Part shown: in pieces, positions 1 through 64,000 of the stretch | Layout: each line of letters begins with the position of its first letter | Position numbering within the stretch: position 1 is the first letter of the stretch | DNA from: Narcine bancroftii | Taxonomy: Eukaryota | Assembly: GCF_036971445.1 (NCBI RefSeq) | Contig: NC_091472.1 | Coordinates: forward strand, 63,736,001 to 63,800,000 | Length of the DNA stretch: 64,000 bases | Direction: 5' to 3' | Program-made: the position numbers and the translations under genes | Notes under the pieces: model-generated | Told to the model about the DNA's origin: nothing | Database searches by the model: none | Seen by the model: only the letters and a program-made list of their open reading frames with translations

Positions 1-364
1 TAACTCTAGTTGTGGAAGGCTTTTAGACTACAGTAAGATTTCCAAAAGAAATAGTTCACTTAATTTATTCTGTCATGTTCCTTTGAAAAAAATATTAATT
101 TATATTATATCAACCCCAAGATCCACATATTGAGTGTTGGTACCCAAAATACTTATTGTAATCCAGAGTGGGCCACCTAAAATCTTGAAAAGCTGTAATA
201 TTATTTTGTCACTCACCAAGTCCTTATGCCTTCTTAATTATTTTTGAATCTCGCCAAGATATTTTATGCACTTGAAACCCAGAATCTGAATCTATTGCTT
301 CTAACTTTCCACTATCAATGGAAGTTAGCAGTTTAGATATTAAGGTCAAACCATTTTTTAAATT

Positions 365-1210
365 CAGTTGTGGATGTTGGTGTTGCTGATAAAGGCCACC
401 AATCCTAACTTAATTTGAGGCAATGGTGGTGAATTGTTCACATGAACTGCTACAGTTTTTGTGATTGTTATTTTTATAATGATGTTAATTGGAGAACTCC
501 AAGATTTTGATTTAGCAACAACAAAGGGATGGAGATGTATTTCTCAGTGTTGGTGGTTTGTGTTTGTAATATGAACTATCAATGACTCTAAAGACTGAGT
601 GAGGAACGATAGGCTTTAATACACATTAGATTTCGGCTGGCCCAACTCCATGTGCCTGAATGAATGGAAGGGGGCAGGGAGGTTGACCTTTATGGCCAGG
701 TCACAGGGGGAGGGGTTAAATGGTGTCCAGTCATCAGTGGGCGTGCCAGCCATTTGTGTACAGAGCAGCAGCAGTATATACATATATACATATCACTACA
801 GTTTGCTCCCTTGGTGCATCCAGATAATAGAGATCATAGATGGTGAAAGAAATCATGTTTGTACATATTTGAGCATGGAACACTTGGAGGAGAGGGAGTG
901 ATTGATCAGAGTGATAAACAGGGAGCTAATCAAGCAGCTTTATCCTGAATAGTGGAGGAGCTGTGTTCTCCCAAATATGGAAGTGTTATATTATCCTACT
1001 GTTTGTGGTTTAGATGGTTGAAAAGCTTTTGAAGAGCCAGGATGCCAGACACTCGTAATTGAATACCCAAGCTCTGACCTGCTCTTATAATTTAGGTGAC
1101 CAGTTCAGTTAAGTTTCTGGGCAGGTGTAGCCCTGAGGATGTTGCAATGGGTCAAAGTCAGAGAATTGGTTGAATTCTGACTATTTGGAAATTGTCATTG
1201 ATTGCAACTT
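365..1210 (-). mobile_element. Old, highly diverged LINE (L2/CR1 group) 3' part, interrupted by a solo LTR
   Basis: gatgttggtgttgctg...tggtggtgaattg...aactccaagattttga resembles the reverse complement of the LINE 3' end seen on + near 51130-51235. Confidence 0.55.
565..800 (-). mobile_element. Solo LTR (Gypsy type, about 236 bp)
   Basis: TG...CA termini (tgtaatatg...atcactaca); ATTAAA on the minus strand; shares cctttatgg and ggggagg motifs with the LTR at 58159-58399; imperfect gttt TSD. Confidence 0.65.
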
Positions 1211-1572
1211 GTATAACAGTCATGTTGGAAATTAGTATAATTTCTCCTGAATAATGTTTTCCAAAGCTTGATCAATGACAAATTGTAACTGAACCTGCCA
1301 GGTGTCAGTAGTCCATATGTCACAAATTTGCATATTTACTTGATCTATTAACATATTTTTTGTAAATTAGTACTTCCATCTATACCACTTGGTATGCTGC
1401 CTGTCTTTGTCTCCAGCAAGCATAAGCTGGTTACTATCTCACCTCATTCATTTTAACATGGCACATAATTACAGCTAAACGTGGTCTTTGTGGGATACCA
1501 TTAGCCATATTTTGCCACCTTTTTAGAAATCTGTGATCTTCTCCACTTCAAAGGAAGCATCCAACATATACA

Positions 1573-3631
1573 TAGCAATACCACCAACATATTACCTGTG
1601 TAACCAGTGAAGCCAGTATACTTGACCATTGCTACACCACCATCAAGAATGCCTACTAAGCCATTATATGCATGCATCTCGGGATGCCTGATGACCTGCC
1701 TGTACATCTACTCCTGGCGAATAAGCAGAGACAGAGGACTACAGCACCAGTGGTGAAGATGAAAGTATGGTCGAGGGAGGCAGAGGAGTACCTGCAGGAC
1801 TGCTTTGAATTGGTGGACTGAACCATATTTAAGGACCATCTTCAAACTTTAATGAACATGCAACAGCTATCACAGACTTCTTCAGGACCTATGTTGTCAA
1901 GGGTATGCCCACGTCCACATATCATGAGTACCCCAACTAAAAGCCATGGATGAATCAAAGGATTTTCAACCTGCTGAGGGTGAGGACTTAGGTATTTAAG
2001 ACCGGAAGTCCAGGTATGATCTACAAAAGCTATCTTAACAGTAAAGAGGCAATTCTGAGTGAAGTTAGAAACAGAATCAGATGCTCAACAGCTATGGCAG
2101 GACTCACAGGCCATTACATCCTTCAAGGTGAATCCTCACATCATAAATGGCTACGATACTTCACTACCTGAAGAGCTGGACACGTTTATGCTCACTTTGA
2201 ATTGAGAATTCAATGGTACCAATGATAATCCCTGCAGAAGCTGATGATAACTGTCTCTAAGATCAACATCAGAATATCTTTCAAGAGGGTAAACCATAGA
2301 ACATTACAACACAGAAATGACCCCTTCAGCCCTTCTTGTCTGTGCTGAACCATTTTCTTTTGCCTAGTCCCACTGAACTACACCCAGTCCATCATCCTCC
2401 ATACCCATCCTATTCATGTACCTGTTCAAATCCTTCTTAAAGCTTGTTCCACATTTCCACCATTCTCTGTGTGAAGAAACCCCCCCCCCCCTTCATGTTC
2501 CTCCAAAACTTTAACTCCTTTCATTCTTAACCCATGTCCTCTGGTTTGTATCTCATCTATCCTCAGTGGAAAAACCCTATTTATATTTACTCTGTCTATC
2601 CCTCTCATTATCTTAAATACCTCTTTCAAATCTCCCCTCATTCTTCTGCGCTTCAGGGAATAAAGTCCTAACCTGTTTAACCTTTCCCTGTAACTCAGTT
2701 CCTGAAGTCCAGGCAACATCCGAGTAAATCCTCTCTGCACTCTTTCCATCTTATTGATATCTTTCCTGTCGTTAGGTGACCAAACCTGCACAAGGCAGCA
2801 AGCCATCAGGTCCTGATGGCGTACCTGAAAATCTATGCCAACCAACTAGCTGCAGTGTTCACAGACATTTTCAATCTCTCATTGCTGCAATAGGAGGTTT
2901 CCAACTGCTTCAAAAAGTCATAAGTCACTCTGGTGCCCATGAAGAGCAGAGTGAGCTGCCTCAATGACTACAGACCAATAGCCCTCACATCTACTGTTAT
3001 GAAATGCTTTGAGAGGTGTAGAATTGAGTGCCAGAATTAAATCGTACCTAAGTAAAGACCTGGACCCACTGCAATTTGCCGTCCTCCACAATTGCTCCAC
3101 AGCAGATGCAATCTCACTGGCTCCTCGCTTAACTCTGGCTCACCTAGACAACAGCATCACATACATCAGGCTGCTTTTCATCAATTACAGCTCAGCTTTC
3201 AATACTTAATACTGGACAACAAGCTTCAAAACCTGGGCCTCTGCAACTGGATCCTTGACTTCCTCAGCGAAGGACCACAGTCAGTGCAAATCAGTAACAC
3301 TGTCTCCTCCTCACTGACAATCAATACCAGTGCACCTCAAGGATCCATATTTAGCCCACTGCCCTATTCTCTCTACATCCATTTAAATGCTATCTACAAA
3401 TTTGCCGATGAAACCAGTATCATTAGCAGAATTAGAGACGACAATGAGGAAATTTACAGGAGTGAAATAGATCAGTTAGTTGAGTGGTGTACAACAATAA
3501 CCTTGCACTCAATGTTAGCAAGACTAAGGAACTCATCGTGGACTTCAGGAAGGGGAACAGGAGAACACAAACCAGTCCTCATCAAGAACTTAAAATTCCT
3601 GGGTGTCAACATCTCTGATGATCTATCCTGG
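1573..3631 (+). mobile_element. Rex1/Babar-type LINE, degraded ORF (endonuclease end plus RT); 5' part of a copy that resumes at 19659
   Basis: Translated blocks [64 protein letters not shown]. Confidence 0.9.
2296..2786 (-). mobile_element. 5'-truncated CR1 LINE inserted in the Rex element
   Basis: ORF 2426..2845 contains ERVQRGFTRMLPGL...RRRMRGDLKEVFKIMRG...TRGHGL (CR1 C-terminus); ttctatg tail; aaacc present at both junctions. Confidence 0.92.
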
Positions 3632-3633
3632 AA

Positions 3634-5200
3634 GTGCAACAACCTCTTACAGAAAAGTCGGGGACAGCACTGGATGAGGAAGAATCAGTTTCAAGAGGAG
3701 ATTTATCAGCTGAAGAGGAGGAAAAAGAGGAAGAAGGGTTACAAGAAGAGATAATGGAAGAAACTAAATTTAATCTTCAGACCAAGGCAGAGAAGTTATC
3801 TATAATGATGATGAAACAGATTAATGTCATGAAAGTGAAAATGAGAGAAGGATCATAGGTTAAGGCTTAAATTAAAGAGATGAAAGAAGAAACTGATAAG
3901 GTACTGGAAGATGTAAATAAAATGAAGAAGAAATTAGAGAAAATGGAATAAACATTTACTAAAGTATAGGATGATGTTCAGCATGTGGAAGACAGGGTGT
4001 CTAATGTGGAAAATACAATTACTAGTTTAATTACAGTAAATGAAAAGCTTTCTGATAAAGTAGATATTTTGGAGAATTTCAGCAGAAGAAATAACATTAA
4101 ATTAATAAGTTTTCCAGAAGGGAAAGAAGGCCCAGATGTGATTCACTTCTTTCAAGACTGGGTTCCTAAAATATTGGGAGAAGACAATTTTGAGAATATA
4201 TTGACATTGAAAGAGCCCATATACAATTTTGAGAAAATATTGAAATTGACAGAGCCCATAGGGCCTTGAGATCTAAGCCTCTCCCTAATCAAAAGCCACA
4301 TTCTGAGTTATCAAGACAGAGAGAAAGTTTTAAGTCTTGCTGTGAAAGGAGTGAAGGAATGACAAGGTCCTTTGTTATGGGAAGGAGGTAGGATCTTGTT
4401 TTACCCTAATTTGAGTGAAAATATGTTGAGAAGGAGGAAAGAATTTAATTCAGCTAAGAAAAAGGTATGATAAAGATATGATAAAGGTTACAAGTTTGTC
4501 CTTCGATACCCTATGACTTTGAAAATTTTTGGCACAGAACAGATTCTTTACAAATTTTGCTCAACCAGAAGAATATGCTCGAAGTCTTCCTGCTCAACTT
4601 TTAGTAATTACTACAGATTTGATGCAATGAACTATCTTTTTTTTCCTTTCTTTTATTTTAATTTCATAATTGAAATGGAAGAATTTGGTGATGCATTTTT
4701 TCCATTATGTAATTTTATTTTGATTTTTGAATTATTTTAATTAGGATTAATTAATTAATTGATTCTTTTTTTATTAATTAATTGATTAAAGCTTGCATAT
4801 TGAATATACCAAGGGAGTTGGGAGGAGTGGATTTCTATGGGACTATGTGTTTGTTTGTGACTTTGGTCACAACCTGTAAGATGGAGGGAGTTAGTGTTGT
4901 ATTATAACACTAATTGAGAGAGTTTTTTTTCTATATTGTTTTTGGTATCAACTTGTATATATATAATATTTTGTATATTGCTGCTCTCTTTTTTCTTCTT
5001 TTGGATTGCTAGAGGATTTTTGTTAGATTTGGAGGAGATCTCCAGGATGGGGGTGAGGGAGAGGGATTAATTAATATTTGGTTTAGATGAGTAAGGTAAT
5101 TAAGTTTGTAAATTTTAATGTTAATGGACTAAACTTACAAATAAAAAGAAAGAGAGTGGATTTAGCTTTTATCCAAGAAACACATTTAACATAAAAAAGA
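3634..5200 (+). mobile_element. L1 element A: ORF1 relic, inter-ORF region and start of ORF2
   Basis: DILENFSRRNNIKLISFPEG (L1 ORF1p motif) with an acidic/coiled-coil N-terminus; ORF2 start at about 5088 reads MSKVIKFVNFNVNGL...AFIQETHL. Confidence 0.88.
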
Positions 5201-8200
5201 TCTGCCTCTCCCAGAAAGAATATCAAAAACCAATACAATCAGTTCATTCATGTATGATAAGCTTCTTCAAGATCTCTATTCACTTGATCATCATCTATTT
5301 CAACTTCAATTTACATCAACTTTTGGCGTTCCATCTAAGATTTTTCTCTCATTCTATCTTGGTTAATCTTCATTTGTTGGAAAGAATAATTCTGACTACC
5401 ATTTTGCTTATTATTAGGTAATGAATTAGCAAACTCCAGAGCTTCAGATTCATCAGCAAAGAATTGCGATTGGTAATCACCATAAAAAATTTTAAGAATG
5501 TGCCATTTAGTGGTGAAGGCTGCTTCCCATAACAGTGGGGATGAGTGCTTTCTGGGTTTTTTTTTTGTTTCATCTCTTTTTTTCTCTTTTTTTGGGGGGG
5601 ATTTCTTATTGTTCTATTTGGAGATGTAGTTGGGTTTTTTTAAGATCAGCTGTGGAGCTGAGATCTGCCAGAGCAAAAAAGGTGAGCTATATGTTGTAAA
5701 ATTATATTATGGACCACCGCAAGTGGGCTGATATCGCCTCAAACCGTGCATCTTGGCGCCTCACAGTTTGGCGGGCAGCAACCTCCTTTGAAGAAGACCG
5801 CAGAGCCTACCTCACTGACAAAAGGCAAAGGAGGAAAAACCCAACACCCATCCCCAACCAACCAATTTTCCCCTGCAACCGCTGCAATCGTGTCTGCCTG
5901 TCCCGCATCGGACTTGTCAGCCACAAACGAGTCTACAGCTGACGTGGACTTTTTACCCCCTCCATAAATCTTCGTCCGCGAAGCCAAGCCAAAGATATTA
6001 TGGTGGTAAATAATTTGAATTATGTAACATTTAATTTGAATGGGCTCAATAATCAAATTAAAATTAAGTGTTAGTTTACATAAAAAGTTATAAGTTGATA
6101 TTCCTTTTATGCAGGAGATCCATTTAACAGACAAAGAGTGTCAAAAGTTGAAAAAGGAATGGGTTGGTCAAGTTATAGCTTCATCTTTTATCTCTAAGGT
6201 GAGGGGAGTAGCTATCTTAATTAATTTAAAAGTTGCCATTTAAATTGCAATCAGTAGTAATTGATCCTGTGGGAAGATTTGCTTTGGTCAATTGTCAAAT
6301 TAATTCAGAATCTTGGACTTTTATGAATATTTATGCACCTAATATAGATGATGAGAAATTTATTCAAGATACATTTATTTTAATCTCGCAGAAACAAATG
6401 GAAATTTAATAATTGGTGGAGAATTTAATTTTTGTTTAGACCAATTGTTAGATATATCGCAAAAATCATTAACTAAAACAAAAACTGGTAAAAAGAATTT
6501 TGACATTATTGGAAGATTTAAATTGATGTTTGGAGAAAGTGAAATGCAAAGGAAAGAGATTATTCATATTATTCATATTGATTTGATTCTTATTCTAGAA
6601 TAGACTTATTTTTAAGTTCAGCTCAATTTGGATGTAATAATAATTCACCTTTATTGATGACATGTTCAAGTCTTGATAAAATTGATTCAATTTATAGAGA
6701 TAATATTTCCTCATTATTAAAGAATGTTGATTTTTATAATTTTATAAGGAGTCAGATACAAGAGTATTTACATACTGATATTGATTCAGTCGATAATAAA
6801 TCCATTTATGAGATGTGTTAAAAGCATATTTAAGAGGTCAGATCATTAGTTATACAGTGAGAATTAAAAGACAATATTTGATTGAAAGTCAAAATTTGGA
6901 AAAAGAAATTGAAAAGTAGAAAAAGAATTTCAGAAGAATTCTACTGAAAATAATAAGATCCATTTATCAAAATTAAAATTACGATATATATTGCAATCAT
7001 AGAAATATGAAAAAAAGATTCAAAGATTGAAACAGCATTATTATGAGTTAGGTGAAAGAGCACATAAGGTTTTAGCCTGGGAATTAAAAATGGAACAAGC
7101 ATCAAGAATAATTAATGGCATTAGGAAAGTTTCGGAGATCACTATAAACCTCAGGAAATGAATGAGGAATTTTTTTAGATTTTATAATTAATTGTTTACT
7201 TCTGAATGTAGACAAAATACTGAACAAATTGATTTGTTTTTGGCTAATTTAAAATGGCCATAATTGACTGGGAAAGATATCAATGATTTAGATTGTCCTT
7301 TTATGGAATTGGAATTAAAGGAAGCATTGCAATCAATGTCAGGAGGAAAGTCCCCGGGTGAAGATGGATTTACAGTAGAATTTTATAAAGAATTTAATGA
7401 TTTGTAGTTTCCAATTTATATGGAAGTTTTGAAGCAGGCAAATGAGATGGGTTCATTTCCAGAATTGTTTTCGAGGGCATTGATTACTGTTATTCCAAAG
7501 AAAGATAGAGATCCATTAAAAGTGTCTTCTTACTGACCAATATCATTATTAAATGTAGATTATAAAATTGTTGCAAAAGTATTAGCTCATAGATTGGCTA
7601 ATTATTTGCCAAAATTAATACATGTTGATCAAGCTGGATTTATCAAGGGTCAATATTCAGTTGATAATGTCACTAAATTGATTTCTATAATTAATGCTGC
7701 TAGACAGCAAGCTAATCAACTAATGATAGTGGCGCTAGATGCGGAAAAGACTTTTGATAGGGTTGAGTGGAAATTTTTATTTAAGGTTTTAGAAAAATTT
7801 CAATTGGACAGACTTGGGTTAAAGCTTTATATACAAATCCTACAGCACAAATAATGACGAATGATCTGATTTCACCGGCTTTTACAATATCTCGATCAAC
7901 TAGGCAAGGTTGTCCTCTTTCACCAGCGTTGTTTGCATTGGTAATAGAACCTTTAGCTCAAGCTGTTAGGCAAAATTTGGATATTAAAGTTATTAAAGTA
8001 GGTGAACAGGAATATGATTAATTGGTTTGCTGATGATGTTTTAATATATCTAACATATCCCAAAGAATCTTTGAGGATGTTGCAAAATTTATTACATCAA
8101 TATGGCATACTGTCAGTTTATAAGGTTAATTGGGAGAAGTGAAATATTGCCAAAATCAAATGAGGATTATTTAGATTGTAGACAGATTACTAAATTTAAA

Positions 8201-9917
8201 TGGTCTGATAAGATTAAATATTTAGGAGTTATAGTTAATAACGATTATCAGGACATATATTTTGAATTATATGCCTTTGTTGAAGAAGATTAAAATTGAT
8301 TTACAGAAATGAAAAGATTTGCCATTAACTTTAATTGGGAGAGTAAATTATATAAAAATGAATATTTATCCTCGTATACAATATCTTTTTCAATCTATTC
8401 CATGTGTGATTCTGAAGAAATTTTTAAAAGAATTAAATAAAGTAATTTGATTATTTTTACAGAAGGGTAAATTATCTAGGATCTCTATGCATAAATTAAC
8501 ATGGCGGTATGAATGGGGGGGGGACTTCAATTACCAAATTTTCAAAATTATTATGAACCAGCACAGTTGAAAGTTATTAATTTATTAATAGGTTGTTTGA
8601 TGGGCTAAAGTTGAATTAGATTACATTTTTGAAAAATAAATGAGTCAATTTATTTATAAATGGAATCCTTTATTATTACAAATATATAATTTACCAGTAT
8701 TAAGACATATATTGGATATTTGGTATAAGCAGGATCAGCTTATATATTCTAAAGGGAAAATTTCTATTAAATCACCGTTGTATCAGAATAAATTAATTCC
8801 GTTTTCTTTAAACAATCCTTATTTGAAAAATTGGAAATTGAATGGAATTAGTATTATACAAGATTGTTTTGAGGTGGGTAAATTTTTTACATTTAATAGA
8901 TTACAAGAGAAATTTGGTATTTCTACAAATTCTATTTTTACTTATTATTGAGTTCGAGAATTTTTGTGAATACAATTTGGTAAGGAATTAATTTTACCAA
9001 GCCAATCTAAGTTTGAGATTTTAATGGTTGGTAAGGACACAAAAGGATTTATATCAGATATGTATAGGTTGTTCCAAGAAAAGGTGGATAAAAGAAAAAT
9101 GGGAGAAAGATTTAGATATTGAATTGTCTTGGGAGGAATGGTCAAATATGTGTATGGATAGTGTTACAAAATTAATTAACGTGAAATATAGTATGATTAA
9201 TTATAATTTTATTCATCAATTATATTTGACTCCTGAGAAGTTGAAGAAATATGGATTTAGTCCAACAGATTTGTGATTTGGATGTGGAGAAAAGACAGAC
9301 ACTTTTGTGCATTGTGTATGGACATGTAAGAAAGTTAAACTTTTTGGGAAAAAGTTATTAAATTTTTGAGAGATTTATTTACAATCAATTTGAAAATGGA
9401 TTAAATGATGTGTTTATTGGGATATATAAATGCTGTTCCTTTGGGATTGGTTGATAAGCCACAATTTGCATTTTTGCAGTTAGGGTTAGCAGTTGCAAGA
9501 AAATGTATAGTGATAACTTGGAAAAATTATGTGGAATTGATTATACAAGGGTGGCATAATGAATTGCAATCGTGTTTATATTTGGAAAAAAATAATTTAC
9601 AATTTGCAAAATAGTTATTCTTTTTTATTAAAATGTGGACTTTATATTTGGATTGTATGATTATTCATCTTAAGTAAGAATTATGTAGAGAGTTGGCACA
9701 TTGATTAACTAATTTTAAATGTAAAATTTTTAAGGCTCCGAAGGGTGAGGGAGAGAATTAAAATGATGTAGTTAGTAGAAGGAGGGAGAGGTTGGGGGGG
9801 GGGTTTATTATCCTTATTATTTTTTATACTTTTTCTTCTTTTTTATATATCTGTATTTGTATCATGTTCTTTTTTAGTAATATCTTGTAAAATTCTTAAA
9901 TAAAATTTTCAAAAAAA
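5201..9917 (+). mobile_element. L1 element B with inverted 5' segment (about 5201-5500) and a near-complete decayed ORF2
   Basis: Minus-strand ILKIFYGDYQSQFFADESEALEFANSL (ORF1 C-terminus); ORF2 from about 6000 with NIYAPN, GKSPGEDGF, DQAGFIKG, LDAEKTFDRVEW, RQGCPLSP, FADDV, KYLG; AATAAA at 9899 and an A-tail. Confidence 0.9.
5713..5995 (+). mobile_element. Short 5'-truncated RTE LINE with 8-bp TSD
   Basis: WADIASNRASWR...FPCNRCNRVCLSRIGLVSH; 3' end gaagccaagccaaaga; TSD tattatgg at 5705-5712 and 5996-6003. Confidence 0.93.
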
Positions 9918-12900
9918 GGAGGTCAAATAATAAGTTATTCAATAAAGATTAAGAAAGATTATCTTAAAGAAGTAGATAAATTAGAAAAAGAAATAGTGAC
10001 TTTTGAGAAGAATTTACAAAAAGATCCATCTGAGAGAAAATAATAGAATTAGTAAGTAAGAAAATGTATTATAATTCTATACAAACATATAGATTGGAGA
10101 AATTAATTTATAGAATGAAACAGAAATATTATGAATTAGGAGAAAGAACACACAAGGTTTTGGCTTGGCAATTGAAAACAGAACAAACATCAAGAACTAT
10201 TAATACTGTTAAAAAGAATTCAAAAATCACTTTAAAAACCTCAGGATATTAATGATTCTTTTAAAGAATTCTATACTAAATTATATGCATCTCAATCAAA
10301 TAATGATGAGGAAAAGATTTTTTTTAATCTAAACTTAAGCTTCCATCTTTAAGTTGTCAACCTTATAAAGATTTAGATTTTCCTTTTATGGTTAAAGAAT
10401 TTATTAAGGCTTTAAATAGTATGAAAAATGGTAAATCTCCAGGTGAGGATAGCTTTACTTGTGAATTTTATAAAAAGTTTAAAGATTTACTGATGCCTTT
10501 GTTAATGGAAGTGTTAAAACAGGCAATTCAAACTCATTCATTACCAGATTCTTTTTCAAATGCTATTATAACAGTAATACCTAAGAAAGATAAAGAAACG
10601 TTAAAACCTGAGTCTTATAGACCTATATCATTACTGAATGTTGATTATAAAACTGTAGCTAAAGTTAGCAAATAGATTGAATCAATATAAACCAGAATTA
10701 ATTCATTTAGATCAACCTGGATTTATGAAAAAAAAACAATATTCTGCTCATAATATAGCTAAATGAATGTGTCAGATTCATGCATCTCAAAAGAAATTAG
10801 ATTTAGCTTTAGTTTTATTATTGGATGCTAATAAAGCTTTTGATAGGTTAGAATGGAATTATTTATTTAAAGTTTTAGAAAATTTTCAATTTGGACCAAT
10901 ATTCATTAATTGGATTAAGACTTTATATAAAAATCCTTTAGCCAGAGTGGTTACTAATAGACAAGTCTCTTCTTCTTTTTCAGTAACTAGATCTGCTAGA
11001 CAAGGATGTCCTTTGTCTCCAGCCCTATTTGTTTTGGTGATTGAACCATTAGCACAATTAATAAGACAAGAGAGTAATATTAAAGGAATTAAAGTGAAGA
11101 GTGAGGAATATAAGATTAGAATGCTTGTTGATGATGTTTTAATTTATATAACTGATCCTGAACAATCTTTAAATTTATTGTATAGGAGTGCTCTCTTTGG
11201 CAACACATATACTAAAATTTATTATATAGGAAGTTACAAGATTATGGAGAAATATCTGGCTATAAAATTAATCGGGATAAAAGTGAAATTATGCCATTAG
11301 TTGAGGGGGATTATAGTCAGCGTAAGCAAATTGCTCATTTTAAATGGACACCAAATCCAATTAAGTATTTAGGAATTAAAATTAAGAAAAATTTGGATAG
11401 TTTGTTTAAATTAAATTATTTGCCATTACTTAATAAAAGATGATTTAAATAGGTGGAATGATTTACCTTTAACTTTAATAGGTAGAGTACATTGTATTAA
11501 AAATGAATATTGCTCCAAGGATTCAATATATTTTTCAATCTTTTCCTTGCCAAATACCTTAAAAAAAACTTTAAGATCTTCATTTAGCTATTATAAAATT
11601 CTTATGGAAAAGGAAAATGGCTAAAGTATTTTGGAAAAATTAACTTAGAAATTTGAATTAGGTGGTTTACAACTTCCACATTTTCAGAATTATTAAGCTG
11701 CTCAATTAAAATTTATTAGTGCAATGTATGGGTAAATATAGAATTAGCTAAAATTGGTGAAGAGGATATGCAAGAGTTTATTTATAAATGGAATTCAAAA
11801 TTATTAATTGATAAGGATCCACCAATACTTAAACATTTTATTGAATTATGGAATAGAGTTGATTTTGAGATAGGAGTAAAGAGTATGATTTCATCTAAAA
11901 CACCTTTATATCAGAATAAACTTTTTCCATTTACTGTTGGTAATCAGTTTTAAAGATATGGAATCAAGCAGGGATTAAAAAGATGGAGGATTGTTTTGAG
12001 GCTGGGAAATTTATTTCTTTTAATCGAATGTAAGAAAAATATAAAGTACCTCTAACAATACTTTTTTTGTTATTACAGGTATCAAGTAAAAGTTTTTTTA
12101 TTGAAAAGTTAGGTAGTACTTTAAAATTAGCCAGACAACCTGCTTTAGAATTATTAATTACTAAAGGAGATATAAATAAGTTTATTTCTGAAATGTGTAA
12201 ATTACTACAAAGGAAAATGTCTAAATTAAATATTTATAAATGAAGATTAAAATGGGAAACTGATTTGAATAGGAAAATAGATGAAAATTATTGGAGAAAT
12301 TTATGTAAAGATTATATGACTAAACTTATTAACGTGAGATATAGGTTCGTTCAATTTAATTTTTAACATCAATTGTATTTAACCCCTCAAAAATTAAAAA
12401 GATTTAATTTAATTTCTTCAGATTTTTGTTTTAGATGTGGTAAAGAGATAGGTTCCTTTTTGCATTCTGTTTGGTTATGTTCTAAAGTTTTAAAACATTT
12501 TGGTTACAAGTTAAATTAGTTTTGGATAAAATATTGAAAGTTAAACTCCTGTTTGATCCAATGGGAGAATTACAATTATGACTTTAAAATTAGATTAATT
12601 ATGTATCAAATTGAATTTTTACGATTAAATCTAGCTTTATCTAAGAAATGTTTGACGATTACTTGGAAATTTGATTTGTTGGGGGTGCAAAGATGGCATA
12701 TTGAAATGAAATCTTGTATTCCTCTTGAAAAGATAACATAATTTACGGGATCAATATCTTTTTTTTTTCGAAAGTATGGAGACCATATTTAACAACTGTT
12801 GGTTTGAAGAAGTGAACTCTCAATCCATTCTGGTGATGAGTCTTAGTTCCACAGCTACAAGTTGAATGATGTATAATTGATCTCCTTTCTTTTTTCTCTT

Positions 12901-13066
12901 TTAGTGGGTAAATGTAGGGGGAGGAGGGGTGTGGTAGGGGAGTAATGGGGAGGGAGAGGGAGTTTGTTTTTTTAAACTATATAATTTGTCCACATATTCT
13001 TTTCTATATGTATTTTATTATAATTGAATGTAATTGTGGCTTTTAATTTTCAAATAAAGTATTCAA
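9918..13066 (+). mobile_element. L1 element C, 5'-truncated ORF2 plus 3' UTR
   Basis: YYELGERTHKVLAWQL, GKSPGEDSF, YRPISLLNVDYK, AFDRLEW, RQGCPLSPALF, LVDDVL; G-rich 3' UTR; AATAAA at about 13053. Confidence 0.9.
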
Positions 13067-14838
13067 AAACATATTTAATTGAAAAAGAGCATTTGAAATT
13101 AAAAGGAGATTGGGTGGGACATGTAAATATAATTAAATTCATTCAATTTTAAAGCAAGAGGGATAGTAATTTTGATTAAAAAGGTCCAGAATATTGTTAC
13201 AGACCTACAAATAGATAAGTAATGATATATTGTCAAATATTTTCAGAGATGTGGAGATTTTTAAATTTGTGTGCTCCAAACATTGATGATGAGAAATTTA
13301 TTCAGAATACCACATGAAAATATTTTTAATAGGAGGGGATTCCAATTTATGTTTATATCCATTGTTAGATAGGTCCACTTGAGTAACAACAAGAGCACAA
13401 GCTGCTGAAGCTACATTGGGTTTGATGAGAGATTGAATTTCATTAATGTATGGAGAAAAATTCACCCTAGAGATAAAGATTATTCATTTTATTCTAGTAG
13501 GTTTGATTCATATTCTGGAATTGATTTATTTTTGTTTCGGCTCAAATATAAACTAGGATTTTTGAAGCCGAGGATTTTATCAGATCATTGGCCTTTGTTA
13601 ATAACTATGGAAATGATTGATAAGAAAAAGTCAATATATAGATGGAGAATTCTTTATTGTTGAAAAAGAAAGATTTTTGTGATTTTGTTCAAAATGATAT
13701 AAGGATATTTTGTGCTATGTACTTGAATTCAATAAATGAAAAATTTATTATATAGGATGCTTTAAAGGCATATTTATGAGGGAAAATTATAAGTTTTACA
13801 TCTAAAATTAAAAAGGATTGTATGAGATAATTAAATCAATTAGAAAAATAAATTATAGTTTTGGAAAAGGAACTTCAAAAGTCTGTTTCTGAAGATAAAT
13901 GTGGATAACTGATCAATAAAAAAATTCAGTATAATACATTACAAACTTTTAGGATGAGAAAGTTATTATTAGGATGAGGCAAAGGTATTATGAATTAGGT
14001 GAGAGATCGCATAAAGTACTAGCTTGGCAATTGAAAGTGCCACAAACCTCAAGAACAATTAATGAAATTAAAAAAGATACTAACATAATTACTTATAAAC
14101 CTCAAGAAGTAAATGAATCTTTTAGAAATTTCTATATGAAATTATATACTTTGGAATTTTTAGGAAATTAAGCTAAAATAATTGATTATTTATCACAGAT
14201 AATAATACTGAGGTTAAGTTTAGAACAACAAACTGAACTTGATGTTCCATTTACTGAGGCAATGGAAGAGAAGCAATGAGCTCTTTACAAAGTAATAAAT
14301 CTCCAGGAGAAGTTAGTTTTCCATCTGAATTTTATAAAGAATTTAAGGATTTACTCATTCCAAAATATATGGAAGTACTAGATCAAGCCTCTTCTTCTCT
14401 CCCGGAATAATTTTTGATGGCAGTAATTACTGTGATTCCAAAAAAAGATAGAGACCCTTTAAAACTCTCATAGACTTATTTCATTTTAAAATTTTGATTA
14501 GAAAATAGTAGCAAAAGTTATAAATTAATTAATATGGGTCAGACAGGGTTTGTTTAAAAAAAAAGACAATCTTTAGACAATGTCGCTAGATTGCTTAGTA
14601 TACTTCATCTAGCAAAAAAAAGAGGTGATTTGAATGTTGCAGTGCCTTTAGAAGCAGAAAAACCATTTGATAAATTAGAGTGAAAATTTTTATTTAAGGT
14701 ATTAGAAAAGTTTGGATGTATATTTAACTTTTTAAATTGGATTAGAGCATTATATAATAGTGTTAAAGCTAAAGTAGTTACAAATGGGCAAGTGTCTAAG
14801 CCATTTAAGTTAACGAGATCAAGTAGACAAGTATTTGT
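13067..14838 (+). mobile_element. L1 element A ORF2 resumed (endonuclease to RT domain, broken at RSSRQ)
   Basis: Resumes at the QETHL position where the element broke at 5200 (…IEKEHLKLKGDWVGH); SDHWPL; YYELGERSHKVLAWQL. Confidence 0.8.
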
Positions 14839-16114
14839 TGATGCATCGAATAACTAGAAACCACAAAGTGGTATTCTTTGATGAATGCTTTATTGTTAAA
14901 TTTAACAATACAATGTATAACAGGAGCCCCTGGAAATTATGTCCACCACTAGCCAAGCTCCATCTCCATTTTTAACTAGCGTGCTTCGCATGGACTTGCG
15001 CATGTACAATTGTGTCATAGTGAGTACAGTGGCTGCACCGGGTACAGACAACCAATCGAATCAGCTGTCTACATCCCCTTTCTTGGGCAACCCCCTTCAT
15101 ATACCACAATCCATGTAGGTGTCGTACATTACAATAATTATAGTTCAGCAGTGAGCAGTCATCCCAGATTAATCCTAATATTTTGGGTGGGGCTTACAAG
15201 TGAGCCTGAAGCATGTTATGTAGGTGGAAGTGGATATTTGGGGTGCTTCAGCTTGAAAGGATGTGCTACCTGTGATCACAGGTTGTGGCCATTTGTTTCA
15301 TGGGTTGTTACTGAGGGAGCTCTGGCTACCCCGGGTTCATGTTTTATAGTGTCATCAGGAATGATTTGGGATGGGGGTGGCTGGTTTTTAGTTTAATCAG
15401 GAATGGTTTGGGATGGGGGTAGCTCCTTAATGGGTAGGATGTGTCCATGGTTTCTCCAATACACCCTTCTTTCTGATTTTATCAGGTATGACCTGGGCTC
15501 CTGGCAGCTCCTTTCTACTATGCCATATGGTCATATCCTTATGGCTTGCTCTTCTGCTAATGGCATGAGCGGTCAGCTGTTTCTGTCATAGCATCTTTTC
15601 TGCATTAGCTTCCTGTTCAGCAGTTGAGATTTAATGTCTTGCAGGTTCTTTAACTGAAGCTCCAAGAGTCTCTTTGCCACAGGCACAGTCGTCCGTGTCT
15701 GGCTGGACATAAGTGTGTGCCAGAGAGCCCAATGTGGTGTCACCGGGGGTGTTCCTTAGGTTCAGCAGATTTAGGAACATATCCATATTTTCCCTGTGGG
15801 ACTTCTCCATGAGTTGCTTTGCGTTCTTCACGCCTCTTTCAGCCAACCTGTTAGACTGTGGGTCCTCTGAGCTGCTAATGATGTGGTTGAAATCCCATGT
15901 GGTTGCAAAGTGTCTGAACTTCTTACTGGTGAACCGATAGCAGAGTGTGGGGTGCCCCATGCACTGAAGAGTGTCTCTTTAACTTGATAACAACTACCTA
16001 TGAGGTGACGTTGGGTAAAAGGTCTATCTCAAAACATCCAGAGTATGAATCGACAAATATTGTTGACCGTGCCATTCGGAGATGTCTGTTGCCACGGTTA
16101 ACCAGGAAGGGTGA

Positions 16115-17877
16115 AGCTGCAGCTGCTCTTTCTGTTGGAAACAAATTTGTGTATTTCAAAGGTAATTCTTTCAACTGCATCAAAATGACCTAATTTATCT
16201 TCCACAGTTTTCTTCAGAGTAAAATCCATATAAGATTGATTCCATGTTTTCACCAAACTCCTAAATTTTTGCCTATATGCCTCTGGAACCAACTCATAAG
16301 CTTTCAATACTGCTTGCTTAACAGGATCATAATTTGCCACCTGCTCTGCAGTCAAGCTAGAGTATGCAAACTGTAATTTTCCTTTCAATACCCTTTGAAG
16401 CATATGAGGCCATTTTTCTTTTGGCCATCTTGAGCTCTCAGCAACCTTTTCAAAAAGCTGAAAATATGTATCTATATCTCCCTCATCAAAAGGATGCACT
16501 AGATTTACCTCTCTACTAGCCAAAAACGTCTCCCCAGGAGTTACAGCCTTGGCTCTCTTACCTTTCTCTATATCCATTATTCTCTAACTGAAACTGTCTG
16601 TGCCTTTCAGCTACCTCTAACTCATACTTCCTCCATTTTTCAGCTTCTTCTGTCTCATATTGTTGTCTCTGCAACTCAAAATTACATTTCTCCCTCTCTT
16701 CTTGCACCCTCAATTTCTCTCTTCTTGCATTCTCAATTTCTCCAATTCCAATTGCAATTCACAAGATATATTCTCTGGAAAATTTTCTAAGTCTTCCTCA
16801 ACAAATTTTCCTTCACTTATATAATATTTCACTATAATCTTCTGTATTTGTATTTTTCTCATCCAATATTTAACTTCAGCAATTTTCAATGCCTTAGAAA
16901 TAGCCATTAGTTCCTCTTTTCTCATGCTCTGCAGCTTTGCAGGTGATTGTTGTATCAAAAATGTATCCACATCCATTGCTGCTGTTTTTCCAGCACCATT
17001 TTTAAGTTAGCTTGCAAAAATTCCAGACACAATAGCTTGCAAACAAAAAACTCAATCAACTAATAAATCATCAAATTGCAATGGTCAAATCCTAAACGAC
17101 GAGCCCCCATAAAATGTTACGGAGTGCGGAGGACCCTAAAATCCAGCAGCAATAGATATGCACCACGACACAGGGTTACTTAAATAAAAGTAGTTTTTAA
17201 TTATATATGAACAAGAAAACAGAATTGAACTTTAACTTATTACTTAACCTACCTAACTACTTAATCCCCCTCCATTAACACTAAGCGCAGGTGTGTGTAA
17301 TTAAGATTAGAAAAGTTCTTTGGATCACAATCCAATCTCACTGGTTGCAGGCAATTCTTGTACTGTGCACAGAAGTTAGCATAAACAAAGTTCACCAGTC
17401 TGTGGTGCTTAACAGGCAAATGGTTACCACTCAGGAGGGTTCTTGCTGGTTTTCAGAGATCAATTCCTTTTCCAGGACATCCACAACTGATTACTTCTCA
17501 ATCAGTCTTGCTGATGAAACTTGCCCCCTTCAGGGTTCTCCAGATGATCCTCTTTCTTTCAGGTCACCTTTCTCACTGCCAGTCTTCTCCTTTGACCAGG
17601 CAGCCTTCCAAAGTTTGCCAGCTTGTCCTTCTGGAACTAATTTCTGTGTCCTCTCTCTCTCTCTCTCTCTCTCTCTGTTTCACACCTTCCCTCTCTGAGA
17701 GTAAAACTCTTCTCTCCTCTGTCTGCAAAGATTACATGCTCTCCCAGGCAAGCTGCTGACGATACTTTGTTGCCTCCTGCAAAAAGCATTCTGCAAAAGT
17801 CCTGCAAATATTATGTGTGTGTGCAAGCTGCTTTAACAATTCCTCCCAACCACTCTGTCACCAAATACTCTGTCACG
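16115..17877 (-). mobile_element. Gypsy LTR retrotransposon 2 (Gmr1-like, SCAN-related gag): 5' LTR at 17115-17877, PBS and gag, inserted in Gypsy 1
   Basis: Gag FDEGDIDTYFQLFEKVA...WP..KW...VLKAYELVPEAYRQKFR; LTR similar to the solo LTR at 26651-27665. Confidence 0.85.
17098..17109 (-). promoter_or_regulatory. Primer-binding site complementary to the tRNA-Pro 3' end
   Basis: Minus strand TGGGGGCTCGTC, 5 nt downstream of the LTR's terminal CA; matches the first 12 nt of the canonical tRNA-Pro PBS TGGGGGCTCGTCCGGGAT. Confidence 0.88.
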
Positions 17878-19345
17878 CTGGCATTTCATTAATTGCTCTT
17901 GTCTTTGAAGAGTCTGCCTTTAGGCCTTCTGTGAAAATATGGCCTACATAACTGACCGAAATCTGCACTTACGGGGGTTGAGCTTAAGATTAACCTTGCG
18001 GGCTTTTTAAAATTTTTTAAATTTATGTCATGTTCTTCCAAGTCTTTGCAACCTACAAGTATGTCATCAACAATGATGGCACAGAGATTCCATTCAAAGA
18101 TTTGCGCTATTAATCTTTACAATATTTCACTGGCTGAATTGATTCCAAATGGCATTCGCAGGAATATGTATTGGCCGAAACTTGTGCTGAATGTGGTCAA
18201 CAGTGATGATTTGTAGTCAAGTTTGATTTGCCAGAAGAAAAAACAGTTGTGTTGGCCATCTGCATGGCAACTTCCTCCACAGTACGGATTGGATGGTGTG
18301 GTCATTTTAAAGCTGTATTGATGTCTCTTGGGCCAATGCAGATCTGGATCTCCCATCCATCTTTTTTCTTAGCAGCCACCATGGAGGTCACCCACTCGGT
18401 TCATTGCTATCGGTATACCGCGTGCCAGATGAACCATGGGCCTCACTTCTGGGTTGAACCACATGGAGTAGGTCACTGGCAGTTTTCCCATTTCTTCCCT
18501 AAAAAGGTCACAGTACTCAGTAAAGATTCTATGCGTCAGATCATCTTCAGCCATACTTATCTGGTGTACCTCTCTGCTGAACGAAACAAGACCTATGTCT
18601 ATCCTTGCGCTCAGGCCCAGCAGAGGCAGGACCTTTTCTTGGACTATGGGAAAAGTTTGTATGTGTAGCTGTCCTTGATCATAGCAACGCAGTCACACTA
18701 TGCCATCGGTTCTAATTTTGCTGCCCTCATATGCCACTAGACTTGTGGACTTGGAGCATGGTATGACCTGTTCTGACTTCATCAGTAGGTTGAACGTTCT
18801 TCGTGACATGACATTGCACTTATTCCAGTGTCAACTTTCATGTCTGTTGCTTTAGCATTGATCTTCATTGTTACAAATGCTTCAATATTTCTTCTGATTC
18901 TTGTTGGGTCTCCTGCCGTCTGCAGAGTCAATCCATCAAAGTAATACTCATCATACGAGTTGATTTTCCTTGCTCAGGTTCCAACTGGTTAATCATCCTT
19001 CTGTATCTGAGTCTCAGGGTGAGTGGCTGCCTAGCTCTGTAGCATCTGGCTTGTTCTGCCCTGCTGGCTGAATGCCAGGCACATCTCTCGTCTTGCCACA
19101 TGGTCGCCATCGCAGTTGCCACACTCCGTCCTGGGTGAGAATGTAGCAGGGCTTGGTTGCCACTGCCTGTTCACAGGTCCCACCTGGACTGCATCTATGC
19201 TTGTGCCTTGCTGCTGTGGAGGAGCTACTTTTCTGCTGTTCTCTTCCATGGTTTCATAAGCCAGGCACATGGAGATGGCCTTTGCAAATGTTAGTTCATT
19301 GTCACACAGCAGTGCCTTTCTCATCCTTTTATCCATCTAGCCCTG

Positions 19346-19658
19346 CAGAATTCTCCTCTATATGCTTATGTTGGAATTGATGAGTTGTACTGTGCAACAT
19401 CTCTCTCTGCAATCCAAAGATTTATTTTTTTAAAATTTTCTCTTTTCTTCTTCTTGTCATTTTGTACCTATAATTTTTTTAAACTTTTTCCAATTTGTAT
19501 ATTTTTTTGGGGGGGAGGTTGTGTGGGAGGGAGGAATTTTGGTGTGGGGTGAAAACCATCATGTATGTAATCGATTTGTTCCTTTTTTTGATATCTGTAC
19601 TATTATATAATAATTGTGGTTTCTCCATGTATGGAATATTAAATAAAATATATTTTTA
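19346..19658 (+). mobile_element. L1 3' UTR (probably the end of element A)
   Basis: T-rich then G-rich tract, followed by AATAAA and an A-tail, the same architecture as the 3' ends of L1 B and C. Confidence 0.65.
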
Positions 19659-20186
19659 AATGAAGAAGGCTTGCCAGCAGCTATACTTCGTTAGGAATTT
19701 GTGGAGACTTAGTATGTTAAAAAAAAGTTACCTCTTTCTATGCCTGTACAGTGGAAAGCATTCTGACTGGATGCATCACTGGTATGGTGGTGCCAATGCA
19801 CAATACAGGAAAAGGCTGAGTTGTGAACTCAGCCAGCGCTATTATGGGAACTAGACTTCACTCCATTAAGGACATCTACAAGAGGTGATGTCTGAAAGAA
19901 AGCAGCCTCTATCAAGAAGGACTCTCACCACCCAGGCCATGCCCTCTTCTCACTGCTACCATCAGGAAGAAGGTACAGGAGCCTGAAGACAAGCACCCAA
20001 CTGTACAAAAACAGCTACATCTCTTTCACCATCAGATTTCTGAATAGACAATGGAACACAGACATAACCTAATTTTTTCTTTTCTTTTACACTAATTTAC
20101 TTTTATAGCAATTTTTACACCTGTAATGCTGCATCAAATCAATGAATTTCATGACATGTTCATGACAATAAATTCTGAATCTGATC
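19659..20186 (+). mobile_element. Rex1/Babar LINE 3' end (continuation of 1573-3631)
   Basis: [14 protein letters not shown] follows DDLSW after only about 20 nt in the copy at 52140-52210; tail aataaattctgaatctga. Confidence 0.88.
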
Positions 20187-20544
20187 TTAAATTTTACACT
20201 CCAGAAAGCTAAGGAGAAAATATATTGACATTCCATTGTTGTCCTTTATTATTCCGTACACCAAGTTTAACTTACCACTTGCACATTAATCAGGCTTGCT
20301 CTAACAACCTGAAAAATTCTAACAACTACTTAAATATTAAATGTAATCAAAAGTCGACATAAGGACCATAGATATTATTGAAACATATTTTATGAATAAA
20401 AAGTTGATGGATACAATTATTTTGACAGAAAGAGAGAGAGAGAAAAAACAAAGATAAAAACATAGCATCGGGGGTGGAAGGGTAGATTGATCTTGAAACA
20501 ATTTTCAGTGTACCCACAAAATGATATGAAATTATAGGATTAAA

Positions 20545-20690
20545 CAAGAAGTTTGCAGATGCTGGGAGTGAAGAAAATAACCAGTATAAAGAGGAGAGGT
20601 AAAATTGGGTCTAGTAGGTGATAGGTGGACTGAAGAAGGATAAAGACTGATTGGCAAATAGAGCTAGGAGGGAGAATTATGGAATTGAAT
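20545..20690. mobile_element. Possible small Penelope terminal-repeat fragment
   Basis: tgcagatgctgg followed by a purine-rich tract, similar in style to 62730-63050. Confidence 0.35.
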
Positions 20691-20771
20691 CTCAAGGACA
20701 ATAATACTGCATTTAGCAGTCTAAAAAAACAGATCTTGTATGTAGTATTATAATTTTTGTTCTGTTTTGAA

Positions 20772-20799
20772 CTAACTGTTTTTTGAAACTGTCACAAAG
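20772..20799 (+). promoter_or_regulatory. Branch point and 3' splice site of a CIMIP6 exon
   Basis: CTAAC at 20772-20776, a T tract, and AG at 20798-20799. A second in-frame AG at 20806-20807 is less consistent with the homology. Confidence 0.7.
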
Positions 20800-20915
20800 T
20801 TCCACAGATGGATACCAGTGAATTAATTGCTCCACCAAAGGTTTATCGAGAATACATAAGTTTCATTCATCAATATGATTCAAGAAAGTATCCAAATGAA
20901 TCCATCAGAGGAAAG
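20800..20915 (+). CDS. CIMIP6: Penultimate coding exon of ciliary microtubule inner protein 6 (C2orf73 orthologue)
   Basis: AG|TTCCACAG...GGAAAG|GTAAGG. Reads (V)[38 protein letters not shown], colinear with recalled human C2orf73 [39 protein letters not shown]. Too short to appear in the ORF track. Confidence 0.88.
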
Positions 20916-21879
20916 GTAAGGCAAGATTTATGGGTATAACTTTGTCCACCCTCTGTATTAAATATTATTTGAGTAAATACTGAAGTAAAATCAATGCACA
21001 TTCTTGGACAAGATCTAGATAAGATGCACCAAAGAACTTCTTTGAAGTCTTAACACTTTTAAAATAGAGTCTGGTGTGTAACTAAGCCTTAAAACTTTAA
21101 AAGGTTTCACCTTAAACCAATCAGAGATGAATGATTACAGCATGGCAACATGAGCCAAAAAACAGGGCTCTAAAGAATAAACCAAAAACACTTAAAGAAA
21201 AGGGAGAGAGCCAAGTAATCTCCCATAATATTCAAAAGAAGATTGGTAATATTTGGCATGCATTGATGTTTAGCAGAAACAGTATTGATGTGCTACTGTT
21301 GCTTCCAGTAAGCTAGCAAAATATTTCCTTTATACAAGTTTTTGTTTATTTTTCCAAGTTGGAATATATATTGATAATCTTGTTATGTGGAAGTTTTCCA
21401 ATATCTTTTCCGCACTATGGTACAGATATCAAACAGGATTTTTGTTCATTGAATGTTTTGAAAGTCTGGTCCCATCAAAAAAATCTCTATGAGTTTAGTT
21501 TTCCTCATAAAGTACACAACCATTACTGCTCATCTTGAGTACAGCCCAGATGTGGTGGATGGAGAATAAAATATAATGTTTTTCAACCATTTTAATAAGA
21601 ATTGGTAGGTCTGACAGCCATATGAGATGAAGATGAAATTGCTTTAAGAAGATAGTTCCATTGGAGTCAACTTAGAGTAATTTATTAAGCTTCACTTGTG
21701 CTGCTTACAATACTGAAAGCTATGAGTGGTGTCCAGGGGCAGGATATGAAAGCAACAAGAATCACTGTAGATGTTGCTACCCCACATGTGAAGTACACAA
21801 TTGGTATTTTACATAGCTCCTTTGTTATTATAAAATGCTTCATGGCAAACCAGATCATGAGCAAACAAAAATAAAGAAT

Positions 21880-22010
21880 GAAGCAAATAAGATATTAAAA
21901 TGGATGACAAGCTTCAAAGGCAGAGGCTTTAAGGATCATCTCAAAGGACATGGGCAGCAAGGTGGAAATAATAAATTCCATAACTTAGAGTCTCAGTTGC
22001 TGAAGTTTCA
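21880..22010 (-). mobile_element. Old L2-type LINE 3' fragment
   Basis: ctttaaggatcatctcaaagga...aattccataacttagag...gctgaag resembles the reverse complement of an L2 3' end; heavily diverged. Confidence 0.4.
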
Positions 22011-24063
22011 ATCCTCAAGTGAAGCAAACATCCAACTACACTTGGGTTAAGAATACAATTTCAGCACCCTCATATCAATCTTGCTGAAAATATATGCAAC
22101 ATAATTTAACAAAGACATCAATGTTTTTCCAAATGTATTAACCGAACACTGCAATACTCCCACTTACCCAACAAAATTACTGTGTGGTTTTAAAAGTAAC
22201 AAAATATAGGAATAAAGAGTTAAAAAATAAATTTGTACAAAGCAAACATGATGACAAAATTAGTTTTGGAGAGCCCATATAGAAAGTAGTCAAAGCTATT
22301 GAAAGTAAACTAGTTTCAAGCCCAGTACAAGAAACTCTTTTGAGGAAAGAACTGAGACCAGTTTCTCTGATGCAGGCAAGGAAATAAAATAAATCTGTTT
22401 ACTCTTGTTCAGGGGTAAATATAGTTAATTTTAAAGTGTATATTGAGACCAAGATCCTGTCAAGGTGTAAATTTAACTTGCTGGTTGGATCAACTGTTTC
22501 CTTTGGAAAATAACCTATAGCACCTGATGTTCTTCATGCAAGAACAAAATAAACCTGGATCACCTTAACTGGCCCTTCAGAGGAAGTGTGTGATGAATAT
22601 TGACTTGTTGCTTCTCTTGCTCCCTTGTGAGTTTAAGACAAGTTTATTTGCACTGATCATTATTAAAAGATGTGATTCTCTATCACAGGGGATAGCTGAG
22701 ATGAAGATCATCTTTATGGGAACATGTAAGGAAGCAGTTAAATGTGGTGATAAAAAGGCCTGGGGCAAAAATGAAAGCAATAGGTTTAATGCTGGCTTTC
22801 ATCAGCAAAGAAATGATGCAAACTTGACAAGGTGAATTATTTCCTTTTAAATGTTTATGGTTCATTGGTTATGCCATAACTTTAAGTCCTAAACAATGAA
22901 AAACATTTTTTTGATAATCAAAAACAGTATCTATTACTACTGTTGGGATTGTAACTCAATTTTTTTGGATGGCTGGTAATTTAACCTTAGAAGCTACATG
23001 GGTTAGAGGATTATTTTTGTTATCTGCAGCAAACATAATGGTGCTTGAGACACATATATGGATTCTTATATCATAGGATTAATAGATTTTGTACTGAATA
23101 CTGTTCATTCAAGTGTTTAACATTCATTGAATTGTATTTTGATTACAAGAGCAGGCATTAATCTAGTTGTTGTCTACAAATGAAGTGGTGCCATGTGGTT
23201 CAATATTATAGGCTTCAATCACAGCTTTTGTGCAAGACTCTCATCTCGCTGCATTTATCTAAATTTCAGTAAATTAACTTACAGGAGAATAAACCAATGT
23301 TGAATAAAAGGAAAATATCTGGAATCTTATAAACAAATATTACAATTATCAACTGAGAGACAATATGAAGAAGCGAGAACTTGCAATTTGAGCTAATAAA
23401 TATCTATGTCCAATACTGTCTTTTGGTTATGTTGAAAATATGGAATACAATTCTTAATAACATGGTAAAACTATCCCAAATTTCTCCAGATATGGGGTAC
23501 TAACCTCAATACTGATATACATTTTCAAATTGCCCTTGGAGTGACCCAGAAACAGACTATTTTTTAAAATCCTGTAAACAATGCATTTTATTTCCATTTA
23601 TGTGAAATACACCCAAAAGAATGATGATCAAAACTCAGTTATTAATATTGTACGTCTGGCCACAAAAATAATTCAGGAAATGGTATCCATGGGAACCCCT
23701 GATGCAAGATATGAAATCTAATTGTGACAATCACACACAGTATAATTTTCAAGTTACATGCATTGAGATCTAAATGTCAGAAATGTTCAGATTGTAACAA
23801 AATAAAGGCCTCTTTTTGTTTGGTAATTTCAAAGCCAAGTTCTTAATTTCAAACTTTCCATTATTATATTTTATGAATAAGTTGAGCTGACAGAATATCC
23901 ATTATCTGCTAGTTGAAGATAACTGAGCCATGGTTGACAGCCAGTGGTGAGGAAGAAGCAAGTGAGTGCCAGCACTTGAACTAATAAATGAACTCGGCCT
24001 ACAGCTGCATCCACAAGATTCCTGTGTTCCGCTTGTTAAAGCTCAATTTGTTTCCCTTTCTAG

Positions 24064-24141
24064 CGTCATGGAGCCTTTGTGTGCACAGAGATAAACTCAC
24101 CAAGTGGAAAGATAGCTCCCAGAGGAGCAGAAACATTCTGA
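24064..24141 (+). CDS. CIMIP6: Last coding exon of CIMIP6 (C2orf73), up to the first in-frame stop (TGA 24139-24141)
   Basis: Polypyrimidine acceptor tttgtttccctttctAG. Phase 0 joins ...IRGK to RHGAFVCTEINSPSGKIAPRGAETF*, compared with recalled human [25 protein letters not shown]. Confidence 0.88.
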   Translation, partial: RHGAFVCTEINSPSGKIAPRGAETF

Positions 24142-24535
24142 GTTACTGGAGGGTCACATTCATTGGAACATTTAAAAGAGAAAGGAAATTTAGGGAAAAA
24201 CATATTAGCCTCGCCCAGGCCCAGATCGACAAATTCTCAACAGATGCTGTGTTCTGGAACATATTATCAAAACCAGATCCAGAGAAAGCAGCCAGTGGAT
24301 ATCCCAGAATTCCTGCTGAAGGACAAAGTAGCTTAGTCACTGGGAGATGAAGCAAGAAGTGGACTCTGACAGCAGCAGCAGTTTGCTGTGGATCCGACAT
24401 TATCAACAAAACATTAATAATGCTAGTAAAATGTTGCCTCCATCGCCTCCAGACCAAATTTGTGGTTGCAAACATCTTCACTTGTTCCTGTCAACAATAA
24501 TAACACCATTTGCAAACAGACATCAATCAGGAATT

Positions 24536-24541
24536 AATAAA
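24536..24541 (+). terminator. Candidate polyadenylation signal of CIMIP6
   Basis: First AATAAA I found downstream of the last coding exon. Confidence 0.5.
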
Positions 24542-25866
24542 AAAAATACAGCTTTCCTTAATGAAAATTTTAAGTAGTTTGATCATTATTGACACCATTA
24601 TTATATCTACAGAGAAACTTTTTACACTGCTTGAAATCTCATAATTGCAATTTAACCAGTCTCGGTGTCAGAGGCCAGCTGTTGCACAGCCACATGCACC
24701 TGCATATGTAGTAATTATATCATTGTAATTTACAACTCTTCTAATAATCCTGTACTATTAGTACAAGATAAACATTCTATCTTAGATGGTGTCTCTCTCA
24801 GGTTTAATGCCACATTACAGATGTATTTAGTCTTTAAGCTATGCATATTGCCATATCACATTATCTGCACTTGTATTAATCAACTGGTGTTAGGTGCTAG
24901 CTTCAACTTCATATAAGTTTGTGAATTTGAAATCATTTTGAAAAAGTATAAATCTATAGGAATAGCTAGTATTACTGACAGCAACCATGAAGCTATCAAA
25001 GATGCTGTACTATTGGCTAACTAATGTCCTTCAGAAAAAGATGGTGCCCTTCGCTGCTCTAGGTTTGTCACTTAAAACCTTCAGATCCTTGCCTCTTAAT
25101 TGCCCTCCAAAATGGCCTAACAAACCACTGTGCTGAACTGCTTCAGATAAATAAAACAAGAACCCAACCAAAGCATGCACTATTCCTTGAGCTGAGCATT
25201 GAATTTGGATTTGACTAATCATACCTAGCCCTCTCAACCCTGCAGAGTTTACTTTGAATAATATCTTGCTATGTGCCACTGATATTTGATTTGAATATAT
25301 ACTGGCATAATGGTACCGTGGGCGGCTTTCACCACAGTCAGCCCAACACCTGGTTCTCAAAGCCAAGTGCAGATGCACAACGTGTGGCTCATGATACCCA
25401 CATCCTTTGAATGAATGAATTTTAAAATATCAAACTCAATGTGGCAATTTTAAATTCATTCATTCAGAACTTGTGTGTGGCTTACAAGAATACATTCATC
25501 ATTCACCCCTACGTGGAGCCTACTTCCAGTCTTTCTAGCAAGAGAGAGCAAATGCATATGTATTAGGTGAAGATAGAAGCAAGCTCAAATGTAATGCCTT
25601 TGTGAAGAACAATCCAATTATACTATACACATTCATAATCTATCACTTTGGATGCCTATTTGAATATGGCAACACTTGTAGGTGTGAACCCTAGAATGAA
25701 TTTGTGTCTTCAAAGGAGAGAGAAAATAATATATTTCTCTAAAGACAGACAAGATTAATAGGAGATTTTCAGTGTGGGGGGAACAGGGATTTCTGGGCTA
25801 CTGCTTATTGGATCCAAGATATTACAAATGAAAATTATAAGTAATTTATCTTTGTAATTTGGTCGG

Positions 25867-26093
25867 AAGATATTAAGATGTAGGAGCATTTGAGGCCATT
25901 TGGCCTCTAGTCTGCTCCACCATTTGAATCATGGCCAACATATTTTTCCTTTCAACCTCATTCTCCTGCCTTCTTGTAACCCTTGACATCCTTCTGCATC
26001 AAGAACCTATCAATGTCCACTCTAAATATACCCAATGACTAGGCCTCCTTAATCTTCAGTGGCAATAAATTCCACTGATTCACCAGCTTCTTT
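25867..26093 (-). mobile_element. CR1 LINE 3' fragment (older subfamily)
   Basis: taggagca...ggccatttggcc...ctgctccacc...cattctcctgccttc matches the reverse complement of a CR1 3' UTR. Confidence 0.75.
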
Positions 26094-26650
26094 GGGAAAC
26101 ACTTGAGCCAACTCAGTGCTCCAACAATTTAACACAGCAATACTTTTCTGTCTCTAGCTATACTACTCTGGAGCCATTATCAATGTGAGCCTTACCCACC
26201 CTGTGATCTACAGCACATTTAAATATAAGCCTTGTTTTCTATGCGTAACATTTTTTATGTAGCCAGTAGGATAGAAGTACAGAAGAAATCAAAACCTTAC
26301 TGCTTCACAGGGAAGTGGTGGGGGGATACCCAAAATAAAGGTTGAGGGTAGCTGCTCAAGAGCATGTGATCGCCTTGTAAACAGATGCCACTGGATATCA
26401 GAGAACTCCATCACCTTTTATATTACATGTTATTTCTAGTCAAAACAAGTGGACAACAATAAGAAGAATCCCTGGTTGTTCAACCTAAGTCAAGGGTTAA
26501 CCCTATTTGTCAGTTATGGTAAATTAGAATTTCTACTGATTGCACTGTGATTTATTGTTTTTCTTTCAGTATTTCTGTTAACTAGATTTCTTTCTGAATA
26601 AGCAACTTATGAGTTTCAGTTTTGGAGCAAATTGACAATACTGTAACTAC

Positions 26651-27265
26651 TGTTAAGAGCCCAAAGGAGCCCAAAACCCAGCAGCAATAGACATTCACCA
26701 AGACAAGTAGCTACTTAAACAAAAGTTGTTTTTAATTATCTTTAAACATGAAAACAGAATCAAACTTTACCTTATCTCTTTTAACTTAACTAAACCCAAC
26801 TTAATCCCCTTCTAATTCTAAGTGCATGTGTATGTAATGTGTGTGTAAATTTAAGAAAAGTTCTTTGGTTCACAGTTCAATCTCACTTCTCATTCTTCCA
26901 AGTTCTCTGGTTAGGGGAAATTCTCATACTGTGCACAGAATTTAACATGTATAAAGTTCACCAGGCTTTGGTGTTCGAAAGGTAAATGTTTACCACTCAG
27001 GAAGGTTCTCGTAGGGTTTGCTGAGAGAGATTTGTTGTTCCAGGATTTCCACAACTGAGGTACCACCATTAGTCACCTCAATGTCTTGCTGTTGAAACTT
27101 GCCCCATCAGATTTCTACAGATGATAACCTCTTTCTTTCAGGATAACACAGAATTCCTTTCTGTTTCGCTTATTCCAAGAGAAACATCAGACAGATAGCA
27201 TTTCCAGCCATCTGTTGTCGCTCTAGAGTTTGCTTCAGTTCCAACCAGCTTCTCCTGCTTGTTTC

Positions 27266-27310
<45 letters not shown>

Positions 27311-27665
27311 AGTCCATGTGACTCTCTCACTTCCATTCTGACCTTCTCCAGCAAACAATAGGAGTTAGTCTTCTTGGTCAAGCTGTTGTCTTTAGGTAAA
27401 CAAAAACACAGAAGTGACCTTTCTGTGCACTCTGTCAAAATCCTTACAAAGAGCTTTTAACAGCCAGACTGTCTCCTCCTTGTTGCTTTAATTATGTCAT
27501 TTCAATGACCACCTACTTGTGAAATGTGCACAGCATTCTCCATAGTTTCTGTAAATTCACTGAATATGAATTCTTCATTATTTCAAGTAAGATCTGTATT
27601 GAAGTGTGTGCATGTATGTAACCTACTCTAATTTTACCAATTTATCTCCCAAATATTCCATTACG
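26651..27665 (-). mobile_element. Solo LTR (1015 bp) related to Gypsy 2, with 4-bp TSD
   Basis: Colinear with 17115-17700 (ccagcagcaataga...aaagttctttgg...gaaacttgcccc); TSD ctac at 26647-26650 and 27666-27669. Confidence 0.9.
27268..27308. repeat. (CT)n microsatellite inside the solo LTR
   Basis: About 20 CT units; a shorter homologous tract lies at 17651-17676. Confidence 0.95.
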
Positions 27666-28361
27666 CTACTATATGCAGGAATTTCAAGGAGACCATACCA
27701 GCTAAAGTCTAATCACTTGTTAATATTACCATTCATAAATTCTTGGCAATGATTTGGTGGAAGCAAAAAGAAAGCTTGTTTTATTGGAAAACTAGCTCCC
27801 TCAATTGCTTGTAACATCTCACAATATTTCAATTCCTCAAAAATTGGCTGATTTGGAATTAAATTTTAACTATAATTAAATTGATTTAGTCACCTTCATC
27901 CTTGAATTAAAATCTTATTTTAAGAGCAATTCAATACAGGCATACAGCACAAAACAAACATGTTGCATAGTGAATTACTTTAATTATCATTCAATAAACA
28001 AATAAATGATGGGCTCCACTTTCATCTTCAACGTCTGGGCAGCAATCAGGTGGAACAGATCCCCAACCCTTCATGTAATTTACATGATCTTTATTCTTCT
28101 GCTCTCATTATTATTATTTCTGAATAATAAGAAAGGATCATTCAAAATCAAAGACAATCTATTTTTCATACTATTGTGTAGACAATGAGGACAAAACTTC
28201 CCTGTATCACAAACTGCACTTCAAGTGCTTCAAAGAACATGAGCCATAAGCATGTTCCATTATCACATATAGAAAAGAGAAATATAATATGCCCCTGGCC
28301 CCATTGCAAGTCATTTTGAGGAAATACAAATTCAATTTCTTGTTCCTATTTCAAGTGTTGT

Positions 28362-29118
28362 CTTCTTTTCTTTGGCTTGGCTTCGCGGACGAAGATTTAT
28401 GGAGGGGTATGTCCACGTCTACTCAGGCTCGTTGGTGACTGACAAGTCCGATGCGGGACAGGCAGGCACAGTTGCAGCGTTTGCAAGGGAAAATTGGTGG
28501 GTTGGGGTTGGGTGTTGGGTTTTTCCTCCTTTGTCTTTTGTCAATGAGGTGGGCTCTGTGGTCTTTTTCAAAGGAGGTTGCTGCCCGCCAAACTGTGAGG
28601 CGCCACAATGCATGGTTGGAGGCGATATCAGCCCACTGGCGGTGGTCAATGTGGCAGGCACCAAGAGATTTCTTTAAGCAGTCCTTGTACCTCTTCTTTG
28701 GTGCACCTCTGTCTCGGTGGCCAGTGGAGAGCTCGCCATTGAACACGATCTTGGGAAGGCGATGGTCCTCCATTCTGGAGACGTGACCCACCCTGCGCAG
28801 TTGGAACTGCTGCCGTCAGGGGGGGCCCGAGGTCCTGCCTGGGTCCGCCTGAGGTAACGGCCGCATCGCGGGGAGAGACAGCCAGCTGAGACCGGGCCTG
28901 CCCGCACCGCTGCCCGAGCACCGAACACAGGCCGCCGTCGCCAGGCAAACCCCTGCAGCCCACACAGCCTGACCGTTGGCAGCCAAGCCCCGGGCCGGGA
29001 GTGGTCAGTGAAAACTGTTTAGTGTATTTCAGAGGTTAATACACACCTCAAAAACCAATACTCTAAACACTAACAACTGTGAACTCCATTGCAGAGATCT
29101 CTCCAGTCTTAAAAATTT
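28362..29118 (-). mobile_element. Chimeric retroposed insertion: RTE 3' end (28362-28805) plus an unrelated 313-bp segment (28806-29118)
   Basis: GHVSRMEDHRLPKI...CLSRIGLVSH; a 13-bp TSD tttcaagtgttgt at 28349-28361 and 29119-29131 encloses both parts. Confidence 0.88.
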
Positions 29119-30599
29119 TTTCAAGTGTTGTAGCTTATGTAGTATTTGCATACATGCACAGAGTAGTTTAGGATGGAAGATGTGACATGTCTCTTACAGT
29201 GAATGGATGATGTCACCATTTTTCATCATTATCAACAATAACCTCTAGCCTTATGTCTTGTGTTATGTATTATGTAATGATACAAATTTCATTGGTTGCT
29301 GGTGTGGCTTAAAGTATGCCAAAATAATTTCTGTTCATTTCTAGTTGCATGTTTGAACTTCCTGAATGTTTCACAAAAATATATTCAAATAAAATGAACA
29401 CCAAGTCAAAGGCTTCTCCTGTTTGCAAAACTCCTAATAGTGCTGGAAAGACAAGGGTCTTTGGAGTGAATTGCAAAGCATGATAATAAATTTCAAAATG
29501 TATATCCAAAAAAGAAACAAATATTAACATCATCAAAGCCATGAATGGAAGAATGGAGAGATCCAATAGGTTTTTAGGCCTGGAGGAGGTTAGAAAATAA
29601 TTTGTGGCAAATCAAAATAGGGAGCCAAAATCAGCAAAGCAGGATTGGATGATGAGTGAATGGGACAATGCAAAATAAGGAATTGGCAGGTGAACACAAA
29701 ATTGGCCAAGATATTGAAAATGGTCAGTCTTGGAGATGAGAAACACATGGAAGAAACTTTCAATTACTCGGAGATTGAACTAAAATAAGACTGATATAGG
29801 TAATATTACAAAGATGGATCAAGGTTGTCATTTTGGGATAAGATCTACATTAGTTGCTCAAAGTTAAATAGGATAGGATATGAGCATCCTTCCCTGCTTG
29901 TCACAATCTAATGAGAATTTTCCTTCCTCTCAAAACACAAAATAATTTACTAATGTCCAACTACTGGATCTAGATTTGCATAAGGAATTGAGTAAAAGAT
30001 ATAACAATGTTAATTAATTTACTCAAGTATTCAATGCAAGACATAGGCATCTTTCTGTCTATGGATTTTGTAACTTGAAGTATTTGGAACAGACACTGAA
30101 ATGACCCATATAGTCGCAGAGGCAAAATAGCTAGCCTGAACTTTTTTATTTATTACACCAATACAAGCTTTTCTGATAGTTCAGACAAAATCACGCTAGT
30201 TCATATTTGATATAGAAAATATTCTGATGAGTTTTAAATGTAATATACTAGAGTAAATTTTTCAAGTACATCTTCCTTTTGCAGATCCTTGATCAGCAGG
30301 ACAGAATTTCTAGTCATTACTGGTTCATTAAAATTATTGAATGGAAAATCTTACAACGTGTGTTCAAAACTTCCCAATTAATAACACTTTATACAACAAC
30401 AATGTACATTGTAAATTTAATTCTTATTTGGTTTAGTTCCAAAATAACAATCGAAATACACTTGGTAGCACGTTTCTAAAAAGGTTAGCACATGCTGGCC
30501 CCTGAAAATAAAATTGGTCAGAGGGACCAGAGAAAGCAAACAGTTTTCTCCTGACATTGGAGGAATATAAAGGTTACAGGAAAGAGCACAAGCAGGATT

Positions 30600-31870
30600 A
30601 AAGATAGGCCAAAAGTGGTCATAATTACAAACAATTGGATGGCTCAGGAGGAGAAGACTACTCAAGGACAATGGAGAAAATGTATGGTGGGAGTTTGAGA
30701 AAGTGAGAAAGATTCCAAATGAATGTTTTGTTTCAGTATTCACCAAGGAGAAAGATAAGAGGGATTAGTGAAAGGGATCGTAATCTAGAGAATGCTCATA
30801 TGTTGGGGTATTTTGAGATCAAGAAAACTGGTGCTTGAAGATAGTAGATATCTTAAGTTATTGAAAGAGGCATATTCATTGATGGAGCTTTGATGAAGAT
30901 CTTTATATCCTCACTAACAACACGCAAGGACCCAGAGGACTGGAGAGTAATTAGTTCAGAAGTCTATCATTAGTTCCTTTTGGGAGATATTGGAAATGTG
31001 AATTTTTGACTGTCCAAATATCAATTTCAGTTTGAGAAGGTCACCTTGGTAGTAGCCAGTAAATGTATAACGGTTATGTGGAATTCTGTCTCCAAATTAA
31101 AGACCACATGATGGGAATAATGGAAATGCAATTTTGCATTTCCTTGGAGAAAATCACTGACAATATAAGGGGGAAACATGACACATTTGTTTAAGTGTGG
31201 CAGCCATATCTGAAATACATGGGCATGGAGATTGACTAGTTTCCCTTGTGAAATATGGATATTATTAAAACCTGACCTAGTTGGCACAGGTGGTGTGTTT
31301 TCCTTTTAGGCCCTTTTTTTGTTTTTTTTCAGTTTTTTTTTATTTCTTACTTGGGTTATTTAGTTAATTAGGTTGTTTTTTTTTAGGTCTGAAGTGGGGT
31401 TCTGAACCCCACTTATATTTGTATAATGTATAATCAGTATGATTATGTGTTTGTGGGCAAGTGGGGAGGGGGGAGAAAACATAGCATCTGAACATTCCAT
31501 GAATGTTGAAAAAAGATTGTATTGATTGTTGAAATTACTTTTGAGTCTATAAAAAATCAAAATAAAATATTCAAATAAAAACATTAGTTATAGATATGGA
31601 CAGAGAAGTAGCAGATGGAGTTTGATCTGGACAAGGGTGATTTTTTTTACATGGAAAATGATAGGTGACTATAAGGATCTGCCAGATGTAGTGGAGAAAG
31701 AAAATGCAAAAGTAGCATTTTGGAGGCATCCAGATGGACATATGAATATGCAAGGAATAGAGGGAATATATATCATAAGTAAGCAGTAGAATATTAGTTT
31801 AATTTGACCACCATAATTGGCACATACATATGGACCAAAGGGCCTATTCTCATCCTGTACTGTTGTGTTT
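30600..31870 (+). mobile_element. Old fragmented CR1 LINE, interrupted by an L1 3' end
   Basis: NECFVSVFTKE and PEDWRV blocks; cagatggagtttga; CR1-like 3' end gaccaaagggcctattctc...ctgtactgtt. Confidence 0.65.
30990..31582 (+). mobile_element. L1 3' fragment
   Basis: VASKCITVMW and LEKIT blocks like the ends of L1 B and C; G tract; AATAAA and A-tail. Confidence 0.7.
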
Positions 31871-32419
31871 TAAAAGATTTAAAACTATGCCAATAACATT
31901 AATTGAGAATTTCTGAAAATTTGGTCATTTATCCTTTTCATCTTTCTTCCAAACAAATTTCATAACTTACTCAATACTCTGTATGGTGTTATGTCCTTAA
32001 ATTAGAAACTTCAAAATGTTCAATCCACCATAGGTCTATTTTTTAACTAAAAAAACAGATTTCTATCAAGAGGGAAGAGCCAACAGTAACAATTGGCAGT
32101 ATTTCAAAGACATTGTTACAAAGTTTTTGTGCTCTTTTTGTTTTTGTTTAAAATTCCTGGCACATGCTACATAAAAAAATGTTTCCTGCATGTTCATTGC
32201 ATACAAATGGATGCAAGTTGGATGATTAGCAATCAATTCCAAACAATGATTTGCCTCAATTTTAATTCCTATAAATCACTTTCAATCAGAGAAGAAAAAA
32301 AAGTGCCTTGAAGATGTACAATATTCCAATGGATCTCAGAAAAAAAGTTTATCTAAAAGACAGCACCCATCAAAAGACCTGGAGATGTTTCAGAGTAAGT
32401 TAAAAACATGGTGTAATTA

Positions 32420-33270
32420 GTAAACAATGTAATGATGGTCCTATCCACACACTTCTAAGATAAACCAAACAAGTCAAGCTCATTTGGACTCATTAATCAA
32501 ATTTATTTTAAGTGGCCCTCATTTAAAAGTATTATGCAGTTTTTTGTTGATTAGTTGAATAAATTGAGTAGAGAGGGATTTTGTTGTCCATGTCAAAAGG
32601 GCCAGAGATATCAAATGGGTTAATGTATGAAGCCCCCAGTCATAATGAAACCTACTTAGAAGTTCTAGGGTATCCAAATGAGAATGAAAACAGGCTCTGT
32701 AATACGGATGCTCACAACTATTTTGACCTTGGGTTCTTAAAAGTATATTGCACAAATATAAATTGGAAATATGATGCCTTGGATTGAGGATTGGGGCCAG
32801 GAGAGTCCATTTCTAAAGTCTGGTAAAGAATGCTGATAGGAATACAAGGGATTCAAACCTCAGGCAAAATTACTGGATCAGAAGACTAAGGAAATGGGAC
32901 CAATTAAATAGAATGGGGCAGGGAATTAGAACAATTGGAGGAGATCTCAGGCATGGGTGTTGCAGGGTCTGGACCCACACTTCAGATCACTAGGACAATC
33001 AGGAGGTCATGGCCATTAGAGAATCCAAGGGGGTGTTGTTTATAGTTGAGACTCTGTCTATCAGATTATTGGGAATAGAGGAAGGGGGTTAAAGCGATTG
33101 ACAGGTCAGTTGATACCATGCAAGGGTGATACATAATGTATGGAACCTGGAATCTCAATCCATTACCTTGTCAAGAAAATCAGGTCGTTCTGAGGGCAAA
33201 TATAGTTGTTCACAGGTCAATTTGATTAAGTTTCAAAGGTCCAAAGAGAACACATAGATAAGGTAGTTTT
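32420..33270 (-). mobile_element. Old L1-type ORF2 C-terminal fragment
   Basis: Scattered minus-strand similarity to the L1 ORF2 C-terminus (…ISLALLTW…); heavily decayed. Confidence 0.4.
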
Positions 33271-36200
33271 TCTAAGTACAATTGAGATGGAAAATCACAT
33301 CAGATGTACAAGGATGAAACACTCCAGGAAGCATGGAGATGAATTTGCAAAATAATATGAAAATATTGTTATTGCATTTCACTCAGTAAAATCAATTTAA
33401 ATAAGAAAAATTAAGGAAAAAATATTTTTTTTCCAGTGATTCAGATGGGCAGTGCCTTGAGATGAGAATTTCAGTTATGCAACCATGGAGAGATTGGCAC
33501 AGTTCAGGGAGGTTTGAGTTATTTTACGATGTTTGCAGATGAAAAAAAGTGGACAGCAGTCAATAACATTTGAAGAGGGTCTAATTTGATAGAAATAGAG
33601 AACTGAACATCAAAGTTTGGAGGGCACACAAAATAAAGAACTCATGGTTAATAGACAAATGAAGGAAGTTTTAAACAGAATACAGAGTATATAAGTGAAG
33701 AAAGCAATAGTAGATGGAGTTCAATGTATTTAAAGTGAATTTGTTTCTATATTATTTATTGAAATTCAATATAATTTAAACGATTAAGTTCTTCCCATTG
33801 ACTTCTGATTATATCAAAGGTATCATTTTAACTCCAAATACAGATTTTTAAAATTCCTTTGGGAAATGCAATGAACAATAAAGATTGGCAGTGGTTTATT
33901 TTGTTTGAAAACAAAAAAATATGTACAATTGAAACTTTGATCTCCCATGAGGTGTTTTTTTAAATCATTTTGAAAAATATTAAACTATACAATTTGTCCT
34001 GATTGTTAATCCTGGAGCCTAAGGCATGAATTTCAGTTCAGAATGCAAATTGTTTAATTTGTGGGAGGAGTTGCATTGAAATAGTTCTTGACAGTTGAAA
34101 TTAGGATATGGATGGAGTCAAGAAAAAGGCTGACGGACACAAGTGAAATGTGGAATACACGATGACTTAACAAGTGGTATGGTCAGTTTGCATCTCAGAC
34201 TGCATTCCCTTACCAAATCTGCCAACTCAAGTCACCTCAACACCAGACCTCACAAGTTATCGCATCAGTAAACCCATTTCCAGCATATCCAATCTTTCTT
34301 ACCAAATCAACCTTATTTATAAAATGGGCCTCACCCAGTACAAAAATCTTTCACTGTACACTGATCCTCAGTGAACCATCTCACCATCCAATATAATCTA
34401 CTTCTTCCATCACCTGGCACTCAAGATCTATATTTGGAGGGAACAACGTGGCTCATATTTTTCCTTCCCCAGTTTGAAATAGATCAATCAATTATAAAAT
34501 CCCACTCCTTGTCTTGCCAATATCAAGTAATGGGACAGGTGAACTGCATTCAAAGTGTCTTTCACTGCCTCATCACGCTGAAAATTACAAGTTCATGAAA
34601 CAAATTACAAAAATGTCCCTTGAAAATATTTCCATAATTATAACTATTTTAAGGACAAGGAAAGATTTTTGTGAAGTGTAATCAGGGTTTGAAAGTTCTC
34701 GGTGTTATCAGTTGGGCAATCAGTTAATTTGTGAAACTTTCTGAACTTGGTTGGTCTTCAAAATGAAAAAAATAGAGGAATCTTGTTTTGATCTTGATTA
34801 CACAAGTCACATAATCCTTTGGGTGAAGAATGAATTCAGCAAGGTTGCAAGGTATGCCATCACAGATATTTTGAGAAACAATTCACCAAGGAAAGTAACA
34901 TGTGCACACCCCATCTTTGATACAAGCTATTTACTAAACATAGGGGAATGTTTGTAAACTTAAACTTAAATCTACAATGTGGAAGAAGAGTTACATACAA
35001 TAGACCTGAGAGAATAGATCAGCTAAAATCTCACTGAATATTAAAGCTAATATTGAGACTCATGTACAATAAAATCAATTCTGAAATATTGGTGCTCTTT
35101 ATGACCTGATATTAATAGGAGTGATTGTTCATTTGTGCCATTAAAGGAGTAGGTTTTGATTCCCAGCAGACTCCCTCGTTATAATCAGGATATGTCAGGC
35201 CTTAAAATTTTGACACTCTCTTGCTCTGGGGTACACCAAAAAACCCTAACCTGGGCATATTAGGTCCCAATCTTCCCTAAAGTTACAAAGCCTCCAGCCA
35301 TTACTTCTCATTGTCTGCAGTCTTTTTAAGAAAAATATGTAGGTAAAGGTACCCAAACAATGAATTTTAGAGGGCTAAATCCAAATCTGTATCTGACATG
35401 GTCATGAGGATCGTGATATTGATTCCACTGTACCAATTGAATATATTACTTCTCATGTTAATGATTTTGGCCTGCTATTATCCAAAAGAGGTTAATGATT
35501 ATGATAAATTTCTTTTGGCTAACTTTGGTGGGTTTACCTGATGTGAAATCTTGCAGGACACAGATTATAACCTCATTTATTACACACAAAGTATGTGTGC
35601 ACTCATCACTCATATTTTTGTCACTTCAGATAGTAATATACATATCTGATTGCATAACAAGTTGTGAACATGGAACTGGGATTGGGATAGGAAGCGAAAA
35701 GAACAGAGGTGCTAGCTTTGCACACAAATTCAGTGCTGGAAGACTCACATATGGACTTTGGTAGGGAAGCCTACAAAAGGTAACTGATGAGTAGAACTGC
35801 TAAATGCTCAACACATTGGAATTTTGCTGGAAAATTCCATTTTAAAGTTTAGTAATGTGGGGAAATATAGCACTAATATATTAACTCTTGAATAATTTCC
35901 ATTGTACTGAGCTTGGAGAATATTGTTTCTAGCAAAAAACTGATGTGATGTACATAATAGGAAATTAAATTGAGACTTCTATGGAAAACAGTTGCCAAAG
36001 GCTTTTCTTCCTCAGTTCTATCAACATCAACTCAGAAAGGAAATGAATCATTTGTGAAGGAGAGGGCGTAGTGAGAGAAAGGAGTATACAGTTGGATGGA
36101 ACTTTATTTGGGCAGGGAAAATTGGAGATCAGGATTTTGGCAGTTGCATCAGGTCAATTTAGGGATTGGGGTGGTGCAAAGTTTCAGTAAGATGAGAATT

Positions 36201-36446
36201 AATGGAAAACGGTGTGAAAAGAAACAAAGGCTAAAATTATGGTGCATGATCTGTCAATGCCCAGAGGCAGTTATGCTGAATGACATCTGTAGTGAAGGTT
36301 GTAAAGGGATATGACAAATATTAGAGTGGGGTATATGAGATTTAGTCTTCAAGAAAATCCATGCATGAAATCTGTAAAACAGGCCCCTTTATGTCATGCC
36401 TACCTAATGAAAGTCTGTCCAGAAGAGACTTCAAAATATCTGTTCC

Positions 36447-36650
36447 ATATAACATATAACCATATAACAATTACAGTATGGAAACAGGCCATAATCGGCC
36501 CTTCTAGTCCGCAGCGATTTAAGTGAACAGTCTGCAAAATCATCGAGGACCCCCTTCCACCCAAGCACACAGCATCTTTCTTCTATCCCGTCGGGAAAGA
36601 GATCCAGGAGGATCAGAGCCGGCACCACCAGGCTGAGGAACACCTTCTCC
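36447..36650. mobile_element. CR1 3' tail (-, 36447-36512) joined to a Rex-type 3' fragment (+, 36520-36650)
   Basis: cataacatataaccatataac...ggaaacaggcc tail; IIEDPFHP...PSGKRSRRIRAGTTRLRNTF. Confidence 0.7.
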
Positions 36651-37550
36651 AACAACTCCCTCTACATTGTCTGTACCCCATGGCCATGAAGTACAATGCT
36701 GATTTTTTAACAGTGCTCACCGAATGGGAACATTGTGAGGATGGCTGGTGTTGAATTGTTCCACACCAGACCTGGCAGTCCCTCCTTTTCTCCCTCTTGT
36801 TAAATGTAATTGGTCCTTCAGCCAGAAGGTCCAGCAAAATATTGCTTTACTTCATGTGAACAATTCCCAAATGAAATATTCATTTGCTCAGAGCAATGAC
36901 AAGGCAGTAATTTGATCAATAGATTTGGATGAGTGAATAATCCAAATGGGTGAAACTCCAATAGCTTCTAACCACAGATAATACGTGAATGTCAAATCCA
37001 CGCTGGGTTCTTTAAATGTTTAAATTTTAGTCATTCAGTATGGTAACAGGCCCTTTCAGCCCATGCCACTCAATTACATCCAATTCTATGTTGTTTGACT
37101 TCAGTGGACGTGTCCGGATACCTCCATTCCTCGAGCAATACATGTTTTGATTTCTTTGCTCAAAGCACATCAATAAACAGAATAAAAGTCATTTACTCTT
37201 AGGAGAATGCAGGACTACGGTGAAAAATTTCCAAGAGGAAAACTTAAAAATCGATAAATGATTATCCAGAAAATATTTGATGAACTGTGGAACAAAAGGT
37301 TTATCGTAAAATTTTAAGTGTTTGTTATGAAGTGATAGAACGTCAGTGGATTATGTGATGGACAGAAACCCAAGGATGGATGTTACAGTATATTGTAGAA
37401 GACAACAAAGGCTAAAATTATGGTGCATGATCTGTCAAATTAAATAGTGCCAAATCCATTTTTAATCTTAATATATTTATTTGATTTGGTCAAAAGATTA
37501 AACATTGGGCTTGACTAAAATTGTACAACAATACTTAATTCAAAAAATGA

Positions 37551-38565
37551 TGAGAATCAGAATTTATTGTCCTGAGCAAGTCATGAAATTCGATGTTTTG
37601 TGGCAGCATCATAGTGCAAACATTCATTTTATAACCATTAATATATATAAAAAAAGTAAAAATAATAGTGCACGAAAAGTAAAGCAGTGTCTATGGTTCA
37701 TTGATTATTCAGGAATCTGATGTCAGCATTGAGTGCTCATCATTAGGCTCCTGTACCTTTTTCCTGATGGTATCAGGGTGAAGAGGACATGGCCTGGGTG
37801 GTGGGTCTTTGAGGATAGAAGCTGTTTTTTTAATGACACCACCTCACGTAGATGTCCTCAATGGACATCTGATGCCCGTGATGTCAGACTCGTCTGACAT
37901 GCGTACATGCGAGAGCAACCCGGTAGAGGTTGTTGGAGGAGAATAATGCTTCCCTTGCCAGGATGATAAGATGGTCCACTCCCTGGAAGCTGCAGCTCAC
38001 CACGTAGAGGTTTTCGATGCTCGCCTCTCCTATCCTCCAGCATGGCCAACACCAACAACAGCAGTCACTGAGGGGCCCCACTTGGAAGAGATGATCGCCT
38101 CTGCCGATGCAGTCTGCCACTGTAAATACTGCGGGGCTTGTTATGGGTCAGACAGGTGCTCCCAGAAGAACCCCCTTTAAGAATGGGGTGAATGTGGTGA
38201 TACAACCACTACACTGGCCGCACTTCTACGAGCCTACTGCAGGGGGCAACCACGGTACCTGCAGATAGGCAACCTGGGAGGCTGGCCCCACCTTCCCACT
38301 GTCAATCACAAACCCAAATAAAGACTTGAGCCAGCCTCTTTGGGAGTCAGTTGGGTATGTGGAACCAGGAAGGTATAGAGAGACCTGGTGTGTACAGGTT
38401 TAAGCTGTCTGTTGTACAGTCTGTGAATTTTGTTTCTGAATTCTTCGCACAGCGGAGTTCACATGTTGACACCAGGAATCCGAAGTTCTTGACCCTCTCC
38501 ACAAATAAGACCTTGATGAGGACTGGGTCGTATTCCCACAACTTCCTCCTGAATTCCTGAAGTCT
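37551..38565 (-). mobile_element. Rex1/Babar 3' fragment interrupted by a Gypsy relic
   Basis: Tail agaatcagaatttattgtc; similar to 51621-52300; resumes at 38445 (VERVKNFGFLVST). Confidence 0.82.
37890..38430 (+). mobile_element. Internally deleted Gypsy relic: gag fragment, PPT and 3' LTR starting at 38193
   Basis: LLEENNASL...MVHSLEAAAHHVEVF parallels the gag at 57516 (LLEQRQLSL...ANILEVAIHNTESF); purine tract aagaatggggtgaa followed by TGTGGTGA. Confidence 0.7.
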
Positions 38566-39147
38566 ACTGAAATGATTAGTAGAATGCATAAAGCTTTATT
38601 TTGTGGAATTGTGAATCATCACATTTTGAGGAAAAGGTTTGAGTCAGTAATTTAATAGAATCATCCAGATGAAGAAAGAACCAAAACTACACGACAAATG
38701 ACTTGTTATTAACTGATGGAGTAAAACATTTCAAAGTATCAGAAAAATATTATCACACAAATGAAGGAAATAATTGACAGATAGGCAAAGCTTCATTAAA
38801 CAACTCATGGCTAACTAAAGGCAATGGATTAAACTCATAGAAGTGCCAGAGGATATAACAGAGTAGAGAATTTGTACCGAAGAATGCTATTGAGATACAG
38901 TGGTGCAAGATACAACACAGATTCATTGCTGGAAGCTCAACTTACAGTCAAGTACAATACTGTTGTCAATGTGTAGAAAGGTTTTTGTTATTCTGATATT
39001 TTTTTAATAAAAATTTGAATATATTCACATTTAATTATTTTACAAAAAACCTTCAAAGTCCACCCCTTTAGTGTTGTATCCATACAGTTCCATAACTGTA
39101 TATCATTGCACTCATTTGCTATTTAGCAGCATTGCTATGCTGATCAT

Positions 39148-39410
39148 TTTTTTACCCAAATTAGACTGTATTCATGATAAATTATTTACAAAAGGAGAAC
39201 CATTCAATGTCTCTTCCCACCCTCAATTTCATATCCATACATTTCCATTACTACATTATTACTTTCATACTTTTTATACCATAGCCAGCACTGTGGGACT
39301 TTGTCGTTACTCCACCCTCTGTTGTTTGAGGGACTTCCCCTCGGTCACAGTCTCAATGCCCAGTAACGAAAGGACTCTAGACTGTGGTTCTACCCTACAT
39401 TAGCCTCAAA
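39148..39410 (-). mobile_element. Tx1/Keno-like 3' end fragment (X0)
   Basis: Same 3' UTR as the copies ending at 41845 and 45640 (tagactgtattcatgataaattatttaca...ggactctagactgtgg). Confidence 0.8.
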
Positions 39411-39534
39411 ATGTCTGCAGATGTTGATCAGTCAGTGGATCGATCGTGTATCTGAACAGAATATGATTACGTCATCCATGTGCAGGGAGATCTTGTCCTG
39501 AGTGCCTCCACTGCCTGGCATCATCAATCCTCTT

Positions 39535-39888
39535 ATAGACAATAGGAGCTGGAGTAGGCCCTTCGGCCTGTCGAGCCAGCACCACCATTTTACAGATCAT
39601 GGCTGATCACTACCATCAGTACCCCTTTCCAGCCTTATCCCCATAACCCTTAACTCCTTTCCCCACTAGAGTCTTATCTAACTCTCTTTTGAACATAATC
39701 AGCGAATCTGCCTCTACCACCCTCTGTGGCAGAGCATTCCACAGATTCACACTTCTCTGGGTAAAAAAATGTTTTCTCATCTCCGTCCTAAAGGGCCTAC
39801 CCTGTATTCTTAAACTATGCCCTCTAGTCCTCGTCTCCCCCATCATTGGGAACAAGTAATCCGACTTCACCCTGTCTATCCCCCTGAT
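39535..39888 (-). mobile_element. Well-preserved CR1 3' fragment
   Basis: IRGIDRV...TRTRGHSLRIQGRPFRTEMRKHFFTQRSVNLWNALP. Confidence 0.92.
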
Positions 39889-40103
39889 GGATTCAGCAAA
39901 GAGTCTGTGCAGCACCAAGTAAGACTGGAGAGAGTGAGCAACCTTGCCTAACTCCAGACTTGATAGGGAAGTGATCTGATACCCACTCATTGATTTAGAT
40001 TGTGCTATGGATGTCAATGTAGAGCAGTTTTTAATCCCATTTCATATTCCCTTCCCAATGCCCATTTAGGAGAGCACATCCATGATATATTTTTGTGATA
40101 TAC

Positions 40104-40165
40104 AGGCAGCACAGTTGATTTAGGGGTTAGCACAATGCCTTTACAGCACCAGTGATCGGGATACC
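40104..40165 (+). mobile_element. tRNA-derived SINE head fragment
   Basis: ggcagcacagttg...ggttagcacaatgcctttacagcaccagtgatcggga resembles the A-box region of chondrichthyan SINE heads; B-box missing. Confidence 0.55.
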
Positions 40166-40344
40166 ATTCATCAATCTCAGCCTGTGAGAAGAAGCTATTT
40201 CCCAGCCTGGCCGTCAATGATACATTCTGTGAAATTTGGCATTATGCAATGTGGAAGTTATATGAACACCATATTACTGTATATACTTAGCAAAGCTATA
40301 TGGGATACTGAACTGACAATAAATTGAACTGTTTAATTTTGTTC

Positions 40345-41831
40345 ACTTTTTAAACTTTCATGTAAACACTTTATTATCCTGAGGAGAAGCTGGTACTGTC
40401 GCCAGGGGTGGGGGGTGATTCAGCCATGTACCCACTTCTCTGTCCCCTGGCTGGTTTGTATTCTCTTTCTCCCAGAGGTTGGGGGGGAGGGGTCAACACC
40501 TCTGTACTACTCCCAATCTACCAGAGCTGGGGGGCAGGGGGTTGGGGGACCCCTGGAGCTGGGGGAGGCGGGGTGGACACTGGTTGCTGTACATCCCATC
40601 ATTGGCCATTCTCATAACCCAATTTCTTCCTTTCTTTCCCCTCCATCTTGGCACTTCCTCAGTCTTGGTGCGGCGCTTTTACTAGCATGATTCTCAGATG
40701 AGAGGTTGCTGGCTTCTGTTGGCACCTTGACCCTTTTTTCCCCACTGCTTGCAGTGTCTGTTGCCAGGTTCTTCTGTGGGGCTTTTTGGGTTTTCTTCCT
40801 TTTCCTCACCATCTGCCATTTTTCCTCCACAGCTTTTTTCTTCCCGACTGGGATTTAAAGGTTGAAGGTGGATGTGCTTGAGGTCTCCTCTCGCCCTTGA
40901 TCTCGGCCTCTACCGGGGTCTCTGTTGCAGATGAAAAACCTTGCTGGAAGTGGTGATTTTTCCCATTTGCCCTCATTACCTCTGCATAGGTGGCTACACA
41001 GTTTGGGCTGGTCTATAGAAATGTCCTTCTTTCCCACTCAAGTTGTAGTACTTGCTCTCTGCACAGTCCTTGGTCTAGTGGCCTTCCTACTTGCATTTCT
41101 AACAGATGACTGCACTATATTTGGCTGCCATGTGTCAGATATGTTGCAGTTTCTTCACACCCTGTGCTGTCCAGCATAAACCAAGTACCCTCAATTTCCT
41201 CCAATGGCAAACACCATTGAATGTCCTTGACTGTGTATGTGGGTTGAACATGTGCAATGTTATCACTTGTTCCTTCTGTGGTGGAAGGGTGAAGAGTGGC
41301 TGTACTTTGAATAGTGAGACTGGACCCATGTTCCCCTTCTCCTGGAAATCCCGAAAAATCCTCTACCATCCTGCCAGGGTCTTGAGGGTCATGTCAAAAT
41401 GACTGTTATCCATGATGTTCTGGTGGCAATAGATGTCCTTTTACCCAAATTTGCAGCATTCCATCAAGACCTTCTGGACAAAGAGGTCAATGGGAAAATG
41501 GGGATCCTTTGCTCACATCCTTCACTGCCACCATAACAGTGTTCTAGATTCTTTGTCCTCCAGAGGAGTTTGCTGCCACAGCCATCCTCTTGAGGCTGGT
41601 GGAGGTGGCCTTACTGCTGGAAAGGGTATTAGATTAGTTTCCTAAACCTAAACAGCATGGATCCATCCCTGGATCAGCAAGCCAGCTCGCACCAGGCAAT
41701 CTGTTTCACTCCAAAGCCTCTCAATTGTCTTCCTCTTCATTCCTATTCCTTCTGGATACTACAGATGCTTCTCACAGATCCAATTGATCAGCTCATAGCA
41801 AGTGATCTTAGCCAAAAGGCCAAAGAGCAAT
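40345..41831 (-). mobile_element. Tx1/Keno-like element X1: U2 head, 5' UTR, ORF1 relic and its own AATAAA; no ORF2
   Basis: LFKVQPLFTLPPQKEQVITLHMFNPH is homologous to X2 ORF1; KWQMVRKRKK block; 5' UTR shared with X2. Confidence 0.8.
41803..41831 (-). pseudogene. U2 snRNA 5' fragment (nt 1-29) at the head of X1
   Basis: 25/29 identity to vertebrate U2 ATCGCTTCTCGGCCTTTTGGCTAAGATCA, including 19 consecutive matches. Confidence 0.88.
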
Positions 41832-41836
41832 CTCAT

Positions 41837-44800
41837 AATTTTTTTTAAACAAAAATAGACTTTATTCACAATAAATTATTTACACAAGGGAAACTGTTCA
41901 AAGTCTCTTCCTATTCTTAATTTTGTATCCATTCATTTCCATCACTGTACATTGATACACTCATTTCTATTTACACCATTACCACCACTGTGACACTTTG
42001 TTTCTTCTTCTCCTTCTATTGTTTGACAGGCTACCCCTCAGTCTCAGCCATCAATGCACAGTAATGGGAAGACTCTAGGCTGTGGTCCTTCCCCATAGCA
42101 CCTTCGTGTTGTCTGCACCAAAACCTCACTGCATCCCTCAACAGGTTATCCTGCACCTTGGAATGTGCCAGTTGGCAGCATTCATGCATCAACATCTCCA
42201 TGTGCTGAAAGACCAACTGGTTTTAGGCAGTCCACAGTGCCTCTTTCACTGCATTGTTGGTCTTCCAGCAGTTCTGGATGTTTGACTCTGTGTGTATCCC
42301 AGGAACAGTCCATAAATCAGTTCTCTGTCACACTGCTGCTGGGGATGAACCGTGTCAAGGATCCTTGCATCCTTCTCCACACATTCTTTTCAAATCTGCA
42401 AGAGGTGGGCAGCTGTATCCTTTCCACCACAGTCATCTCAAGAACAATGCATGTTGTGGGTGATGTTCTGGTTGTACAGGAAGGATCTGACTGGGAGGTT
42501 TATCTCACTGCCAGCCAGGTTAAGTCCTGATGCTTGTAAGTGAGCACCAGCGATGAGACATTCCACCACATAACTGCTCGGGGAACCACCTCACCAGGCC
42601 TATTGAATCCTCATCTCTCAGTGTCTGCAGGACGTTCCATGCTGGCCACTGCCTGATGGCCTTTTGGTCAAAAGTGTTGGTCTGGAAAAAACTTTTCCAC
42701 CAAGGATAGGTGGTGTGGCAAAGTCCAGCTCATTGGGATATTGCAGGCAATGGGGCCAGGCCCATCCTTCGCAAAACCTGGGACAGGTAGAACCTCAGCA
42801 CATAGTGACACTTGGTGCCCTCATAATTCACTTCCAGAAGTCTTACCTGACCCAAAGGAATGGATTGAGTCAGTAAGCTCCCCCATGGTAATTGGCTGCT
42901 CCAGTCTTTCCCTCTTGCTGTCGTCTAAAGCCTCTGTGATAGAGGATAGGAAGTTTTGGGAGGCCATTCTATCTGTAGCCTTTGTGTCATACAGTTCAAT
43001 ATAAAAGGATTTTCAGATCCTCTGTATGCCTGTCTACGACAATGTGACTGCACCATCCACTTCCTTAAGGATGTGGCTCACAGAGCTCTTTGTGAACCTT
43101 TTGGAAGAAGAAGAAGAGCACATCTCATCCTGCTCCACTGTGCGGATTCTGGATTGAAGGATGAATTTGGAAAACTCTAAGAGTAATAGGGAGGCTTTCC
43201 GGCTCTTCACCACTTGGAATTCTTCCCTCACATCCATTCCTCCCGACTACAGAAGGAGGAGTTGCTGCAGATCATTCTGGAGTTGGCTCAGTTCCCTCTA
43301 CCTCAGTCTTGCTCTCTGAGGATAAAGAACCTATTGATGTTTTCCTTGGTCATTTCCCACCAGGTCACTGAGGGGTCAAAGAAGGGTCTCAGAGTTCTCC
43401 AACCACTATACTCCTTTAGTTCCTTGACATTTTCTGGCAACAGCAGCTTCACATTCAGCTTTTACGTTTTGCCTATGGTCCTCATATTTGTGACAGGAGG
43501 TGTAAAGGAGGAAGTGGTCAGGGAAGAACACCATTATAACATCAGTGGTCTGACCATGACAGCCTTCGACAGGAAGACAAAGTCAATCCAAGACTAGGTT
43601 GAACCATTTGATCTCGACCAGGTGTCTGCAGCTGTGCTCCACCTGCAGGGTTGCTGAAGGTGCCGCACAGCTGTGCATCCTTTACTGTCTCCATCAAGAG
43701 TCTGATGAATCTGTCCAACCTGCTTTCATCACCGCCAGATTGTACAGCTGCATCAATGATGCAGTTGAAGTCACCGGCCAGAACACCAGCCTGGACGTCG
43801 CCAGCAATGTGCGGGCTACTAGAAGATGGCAGTCAGCCTCTCGCTTTGCATGGGCGAGGCATACATGTTGATCAGCCAGAATGGGGTATCACAGTACTTT
43901 AGGCCCACCAGAAGAAGATATCCCCCAACCACCTCCTTAACCATGGTGATTACAAAGTTGCCTCCCCACAGCAAGATACCCAGACCGGATGTACAACAAT
44001 CATTCCCCCGAGCACTCAAACAACTCATGGGGCCACCATCTGGATCACTTCCAATATATTCTGAGGTGTGGTAGCCCACAATCCTGTATGAAGGTTACAT
44101 CTGCTTTGACTTTGGCATCATGTAGTACTTTTAACACTGCACACACTGAGAGTTGCTACTTTAATCTCCATTGTTGTTCATAGGAGTCTCCAATTTGCCA
44201 TCTTTACAGTCCAGTCAGTGTCACTCAACTACAGCACTGATTCCAGGATCAGGAACAGGGGGTGATCTTACTCTGTGTGTTGGGTCTTCTCGGGCAAAAC
44301 AAATGGTGTTACTGGAGGGAGATCCACCTGTGCTCCTTTTCCTCCATCTCCTGTATTCTTCTGACATAGTAAGGGCCTCTGCACTGCTCCCAGTCTCCTG
44401 AAGCTGGGAGCTAATGGCCTCTGCCTTGCTCCCAGTCTCCAGGAGCTGAGGGGATCACTGGATGCTGTACATCCCATCATCAGGCTTAATTGTAACCCAT
44501 TTACCTCCTTTTTTTCTTTGTCTTTGCACTTCCTCTACCTTAATCTGGTACGTGCTGGTTTGTTTGCACCTGGACCCTTTTCTTCTTCCTGCTTGCAGTG
44601 TGAGTTGCCAGTTTTTTCCGTTTATGATTTTCTTTCTTTTCCTCACTGTCTTCCATTTTCCCTCAGCTCCTTCCTCCAATGACTCCACCTCCTCAGGCTT
44701 GTGGCTGGGGTTTGAGGGTGAGAGTTGAACCTGTTTGGGGTCTCTTTGCTCCCTCTGGTCTTGGTCTCAGTCAGAGTCTCTGTTGCAGTTGAGGTTGAGG

Positions 44801-45632
44801 GGATGTTGACTTCACTGGGGGTGGTGATGTTGGCTGCTTGCCCTCTTATTGCATGTCCACATGTGGCTCCATGTTTTGGGCAAGCCTATAGAGGTGGCCT
44901 GCTTCCCCACACAAGTTACAGCACTTGTTCTCTCCACTGTCCATGTTCTGGTGGCCTTTCTGCTTACAATTCTTACAGATGACTGCTGCATTGGGCCACC
45001 ACACCCCTAGGTTTGTGCAGTTCCTGCACACCCTGGGCTATCCAGCACAGACCAGGAACCTACAATTCATTCCAATGGCGAACACTGAGAAGGTGAATGA
45101 TGGCATCTTTGCTGTCCTCTCAAGCTTCACCTTCACTTGGCATTTGCTGGTACAGATTCCAAACGTGTATTTGACTTCCAATTGGGTCCCTGTCCTCTCT
45201 ATATAATGGTCCAGGAAGGTGAATAGGTCCATGACTGGCACATGTGGGAAGAACATGTGCACGGTTGTCACTTATTCCTATTGAATAGGAAGGGTGAAGA
45301 GTGGCTGCACCTTGAATAGTGAGAGTAGAGCCACATTCCCCTTCTCCTGGAAGCCCTGGAGCATCCTCTGCCATTCTGCCAGGGTCTTGAATGTCACATT
45401 AAAGTGACTGTTATCCGTGACATCCTGGAGGCAGCAGATGTTCTTCACCTCAAATTTGAGGCATTCCATCAAGACCTTTTGGACAAAGAGTCTCTCTTAT
45501 TCTAACAGTCCTCTCACCTGTCTTCCTCTTCTTTCCTCTTCCTTCTTGATGCAACAGTTTCTCACAGATCCAGATGATCAGCTCACAGCAGATGATCTAC
45601 ACTTAATTTTACCCAAAAGGCTGAGAAGAGAC
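41837..45632 (-). mobile_element. Tx1/Keno-like element X2: 5'-complete, ORF1 with CCHC knuckles and an internally deleted ORF2
   Basis: CRNC...CKNCKQKGH...CNLCGEAGH; endonuclease GNDCCTSGLGILL, LINMYASP, LAGDFNCIID; RT core largely missing; 3' UTR with AATAAA and A-tail. Confidence 0.88.
45597..45632 (-). pseudogene. U2 snRNA 5' fragment (nt 1-36) at the head of X2
   Basis: 30/36 identity to U2 nt 1-36, ending at AAGTGTAG and then switching to element 5' UTR. Confidence 0.88.
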
Positions 45633-46390
45633 AATTTTTAAAATTCCATAAATAGATTTTATTCACAATAAATCATTTACAAAAAAGAGAACCATTCAAA
45701 GAGTTTTCACTCCCATAATGTCAGTCATATCTATTCATTTCCATCAATGTACATTGTTACATTTGTTCACTAAATACAACATTGCCACCACTATGGCACC
45801 TTTTTGTTCTCCCCCTCAGTTGGTTGAGGGTCTTTCCCTTGGTCTCAGCCCTTCAAGCCCAGTAATGGGAGGACTCTAGACTGCACCAAGTCAGAGTGCG
45901 TCCCTCAGCATGTACTCCTGTAGCCTGGAACGTGCCAGTCAGCTGCATTCCTGGACCGACAACTCTGTATGCTGAAAGACCAATAGGTTTTGGGTAGACC
46001 AAAGAGCATCTTTCACCAATGGTTGACGGTATTCCAGTGGTTCTGGATGTCCAACTCTGAGTGCGTCCTCAGAAACAGTCCGTAGATCAGAGAGTCCTCT
46101 GTCATGCTGATGCAAGGGAAAAACCGTGACAAGGACCCTTGCATCCTTCTTCAAAGAGGTGAGTGACAGTTTCCATTCCAGCGCGCAGTCATCTCAAGGA
46201 CATGTGTGTTAAGTGATGTTACAGTTGTACAGGAAGGATCTGACTGGGAGGGCTCCTCTCACCACAAACCAGGCCAAGTCCTGGCGCTTGCTTGTGATCC
46301 CTGGCAATGAGGCATTCTGCCAGATGACCTGCTCACAGAACCATCCCACCAGGTCCATTGAGTGCTCATCTCTCAGTTTCTGCAGGTCAT
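45633..46390 (-). mobile_element. Tx1/Keno-like element X3, 5'-truncated 3' end
   Basis: VKDALWSTQNLLVFQH...ECS (Tx1 ORF2 C-terminus); 3' UTR homologous to X2. Confidence 0.85.
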
Positions 46391-48471
46391 TAGTACAAAT
46401 ATGATAAATTTGTTAAAAGAATTGATCAGATCTGTGTGAAGGTCTGGATACCTACTGCAGATAGCACAATAAAGTCACATAAACATACAGCATCAGTTTA
46501 TATGTTAATGCAGTGATGAGAAACTTTATGAAGGCAGAGTTGAGGTAATCTGAACTATTTCTGACAAAGAAATTAAGATAACTACCATTTTTTTAAGTTA
46601 TCAAATATTTTGATGATTAAATTTGGACTAATTGGGAACTTATTGCAAGCTCTCTGTGACAACAACAAGAAAAGAATTGTTCTGCAGGAATGTTTATACA
46701 AAGATAAAAGTGCCAGAGAGAGCAGATAAGAAAGATATTTTAAAGAACCAAAGGGTTAGCATATAAAAGTTCACAGGTTCATGATTAAATATTCTTTCTC
46801 TTGGAAGCACACATAGTCAAACTGACTAATTTAATTGGATCTCTGTTCTCATCCAATCTTATAAATTGTGTTTTGTAATATTAAATGTCAGAATTAAGAC
46901 AAACTTGCACACAAACTCAAGTCAAAAATTCCGATGATCAATTGGCAAAAATAAAACCTGTGAAGGAACTACAATTTGCATTTGAGCAATAAGTTTGAGA
47001 AGTCAGCATTTGATGCTCGTGTTCCAGTGAAGTGGTAATCAGCAATAATGAAGTAATAATTTCAGCAATCTGTGAAGATTAATTCTGAAAGCAGCACCAC
47101 TATGGTATTATTTGAAATTTCTAGTTTTCAGCTGGTGCATTTATTTGTTTTGTTTAATTAAAAAAATCTACATGGCTCTAATCAACATTCAGCAAGCATA
47201 ACATTTCTGCTCAGACATACGGCTGCAACTGAACTAGGTTACATCTTAAAATATGTACATTTCCCAGGAGACACTGAAGAGGCTCAAAGCTGGAAACAAT
47301 GACATCATTTCCTCTACATCATTGCCTGTACATGGTTGTTTACACATACAACCATTAATTCGAACCACATTCTAGGACACCACTGTACCCTGTCACAGGA
47401 CAGAACACCAAGAATTCTCAGAGATCCAGCTACAAATTAAGCCATTTCTTGCCACTGATTAAAAATATTGTGCAAATAATTAATTACATTCTATCCACTT
47501 ATTAAAAATAGATTACATATGGCAAGCTTTACTCTGTTTTAACCATCAGCATAAGCATGAAACATTTACCTTAATCCAATATGAAAATGCTAAATGCAAA
47601 TTTTAATGTCTAAATTTTAAAGGATGAACTGGAGCTTAAAATGTTCCACCCAAACAAAAGGATAATACCTCACGTACACATTATCATGAAAATAAATAAG
47701 GAAGCCAATGTTTTCTGGACAAGGGAATTTATTTGGAAGTTTTTCTCATCATCTTTGGTATGTGAAAACCTCGAGGGAACCCTTAATTAGATTTCCAATC
47801 AGATTTGAAACTCTCTTCCTAAAATTGCAGGTGCTGTGGGAAAGATTGAAATACGCATGATTATAAAAGCAAGACCTAAATCATGATCTCCCACAGCAGT
47901 GAATACACTACCATTTTAATTTTTTGAGGCTGTAATCCTGTCTTCAGAAATCTTTTTTTTTAAACCCAGCTTTATACAATGGGACATTGTCCACCTCCAG
48001 TTCCTTTCTTGATGACAGGTTTTTTATATTTTCTTCTTGTCTCAGCTTCCATTCTGTTTTCATTATTCACCAGCTGTAGTACTCCAGAACCAGCCACACC
48101 TCCAGCTTAAATATTCTTGTAGTTAAAATGCTGGCATTGATCCAAGAATGTTAAATATCCTGCAGTTACATGCACTCTACAAAAATCAGGGCAAATCTAA
48201 TTGAACCAATGACTGCAGAGTGAGTCCACTCTCAATTTTTAACCCAAGTGACAGAATATGTCACCAAGTAGTGATTGTGATTTTCCAGAACAAATCAGCT
48301 CCAGATTTCACTACATCTTCTGTACAAACGTGGATGAAAGAGCAGAGTTCCAGAGAGGAGGCAAATGTGACAATGCTTGAAATCAAAGCAGCATTTGACC
48401 AAATGTTCCACAAAAAGATCCAGGTAAACTTGAAGTCAATAGCATCAAGGTGGAAATAGTTTGGTGGTTAT

Positions 48472-49470
48472 CTTTGGCTTGGCTTCGCGGACGAAAATTT
48501 ATGGAGGGGTATGTCCACATCAGCTGCAGGCTCGTTTGTGGCTGACAAGTCCGATGCGGGACAGGCAGACATGGTTGCAGCGGTTGCAGGGGAAAATTGG
48601 TGGGTTGGGGTTGGGTGTTGGGTTTTTCCTCCTTTGTCTTTTGTCAGTGAGGTGGGCTCTGCGGTCTTCTTCAAAGGAGGTTGCTGCCTGCCGAACTGTG
48701 AGGCGCCAAGATGCACGGTTTGAGGCGATATCAGCCCACTGGCGGTGGTCAATGTGGCAGGCATCAAGAGATTTCTTTAGGCAGTCCTTGTACCTCTTCT
48801 TTGGTGCACCTCTGTCACAGTGGCCAGTGGAGAGCTCGCCATATAACACGATCTTGGGAAGGCAATGGACCTCCATTCTGGAGACGTGACCTGCCCAGCG
48901 CAGTTGGATCTTCAGCAGTGTGGATTCGATGCTGTCGGCCTCTACCATCTCGAGGACTTCGATGTTAGGAATGAAGTCGCTCCAATGAATGTTGAGGATG
49001 GAGCGGAGACAATGCTGGTGGAAGCGTTCTAGGAGCCGTAGGTGATGCCGGTAGAGGACCCATGATTCGGAGCCGAACAGGAGTGTGGGTATGACAACGG
49101 CTCTGTATACACTAATCTTTGTGAGGTTTTTCAGTTGGTTGTTTTTCCAGACTCTTTTGTGTAGTCTTCCAAAGGCACTATTTGCCTTGGCAAGTCTGTT
49201 GTCTATCTCGTTGTCGATCCTTGCATCCGATGAAATGGTGCAGCCGAGGTTGGTAAACTGGTTGACCATTTTGAGTTCAGTGTGCCCGATGGAGATGTGG
49301 GGGGGGGGGGCTGGTGGTCATGGTCGGGAGCTGGCTGATGGAGGACCTCAGTTTTCTTCAGGCTGACTTCCAGGCCAAACATTTTGGCAGTTTCCGCAAA
49401 ACAGGACGTAAAGCGCTGAAGAGCTGGCTCTGAATGGGCAACTAAAGCACCATCGTCTGCAAAGAGTAGT
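48472..49470 (-). mobile_element. RTE LINE, 5'-truncated and well preserved
   Basis: LLFADD; 249-aa ORF with LGCTIS...LLFGSESW...QLRWAGHVSRM...CNRCNHVCLSRIGLVSH; one frameshift at a G run. Confidence 0.95.
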
Positions 49471-49694
49471 GATTGTGGGTGTGACTCATTTACACCCAAT
49501 CATTTTGTTGATTTTTCAATGAGCTTCCTCAGACTCAGAAGCTTTTGCTGATTTTATTGTTCCATTCAATGCCATTTGTAAACAAATAAAGTTCATGTCT
49601 GCATCCAGCAAGACCTGGACAACATTCAGGTCTTTCCTGAAGATGCCACTAAAATGCCAGGCAATGATCTACAGCTCGAGGTTTTTCTTTAAAA

Positions 49695-50726
49695 CCAAGG
49701 TTCCCCCATGGTGGACTCATTCATAAAGTAATGAGATCCGTAGAATCTTGGCTGTGGGGATAAACAATTGGGTTGCCTCTAGAAAGCAGAGAGTATTAGT
49801 GGATAGAAATTATTCTGCATGGAAGTCAGTGACTAGTGGAGTTCCACAGGGATCTGTTCTGGGACACCTGCTATTTGTGATTTTTATAAATGACCTGAAT
49901 GAAGAAGTCAAGGGCTGGGTCAGTAAGTTTGCAAATGATATGAGGGTTGGATGTGTTGTGGATAATGTTGAAGCCTGTCAAAGGTTACAACACAACATAG
50001 TCAGGATGCAGAGTTGGGCAGAAAAGTGGCAGATGGAGTTCAATCCAAATAAATGTGACGTGCTACATTTTGATAGGTCAAAATTGAAAGCAGAGTACAT
50101 GGTTAATAGTAGGATATTTAACAGTATGGATGAACCGAATGACCTTGGAGTCCAAATCCATAGATCTCATAATATCACTGCACAGGTTGATAGGATGGTT
50201 AAGAAGGCCGATGATATGCTGGGCTTCATTAATCAAGGGATAGAGTTCAGGAGTTGTGAGGTAATGCGGTAGCTCTACAAGTCTCTGGTGAGACACATTT
50301 AGAATATTGTGTTCAGTTCTCGTTATGTAATTTCAGGAAAGATGTGGAAGCTATGGAGAGGGTGCAGAGGAGCTTGTATTGCATGGATTGGAAAATATGT
50401 CTTATGAGGCAAGATTGGCAGAGCACCTTTTTCCCAGGACAAGAATAGCAAACACCAAAGGGTATCTGTACAAAATAAGGGAAGTAAAGTTTAGGGAAGA
50501 CATCAGAGGTGTTTTTTTTTACACAGCCTAGAATACACTGTCAGGAGTGGTGGTGGAGGCTTGAACAATAGGGGCGGTTAAAAAACTCAGAAACAGGCAC
50601 ATGAGTGAAAGAAGAATAGAGAGTTATGAGGTAGGGAGAGTTTTGGGTTTTTTTGGTAGGTACATATGGGTCGGCATAATATCATGGGCCAAAGTCCTGT
50701 ACTGTGCTGTTGTGTTCTATGTTCTC
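49695..50726 (+). mobile_element. CR1 LINE RT and 3' fragment
   Basis: VTSGVPQGSVLG.LLFVIFINDL...SKFAND...WAEKWQMEFNPNKC; tail gttctatgttct. Confidence 0.93.
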
Positions 50727-53232
50727 AATACACTGAATACTGAAAGACAAGACCATTGCCAAGCTCCCCACTCTCTTCTGCCAAACATTCACATTTTGAG
50801 GGTAACCACAAAATCTTTACACAGTCTGCAAATCACAAGTTAGAATCTTACCTTGGAAGCTCCAAAAATAATCCAAGACAAAGCAGCCCACAGATTTGTA
50901 CTCCATCCATGACAATAACATTTATTTCTTTCTCCATCAGTGCAGAGTTCCTGCTGACTGCACTATCCACAAAGTACACTGTAATTAATCAGCTAGGTTT
51001 TTCCAATTGCATGTTCTATGATATCTATTACCAAATACAAGAGCAGCAAGCAGCTGAAAATATCATCATCTGCATTAGCTTCTCAATGTCACACCTCAAC
51101 CTGGCATGGATATATAATTGATTGTCTGCAGGAGTACCTTCACCAAAGCTATTGCAGTAGTTGAAGATACAGTTCACCATCACCTTCTCTAGGGCAATTT
51201 GAAAGGCAATAAATGCTACCTTGCCAATGACACAGTTTCTGAATCATAGAACAGCACAGGAATAGGTCCTTCAGCTAATGTCTGTACCGACAATGATGCC
51301 AATTTAAACTGATCCCATCTGCCTGCACATGGTCCATATCTGACCACCCCATCCCTCCAATCTGTCTGTTCATGTGCTTGTCTAAATATCACTGAAATGT
51401 TATTGTTTATGCTTCCATCCTCTCCCCTGGCAACAAATTACAAGCGCCCTCCACTCTCTAAAAAAAAATTGCTGCACATATCTTCTTTAAATTCCCTTTC
51501 ATGTTAAATCAATTTCGTCTAAATTTCCTTCCAAGGAAAATGACACTAGGCCTCTCATAATTTTATTTAAGGTCACCCTTCAGTTTTTGCTACTCCAAAG
51601 AAATCAATCCAAGTTTGTCTAGAATCAGAATCAGAATTTATTGTCATGAACAAGTTTTGCAGCAGCATCTCAGTGCAAACATTCATATAAACCACCTTAC
51701 AACAATCAATTCAAAAATAGCGCACGAAAAGTCAAAGTAAGGCAGTATTTTTGGTTCATTAATCATTTAGGAACCTGATGGCAGCAGGGAAGAAGCTGTC
51801 CTTGTACCACCGAGTGCTCATCTTCAGGCTCCTGTACCTTTTTCCCCAATGGTAGCAAAGTGAAGAGGGCATGGCCTGGTGGTAGGGGCCCTTGAGGATA
51901 GAGGCTGCTTTCTTAAGACACTACCTCACGTAGATGTACTAAATGGAGTGACGTTTGGTCCCCGTGATGTCGTAGGCCGAGTTAACAAGCATCAGGAGTT
52001 TTTTTCTTGTCCTGTGCATTGCCACCTCTGTATCATACAGTGATGTAAGCAGCCAAAATGCTCTCCATAGTACACCTGAAGAAGTTTTCGAGAGTCTTCA
52101 GTGACATTCCAAATCTTTTCAAACACTTCACAAAGTATAGCCACTGGTGAGCCTTCTTCATGATTGCATTGACATGGAGGTTCCAGGACAGATCCCTGGA
52201 AATGTTGACACCCAGGAATTTGATGTTCTTGACTCTCTCTGCTACTGAGCCATATGAGGACTGAATCGTGTTCTCCTGACTTCCTCCTGAAGTCCATAGT
52301 CATCTCTTGGTTTAGCTAACATTGAGCACAAGGTTGTTTGCATCTCACCACTCAATAAGCTGATCTATCTCCCTCCTGTACGTTTCCTTATTGCCATTTG
52401 TGATTCTGCCAAAAACTATGCTGTAATCGGCAAATTTGTAGATAGCATTGGAATGATACCTCGCTACACAGTCATGGGTGTATAGTGAGTAGAGCAGTGG
52501 GCAAAGTATCCTTGAGTATGCATGTGTTGATCGTAAGGAGGAGACGCTGTTTCCAATTTGTACTGACTGTGGTCTTCCGATGAGGAAGTTAAGGATCCAG
52601 ATGGAGAGGGTGGGGTACAGAGGCCCAGGGTTTAGAGCTTCTTGATCAGCAATGAGGGAATAATGGTATTGAAGGCTAGCTATAGTTGATGAAGAGTGGC
52701 CGTATGTATGAGTTGCTGTTATCGAGGTGATCCATAGCTGAGTGGAGAGCCAGCAATATTGTGTTTGCTGTGGAGCAATTGTGACGATAGGTGAACTGCA
52801 GTGAGTCCAGACCTTTTCTCAAGGTCATGTTAATTCTGACCAACACCAAGCTCTCAAAGCATTTCATCACAGGAGATGTTAGTGCTACTGGGTGATCGTT
52901 GGTGAGGCAGCTTACACTGCTCTTCCTGGGCACTGCAGTAAAGAGAAGTTGAAAATGTCCATGAATACTCTGGCTATTTGGTTGGCACAGATTTTTCAGT
53001 ACCCTGCCAGGTACACCATCAGGGCCTGATACCTTTCACCCAATTGAATGATGTTCTGATGTTGGCCTCAATGACAGATATCACAGGGTCCTCAGCCTTT
53101 ACAGGGATTCTAGTAGGCACTGTTAGGTTCTCCTCAAAGCAGGCATTGAAGATGTTCAGCATATCAGGTAACGAAACATCACCGCCATCTATGGTATTCG
53201 CCCTCATTTTGTAGGCTATAATGGCCTGCACT

Positions 53233-54304
53233 CCATAGAACCATAAAACATTACAACACAGAAACAGGCCTCATTGGCCCTTCTAGTCTGTGCCAAACCA
53301 TTTTTTTTTTGCCTAGCTCCACTGACCTGTACCCAGTCCACAGCCCTCCATACTTCTCCCATCCATGTACCTGTCCAAATTCCTCTTAAATATTAAAATT
53401 GAGCCCACATTCACCACTTCATCTGGAAGCTTGTTCCACACCCCCATCACTTTCTGTATGAAGAAATTTCCTCTCATGTTCCCCCTAAACTTTTCCCCTT
53501 TCACTCTTAACCTATGTCCTCTGGTTGGTATATCACTTACCCTCAGTGGAAAAAGCCTATCTATGTTTACTCTGTCTATTCTCCTCATAATTTTAAATAC
53601 CTCGACCAAATCTCCCCTCATTCTTCTCTGGTCCAGAGAATAAAGTCCTTACCTTTCCCTGTAACTCATTTCCTGAAGTTCTTGCAACATCCTAGTAAAT
53701 CTCTGCAATTTTTCTATCTTATTGATATCTTTCCTATAGTTAGGAGACCAAAACTGCATGGAATACTCCAAATATTTGGAATACTATTGAGTACATCTAC
53801 AGGGAATGCTGCTGTCAGAGGGCAGCAGCAATTATCAAAGACCCTCACCACCCAGCACATACTCTGTTCTCACTGCTGCCATCAAAAAGACGTATAGGTG
53901 CTACAAGACTCATACCAGCAGGTTCAGGAACAGCTACTACCCCTCCACCCCTCAATGACAAATTCCATCAGAAATTCATTTAAGGACTCTGACTTGAGCA
54001 CTTTATTGATTTTCTTTTGTTCCCCCTGTATTGAACAGTTTGTTTAAATTTGTTATTCGTTTACAGTTTATTTTTGCACTACCAATTAGTGTTAATTCTG
54101 CCATACCCGCAGGAAATAAGAAATCTTAGTTTTGTATATTATGTCGTGTATGCACTCTGGCAATAAATCTGAAATCTGAAAATTTGACCTCATCCCAACT
54201 TTAACATAAGATCCCAACTCCTGTTCTCAATACTTTGATTTATGAAGGCCAATATGCCAAAAGCTCTCTTTACCACCCTATCCATCCATGATGCCAATTT
54301 CAGG
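53233..54304 (-). mobile_element. CR1 left arm of a head-to-head pair (interrupted at about 53772-54180)
   Basis: MRGDLVEVFKIMRRIDRV...TRGHRL...FFIQKVMGVWNKLP; tail at 53233. Confidence 0.9.
53785..54180 (+). mobile_element. Short Rex-type 3' fragment inside the CR1 left arm
   Basis: IIKDPHHPAHTLFSLLPS; tail aataaatctgaaatctgaa. Confidence 0.82.
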
Positions 54305-57300
54305 GAAAGAGCGTCACAGGGTTATAAAGACAGCTTTTGGCAAATTGTTCTTCATAAATCAAAGTACTGAGTTTAGGAGTTGGGATGTTATGAAAAAGTT
54401 GTACAAGACATTGGTGAGGCCAAATTTGGAGTATTGTGTGCAGTTTTGGTTATCCAACTACAGGAAAGTTATCAATAAGTTATAAAGAGTGCAAAGAAGA
54501 TTTGCTAGCATGTTGCCTGGACTTCAGGAACTGAATAACAGGGAAAGGTTAAACAGGTTGATGCATGATTAATTACACAAAGACTGAAGTTGCCGAGACT
54601 GAAAGCTTTTATTTACAAGAGAAGGACAGCATCCCTATGTTGGTTGCTCACATTGACCTGGACTCGAACTAGCATGTGCCTATGGAGTAGTACTGGCCCC
54701 GGCGACGTCAGCCAGGTAGGTTCCTGACACCGTTCTCCTGGGGAATGTAAACAGTCTTTCATGAGGTGTCTCATTGGTGGCTGAACACAGGAGGGACAGG
54801 ATCACGTGGAGCATTTCTGGGAGAAACTCTTGCTAGTGGAGGATGGGGAGACCCTTGGACTCTAAGGCCACTAGTACTACCTTTCAGATCATGTCATTCT
54901 CCCGCTCCACCTGACCATCCCCTTTGGGGTTATAGCTGACGGCCCGTCTCGAGGCGATGCCTTTGGACAGCAAATATTGACGCAGCTTGTTGCTCATGAT
55001 GGACAAACCCCTATATCTGTGGATGTAGCAGGGGTATCCAAAAATGGTGAACAGATTGTTCAGAGCCTTTATGATGGTAGCTGCAGTCATGTCCGGGCAG
55101 GGGATGGAAAATGGGAACCATGAGTACTCATCAATGAAGTACACGTTGCAGTTCATGGAGGGTCGGGGTCCTTTGAAGTCCATGCTTAGACATTCAAAGG
55201 GTTGAGTGGTAGAGTGCCACTCTGCTCAGACCCGGCAATTTCTGGTCAGCATCCTGGTGTCCTCGATGGAGTAGGGGATATTACGGGCCTTGATGAAGTG
55301 AAAAAAAATAGATGATCCTGGGGTGGCAGAGGTCATTGTGCAGTGCCTGCAGGTGATCTATCTGTGCACTGGTGCAAATCTCCCGAGAAAGGGTATCCGA
55401 GGGCTCATTGAGCTTTCTGAGCTGGTACAGTATGTTGTAATTGTAGGTGGAGAGCTCAATTCTCCATCTCAGGATTTTATCGTTTTTTGATTTTACTCCG
55501 CTGCTGATTATTAAACATAAAGGCGACTGCCTTTATGTTTAACCCTCTGGTTAGTCAGCGCGTAAAATGCTTACTGGTGAGATAATGTCTCCATTGCCAT
55601 ACTGCTTCAACAATAGCCTGGGCCTCTTTCTTGATGGACAAGTGCCAGATCTCGGGGCACCCCTGGAAGGTGTATGAAAAAAAAACACTACGGGCCTGCC
55701 AGCCTAGTTAAGTGTGGCGGCCAGGAAAAAGTTGGACGCATCACTCACCACATGGAATGGGGTGGATTTGTCCACTGCATGCATCGTGGCCATTGCAATG
55801 TCGGTTTTGATATGGTTGAATGCCTTACAGACTTCTGCCAACAGGGAGAAAACAGTGGCCCTGAAAAGGCATTGGTCCTTCTCCGGGTAGCTGGAGACCC
55901 ACTGAGCATAATAAGAGAAAAAGCCCAGGCACCTTTTCAAGGTCTTCAGGCAATGGGACAATGGGAGTTCTAGCTCGGGACGCATGCTGTCGGGGTCAGG
56001 GCTGATGACTTAATTCTCCACAACACAGCTTAGTATAGCTAGCTGATGTGTGCTGAAGACACATGTCCATGTGTTATACGTCAGATTTAGGATTTTTGCG
56101 GTGCAGAGAAATTTCTGGAGGTTCCTATCATGATCCTGCTGGTCATGGCCGCAGATGACAACATGTTCGATATATGGGAAAGTGGCCTGCAGCCCAAGTT
56201 TGTCCACCATCTGATCCATTTCCTTCTGAAAGACTGAAACTCCATTTGTGACTCTAAAGGGAACCCTCAGGAAGTGGTAAAGCTGGCCATCTGCCTTGAA
56301 GGCAGTATACTGGCTGTCTTTGGGGCAAATGGGGAGCTGGTGGTAGGCTGACTTAAGGTCCACGGTGGAGAACACCTTGTACTGGGCGATCTGATTCACC
56401 ATGTCAGCTATGCAGGGCAGGGAGTATGCATCCAGCCGGGTGAACCTATTGATGGTCTGGGAGTAATCAATGATCATCCAGTGTTTCTCCCCTCTCTCCA
56501 GAGGCTCGTATTCTGTTCTATCACCCCCTCAGTGAGCAGGCGTCTCACTTCTGACATAATAAATGCCCTGTCCCTGGTGCTATATTGCTGACTTTTAATG
56601 GCGATGGGCTTACAGTCAGGGGTGAGATTGGTGAACAGGGGTGGGGAAGAGATCTGTAGTGCAGAGAACGCATGTCAGATGCAGTGATTGGGTTTGGGAC
56701 TGATGGTTGGCCACGTGGTGAGAGGAGGGAGGGCAGTTTAAAAACTGCTAATTGCAGACAATGTGGGGAGGATTGGTCCCATCGTACTCCATGATGACAC
56801 TCTTCATGTTATACTGGAAGTCTAATCCCAGTAAGATGGGTGCACAGAGCTGTGGCAGTATGAGAAGTTTAAAGTCCCGGTATACTCTGTCCCAGACAGT
56901 CAGTGTTACTGTGCAACTGCCACAAATCTTTGCCGAGTGAGATTTAAATCCAATGGAGATACAGTGGCCCACGGGCTTCATCCCTAGGGAGTAATGCTGT
57001 ACAGTGTCCAGGTGAATGAAGCTTTCAGCGCTTCTACTGTCAAATAGGCAAGTGGTGGGGTGGCCAGTTACCTGGATGTCCATCATGGACCTGGAGAGTT
57101 GATGGGGTCTGTCCTGATTGATACTGATGCCAGCGCCGGCTTGTTGTCTCAGGAGTTCCGTTGGCTGCTGGTGGTCCAGTAAGATGGTGCCCAAGATGGC
57201 AGCCCTTATGGTGTGCACGTGGCCCCATCGTAGTCCATTGGAAGAGATGGGAGAGAAGGCAAAAGTGACATCATCATAGGCGGCGGTCTCCTTGGCATGT

Positions 57301-58800
57301 GTGCATGGCTATTCCAGGTCCGCGGAAGTGACACCATTGAAGATAGCTGTCCCTGCTTGCACGCGGCACTGCTAGAACTCAGGATTGGTTTGGACTTACA
57401 GACCTTCATGAAGTCTCCATTCTTCCCACAGTTGGAGCAAACAGTATCCCTGGCAAGTTAGCATTTCCTCAGATGCTTAGTCTGTCCGCAGAAGTAGCAC
57501 TTTGGGTAGTGGTGGTTAGTTGAGAGTGGGAGGGGGCTTGCGATGCTGCCTCCCAAGATGGTGCCCCGTTCCCCACAAGTCGGCCGTGTGTTCACTGGAG
57601 AATGATTCGGTGTTGTGGATGGCTACCTCGAGAATGTTCGCCAGTTCGATGGTCTGAGGTAGGCTCAATTGTCTCTGTTCAAGTAGCCTCTGCCTCATAT
57701 AGTTGAAGTGTATGTCTGTTACACTGGCGCTTCTGATCAGCAGCTGAGTGTGATGTTCCACACTCACAACCTGGCAGTTGCAGTCCCTTGTGAGCTCCTG
57801 CAGAGCTCTGATGAAGTCATTGAAGATTTCCCCCAGTTGCTGCCTGTGTGAGAGGAGTACATGCCGTGCATAGACCTCATTCACCTGAACTTTACACTGG
57901 TCCTTCAGGATGTCCATTACGGCTCTGTACGTCTGGCAGTCCCAGACCATCCAGTGGACCTGGTGCCCGATGTATGAGTACAGCAGATGGAGTTTGTCCT
58001 CATCGTCCTGGATAGCTGTGAAGGCTGTGAAGAACTTTTCGAAGCAGCAGCGCCAGAGCGTGAACTTGTCAACTGCCTCGGGTTCTCTTGGGTCGATTTC
58101 CAGGCAATCCAACTTCATGTACTTGTCTGTGTTTTCAAAAAAATCTTGTAAATACAATTGATGCACAATTACACAAAGACTGAAGTTGTTGAGACTGAAG
58201 GCTTTTATTTACAAGAGATGGATCCCTGTGCTGGTCGCTCACACTGACTCGGACTTGAACAGGGTGCAGATTTGTGGCATGACAACCTTTATGGGGGAGA
58301 AAGGGGAGGAGTCACAAGCCAGCCAGTGAGAACAGGGTCAACCAGGAAAGGTCATGACATTTACATATGTAAAATATATACAATAGTGGTTTCACCACAC
58401 AGGTTAGGACTTTTTTTTTCTGGACTATAGAAGAAGAGGGGAGATGGGGATTATGAGGGGGATAGACAGAGTAAATGTAGATAGGCTTTTTTCCACTGAG
58501 GGTAGGTCAGATATAAATCAGAGGACATGGGTTAAGAATGAAAGGGGGATTATTTAGGGAGATCATGAAGGGGAACTTCTTCACATGGAAAGTGGTTGGA
58601 GTGTGGAATGAGCTGCCAGCTGAGGTAGTGAATGCGGGCTCAATTTTTACATTTAAGAAGAATTTGGACAGGTACATGGATGGGAGAAGTATGGAGGGCT
58701 ATGGACTGGGTGCAGAGCAGTTGAATTAGGCAAATAAAATGGTTCAGAACAGACTAGAAGGGCCAAAGGGACCTGTTTTTGTGCTGTAATGTTCTATGAT
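54305..58800 (+). mobile_element. CR1 right arm of the head-to-head pair (interrupted by Gypsy 3)
   Basis: KLYKTLVRPNLEYCVQFW; resumes at 58405 with NFFTWKVVGVWNELP; tail gttctatga at 58800. Confidence 0.9.
54559..58399 (-). mobile_element. Gypsy LTR retrotransposon 3: gag-PR-RT-RH-IN, 5' LTR at 58159-58399, partial 3' LTR at 54559-54672, 5-bp TSD
   Basis: TSD caggt at 54554-54558 and 58400-58404; protease CLFDS; RT IDYSQTINRFT...DLKSAYHQ; RNase H SDAS; integrase DFKGP...YNPKGDGQVEREN. Confidence 0.95.
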
Positions 58801-59644
58801 CAATTTGAGAAATTCAAAGCAGTCTTCCTGACGCTCCTCCACCTTCCTCGACCATAGTTTTGTCGTCTTCACTACTGGTGCTGTGGTCCTCAGTCTCTGC
58901 TTTTATGCCAGGAGTAGAAGAACAGACAGGTGATCAGACCAGCCAAAGTGCAGACATGGTATGGCTTGGTAGATGTTCATCATGGTGGCATAGCAGTGGT
59001 CAAGTGTGTTGGCTCCTCTGGTCTTGCATGTTACATGCAATTTGTTAGAGTCTTCTTCAGGTTGGCCTGATTGAAGTCCCCTACAATGATCGGAAAGGCA
59101 TCAGGATGTGTTGTCTCATGGCTGCTAATCACAGTGGTCAGTCCCTCCAGTGCCAGCCTGATGTTAGCCTGGGGTGGAATGTACACTGCGACCAGGATGA
59201 TGGTGGTAAACTCCCTCAGCAGGTTGAATGATTGGTAGAACCTATCGTTATAGGTAAAACTCTTTGATACAGGCACCCTCTCCAAAATCTCCACATCCTT
59301 CCTGTGATGCAGTGGCCAGAATTGCACACACTGCTCCAAATGTAGCAAACCAAAATGTTATACAGCTGCAACAAGACTTTGGCTGAATTGATAAAAGCTA
59401 GAATGTATTCTTTGCCACCCTATCAATTTGGTTTCAGGGACACATGAACTTGCACCCAACATCACTCTGCATACATCAATGCATGAAGAATCCTGCCATT
59501 TCGTGTTTATTTCCTCTTCCATTTGAATTTCCAAACATTAACACCTCCTACTTGTCTACATTACACTCCATCTGCCATTTCTCCACCCATTTTTCCATCT
59601 GAATATACCTTTCTAGACCTTTTGACAACTTTTGATCAATCATA

Positions 59645-60942
59645 CAGGTACCGAAGAAAAGTAGTGTGAGCTGCCTCAACAACTACTGCCCAGTTACACT
59701 CATTTCTACCATGATTAAATGCTTTGATAGGCTGATCATGGCCAGATTTAACATGTACCCAAGCAAAGATCTGGACCCACTGCAATTAACCTATCATCAT
59801 ATTTGCTCCGCAACAGATGCAATATCACTGGCTCTCTACTTAGCTCTGGATCACCTCAAAAACAGCAATTCATTGACTACAGCTCAGCTTTCAATACCAT
59901 TTTTCCCTCAGTGCTGATCAAAAAGCTACAAACTCTCTGTATCGCCCACTGCAACTGGATCCTTGACTTTCTGATGGGAAGACCACAGTCAGTACGAATT
60001 GGAAACAATGTCTCCTCCTCAGTGATCATCAACGCAGGTGCACCCGAAGGATGCGTGCTTTACTTACTGCTCTACTCATTATACACCCATCACTGTGTGG
60101 CCAGGCACAATTCCAATGCAATCTACAAATCTGTTGATAACAACACAGTTGTTGGCAGAATGACAAACAGCAATGAGGAAGCGTACAGGAGGGAGAGAGA
60201 TCAGTTCATTGAATGGTGTAACAACAACAACCTTGTGCTCAATGTTAGCAAAGCTAAGGAGATGATTGTAGACTTCAGAAGGAAGTCAGGGAACACAACC
60301 CAGTCCTCACTGAGTGCTCAGTTGTGGAGACCGTCAAATTCCTGGGTGTCAACTTCTCCATGGATGTATCCTGGAGATTTTGATACAACCACAAAGAAGA
60401 CTTGCCAGCAGCTATACTTTGTGAGATGTCTGAGGAGATACGGTATGTCACCAAAAACTACTATAGGTGTACCGTGGAGAGGATTCTGGCTGGTTGCATC
60501 ACTATCTGGTACAGAGGTGCCAACTCTCAAGGCAAGAATAAACTTCAGAGGGTTATTAACTTGGCCTGTGATATCACAGGCACCAGATATCACTCCATCA
60601 AGGACATCTACATGAGCCAGTGTCTTAAAAAAAAGCAGCCTCTATCCTCAAAGACCCCACCACCCAGGCCATGCCCTCTTCACTTTGCTACCATAGGGGA
60701 AAAAGATACAGGAGCTTAAAGACAAGCACTCAGTGGTACAAGGACAGCTTCTTCCTGCTGCCATCAGATTCCTGAATAATCATTGAACCAAAGACACTGC
60801 CTTACTTTTCGTGCACTACTATTGTTTTATTTATAGTAATGTTGTAAGATGGTTATAATATGAATGTTTGCACTATGATATTGCTGCTAAACACTGAATT
60901 TCATGACTTTTTCATAACCATAAATTCTAATTCTGATTCTGA
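59645..60942 (+). mobile_element. Rex1/Babar LINE, 5'-truncated
   Basis: DYSSAFNTI...CNWILDFL...GAPEGCVL...[10 protein letters not shown]; tail aaattctaattctgattctga. Confidence 0.92.
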
Positions 60943-62724
60943 ACTTCTCTCACTGTCCATATCTCTGCCAATTTTGAATGTACATTTTTAAAAAAGACTC
61001 GATTCTCACAAACATTTTTAGCTCTCTAATTTCCAATCAAGCCCAAAATTACTTATATTGTCAGGATATCAAATTGTCAAAATTCTTAAAGTGACATTAC
61101 ATTGTGATCAGCGTGCATCATAAAATCTTGTAGTTGCAGAAAAATTGTTTAAATTAAATATTTTTTTTGTTTTTTATACACATGGCTGAACAAAATGAAA
61201 TGATGAGATGGGATGGAATTTTTCAGTGTAGATATGTTCAGAGGCAAGATTAGACATTATTCAGGTGGTTGGATGATAAACTTACCAGATTCTTTTCCTA
61301 ACTCTCACCAAACTTCATTGCTCATGAATTTAAAACATTTTTACTGCTTGAAAATTATTTATTTTAATGTGTATGTACAAAATTTTGGAATATGATACAG
61401 CAAACTGCAGTGGAGTGACTGTCTTAAACAAGTATAACTTGAGATTTTTCTGATTACAAATTTATAAATTTCAGGTTTATGTGCATGGTCCCTGACAAGG
61501 ACATTCATGAGAATCTCTGAAAGGATTTAATGAGATCCTGTCATCAAAAGGCAATGTTGCCTTCCTTTCAACATCGTGATCCTTCGACCAATGCAAAACT
61601 TACCATGAGAAGTTATAAAGCAATATTGGGGAAAAAAAAAATCACAAAATGTTATTTTGTCATTTGACTAATATTCTTCTGGCAATAGGACACGCCTTTC
61701 CCACCTAATCTTATCTTTATGTTACTCTTAACAACCCACCTCAGGAGGCAAATAAAGTTATCCTCCTGTATATTCCTTTAAACTGGAAATGCGTGTACAG
61801 TACTTCAATTAAGAGAAATTACCTTTTTTTTTAAAAAAAAATTCCTTGGTTTTCTGAAAGTATGAGAACAAGCGTGTCCTAATCCTTCGTGAAACATCAA
61901 CTGCTAAAAGACAAATTGTCAATCTAAAATAAATTGTTGAATTTAGAAGTGTCTTTTTCCTGTACTCCAAAAACACACCTTTTACATATTCTGATTGCTT
62001 GGAAATCATCTCGTTCTCATTGAATCATCATTCAAGTTATTTCCATTTTAATATTGTTATAGATCCCTTGCTTGTTTAATACAAGTATTGAGAGAAACTA
62101 ACTCATAATCTCAAACTTAATTCAACTCACAAAATAAAAATCATCCTTCAAAATGATCATTTTAAATTTAGTTTCATGGCATAACAATAATCTCAACAAA
62201 TGTTAAGGTGGAATGTGCACAATTAAGCATTCACATGCCAGGAGCCAAAAAGTCTTTAAAAATAAATGATTCATATAGCAATTACAATTAACCAAGAGAT
62301 TTAAAATTAAAATATTTCTTAATGAAATGTAAAAATAAGAAAAAAATATAGATAGAAATTCCCTTGTAAAAAAAAGGATCTCATAACAGACTCATTCACT
62401 TTATATTTGACAAAGATAATACAATAGTTTTAAGTTCCCTTTCATACATGGTTTGATTTAAATTAGAGAAGTTCATTTACAAATGATACACAATTCTTGG
62501 AGTTTGAATTGAGCTTATATTGTTGGTACTAACTTTTGAGACTTTTTATATTTGGACCAATGAATTTCAAATGATGATTTGTAGGCATTGAGTGGGGTAC
62601 TTTTAAGTGGTATTTTGTTACCCATTCAGCAAAATACTGAGCAAATGAACAGATTTCCTCAAATGGTTGAATGTTTTTAAAAGTGCGCCTACAAATGCGA
62701 TTGAAATATTTAGAGATGATCATA

Positions 62725-64000
62725 TCACACAATCTGCTGGAAGAACTCAAGTGGGCTGAACAGCATCATTGGGAGAAAAAGGAAGACAACTTTGCAGGTC
62801 TGAATCAGGATTAAGAGTGAAGAGGAGAAATGCCTGGTAATAATGAGGACAGGGTGGAGGGGTAGAACCATGGTCAGTCAGGGATTGATGGACCAGAGGG
62901 AGGTGAAGGATGATGGACAGAGGCAGTTGACTGGCAGATGCCAGATTGGGGGTGGGAGAGAAGCCATTGGATGAGGTGGAGGTAGATGATCAGTGTGAGA
63001 TGGGTGATAAGGAGGAACAAAAGATGCCAGTGCTGGAATCTGGTAAGATGAGACAATAGTGGTGTAATGAAACAACAGGTCAAGGATGGATAGGGCAATG
63101 AGGAAATGGGAAACAAGGTGTTGGATGTGGAGAGATGAGTGGATAAAGCGATTGGTCCCTGCAGAAGTCAGAAGGGTGGATGGGGTTGAAATGGTTGATG
63201 GTGGGTCTTGCAGAAATGGCAAAGGATGATGTACTGAGTGGAGAGGCTGGTGGGGTTAACAGCAAGGACCAGATAAACCCTATCTGTGTTCTGTTTGGAG
63301 GAAGATGGTGGGGGTGGGCAGAGAGCAGAATTCCAAGAAATGGAGGAAATAAAGGAGTTGACTCTTTTGACCATAGTAGAGGGGAAGCCATGAGTCTGTG
63401 GCCTAGTGTTATTTGGTGGGTCATAGTCCAGCGATAGGTATGAGGTTTCTGAGCATGGTCAGTCTGCCAGACCATAACACCACCACCTTTGATGACAAAA
63501 GAGTGGAGTGCTGAATTCTAAAGAAGTGAGAGGAGTGGCAAGGTGAGGCAGCAATTAGAAATGGAAAGGTCAAGAGGGGGTAAAAGAGGGGAGTTGTGGA
63601 GATATGAGAAATAATCATTGTTAGGGTTGTGGACTCTTGGCCAAAGAAATAGGAGATGGAGGAACAAGAGCTCAAATGATGACAGGCCCTTTCACGCTGA
63701 CACTTTCTCACCCACCTCCATCTTTGGTTCCTTTCTTTTGTACACCATTTTCCCTCTTTGGATTCTCTCTCATTGTACCTCTCTTGTCACTTTTTCTTAT
63801 CAGATTCCTGTACTGTAAGCTTTTGTCCCTGCCAATCACCATTTTCCTCCTCCTCTGCTTCTCTCTCCCTCCTGGCATCTGCTGGTCAGGTGTCCCTGTC
63901 TGTCACCTCTTCCTGGCCTAACAATGCCACACCCCTTTTCCCCAATCCTCATCATCCCTTCACCTTCTCAGTCCTGATGAAAGGTTCCTACCCGCAATGT
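62725..64000 (-). mobile_element. Penelope-like element relic with an inverted second terminal repeat (about 63690-64000, +)
   Basis: Minus-strand NTDRVYLVLAVNPTSLSTQYIILCHF and SDFCRDQSL (RT/GIY-YIG linker); terminus ctgctggaagaactca...cagcatc; the pyrimidine-rich UTR recurs in the opposite orientation. Confidence 0.8.
63968..64000 (+). ncRNA. Degenerate hammerhead ribozyme core in the Penelope terminal repeat, cut off by the window edge
   Basis: CTGATGA at 63974-63980, short imperfect stem II aggt-tcct-accc, then GCAA in place of GAAA. Confidence 0.45.

Follow-up and report, generated by a model that had tools for sequence, protein, structure and literature searches.

Repeated insertion at one A-rich site as the favoured origin of a head-to-tail array of U2-headed Tx1-type LINE copies in Narcine bancroftii

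The 64-kb stretch of Narcine bancroftii DNA analysed here (the window, to which all positions refer) holds four LINE units in head-to-tail order, reading X3, X2, X1+X0 and X-1 on the minus strand. We somewhat favour an origin in which four separate insertions, falling within one burst, hit the same short A-rich target at a unique site. Serial insertion is favoured by a duplication of about 20 nt that belongs to X-1 itself, together with weaker target copies at the X2/X1 joint (J2) and upstream of X3.

Results

Anatomy of the array

The initial annotation had described a trimer (X3, X2, X1) with a further 3' end, X0, about 1 kb away. The following features were delimited; all lie on the minus strand and are given in its direction.

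46401..46414, minus strand: upstream target copy S_up, AACAAATTTATCAT, 11-13 nt before X3; 10/14 to the J2 and J3 copies
45635..46387, minus strand: X3, 5'-truncated copy with the C-terminal zinc-finger part of ORF2, 3' UTR and A-run; 11.0% private substitutions
45633..45639, minus strand: joint J1 (X3/X2), A5 + TT; 7-nt duplication remnant or direct poly(A)-to-U2 joint
41839..45632, minus strand: X2, 5'-complete, with ORF1, broken endonuclease, RT deleted at about 42825, 3' UTR and A-run; 9.4% private substitutions
45597..45632, minus strand: head of X2 (U2 nt 1-36), identical at 30/35 positions to L061, the U2 gene of this genome
41832..41846, minus strand: joint J2 (X2/X1), A8 + 7-nt spacer TTATGAG; 12/14 to the sequence behind the X0 tail
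40381..41831, minus strand: X1, head, 5' UTR and ORF1 of the third unit; 10.1% private substitutions
41803..41831, minus strand: U2 nt 1-29 head of X1; 25/29 to L061, nt 11-29 exact, nt 30-36 altered or deleted
40212..40380, minus strand: fragment of a high-copy repeat unrelated to the family, holding AATAAA
39881..40210, minus strand: X0 RT fragment a; 62% identity over 37 aa to the P0002 RT (tblastn)
39540..39880, minus strand: insertion of a presumably CR1-like LINE (ORF), later than X0, whose RT it splits
39147..39539, minus strand: X0 RT fragment b, 3' UTR and A-run; 11.9% private substitutions over X0
39134..39153, minus strand: joint J3 (X0/X-1), AAAAAAATGATCAGCATAGC, upstream target duplication of X-1, about 20 nt
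38999..39135, minus strand: X-1, fourth unit, about 135 nt of 3' UTR, 5'-truncated, directly behind X0; 13.8% private substitutions
38987..39005, minus strand: downstream target copy S_dn, AAAAAAATATCAGAATAAC

The units are mutually 67-80% alike, and an A-run is present at the 3' end of all four. X-1, whose best genomic matches reach 72-80% identity over query positions 9-150, turns the supposed trimer into an array of four. X2 and X1 are 5'-complete and X3 is truncated, as had been noted; truncation is not confined to the outermost unit, however, since the 3'-most X-1 also lacks its 5' part. The RT deletion of X2 corresponds to a tblastn gap at aa 465-968.

X1 had been read as ending in AATAAA, but this signal sits in the unrelated repeat at 40380-40212, which has 2,332 candidate copies in the genome (83-91% identity) and belongs to an element of at least about 880 bp. 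Other copies of it end in ...CCTG/CCCG-TA, ends that we take to be like those of a DNA transposon; no terminal inverted repeat was seen in these copies. The idea of X1 as an ORF1-only (HAL1-like) element was dropped, since the AATAAA proved foreign. Family RT sequence resumes at about 40210, immediately behind the foreign repeat, and runs through the later LINE insertion into the X0 tail; RT fragments a and b adjoin in family copies L091 and L097, and the X1-to-X0 order is collinear with L091, L097, L099, L100 and L106. From this collinearity X0 likely continues X1, with a stretch deleted between them, the two forming collinear halves of one element rather than separate ends.

Both flanks of the array are unique in the genome, so that an empty site cannot be read. 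Only one sequenced sample contains the stretch, likely that of the assembly itself, and no RNA data set is listed for it. One contig of sequencing reads spans 38267-39206 without differences, and no orthologous locus was found in the short pieces from a second organism's reads.

Classification of the units

In tblastn searches with P0002 and P0003, the endonuclease (EN), RT and C-terminal parts were covered on the array units; Pfam was run on P0002, P0003 and P0010. ORF1 of X2 comprises ZCCHC3-type RNA-binding domains and CCHC knuckles, its pieces matching PF23057 (E 7.5e-11) and PF23058 (E 2.2e-7) over cut-off and zf-CCHC weakly (E 0.01). RNA-binding domains and CCHC knuckles in ORF1 set Tx1 apart from vertebrate L1, in which ORF1 is of the coiled-coil type. 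ORF2 combines an APE endonuclease, RT and a C-terminal zinc finger, and the element ends in poly(A), as in Tx1-type LINEs (L1 group). Judged by sequence, the units belong to the Tx1-type LINEs and none lies in a U2 gene, in agreement with the initial annotation.

The nearest named protein is from Mobula hypostoma (74% identical), and no protein match bore a Keno name or accession. In a quick RT tree, the references of which carry no reliable clade names, nine of ten family fragments grouped with the Mobula protein (SH-aLRT 100); amphibian elements were the sister of this branch (93), and the window's L1-like copies stood apart. L149 was a long-branch outlier. Two hallmarks of Keno were not found, namely a 3' junction with U2 nt 38/39 onward and copies inside U2 genes: none of 139 tails had a U2 blast match behind it, with one 7-mer chance match in 117. 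Dispersed copies with a fixed U2-derived 5' end and another repeat as target place the family with snRNA-headed Tx1 of the Tx1-Mar type. Tx1-Mar proper was rejected as an assignment, the target here being another repeat than Mariner-N4_AMi.

U2 heads

The U2 heads were borne out with the genome's U2 gene L061 as query, X2 matching U2 nt 2-36 at 45631-45597 (30/35, E 5e-6). No significant match to U2 beyond nt 36 was found within the 64-kb window, as had been stated. An Rfam search of 34000-52000 left the heads, which are too short for it, undetected and gave one chance U3 match. The same head-to-5' UTR joint occurs in the 43 heads examined, some of them 5'-shortened; because the same 5' UTR follows the head in every 5'-complete copy examined, the U2 head belongs to the element itself rather than being a local addition at the array. 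Its last nucleotide lies 1-2 nt short of the point at which Keno inserts into U2, which upholds the adjacency noted before. In three of the 43 heads a further snRNA piece precedes the head, from U1 in L095 and from U2 in L330 and L331; the latter two pieces stop at nt 37, where Keno inserts. The extra pieces may reflect RT jumping beyond the U2 cap, and those ending at nt 37 may instead be insertions into U2 sequence. The 3' flank of L330 lies in an assembly gap.

The family in the genome

The family is dispersed, with roughly 100 heads and 2,500 tails in the 3.33-Gb genome, a decay of about 11% and a 5'-complete fraction of about 1.5-4%; internal deletions are common. No intact ORF2 was found among the best 150 of 17,805 candidate matches, in which the longest open frame was 265 aa. 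The family is dead, all copies seen being broken. Private substitutions of the array units (9.4-13.8%) do not differ significantly (chi-square p 0.17) and compare with an average of 11% in 24 dispersed tails; the units are of equal age. These ages come from a pairwise method; the multiple-alignment distances behind the tree look inflated. That tree is star-like, the array units are not grouped in it, and they show no excess of shared rare states.

Six of 139 tails (L059, L183, L188, L239, L294, L298) run directly into family sequence, against a chance rate of about 1e-4 per tail. The partners at all six joints are 5'-truncated, and most joints have no spacer after the A-run; such spacer-less joints fit insertion into a long fresh poly(A) and template jumps equally. 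Stacking is a family habit, and the tail-to-U2-nt-1 joint is not a family rule: no head among 43 follows a tail, and no tail among 139 precedes a head. A genome-wide pattern search, which detects about 16% of such joints, returned J2 alone, and a DNA search with the J2 joint gave no further match spanning both halves among the best 40 of 600. With 0.001-0.003 tail-to-head joints expected genome-wide by chance (75-120 heads, 3,000-5,500 tails, 3.33 Gb), a chance origin of those in the array is excluded, and their frequency lies far above chance, as anticipated.

Joints and target duplications

Both tail-to-head joints reported in the initial annotation are real. Between the A-run of X3 (45639-45635) and the head of X2 lie 2 nt, and between that of X2 (41846-41839) and the head of X1 lie 7 nt; at the three joints the spacers after the A-run measure 2, 7 and 13 nt. 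Elsewhere in the family, L104, L024, L108 and L092 show duplications that begin within an A-run and measure about 7-13 nt. Duplication scores were compared with those of 117 other family tails and, for J3, additionally with 941 random tail pairs.

J3 matches S_dn at 17/19 aligned positions with one gap, a score reached by none of the 117 other tails and by 3/941 random pairs. The J2 spacer agrees with J3 at 5/7 positions (equalled by 6/117 tails; 8/117 in either register) and with S_dn at 5/6 (2/117); under another score, 15/117 tails do equally well against S_dn and 9/117 against J3. A target-like copy at J2 would arise by chance in 5-7%. The match is modest, and J2 is likely, from its resemblance to these copies, to be the upstream target duplication of X1+X0. 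S_up is matched equally by 3.6% (J2 comparison) and 3.1% (J3 comparison) of random 34-nt window segments. J1 is uninformative because 26/117 other tails match equally well, which leaves room for a single template jump between X3 and X2.

Target preference

A profile trained on 11 repeat copies from other loci, used in place of an earlier hand-made motif that caught only 2/35 heads, placed 9 of 43 full-length heads next to one hammerhead-like repeat, on the same strand and within a window of about 24 nt (0.49 expected; 0 on the other strand). Both repeat halves flank L104, L105, L106 and L333. On the tail side, 3/139 lie on the repeat in the same strand (0.86 expected, p 0.056), no clear enrichment, and 4/139 on the other; 5'-complete copies are about 10-fold enriched there (9/43 heads vs 3/139 tails). 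The preferred repeat reads GGTTATGT^ATCTTT, the 3' ends of five full-length copies lying at or within about 5 nt of this point, and its GT^ATCT is the core of Keno's U2 site. Truncated copies mostly show only an A-run followed by T (73/117), and the array stands at a site other than this preferred repeat. Copies of the repeat show (C/T)TGATGA-A-GGGC-loop-GCCC-GAAAC, in keeping with the minimal hammerhead that PMC6155905, as far as consulted, describes for Penelope-like elements; the Rfam hammerhead gave no match at eight loci.

The U2 gene array

Contig C27 carries a U2 array of 16 intact, evenly spaced units and one decayed unit with promoter. Family sequence was absent from it among the candidates scored (40 of 175, and 48). 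Source copies under the U2 promoter, which the initial annotation had expected in U2 arrays, were likewise not found in the assembled array. At 30 U2 loci (genes or retrocopies) and in 19 young 5' fragments of U2, no family tail precedes the U2 sequence. Six of these 19 young copies end at nt 36-39, with duplications of 10-17 nt; the genome makes U2 fragments ending there also by a route other than family elements.

Discussion

Origin of the array

In the serial-insertion reading, each copy would have entered by target-primed reverse transcription at a T-rich/A-run nick and duplicated the target, leaving it open for the next. X3 or X-1 may have come first, as both orders fit, and the duplication of X2 would have been short and mostly hidden in the A-run. 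The initial annotation, which held serial insertion as an alternative only, had proposed to look for one duplication around the array or for nested ones; nested copies are indicated at J3, J2 and S_up, and with the stacking habit and the equal ages they make repeated insertion the best reading. Against it stand the two 5'-complete units among four (P 0.001-0.009 under independent truncation, softened only by the locus having been picked for its heads), the lack of a readable duplication at J1, the modest match at J2, and the fact that a single event would likewise predict S_up.

In a mixed origin, X3 and X2 would have arrived together, RT passing from U2 nt 1 of the X2 RNA to the poly(A) of the X3 RNA, with S_up and J2 as the duplication around the pair and with X1+X0 and X-1 inserted separately. 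We consider this unlikely. In its favour, a 5'-complete X2 is a 1.5-4% event, J1 can be read as an A-run joined directly to ATTG (U2 nt 1-4 after decay of a CpG) with 3 nt inserted, 3/43 heads are preceded by additional pieces of U1 or U2, and the sections consulted of PMC4494074 describe snRNA pieces added 5' by template switch in SINEU-2. J1 reads equally well, however, as a perfect 7-nt duplication, AAAAATT, common to J2; the heads, tails and pattern search (sensitivity about 16%) gave no other tail-to-head joint; and the extra U2 pieces, ending at the Keno site, may be insertions into U2 sequence. Extending the jumps to X1+X0, X2 and X3 in one run from cap to poly(A), in the manner of R2, would account for the two large 5'-complete inner units, the truncated X3, the equal ages and the likeness of S_up to the downstream target. 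We nevertheless regard it as improbable, since the 7-nt spacer of J2, like what follows the X0 tail in sequence, would need a non-templated origin, X-1 is a separate insertion at the same site, all six other direct joints lead into truncated units, and the precedent is that of R2, carried over to full-length Tx1 RNAs by analogy (PMC4494074, as far as consulted). A concatemer made of the whole array in a single event, as first suggested, is not supported, given the nested duplications, that of X-1 and likely one of X1+X0, and the truncation of X-1.

Tandem duplication of one full-length copy by unequal exchange between target duplications, followed by deletions, would also yield heads directly behind tails, target-made spacers and equal ages, and internal deletions are common in the family. 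A late duplication is ruled out by the star-like tree and the lack of shared rare states, so that the exchange must have followed insertion almost at once; as the spacers differ in length and X3 and X-1 begin at typical truncation points, we find it very improbable. The least credible account is an endonuclease preference just upstream of U2 nt 1, by which tails would land before heads: the array has two such joints, but none was found among the 43 heads, the 139 tails, the 30 U2 loci and the 19 young fragments, and the pattern search returned J2 only. For the Narcine bancroftii genome this shifted preference, also raised initially, is largely refuted.

Origin of the head

The head probably stems from a source copy residing in a U2 gene. 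The family would descend from a Keno-like element at nt 37/38, transcribed from U2 +1, which would explain both ends of the head; the near-identical U2 array would later have lost these source copies. It is plausible that family transcripts came from such a copy under the U2 promoter. Alternatively, and independently of the array question, the head may have been gained once by a template switch onto 3'-truncated U2 RNA. This we hold the less likely of the two. The six young U2 copies suggest nt 36-39 as a natural start of reverse transcription on U2, no source copy was found in the U2 array, and in the parts consulted of PMC4494074 Kojima favours template switching for SINEU heads. On the other side, GT^ATCT is common to the site preferred by the family and that of Keno in U2, L330 and L331 sit behind U2 nt 1-37, where the enzyme likely cut U2, and a head without upstream promoter needs another promoter, none of which was identified.

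A broader and rather unlikely scenario would join these observations. On reaching the capped U2 end of the family RNA, RT would jump to another template, which would have been a family poly(A) at J1 and a fragment of U1 or U2 in three other copies, and full length would depend on the site, the hammerhead-like repeat mimicking Keno's GT^ATCT; a Keno derivative would have left U2 via a ribozyme-bearing target mimic, its U2 head helping to finish insertion. If true, the link between target mimic and full length would show the stepwise loss of specificity in a site-specific LINE.

Comparison with known systems

The kind of element and the mode of stacking are both already known, and the array itself, as a fossil of repeated insertion, carries little weight. 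The family is a cartilaginous-fish parallel to crocodilian U2-headed Tx1 and bears on a question left open by Kojima, how snRNA-headed elements are transcribed without an upstream snRNA promoter (PMC4494074). Since all copies seen are broken, the mechanism is testable only in a relative with a living family. The literature searched on Keno, Tx1, U2 snRNA and sharks, as far as consulted, does not mention the family; more families with a U2 head may appear in the supplementary data of PMC4494074 and PMC4640811.

Double insertion is, in the portions consulted, described as a general source of non-LTR tandems (McGurk and Barbash, bioRxiv 10.1101/158386), and Utopia-1_NVit forms tandem copies in U2 genes (PMC4640811). 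The stacks described here resemble both in their head-to-tail order, the target duplication kept in the joint and the 5' truncation of most partners; the array differs in having four units at a unique vertebrate site, two of them 5'-complete. End-to-end template jumping is known for R2 RT (Bibillo and Eickbush 2004, cited in PMC4494074), and tailless U2 retropseudogenes have been described (PMC5322556, PMC4494074). These processes could explain J1 and the extra snRNA heads, and tailless U2 copies ending at nt 36-39 are present here, but R2-like jumping predicts no target-like spacers inside an array, unlike the present one.

Keno (Kojima and Fujiwara 2004), a U2-specific member of the Tx1 clade, inserts 37 nt into U2, according to the parts consulted of PMC4640811, PMC6136364 and PMC4494074. 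Like Keno, the family has an APE endonuclease and RT; its head stops at U2 nt 36, beside the point of Keno insertion, and its preferred site has GT^ATCT in common with that of Keno. It differs in the lack of U2 nt 38 onward behind the 139 tails, in the insertion-free U2 array and in that U2 nt 1-36 travels with the element. The closest likeness is to crocodilian elements, among which the consulted text of Kojima 2015 (PMC4494074) lists Tx1-11_Crp with a U2 head and Tx1-2_Crp, Tx1-2B_Crp and Tx1-4_AMi with U1 heads; these Tx1-Mar families cluster with Keno, and tandem SINEU-3 copies there sandwich a duplication that is read as sequential insertion. Tx1-Mar and SINEU resemble the present family in the snRNA head, in dispersal outside U2 genes, in the use of another repeat as target, in the gain of further 5' pieces from U1 or U2, and in tandems whose units are separated by a duplication. 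Unlike Tx1-Mar as described in that source, the present family targets a short hammerhead-like repeat rather than Mariner, with a partial preference, and its target repeat has the GT^ATCT core in common with the U2 site.

Structure of the array

The array itself is real: between 46387 and 38999 the minus strand carries four pieces of a single LINE family, mutually 67-80% alike, and both outer flanks are unique in the genome. Its limits were wrongly drawn in the initial annotation, as a fourth unit (X-1) has to be added and X1 and X0 have to be joined. Heads (U2-derived 5' ends) were compared with the genome's own U2 gene (L061, in the tandem array on contig C27).

Features of the array in window coordinates
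45631-45597, minus strand: X2 head, U2 nt 2-36, 30/35 matches to L061
41831-41803, minus strand: X1 head, U2 nt 1-29, 25/29 matches to L061
40380-40212, minus strand: 170-nt piece of a foreign repeat holding AATAAA (~40375), 2,332 candidates in the genome
Directly after the X0 tail, minus strand: X-1, fourth unit, ~135 nt of 3' UTR

From the end of a tail (3' end with A-run) to the next head the distance is 2 nt at J1 (X3 to X2) and 7 nt at J2 (X2 to X1). Chance would produce 0.001-0.003 such joints genome-wide (75-120 heads, 3,000-5,500 tails, 3.33 Gb), which, together with the U2 matches, bears out the tail-to-U2-head joints originally reported. The AATAAA proposed as the end of X1 belongs instead to another repeat (window 40212-40380; L124-L127), abundant, at least ~880 bp long and seemingly DNA-transposon-like at its ends. 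Family RT sequence picks up again at ~40210, directly behind this piece, is split within X0 by a presumably CR1-like insert, and runs on beyond it into the X0 tail. Because RT resumes behind the foreign piece and the same order of parts recurs in L091, L097, L099, L100 and L106, the simplest reading takes X1 and X0 as a single element that suffered an internal deletion, and X0 is not the separate 3' end first described. X2 also lacks RT, internal deletion being a frequent state in the family; nearly all 5'-complete copies (L091-L110, L330-L347) carry at least one large internal deletion, at varying places. A second LINE cluster lies at window 6300-14850 on the plus strand: its three ORF2 copies, of L1-like type, all point the same way and are 63-65% alike, and ends resembling poly(A) stand near 9900, 13050 and 13730.

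The family in the genome

Searches with the X2 head and tail returned 112 and 2,857 candidates, respectively. Exact patterns matched 19 heads, of which 13 belong to the family and 6 are chance matches (control 4), and 666 tails (control 2); with the tail pattern present in 7/26 tails identified in other ways, tails number ~2,500, family totals for heads and tails being estimates. In 43 other heads (35 plus 8 added; top blast and pattern hits, biased toward well-kept copies) the U2 piece is joined to the same 5' UTR at nt 36, and therefore belongs to the element. Three heads are preceded by an extra snRNA piece: the U1 5' part in L095 (221-330), and U2 up to nt 37 in L330 (342-412; 3' flank an assembly gap) and L331 (minus strand, ~380 nt from the right end). 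Two heads face each other 360 nt apart (L005/L027, G000:C1:35392293-35392906), an inverted or twin-primed structure.

ORF1 encodes ZCCHC3-type RNA-binding domains and CCHC knuckles. Proteins related to ORF2 contain an endonuclease, an RT and a zinc finger; of those with a name, the closest (74%) is from Mobula hypostoma. None of 150 scored matches contained an intact ORF2. In a quick tree without named Keno, 9/10 family fragments and the Mobula hypostoma protein form one branch (SH-aLRT 100), the remaining fragment being a long-branch outlier; this branch adjoins amphibian elements (93), separate from the window's L1-like copies.

Insertion targets

The initial annotation proposed counting tail-to-U2-nt-1 junctions against Keno-type junctions followed by the rest of U2, and looking for source copies in U2 arrays. 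None of these was found among the copies and U2 units examined outside the window. Among 139 tails (58 top blast hits minus one duplicate, plus 82 pattern hits from C1 and C5), none leads into U2 nt 38 onward and none directly into a head; likewise, none of the 43 heads directly follows a tail, the closest lying ~80-120 nt off (L028). J2 is the only genome-wide match to a tail-gap-head pattern of ~16% sensitivity (13/35 x 11/26), so at most some twenty tail-head joints exist in the genome. No family insertion interrupts the U2 array (G000:C27:67963633-68009590; L061-L077, L128; tandem 2.9-kb units) in the units scored, 16 intact and near-identical and one decayed with promoter at the array edge.

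Young dispersed U2 5' copies (L129-L147; n=19) are 97-100% identical to U2, with target duplications of 10-17 nt; some LINE is, or recently was, active on U2 RNA. As 6/19 end at nt 36-39 with duplications (others at 59-60 or 81-90), the head end point alone is no proof of residence in U2 genes.

Of the 43 heads, 9 adjoin one short repeat that lies on their own strand inside a ~24-nt window (expected 0.49; other strand 0), as against 3/139 tails; in smaller sets, head and tail contacts differ (Fisher p 0.002-0.006).

5'-complete family copies, enriched at one site of the repeat
Heads: L002, L014, L019, L020, L023, L212, L216, L322, L323
Copies: L104, L105, L106, L333, L340

L104, L105, L106 and L333 lie between the two repeat halves and L340 is followed by the downstream one, which identifies these copies as insertions. 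By eye the repeat shows a minimal hammerhead-like core (cf. part of PMC6155905); Rfam gave no hammerhead hit. The array site in the window differs from it.

Formation of the array

Private substitutions (X3 11.0%, X2 9.4%, X1 10.1%, X0 11.9%, X-1 13.8%; p 0.17; average 11% in 24 dispersed tails) are similar, in line with the initial expectation of no great age difference, and point to one burst. The units neither share an excess of rare states nor group with one another, arguing against late duplication. Age cannot separate template jumping from serial insertion; joints can.

The A-run is followed by TT at J1, TTATGAG at J2, TGATCAGCATAGC at J3 (X0 to X-1) and TATCAGAATAAC in the downstream flank, while AACAAATTTATCAT stands before X3. 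J3 and the flank agree at 17/19 positions, a score equalled by 0/117 other tails (those with a readable A-run; 22/139 were set aside) and 3/941 random pairs, so X-1 inserted independently. The J2 spacer resembles J3 (5/7; equalled by 6/117 tails) and the flank (5/6; 2/117; either way 8/117; 9/117 and 15/117 under looser scoring), and this likeness modestly supports a separate insertion of X1+X0. In four full-length copies of the family, duplications of ~7-13 nt can be made out. The proposed duplication test is informative at J3, modestly so at J2, and uninformative at J1 (match equalled by 26/117 tails); the upstream sequence, matched by 3-4% of random segments, is expected under jumping and serial models alike.

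The single run of template jumps initially proposed is accordingly improbable, with X-1 inserted separately and J2 modestly suggesting the same. We consider it somewhat likelier, though still doubtful, that one jump occurred at J1 and the other units inserted separately. Fully serial insertion of a dead U2-headed Tx1-type LINE is the reading we favour, at slightly better than even odds: four units would have entered one after another during one burst, X-1 inserting on its own at the 3' end. Against it, two of the four units are 5'-complete (P 0.001-0.009). Stacking is common in the family: 6/139 tails lead directly into family sequence (~300-600x chance), mostly without spacer, the partner being 5'-truncated in all six. 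In L234 a 100-nt gap separates tail and family sequence; in L207 a tail lies 223 nt upstream. A threefold tail with a GT microsatellite (L301, G000:C1:450323262-450323599) was left out as a microsatellite-borne local tandem duplication.

Comparison with known systems

According to part of McGurk and Barbash (bioRxiv 158386), non-LTR tandems usually arise by double insertion, and SINEU tandems, whose units have a duplication between them, were interpreted as sequential insertions (Kojima 2015, PMC4494074, in part). Literature searches, confined to article texts, found no published account of the present family. Crocodilian Tx1 families described in the same part of Kojima (2015) group with Keno, have a head derived from U1 or U2 and use a transposon as target; ours is a further snRNA-headed Tx1-type LINE, a kind of element already known. 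By target it fails Keno membership. Its repeat site, GGTTATGT^ATCTTT, shares the core GT^ATCT with U2 nt 37/38 (GTGTAGT^ATCTGTT), the Keno site (PMC6136364, PMC4640811, each in part), and the family may behave as a Keno derivative of loosened specificity.
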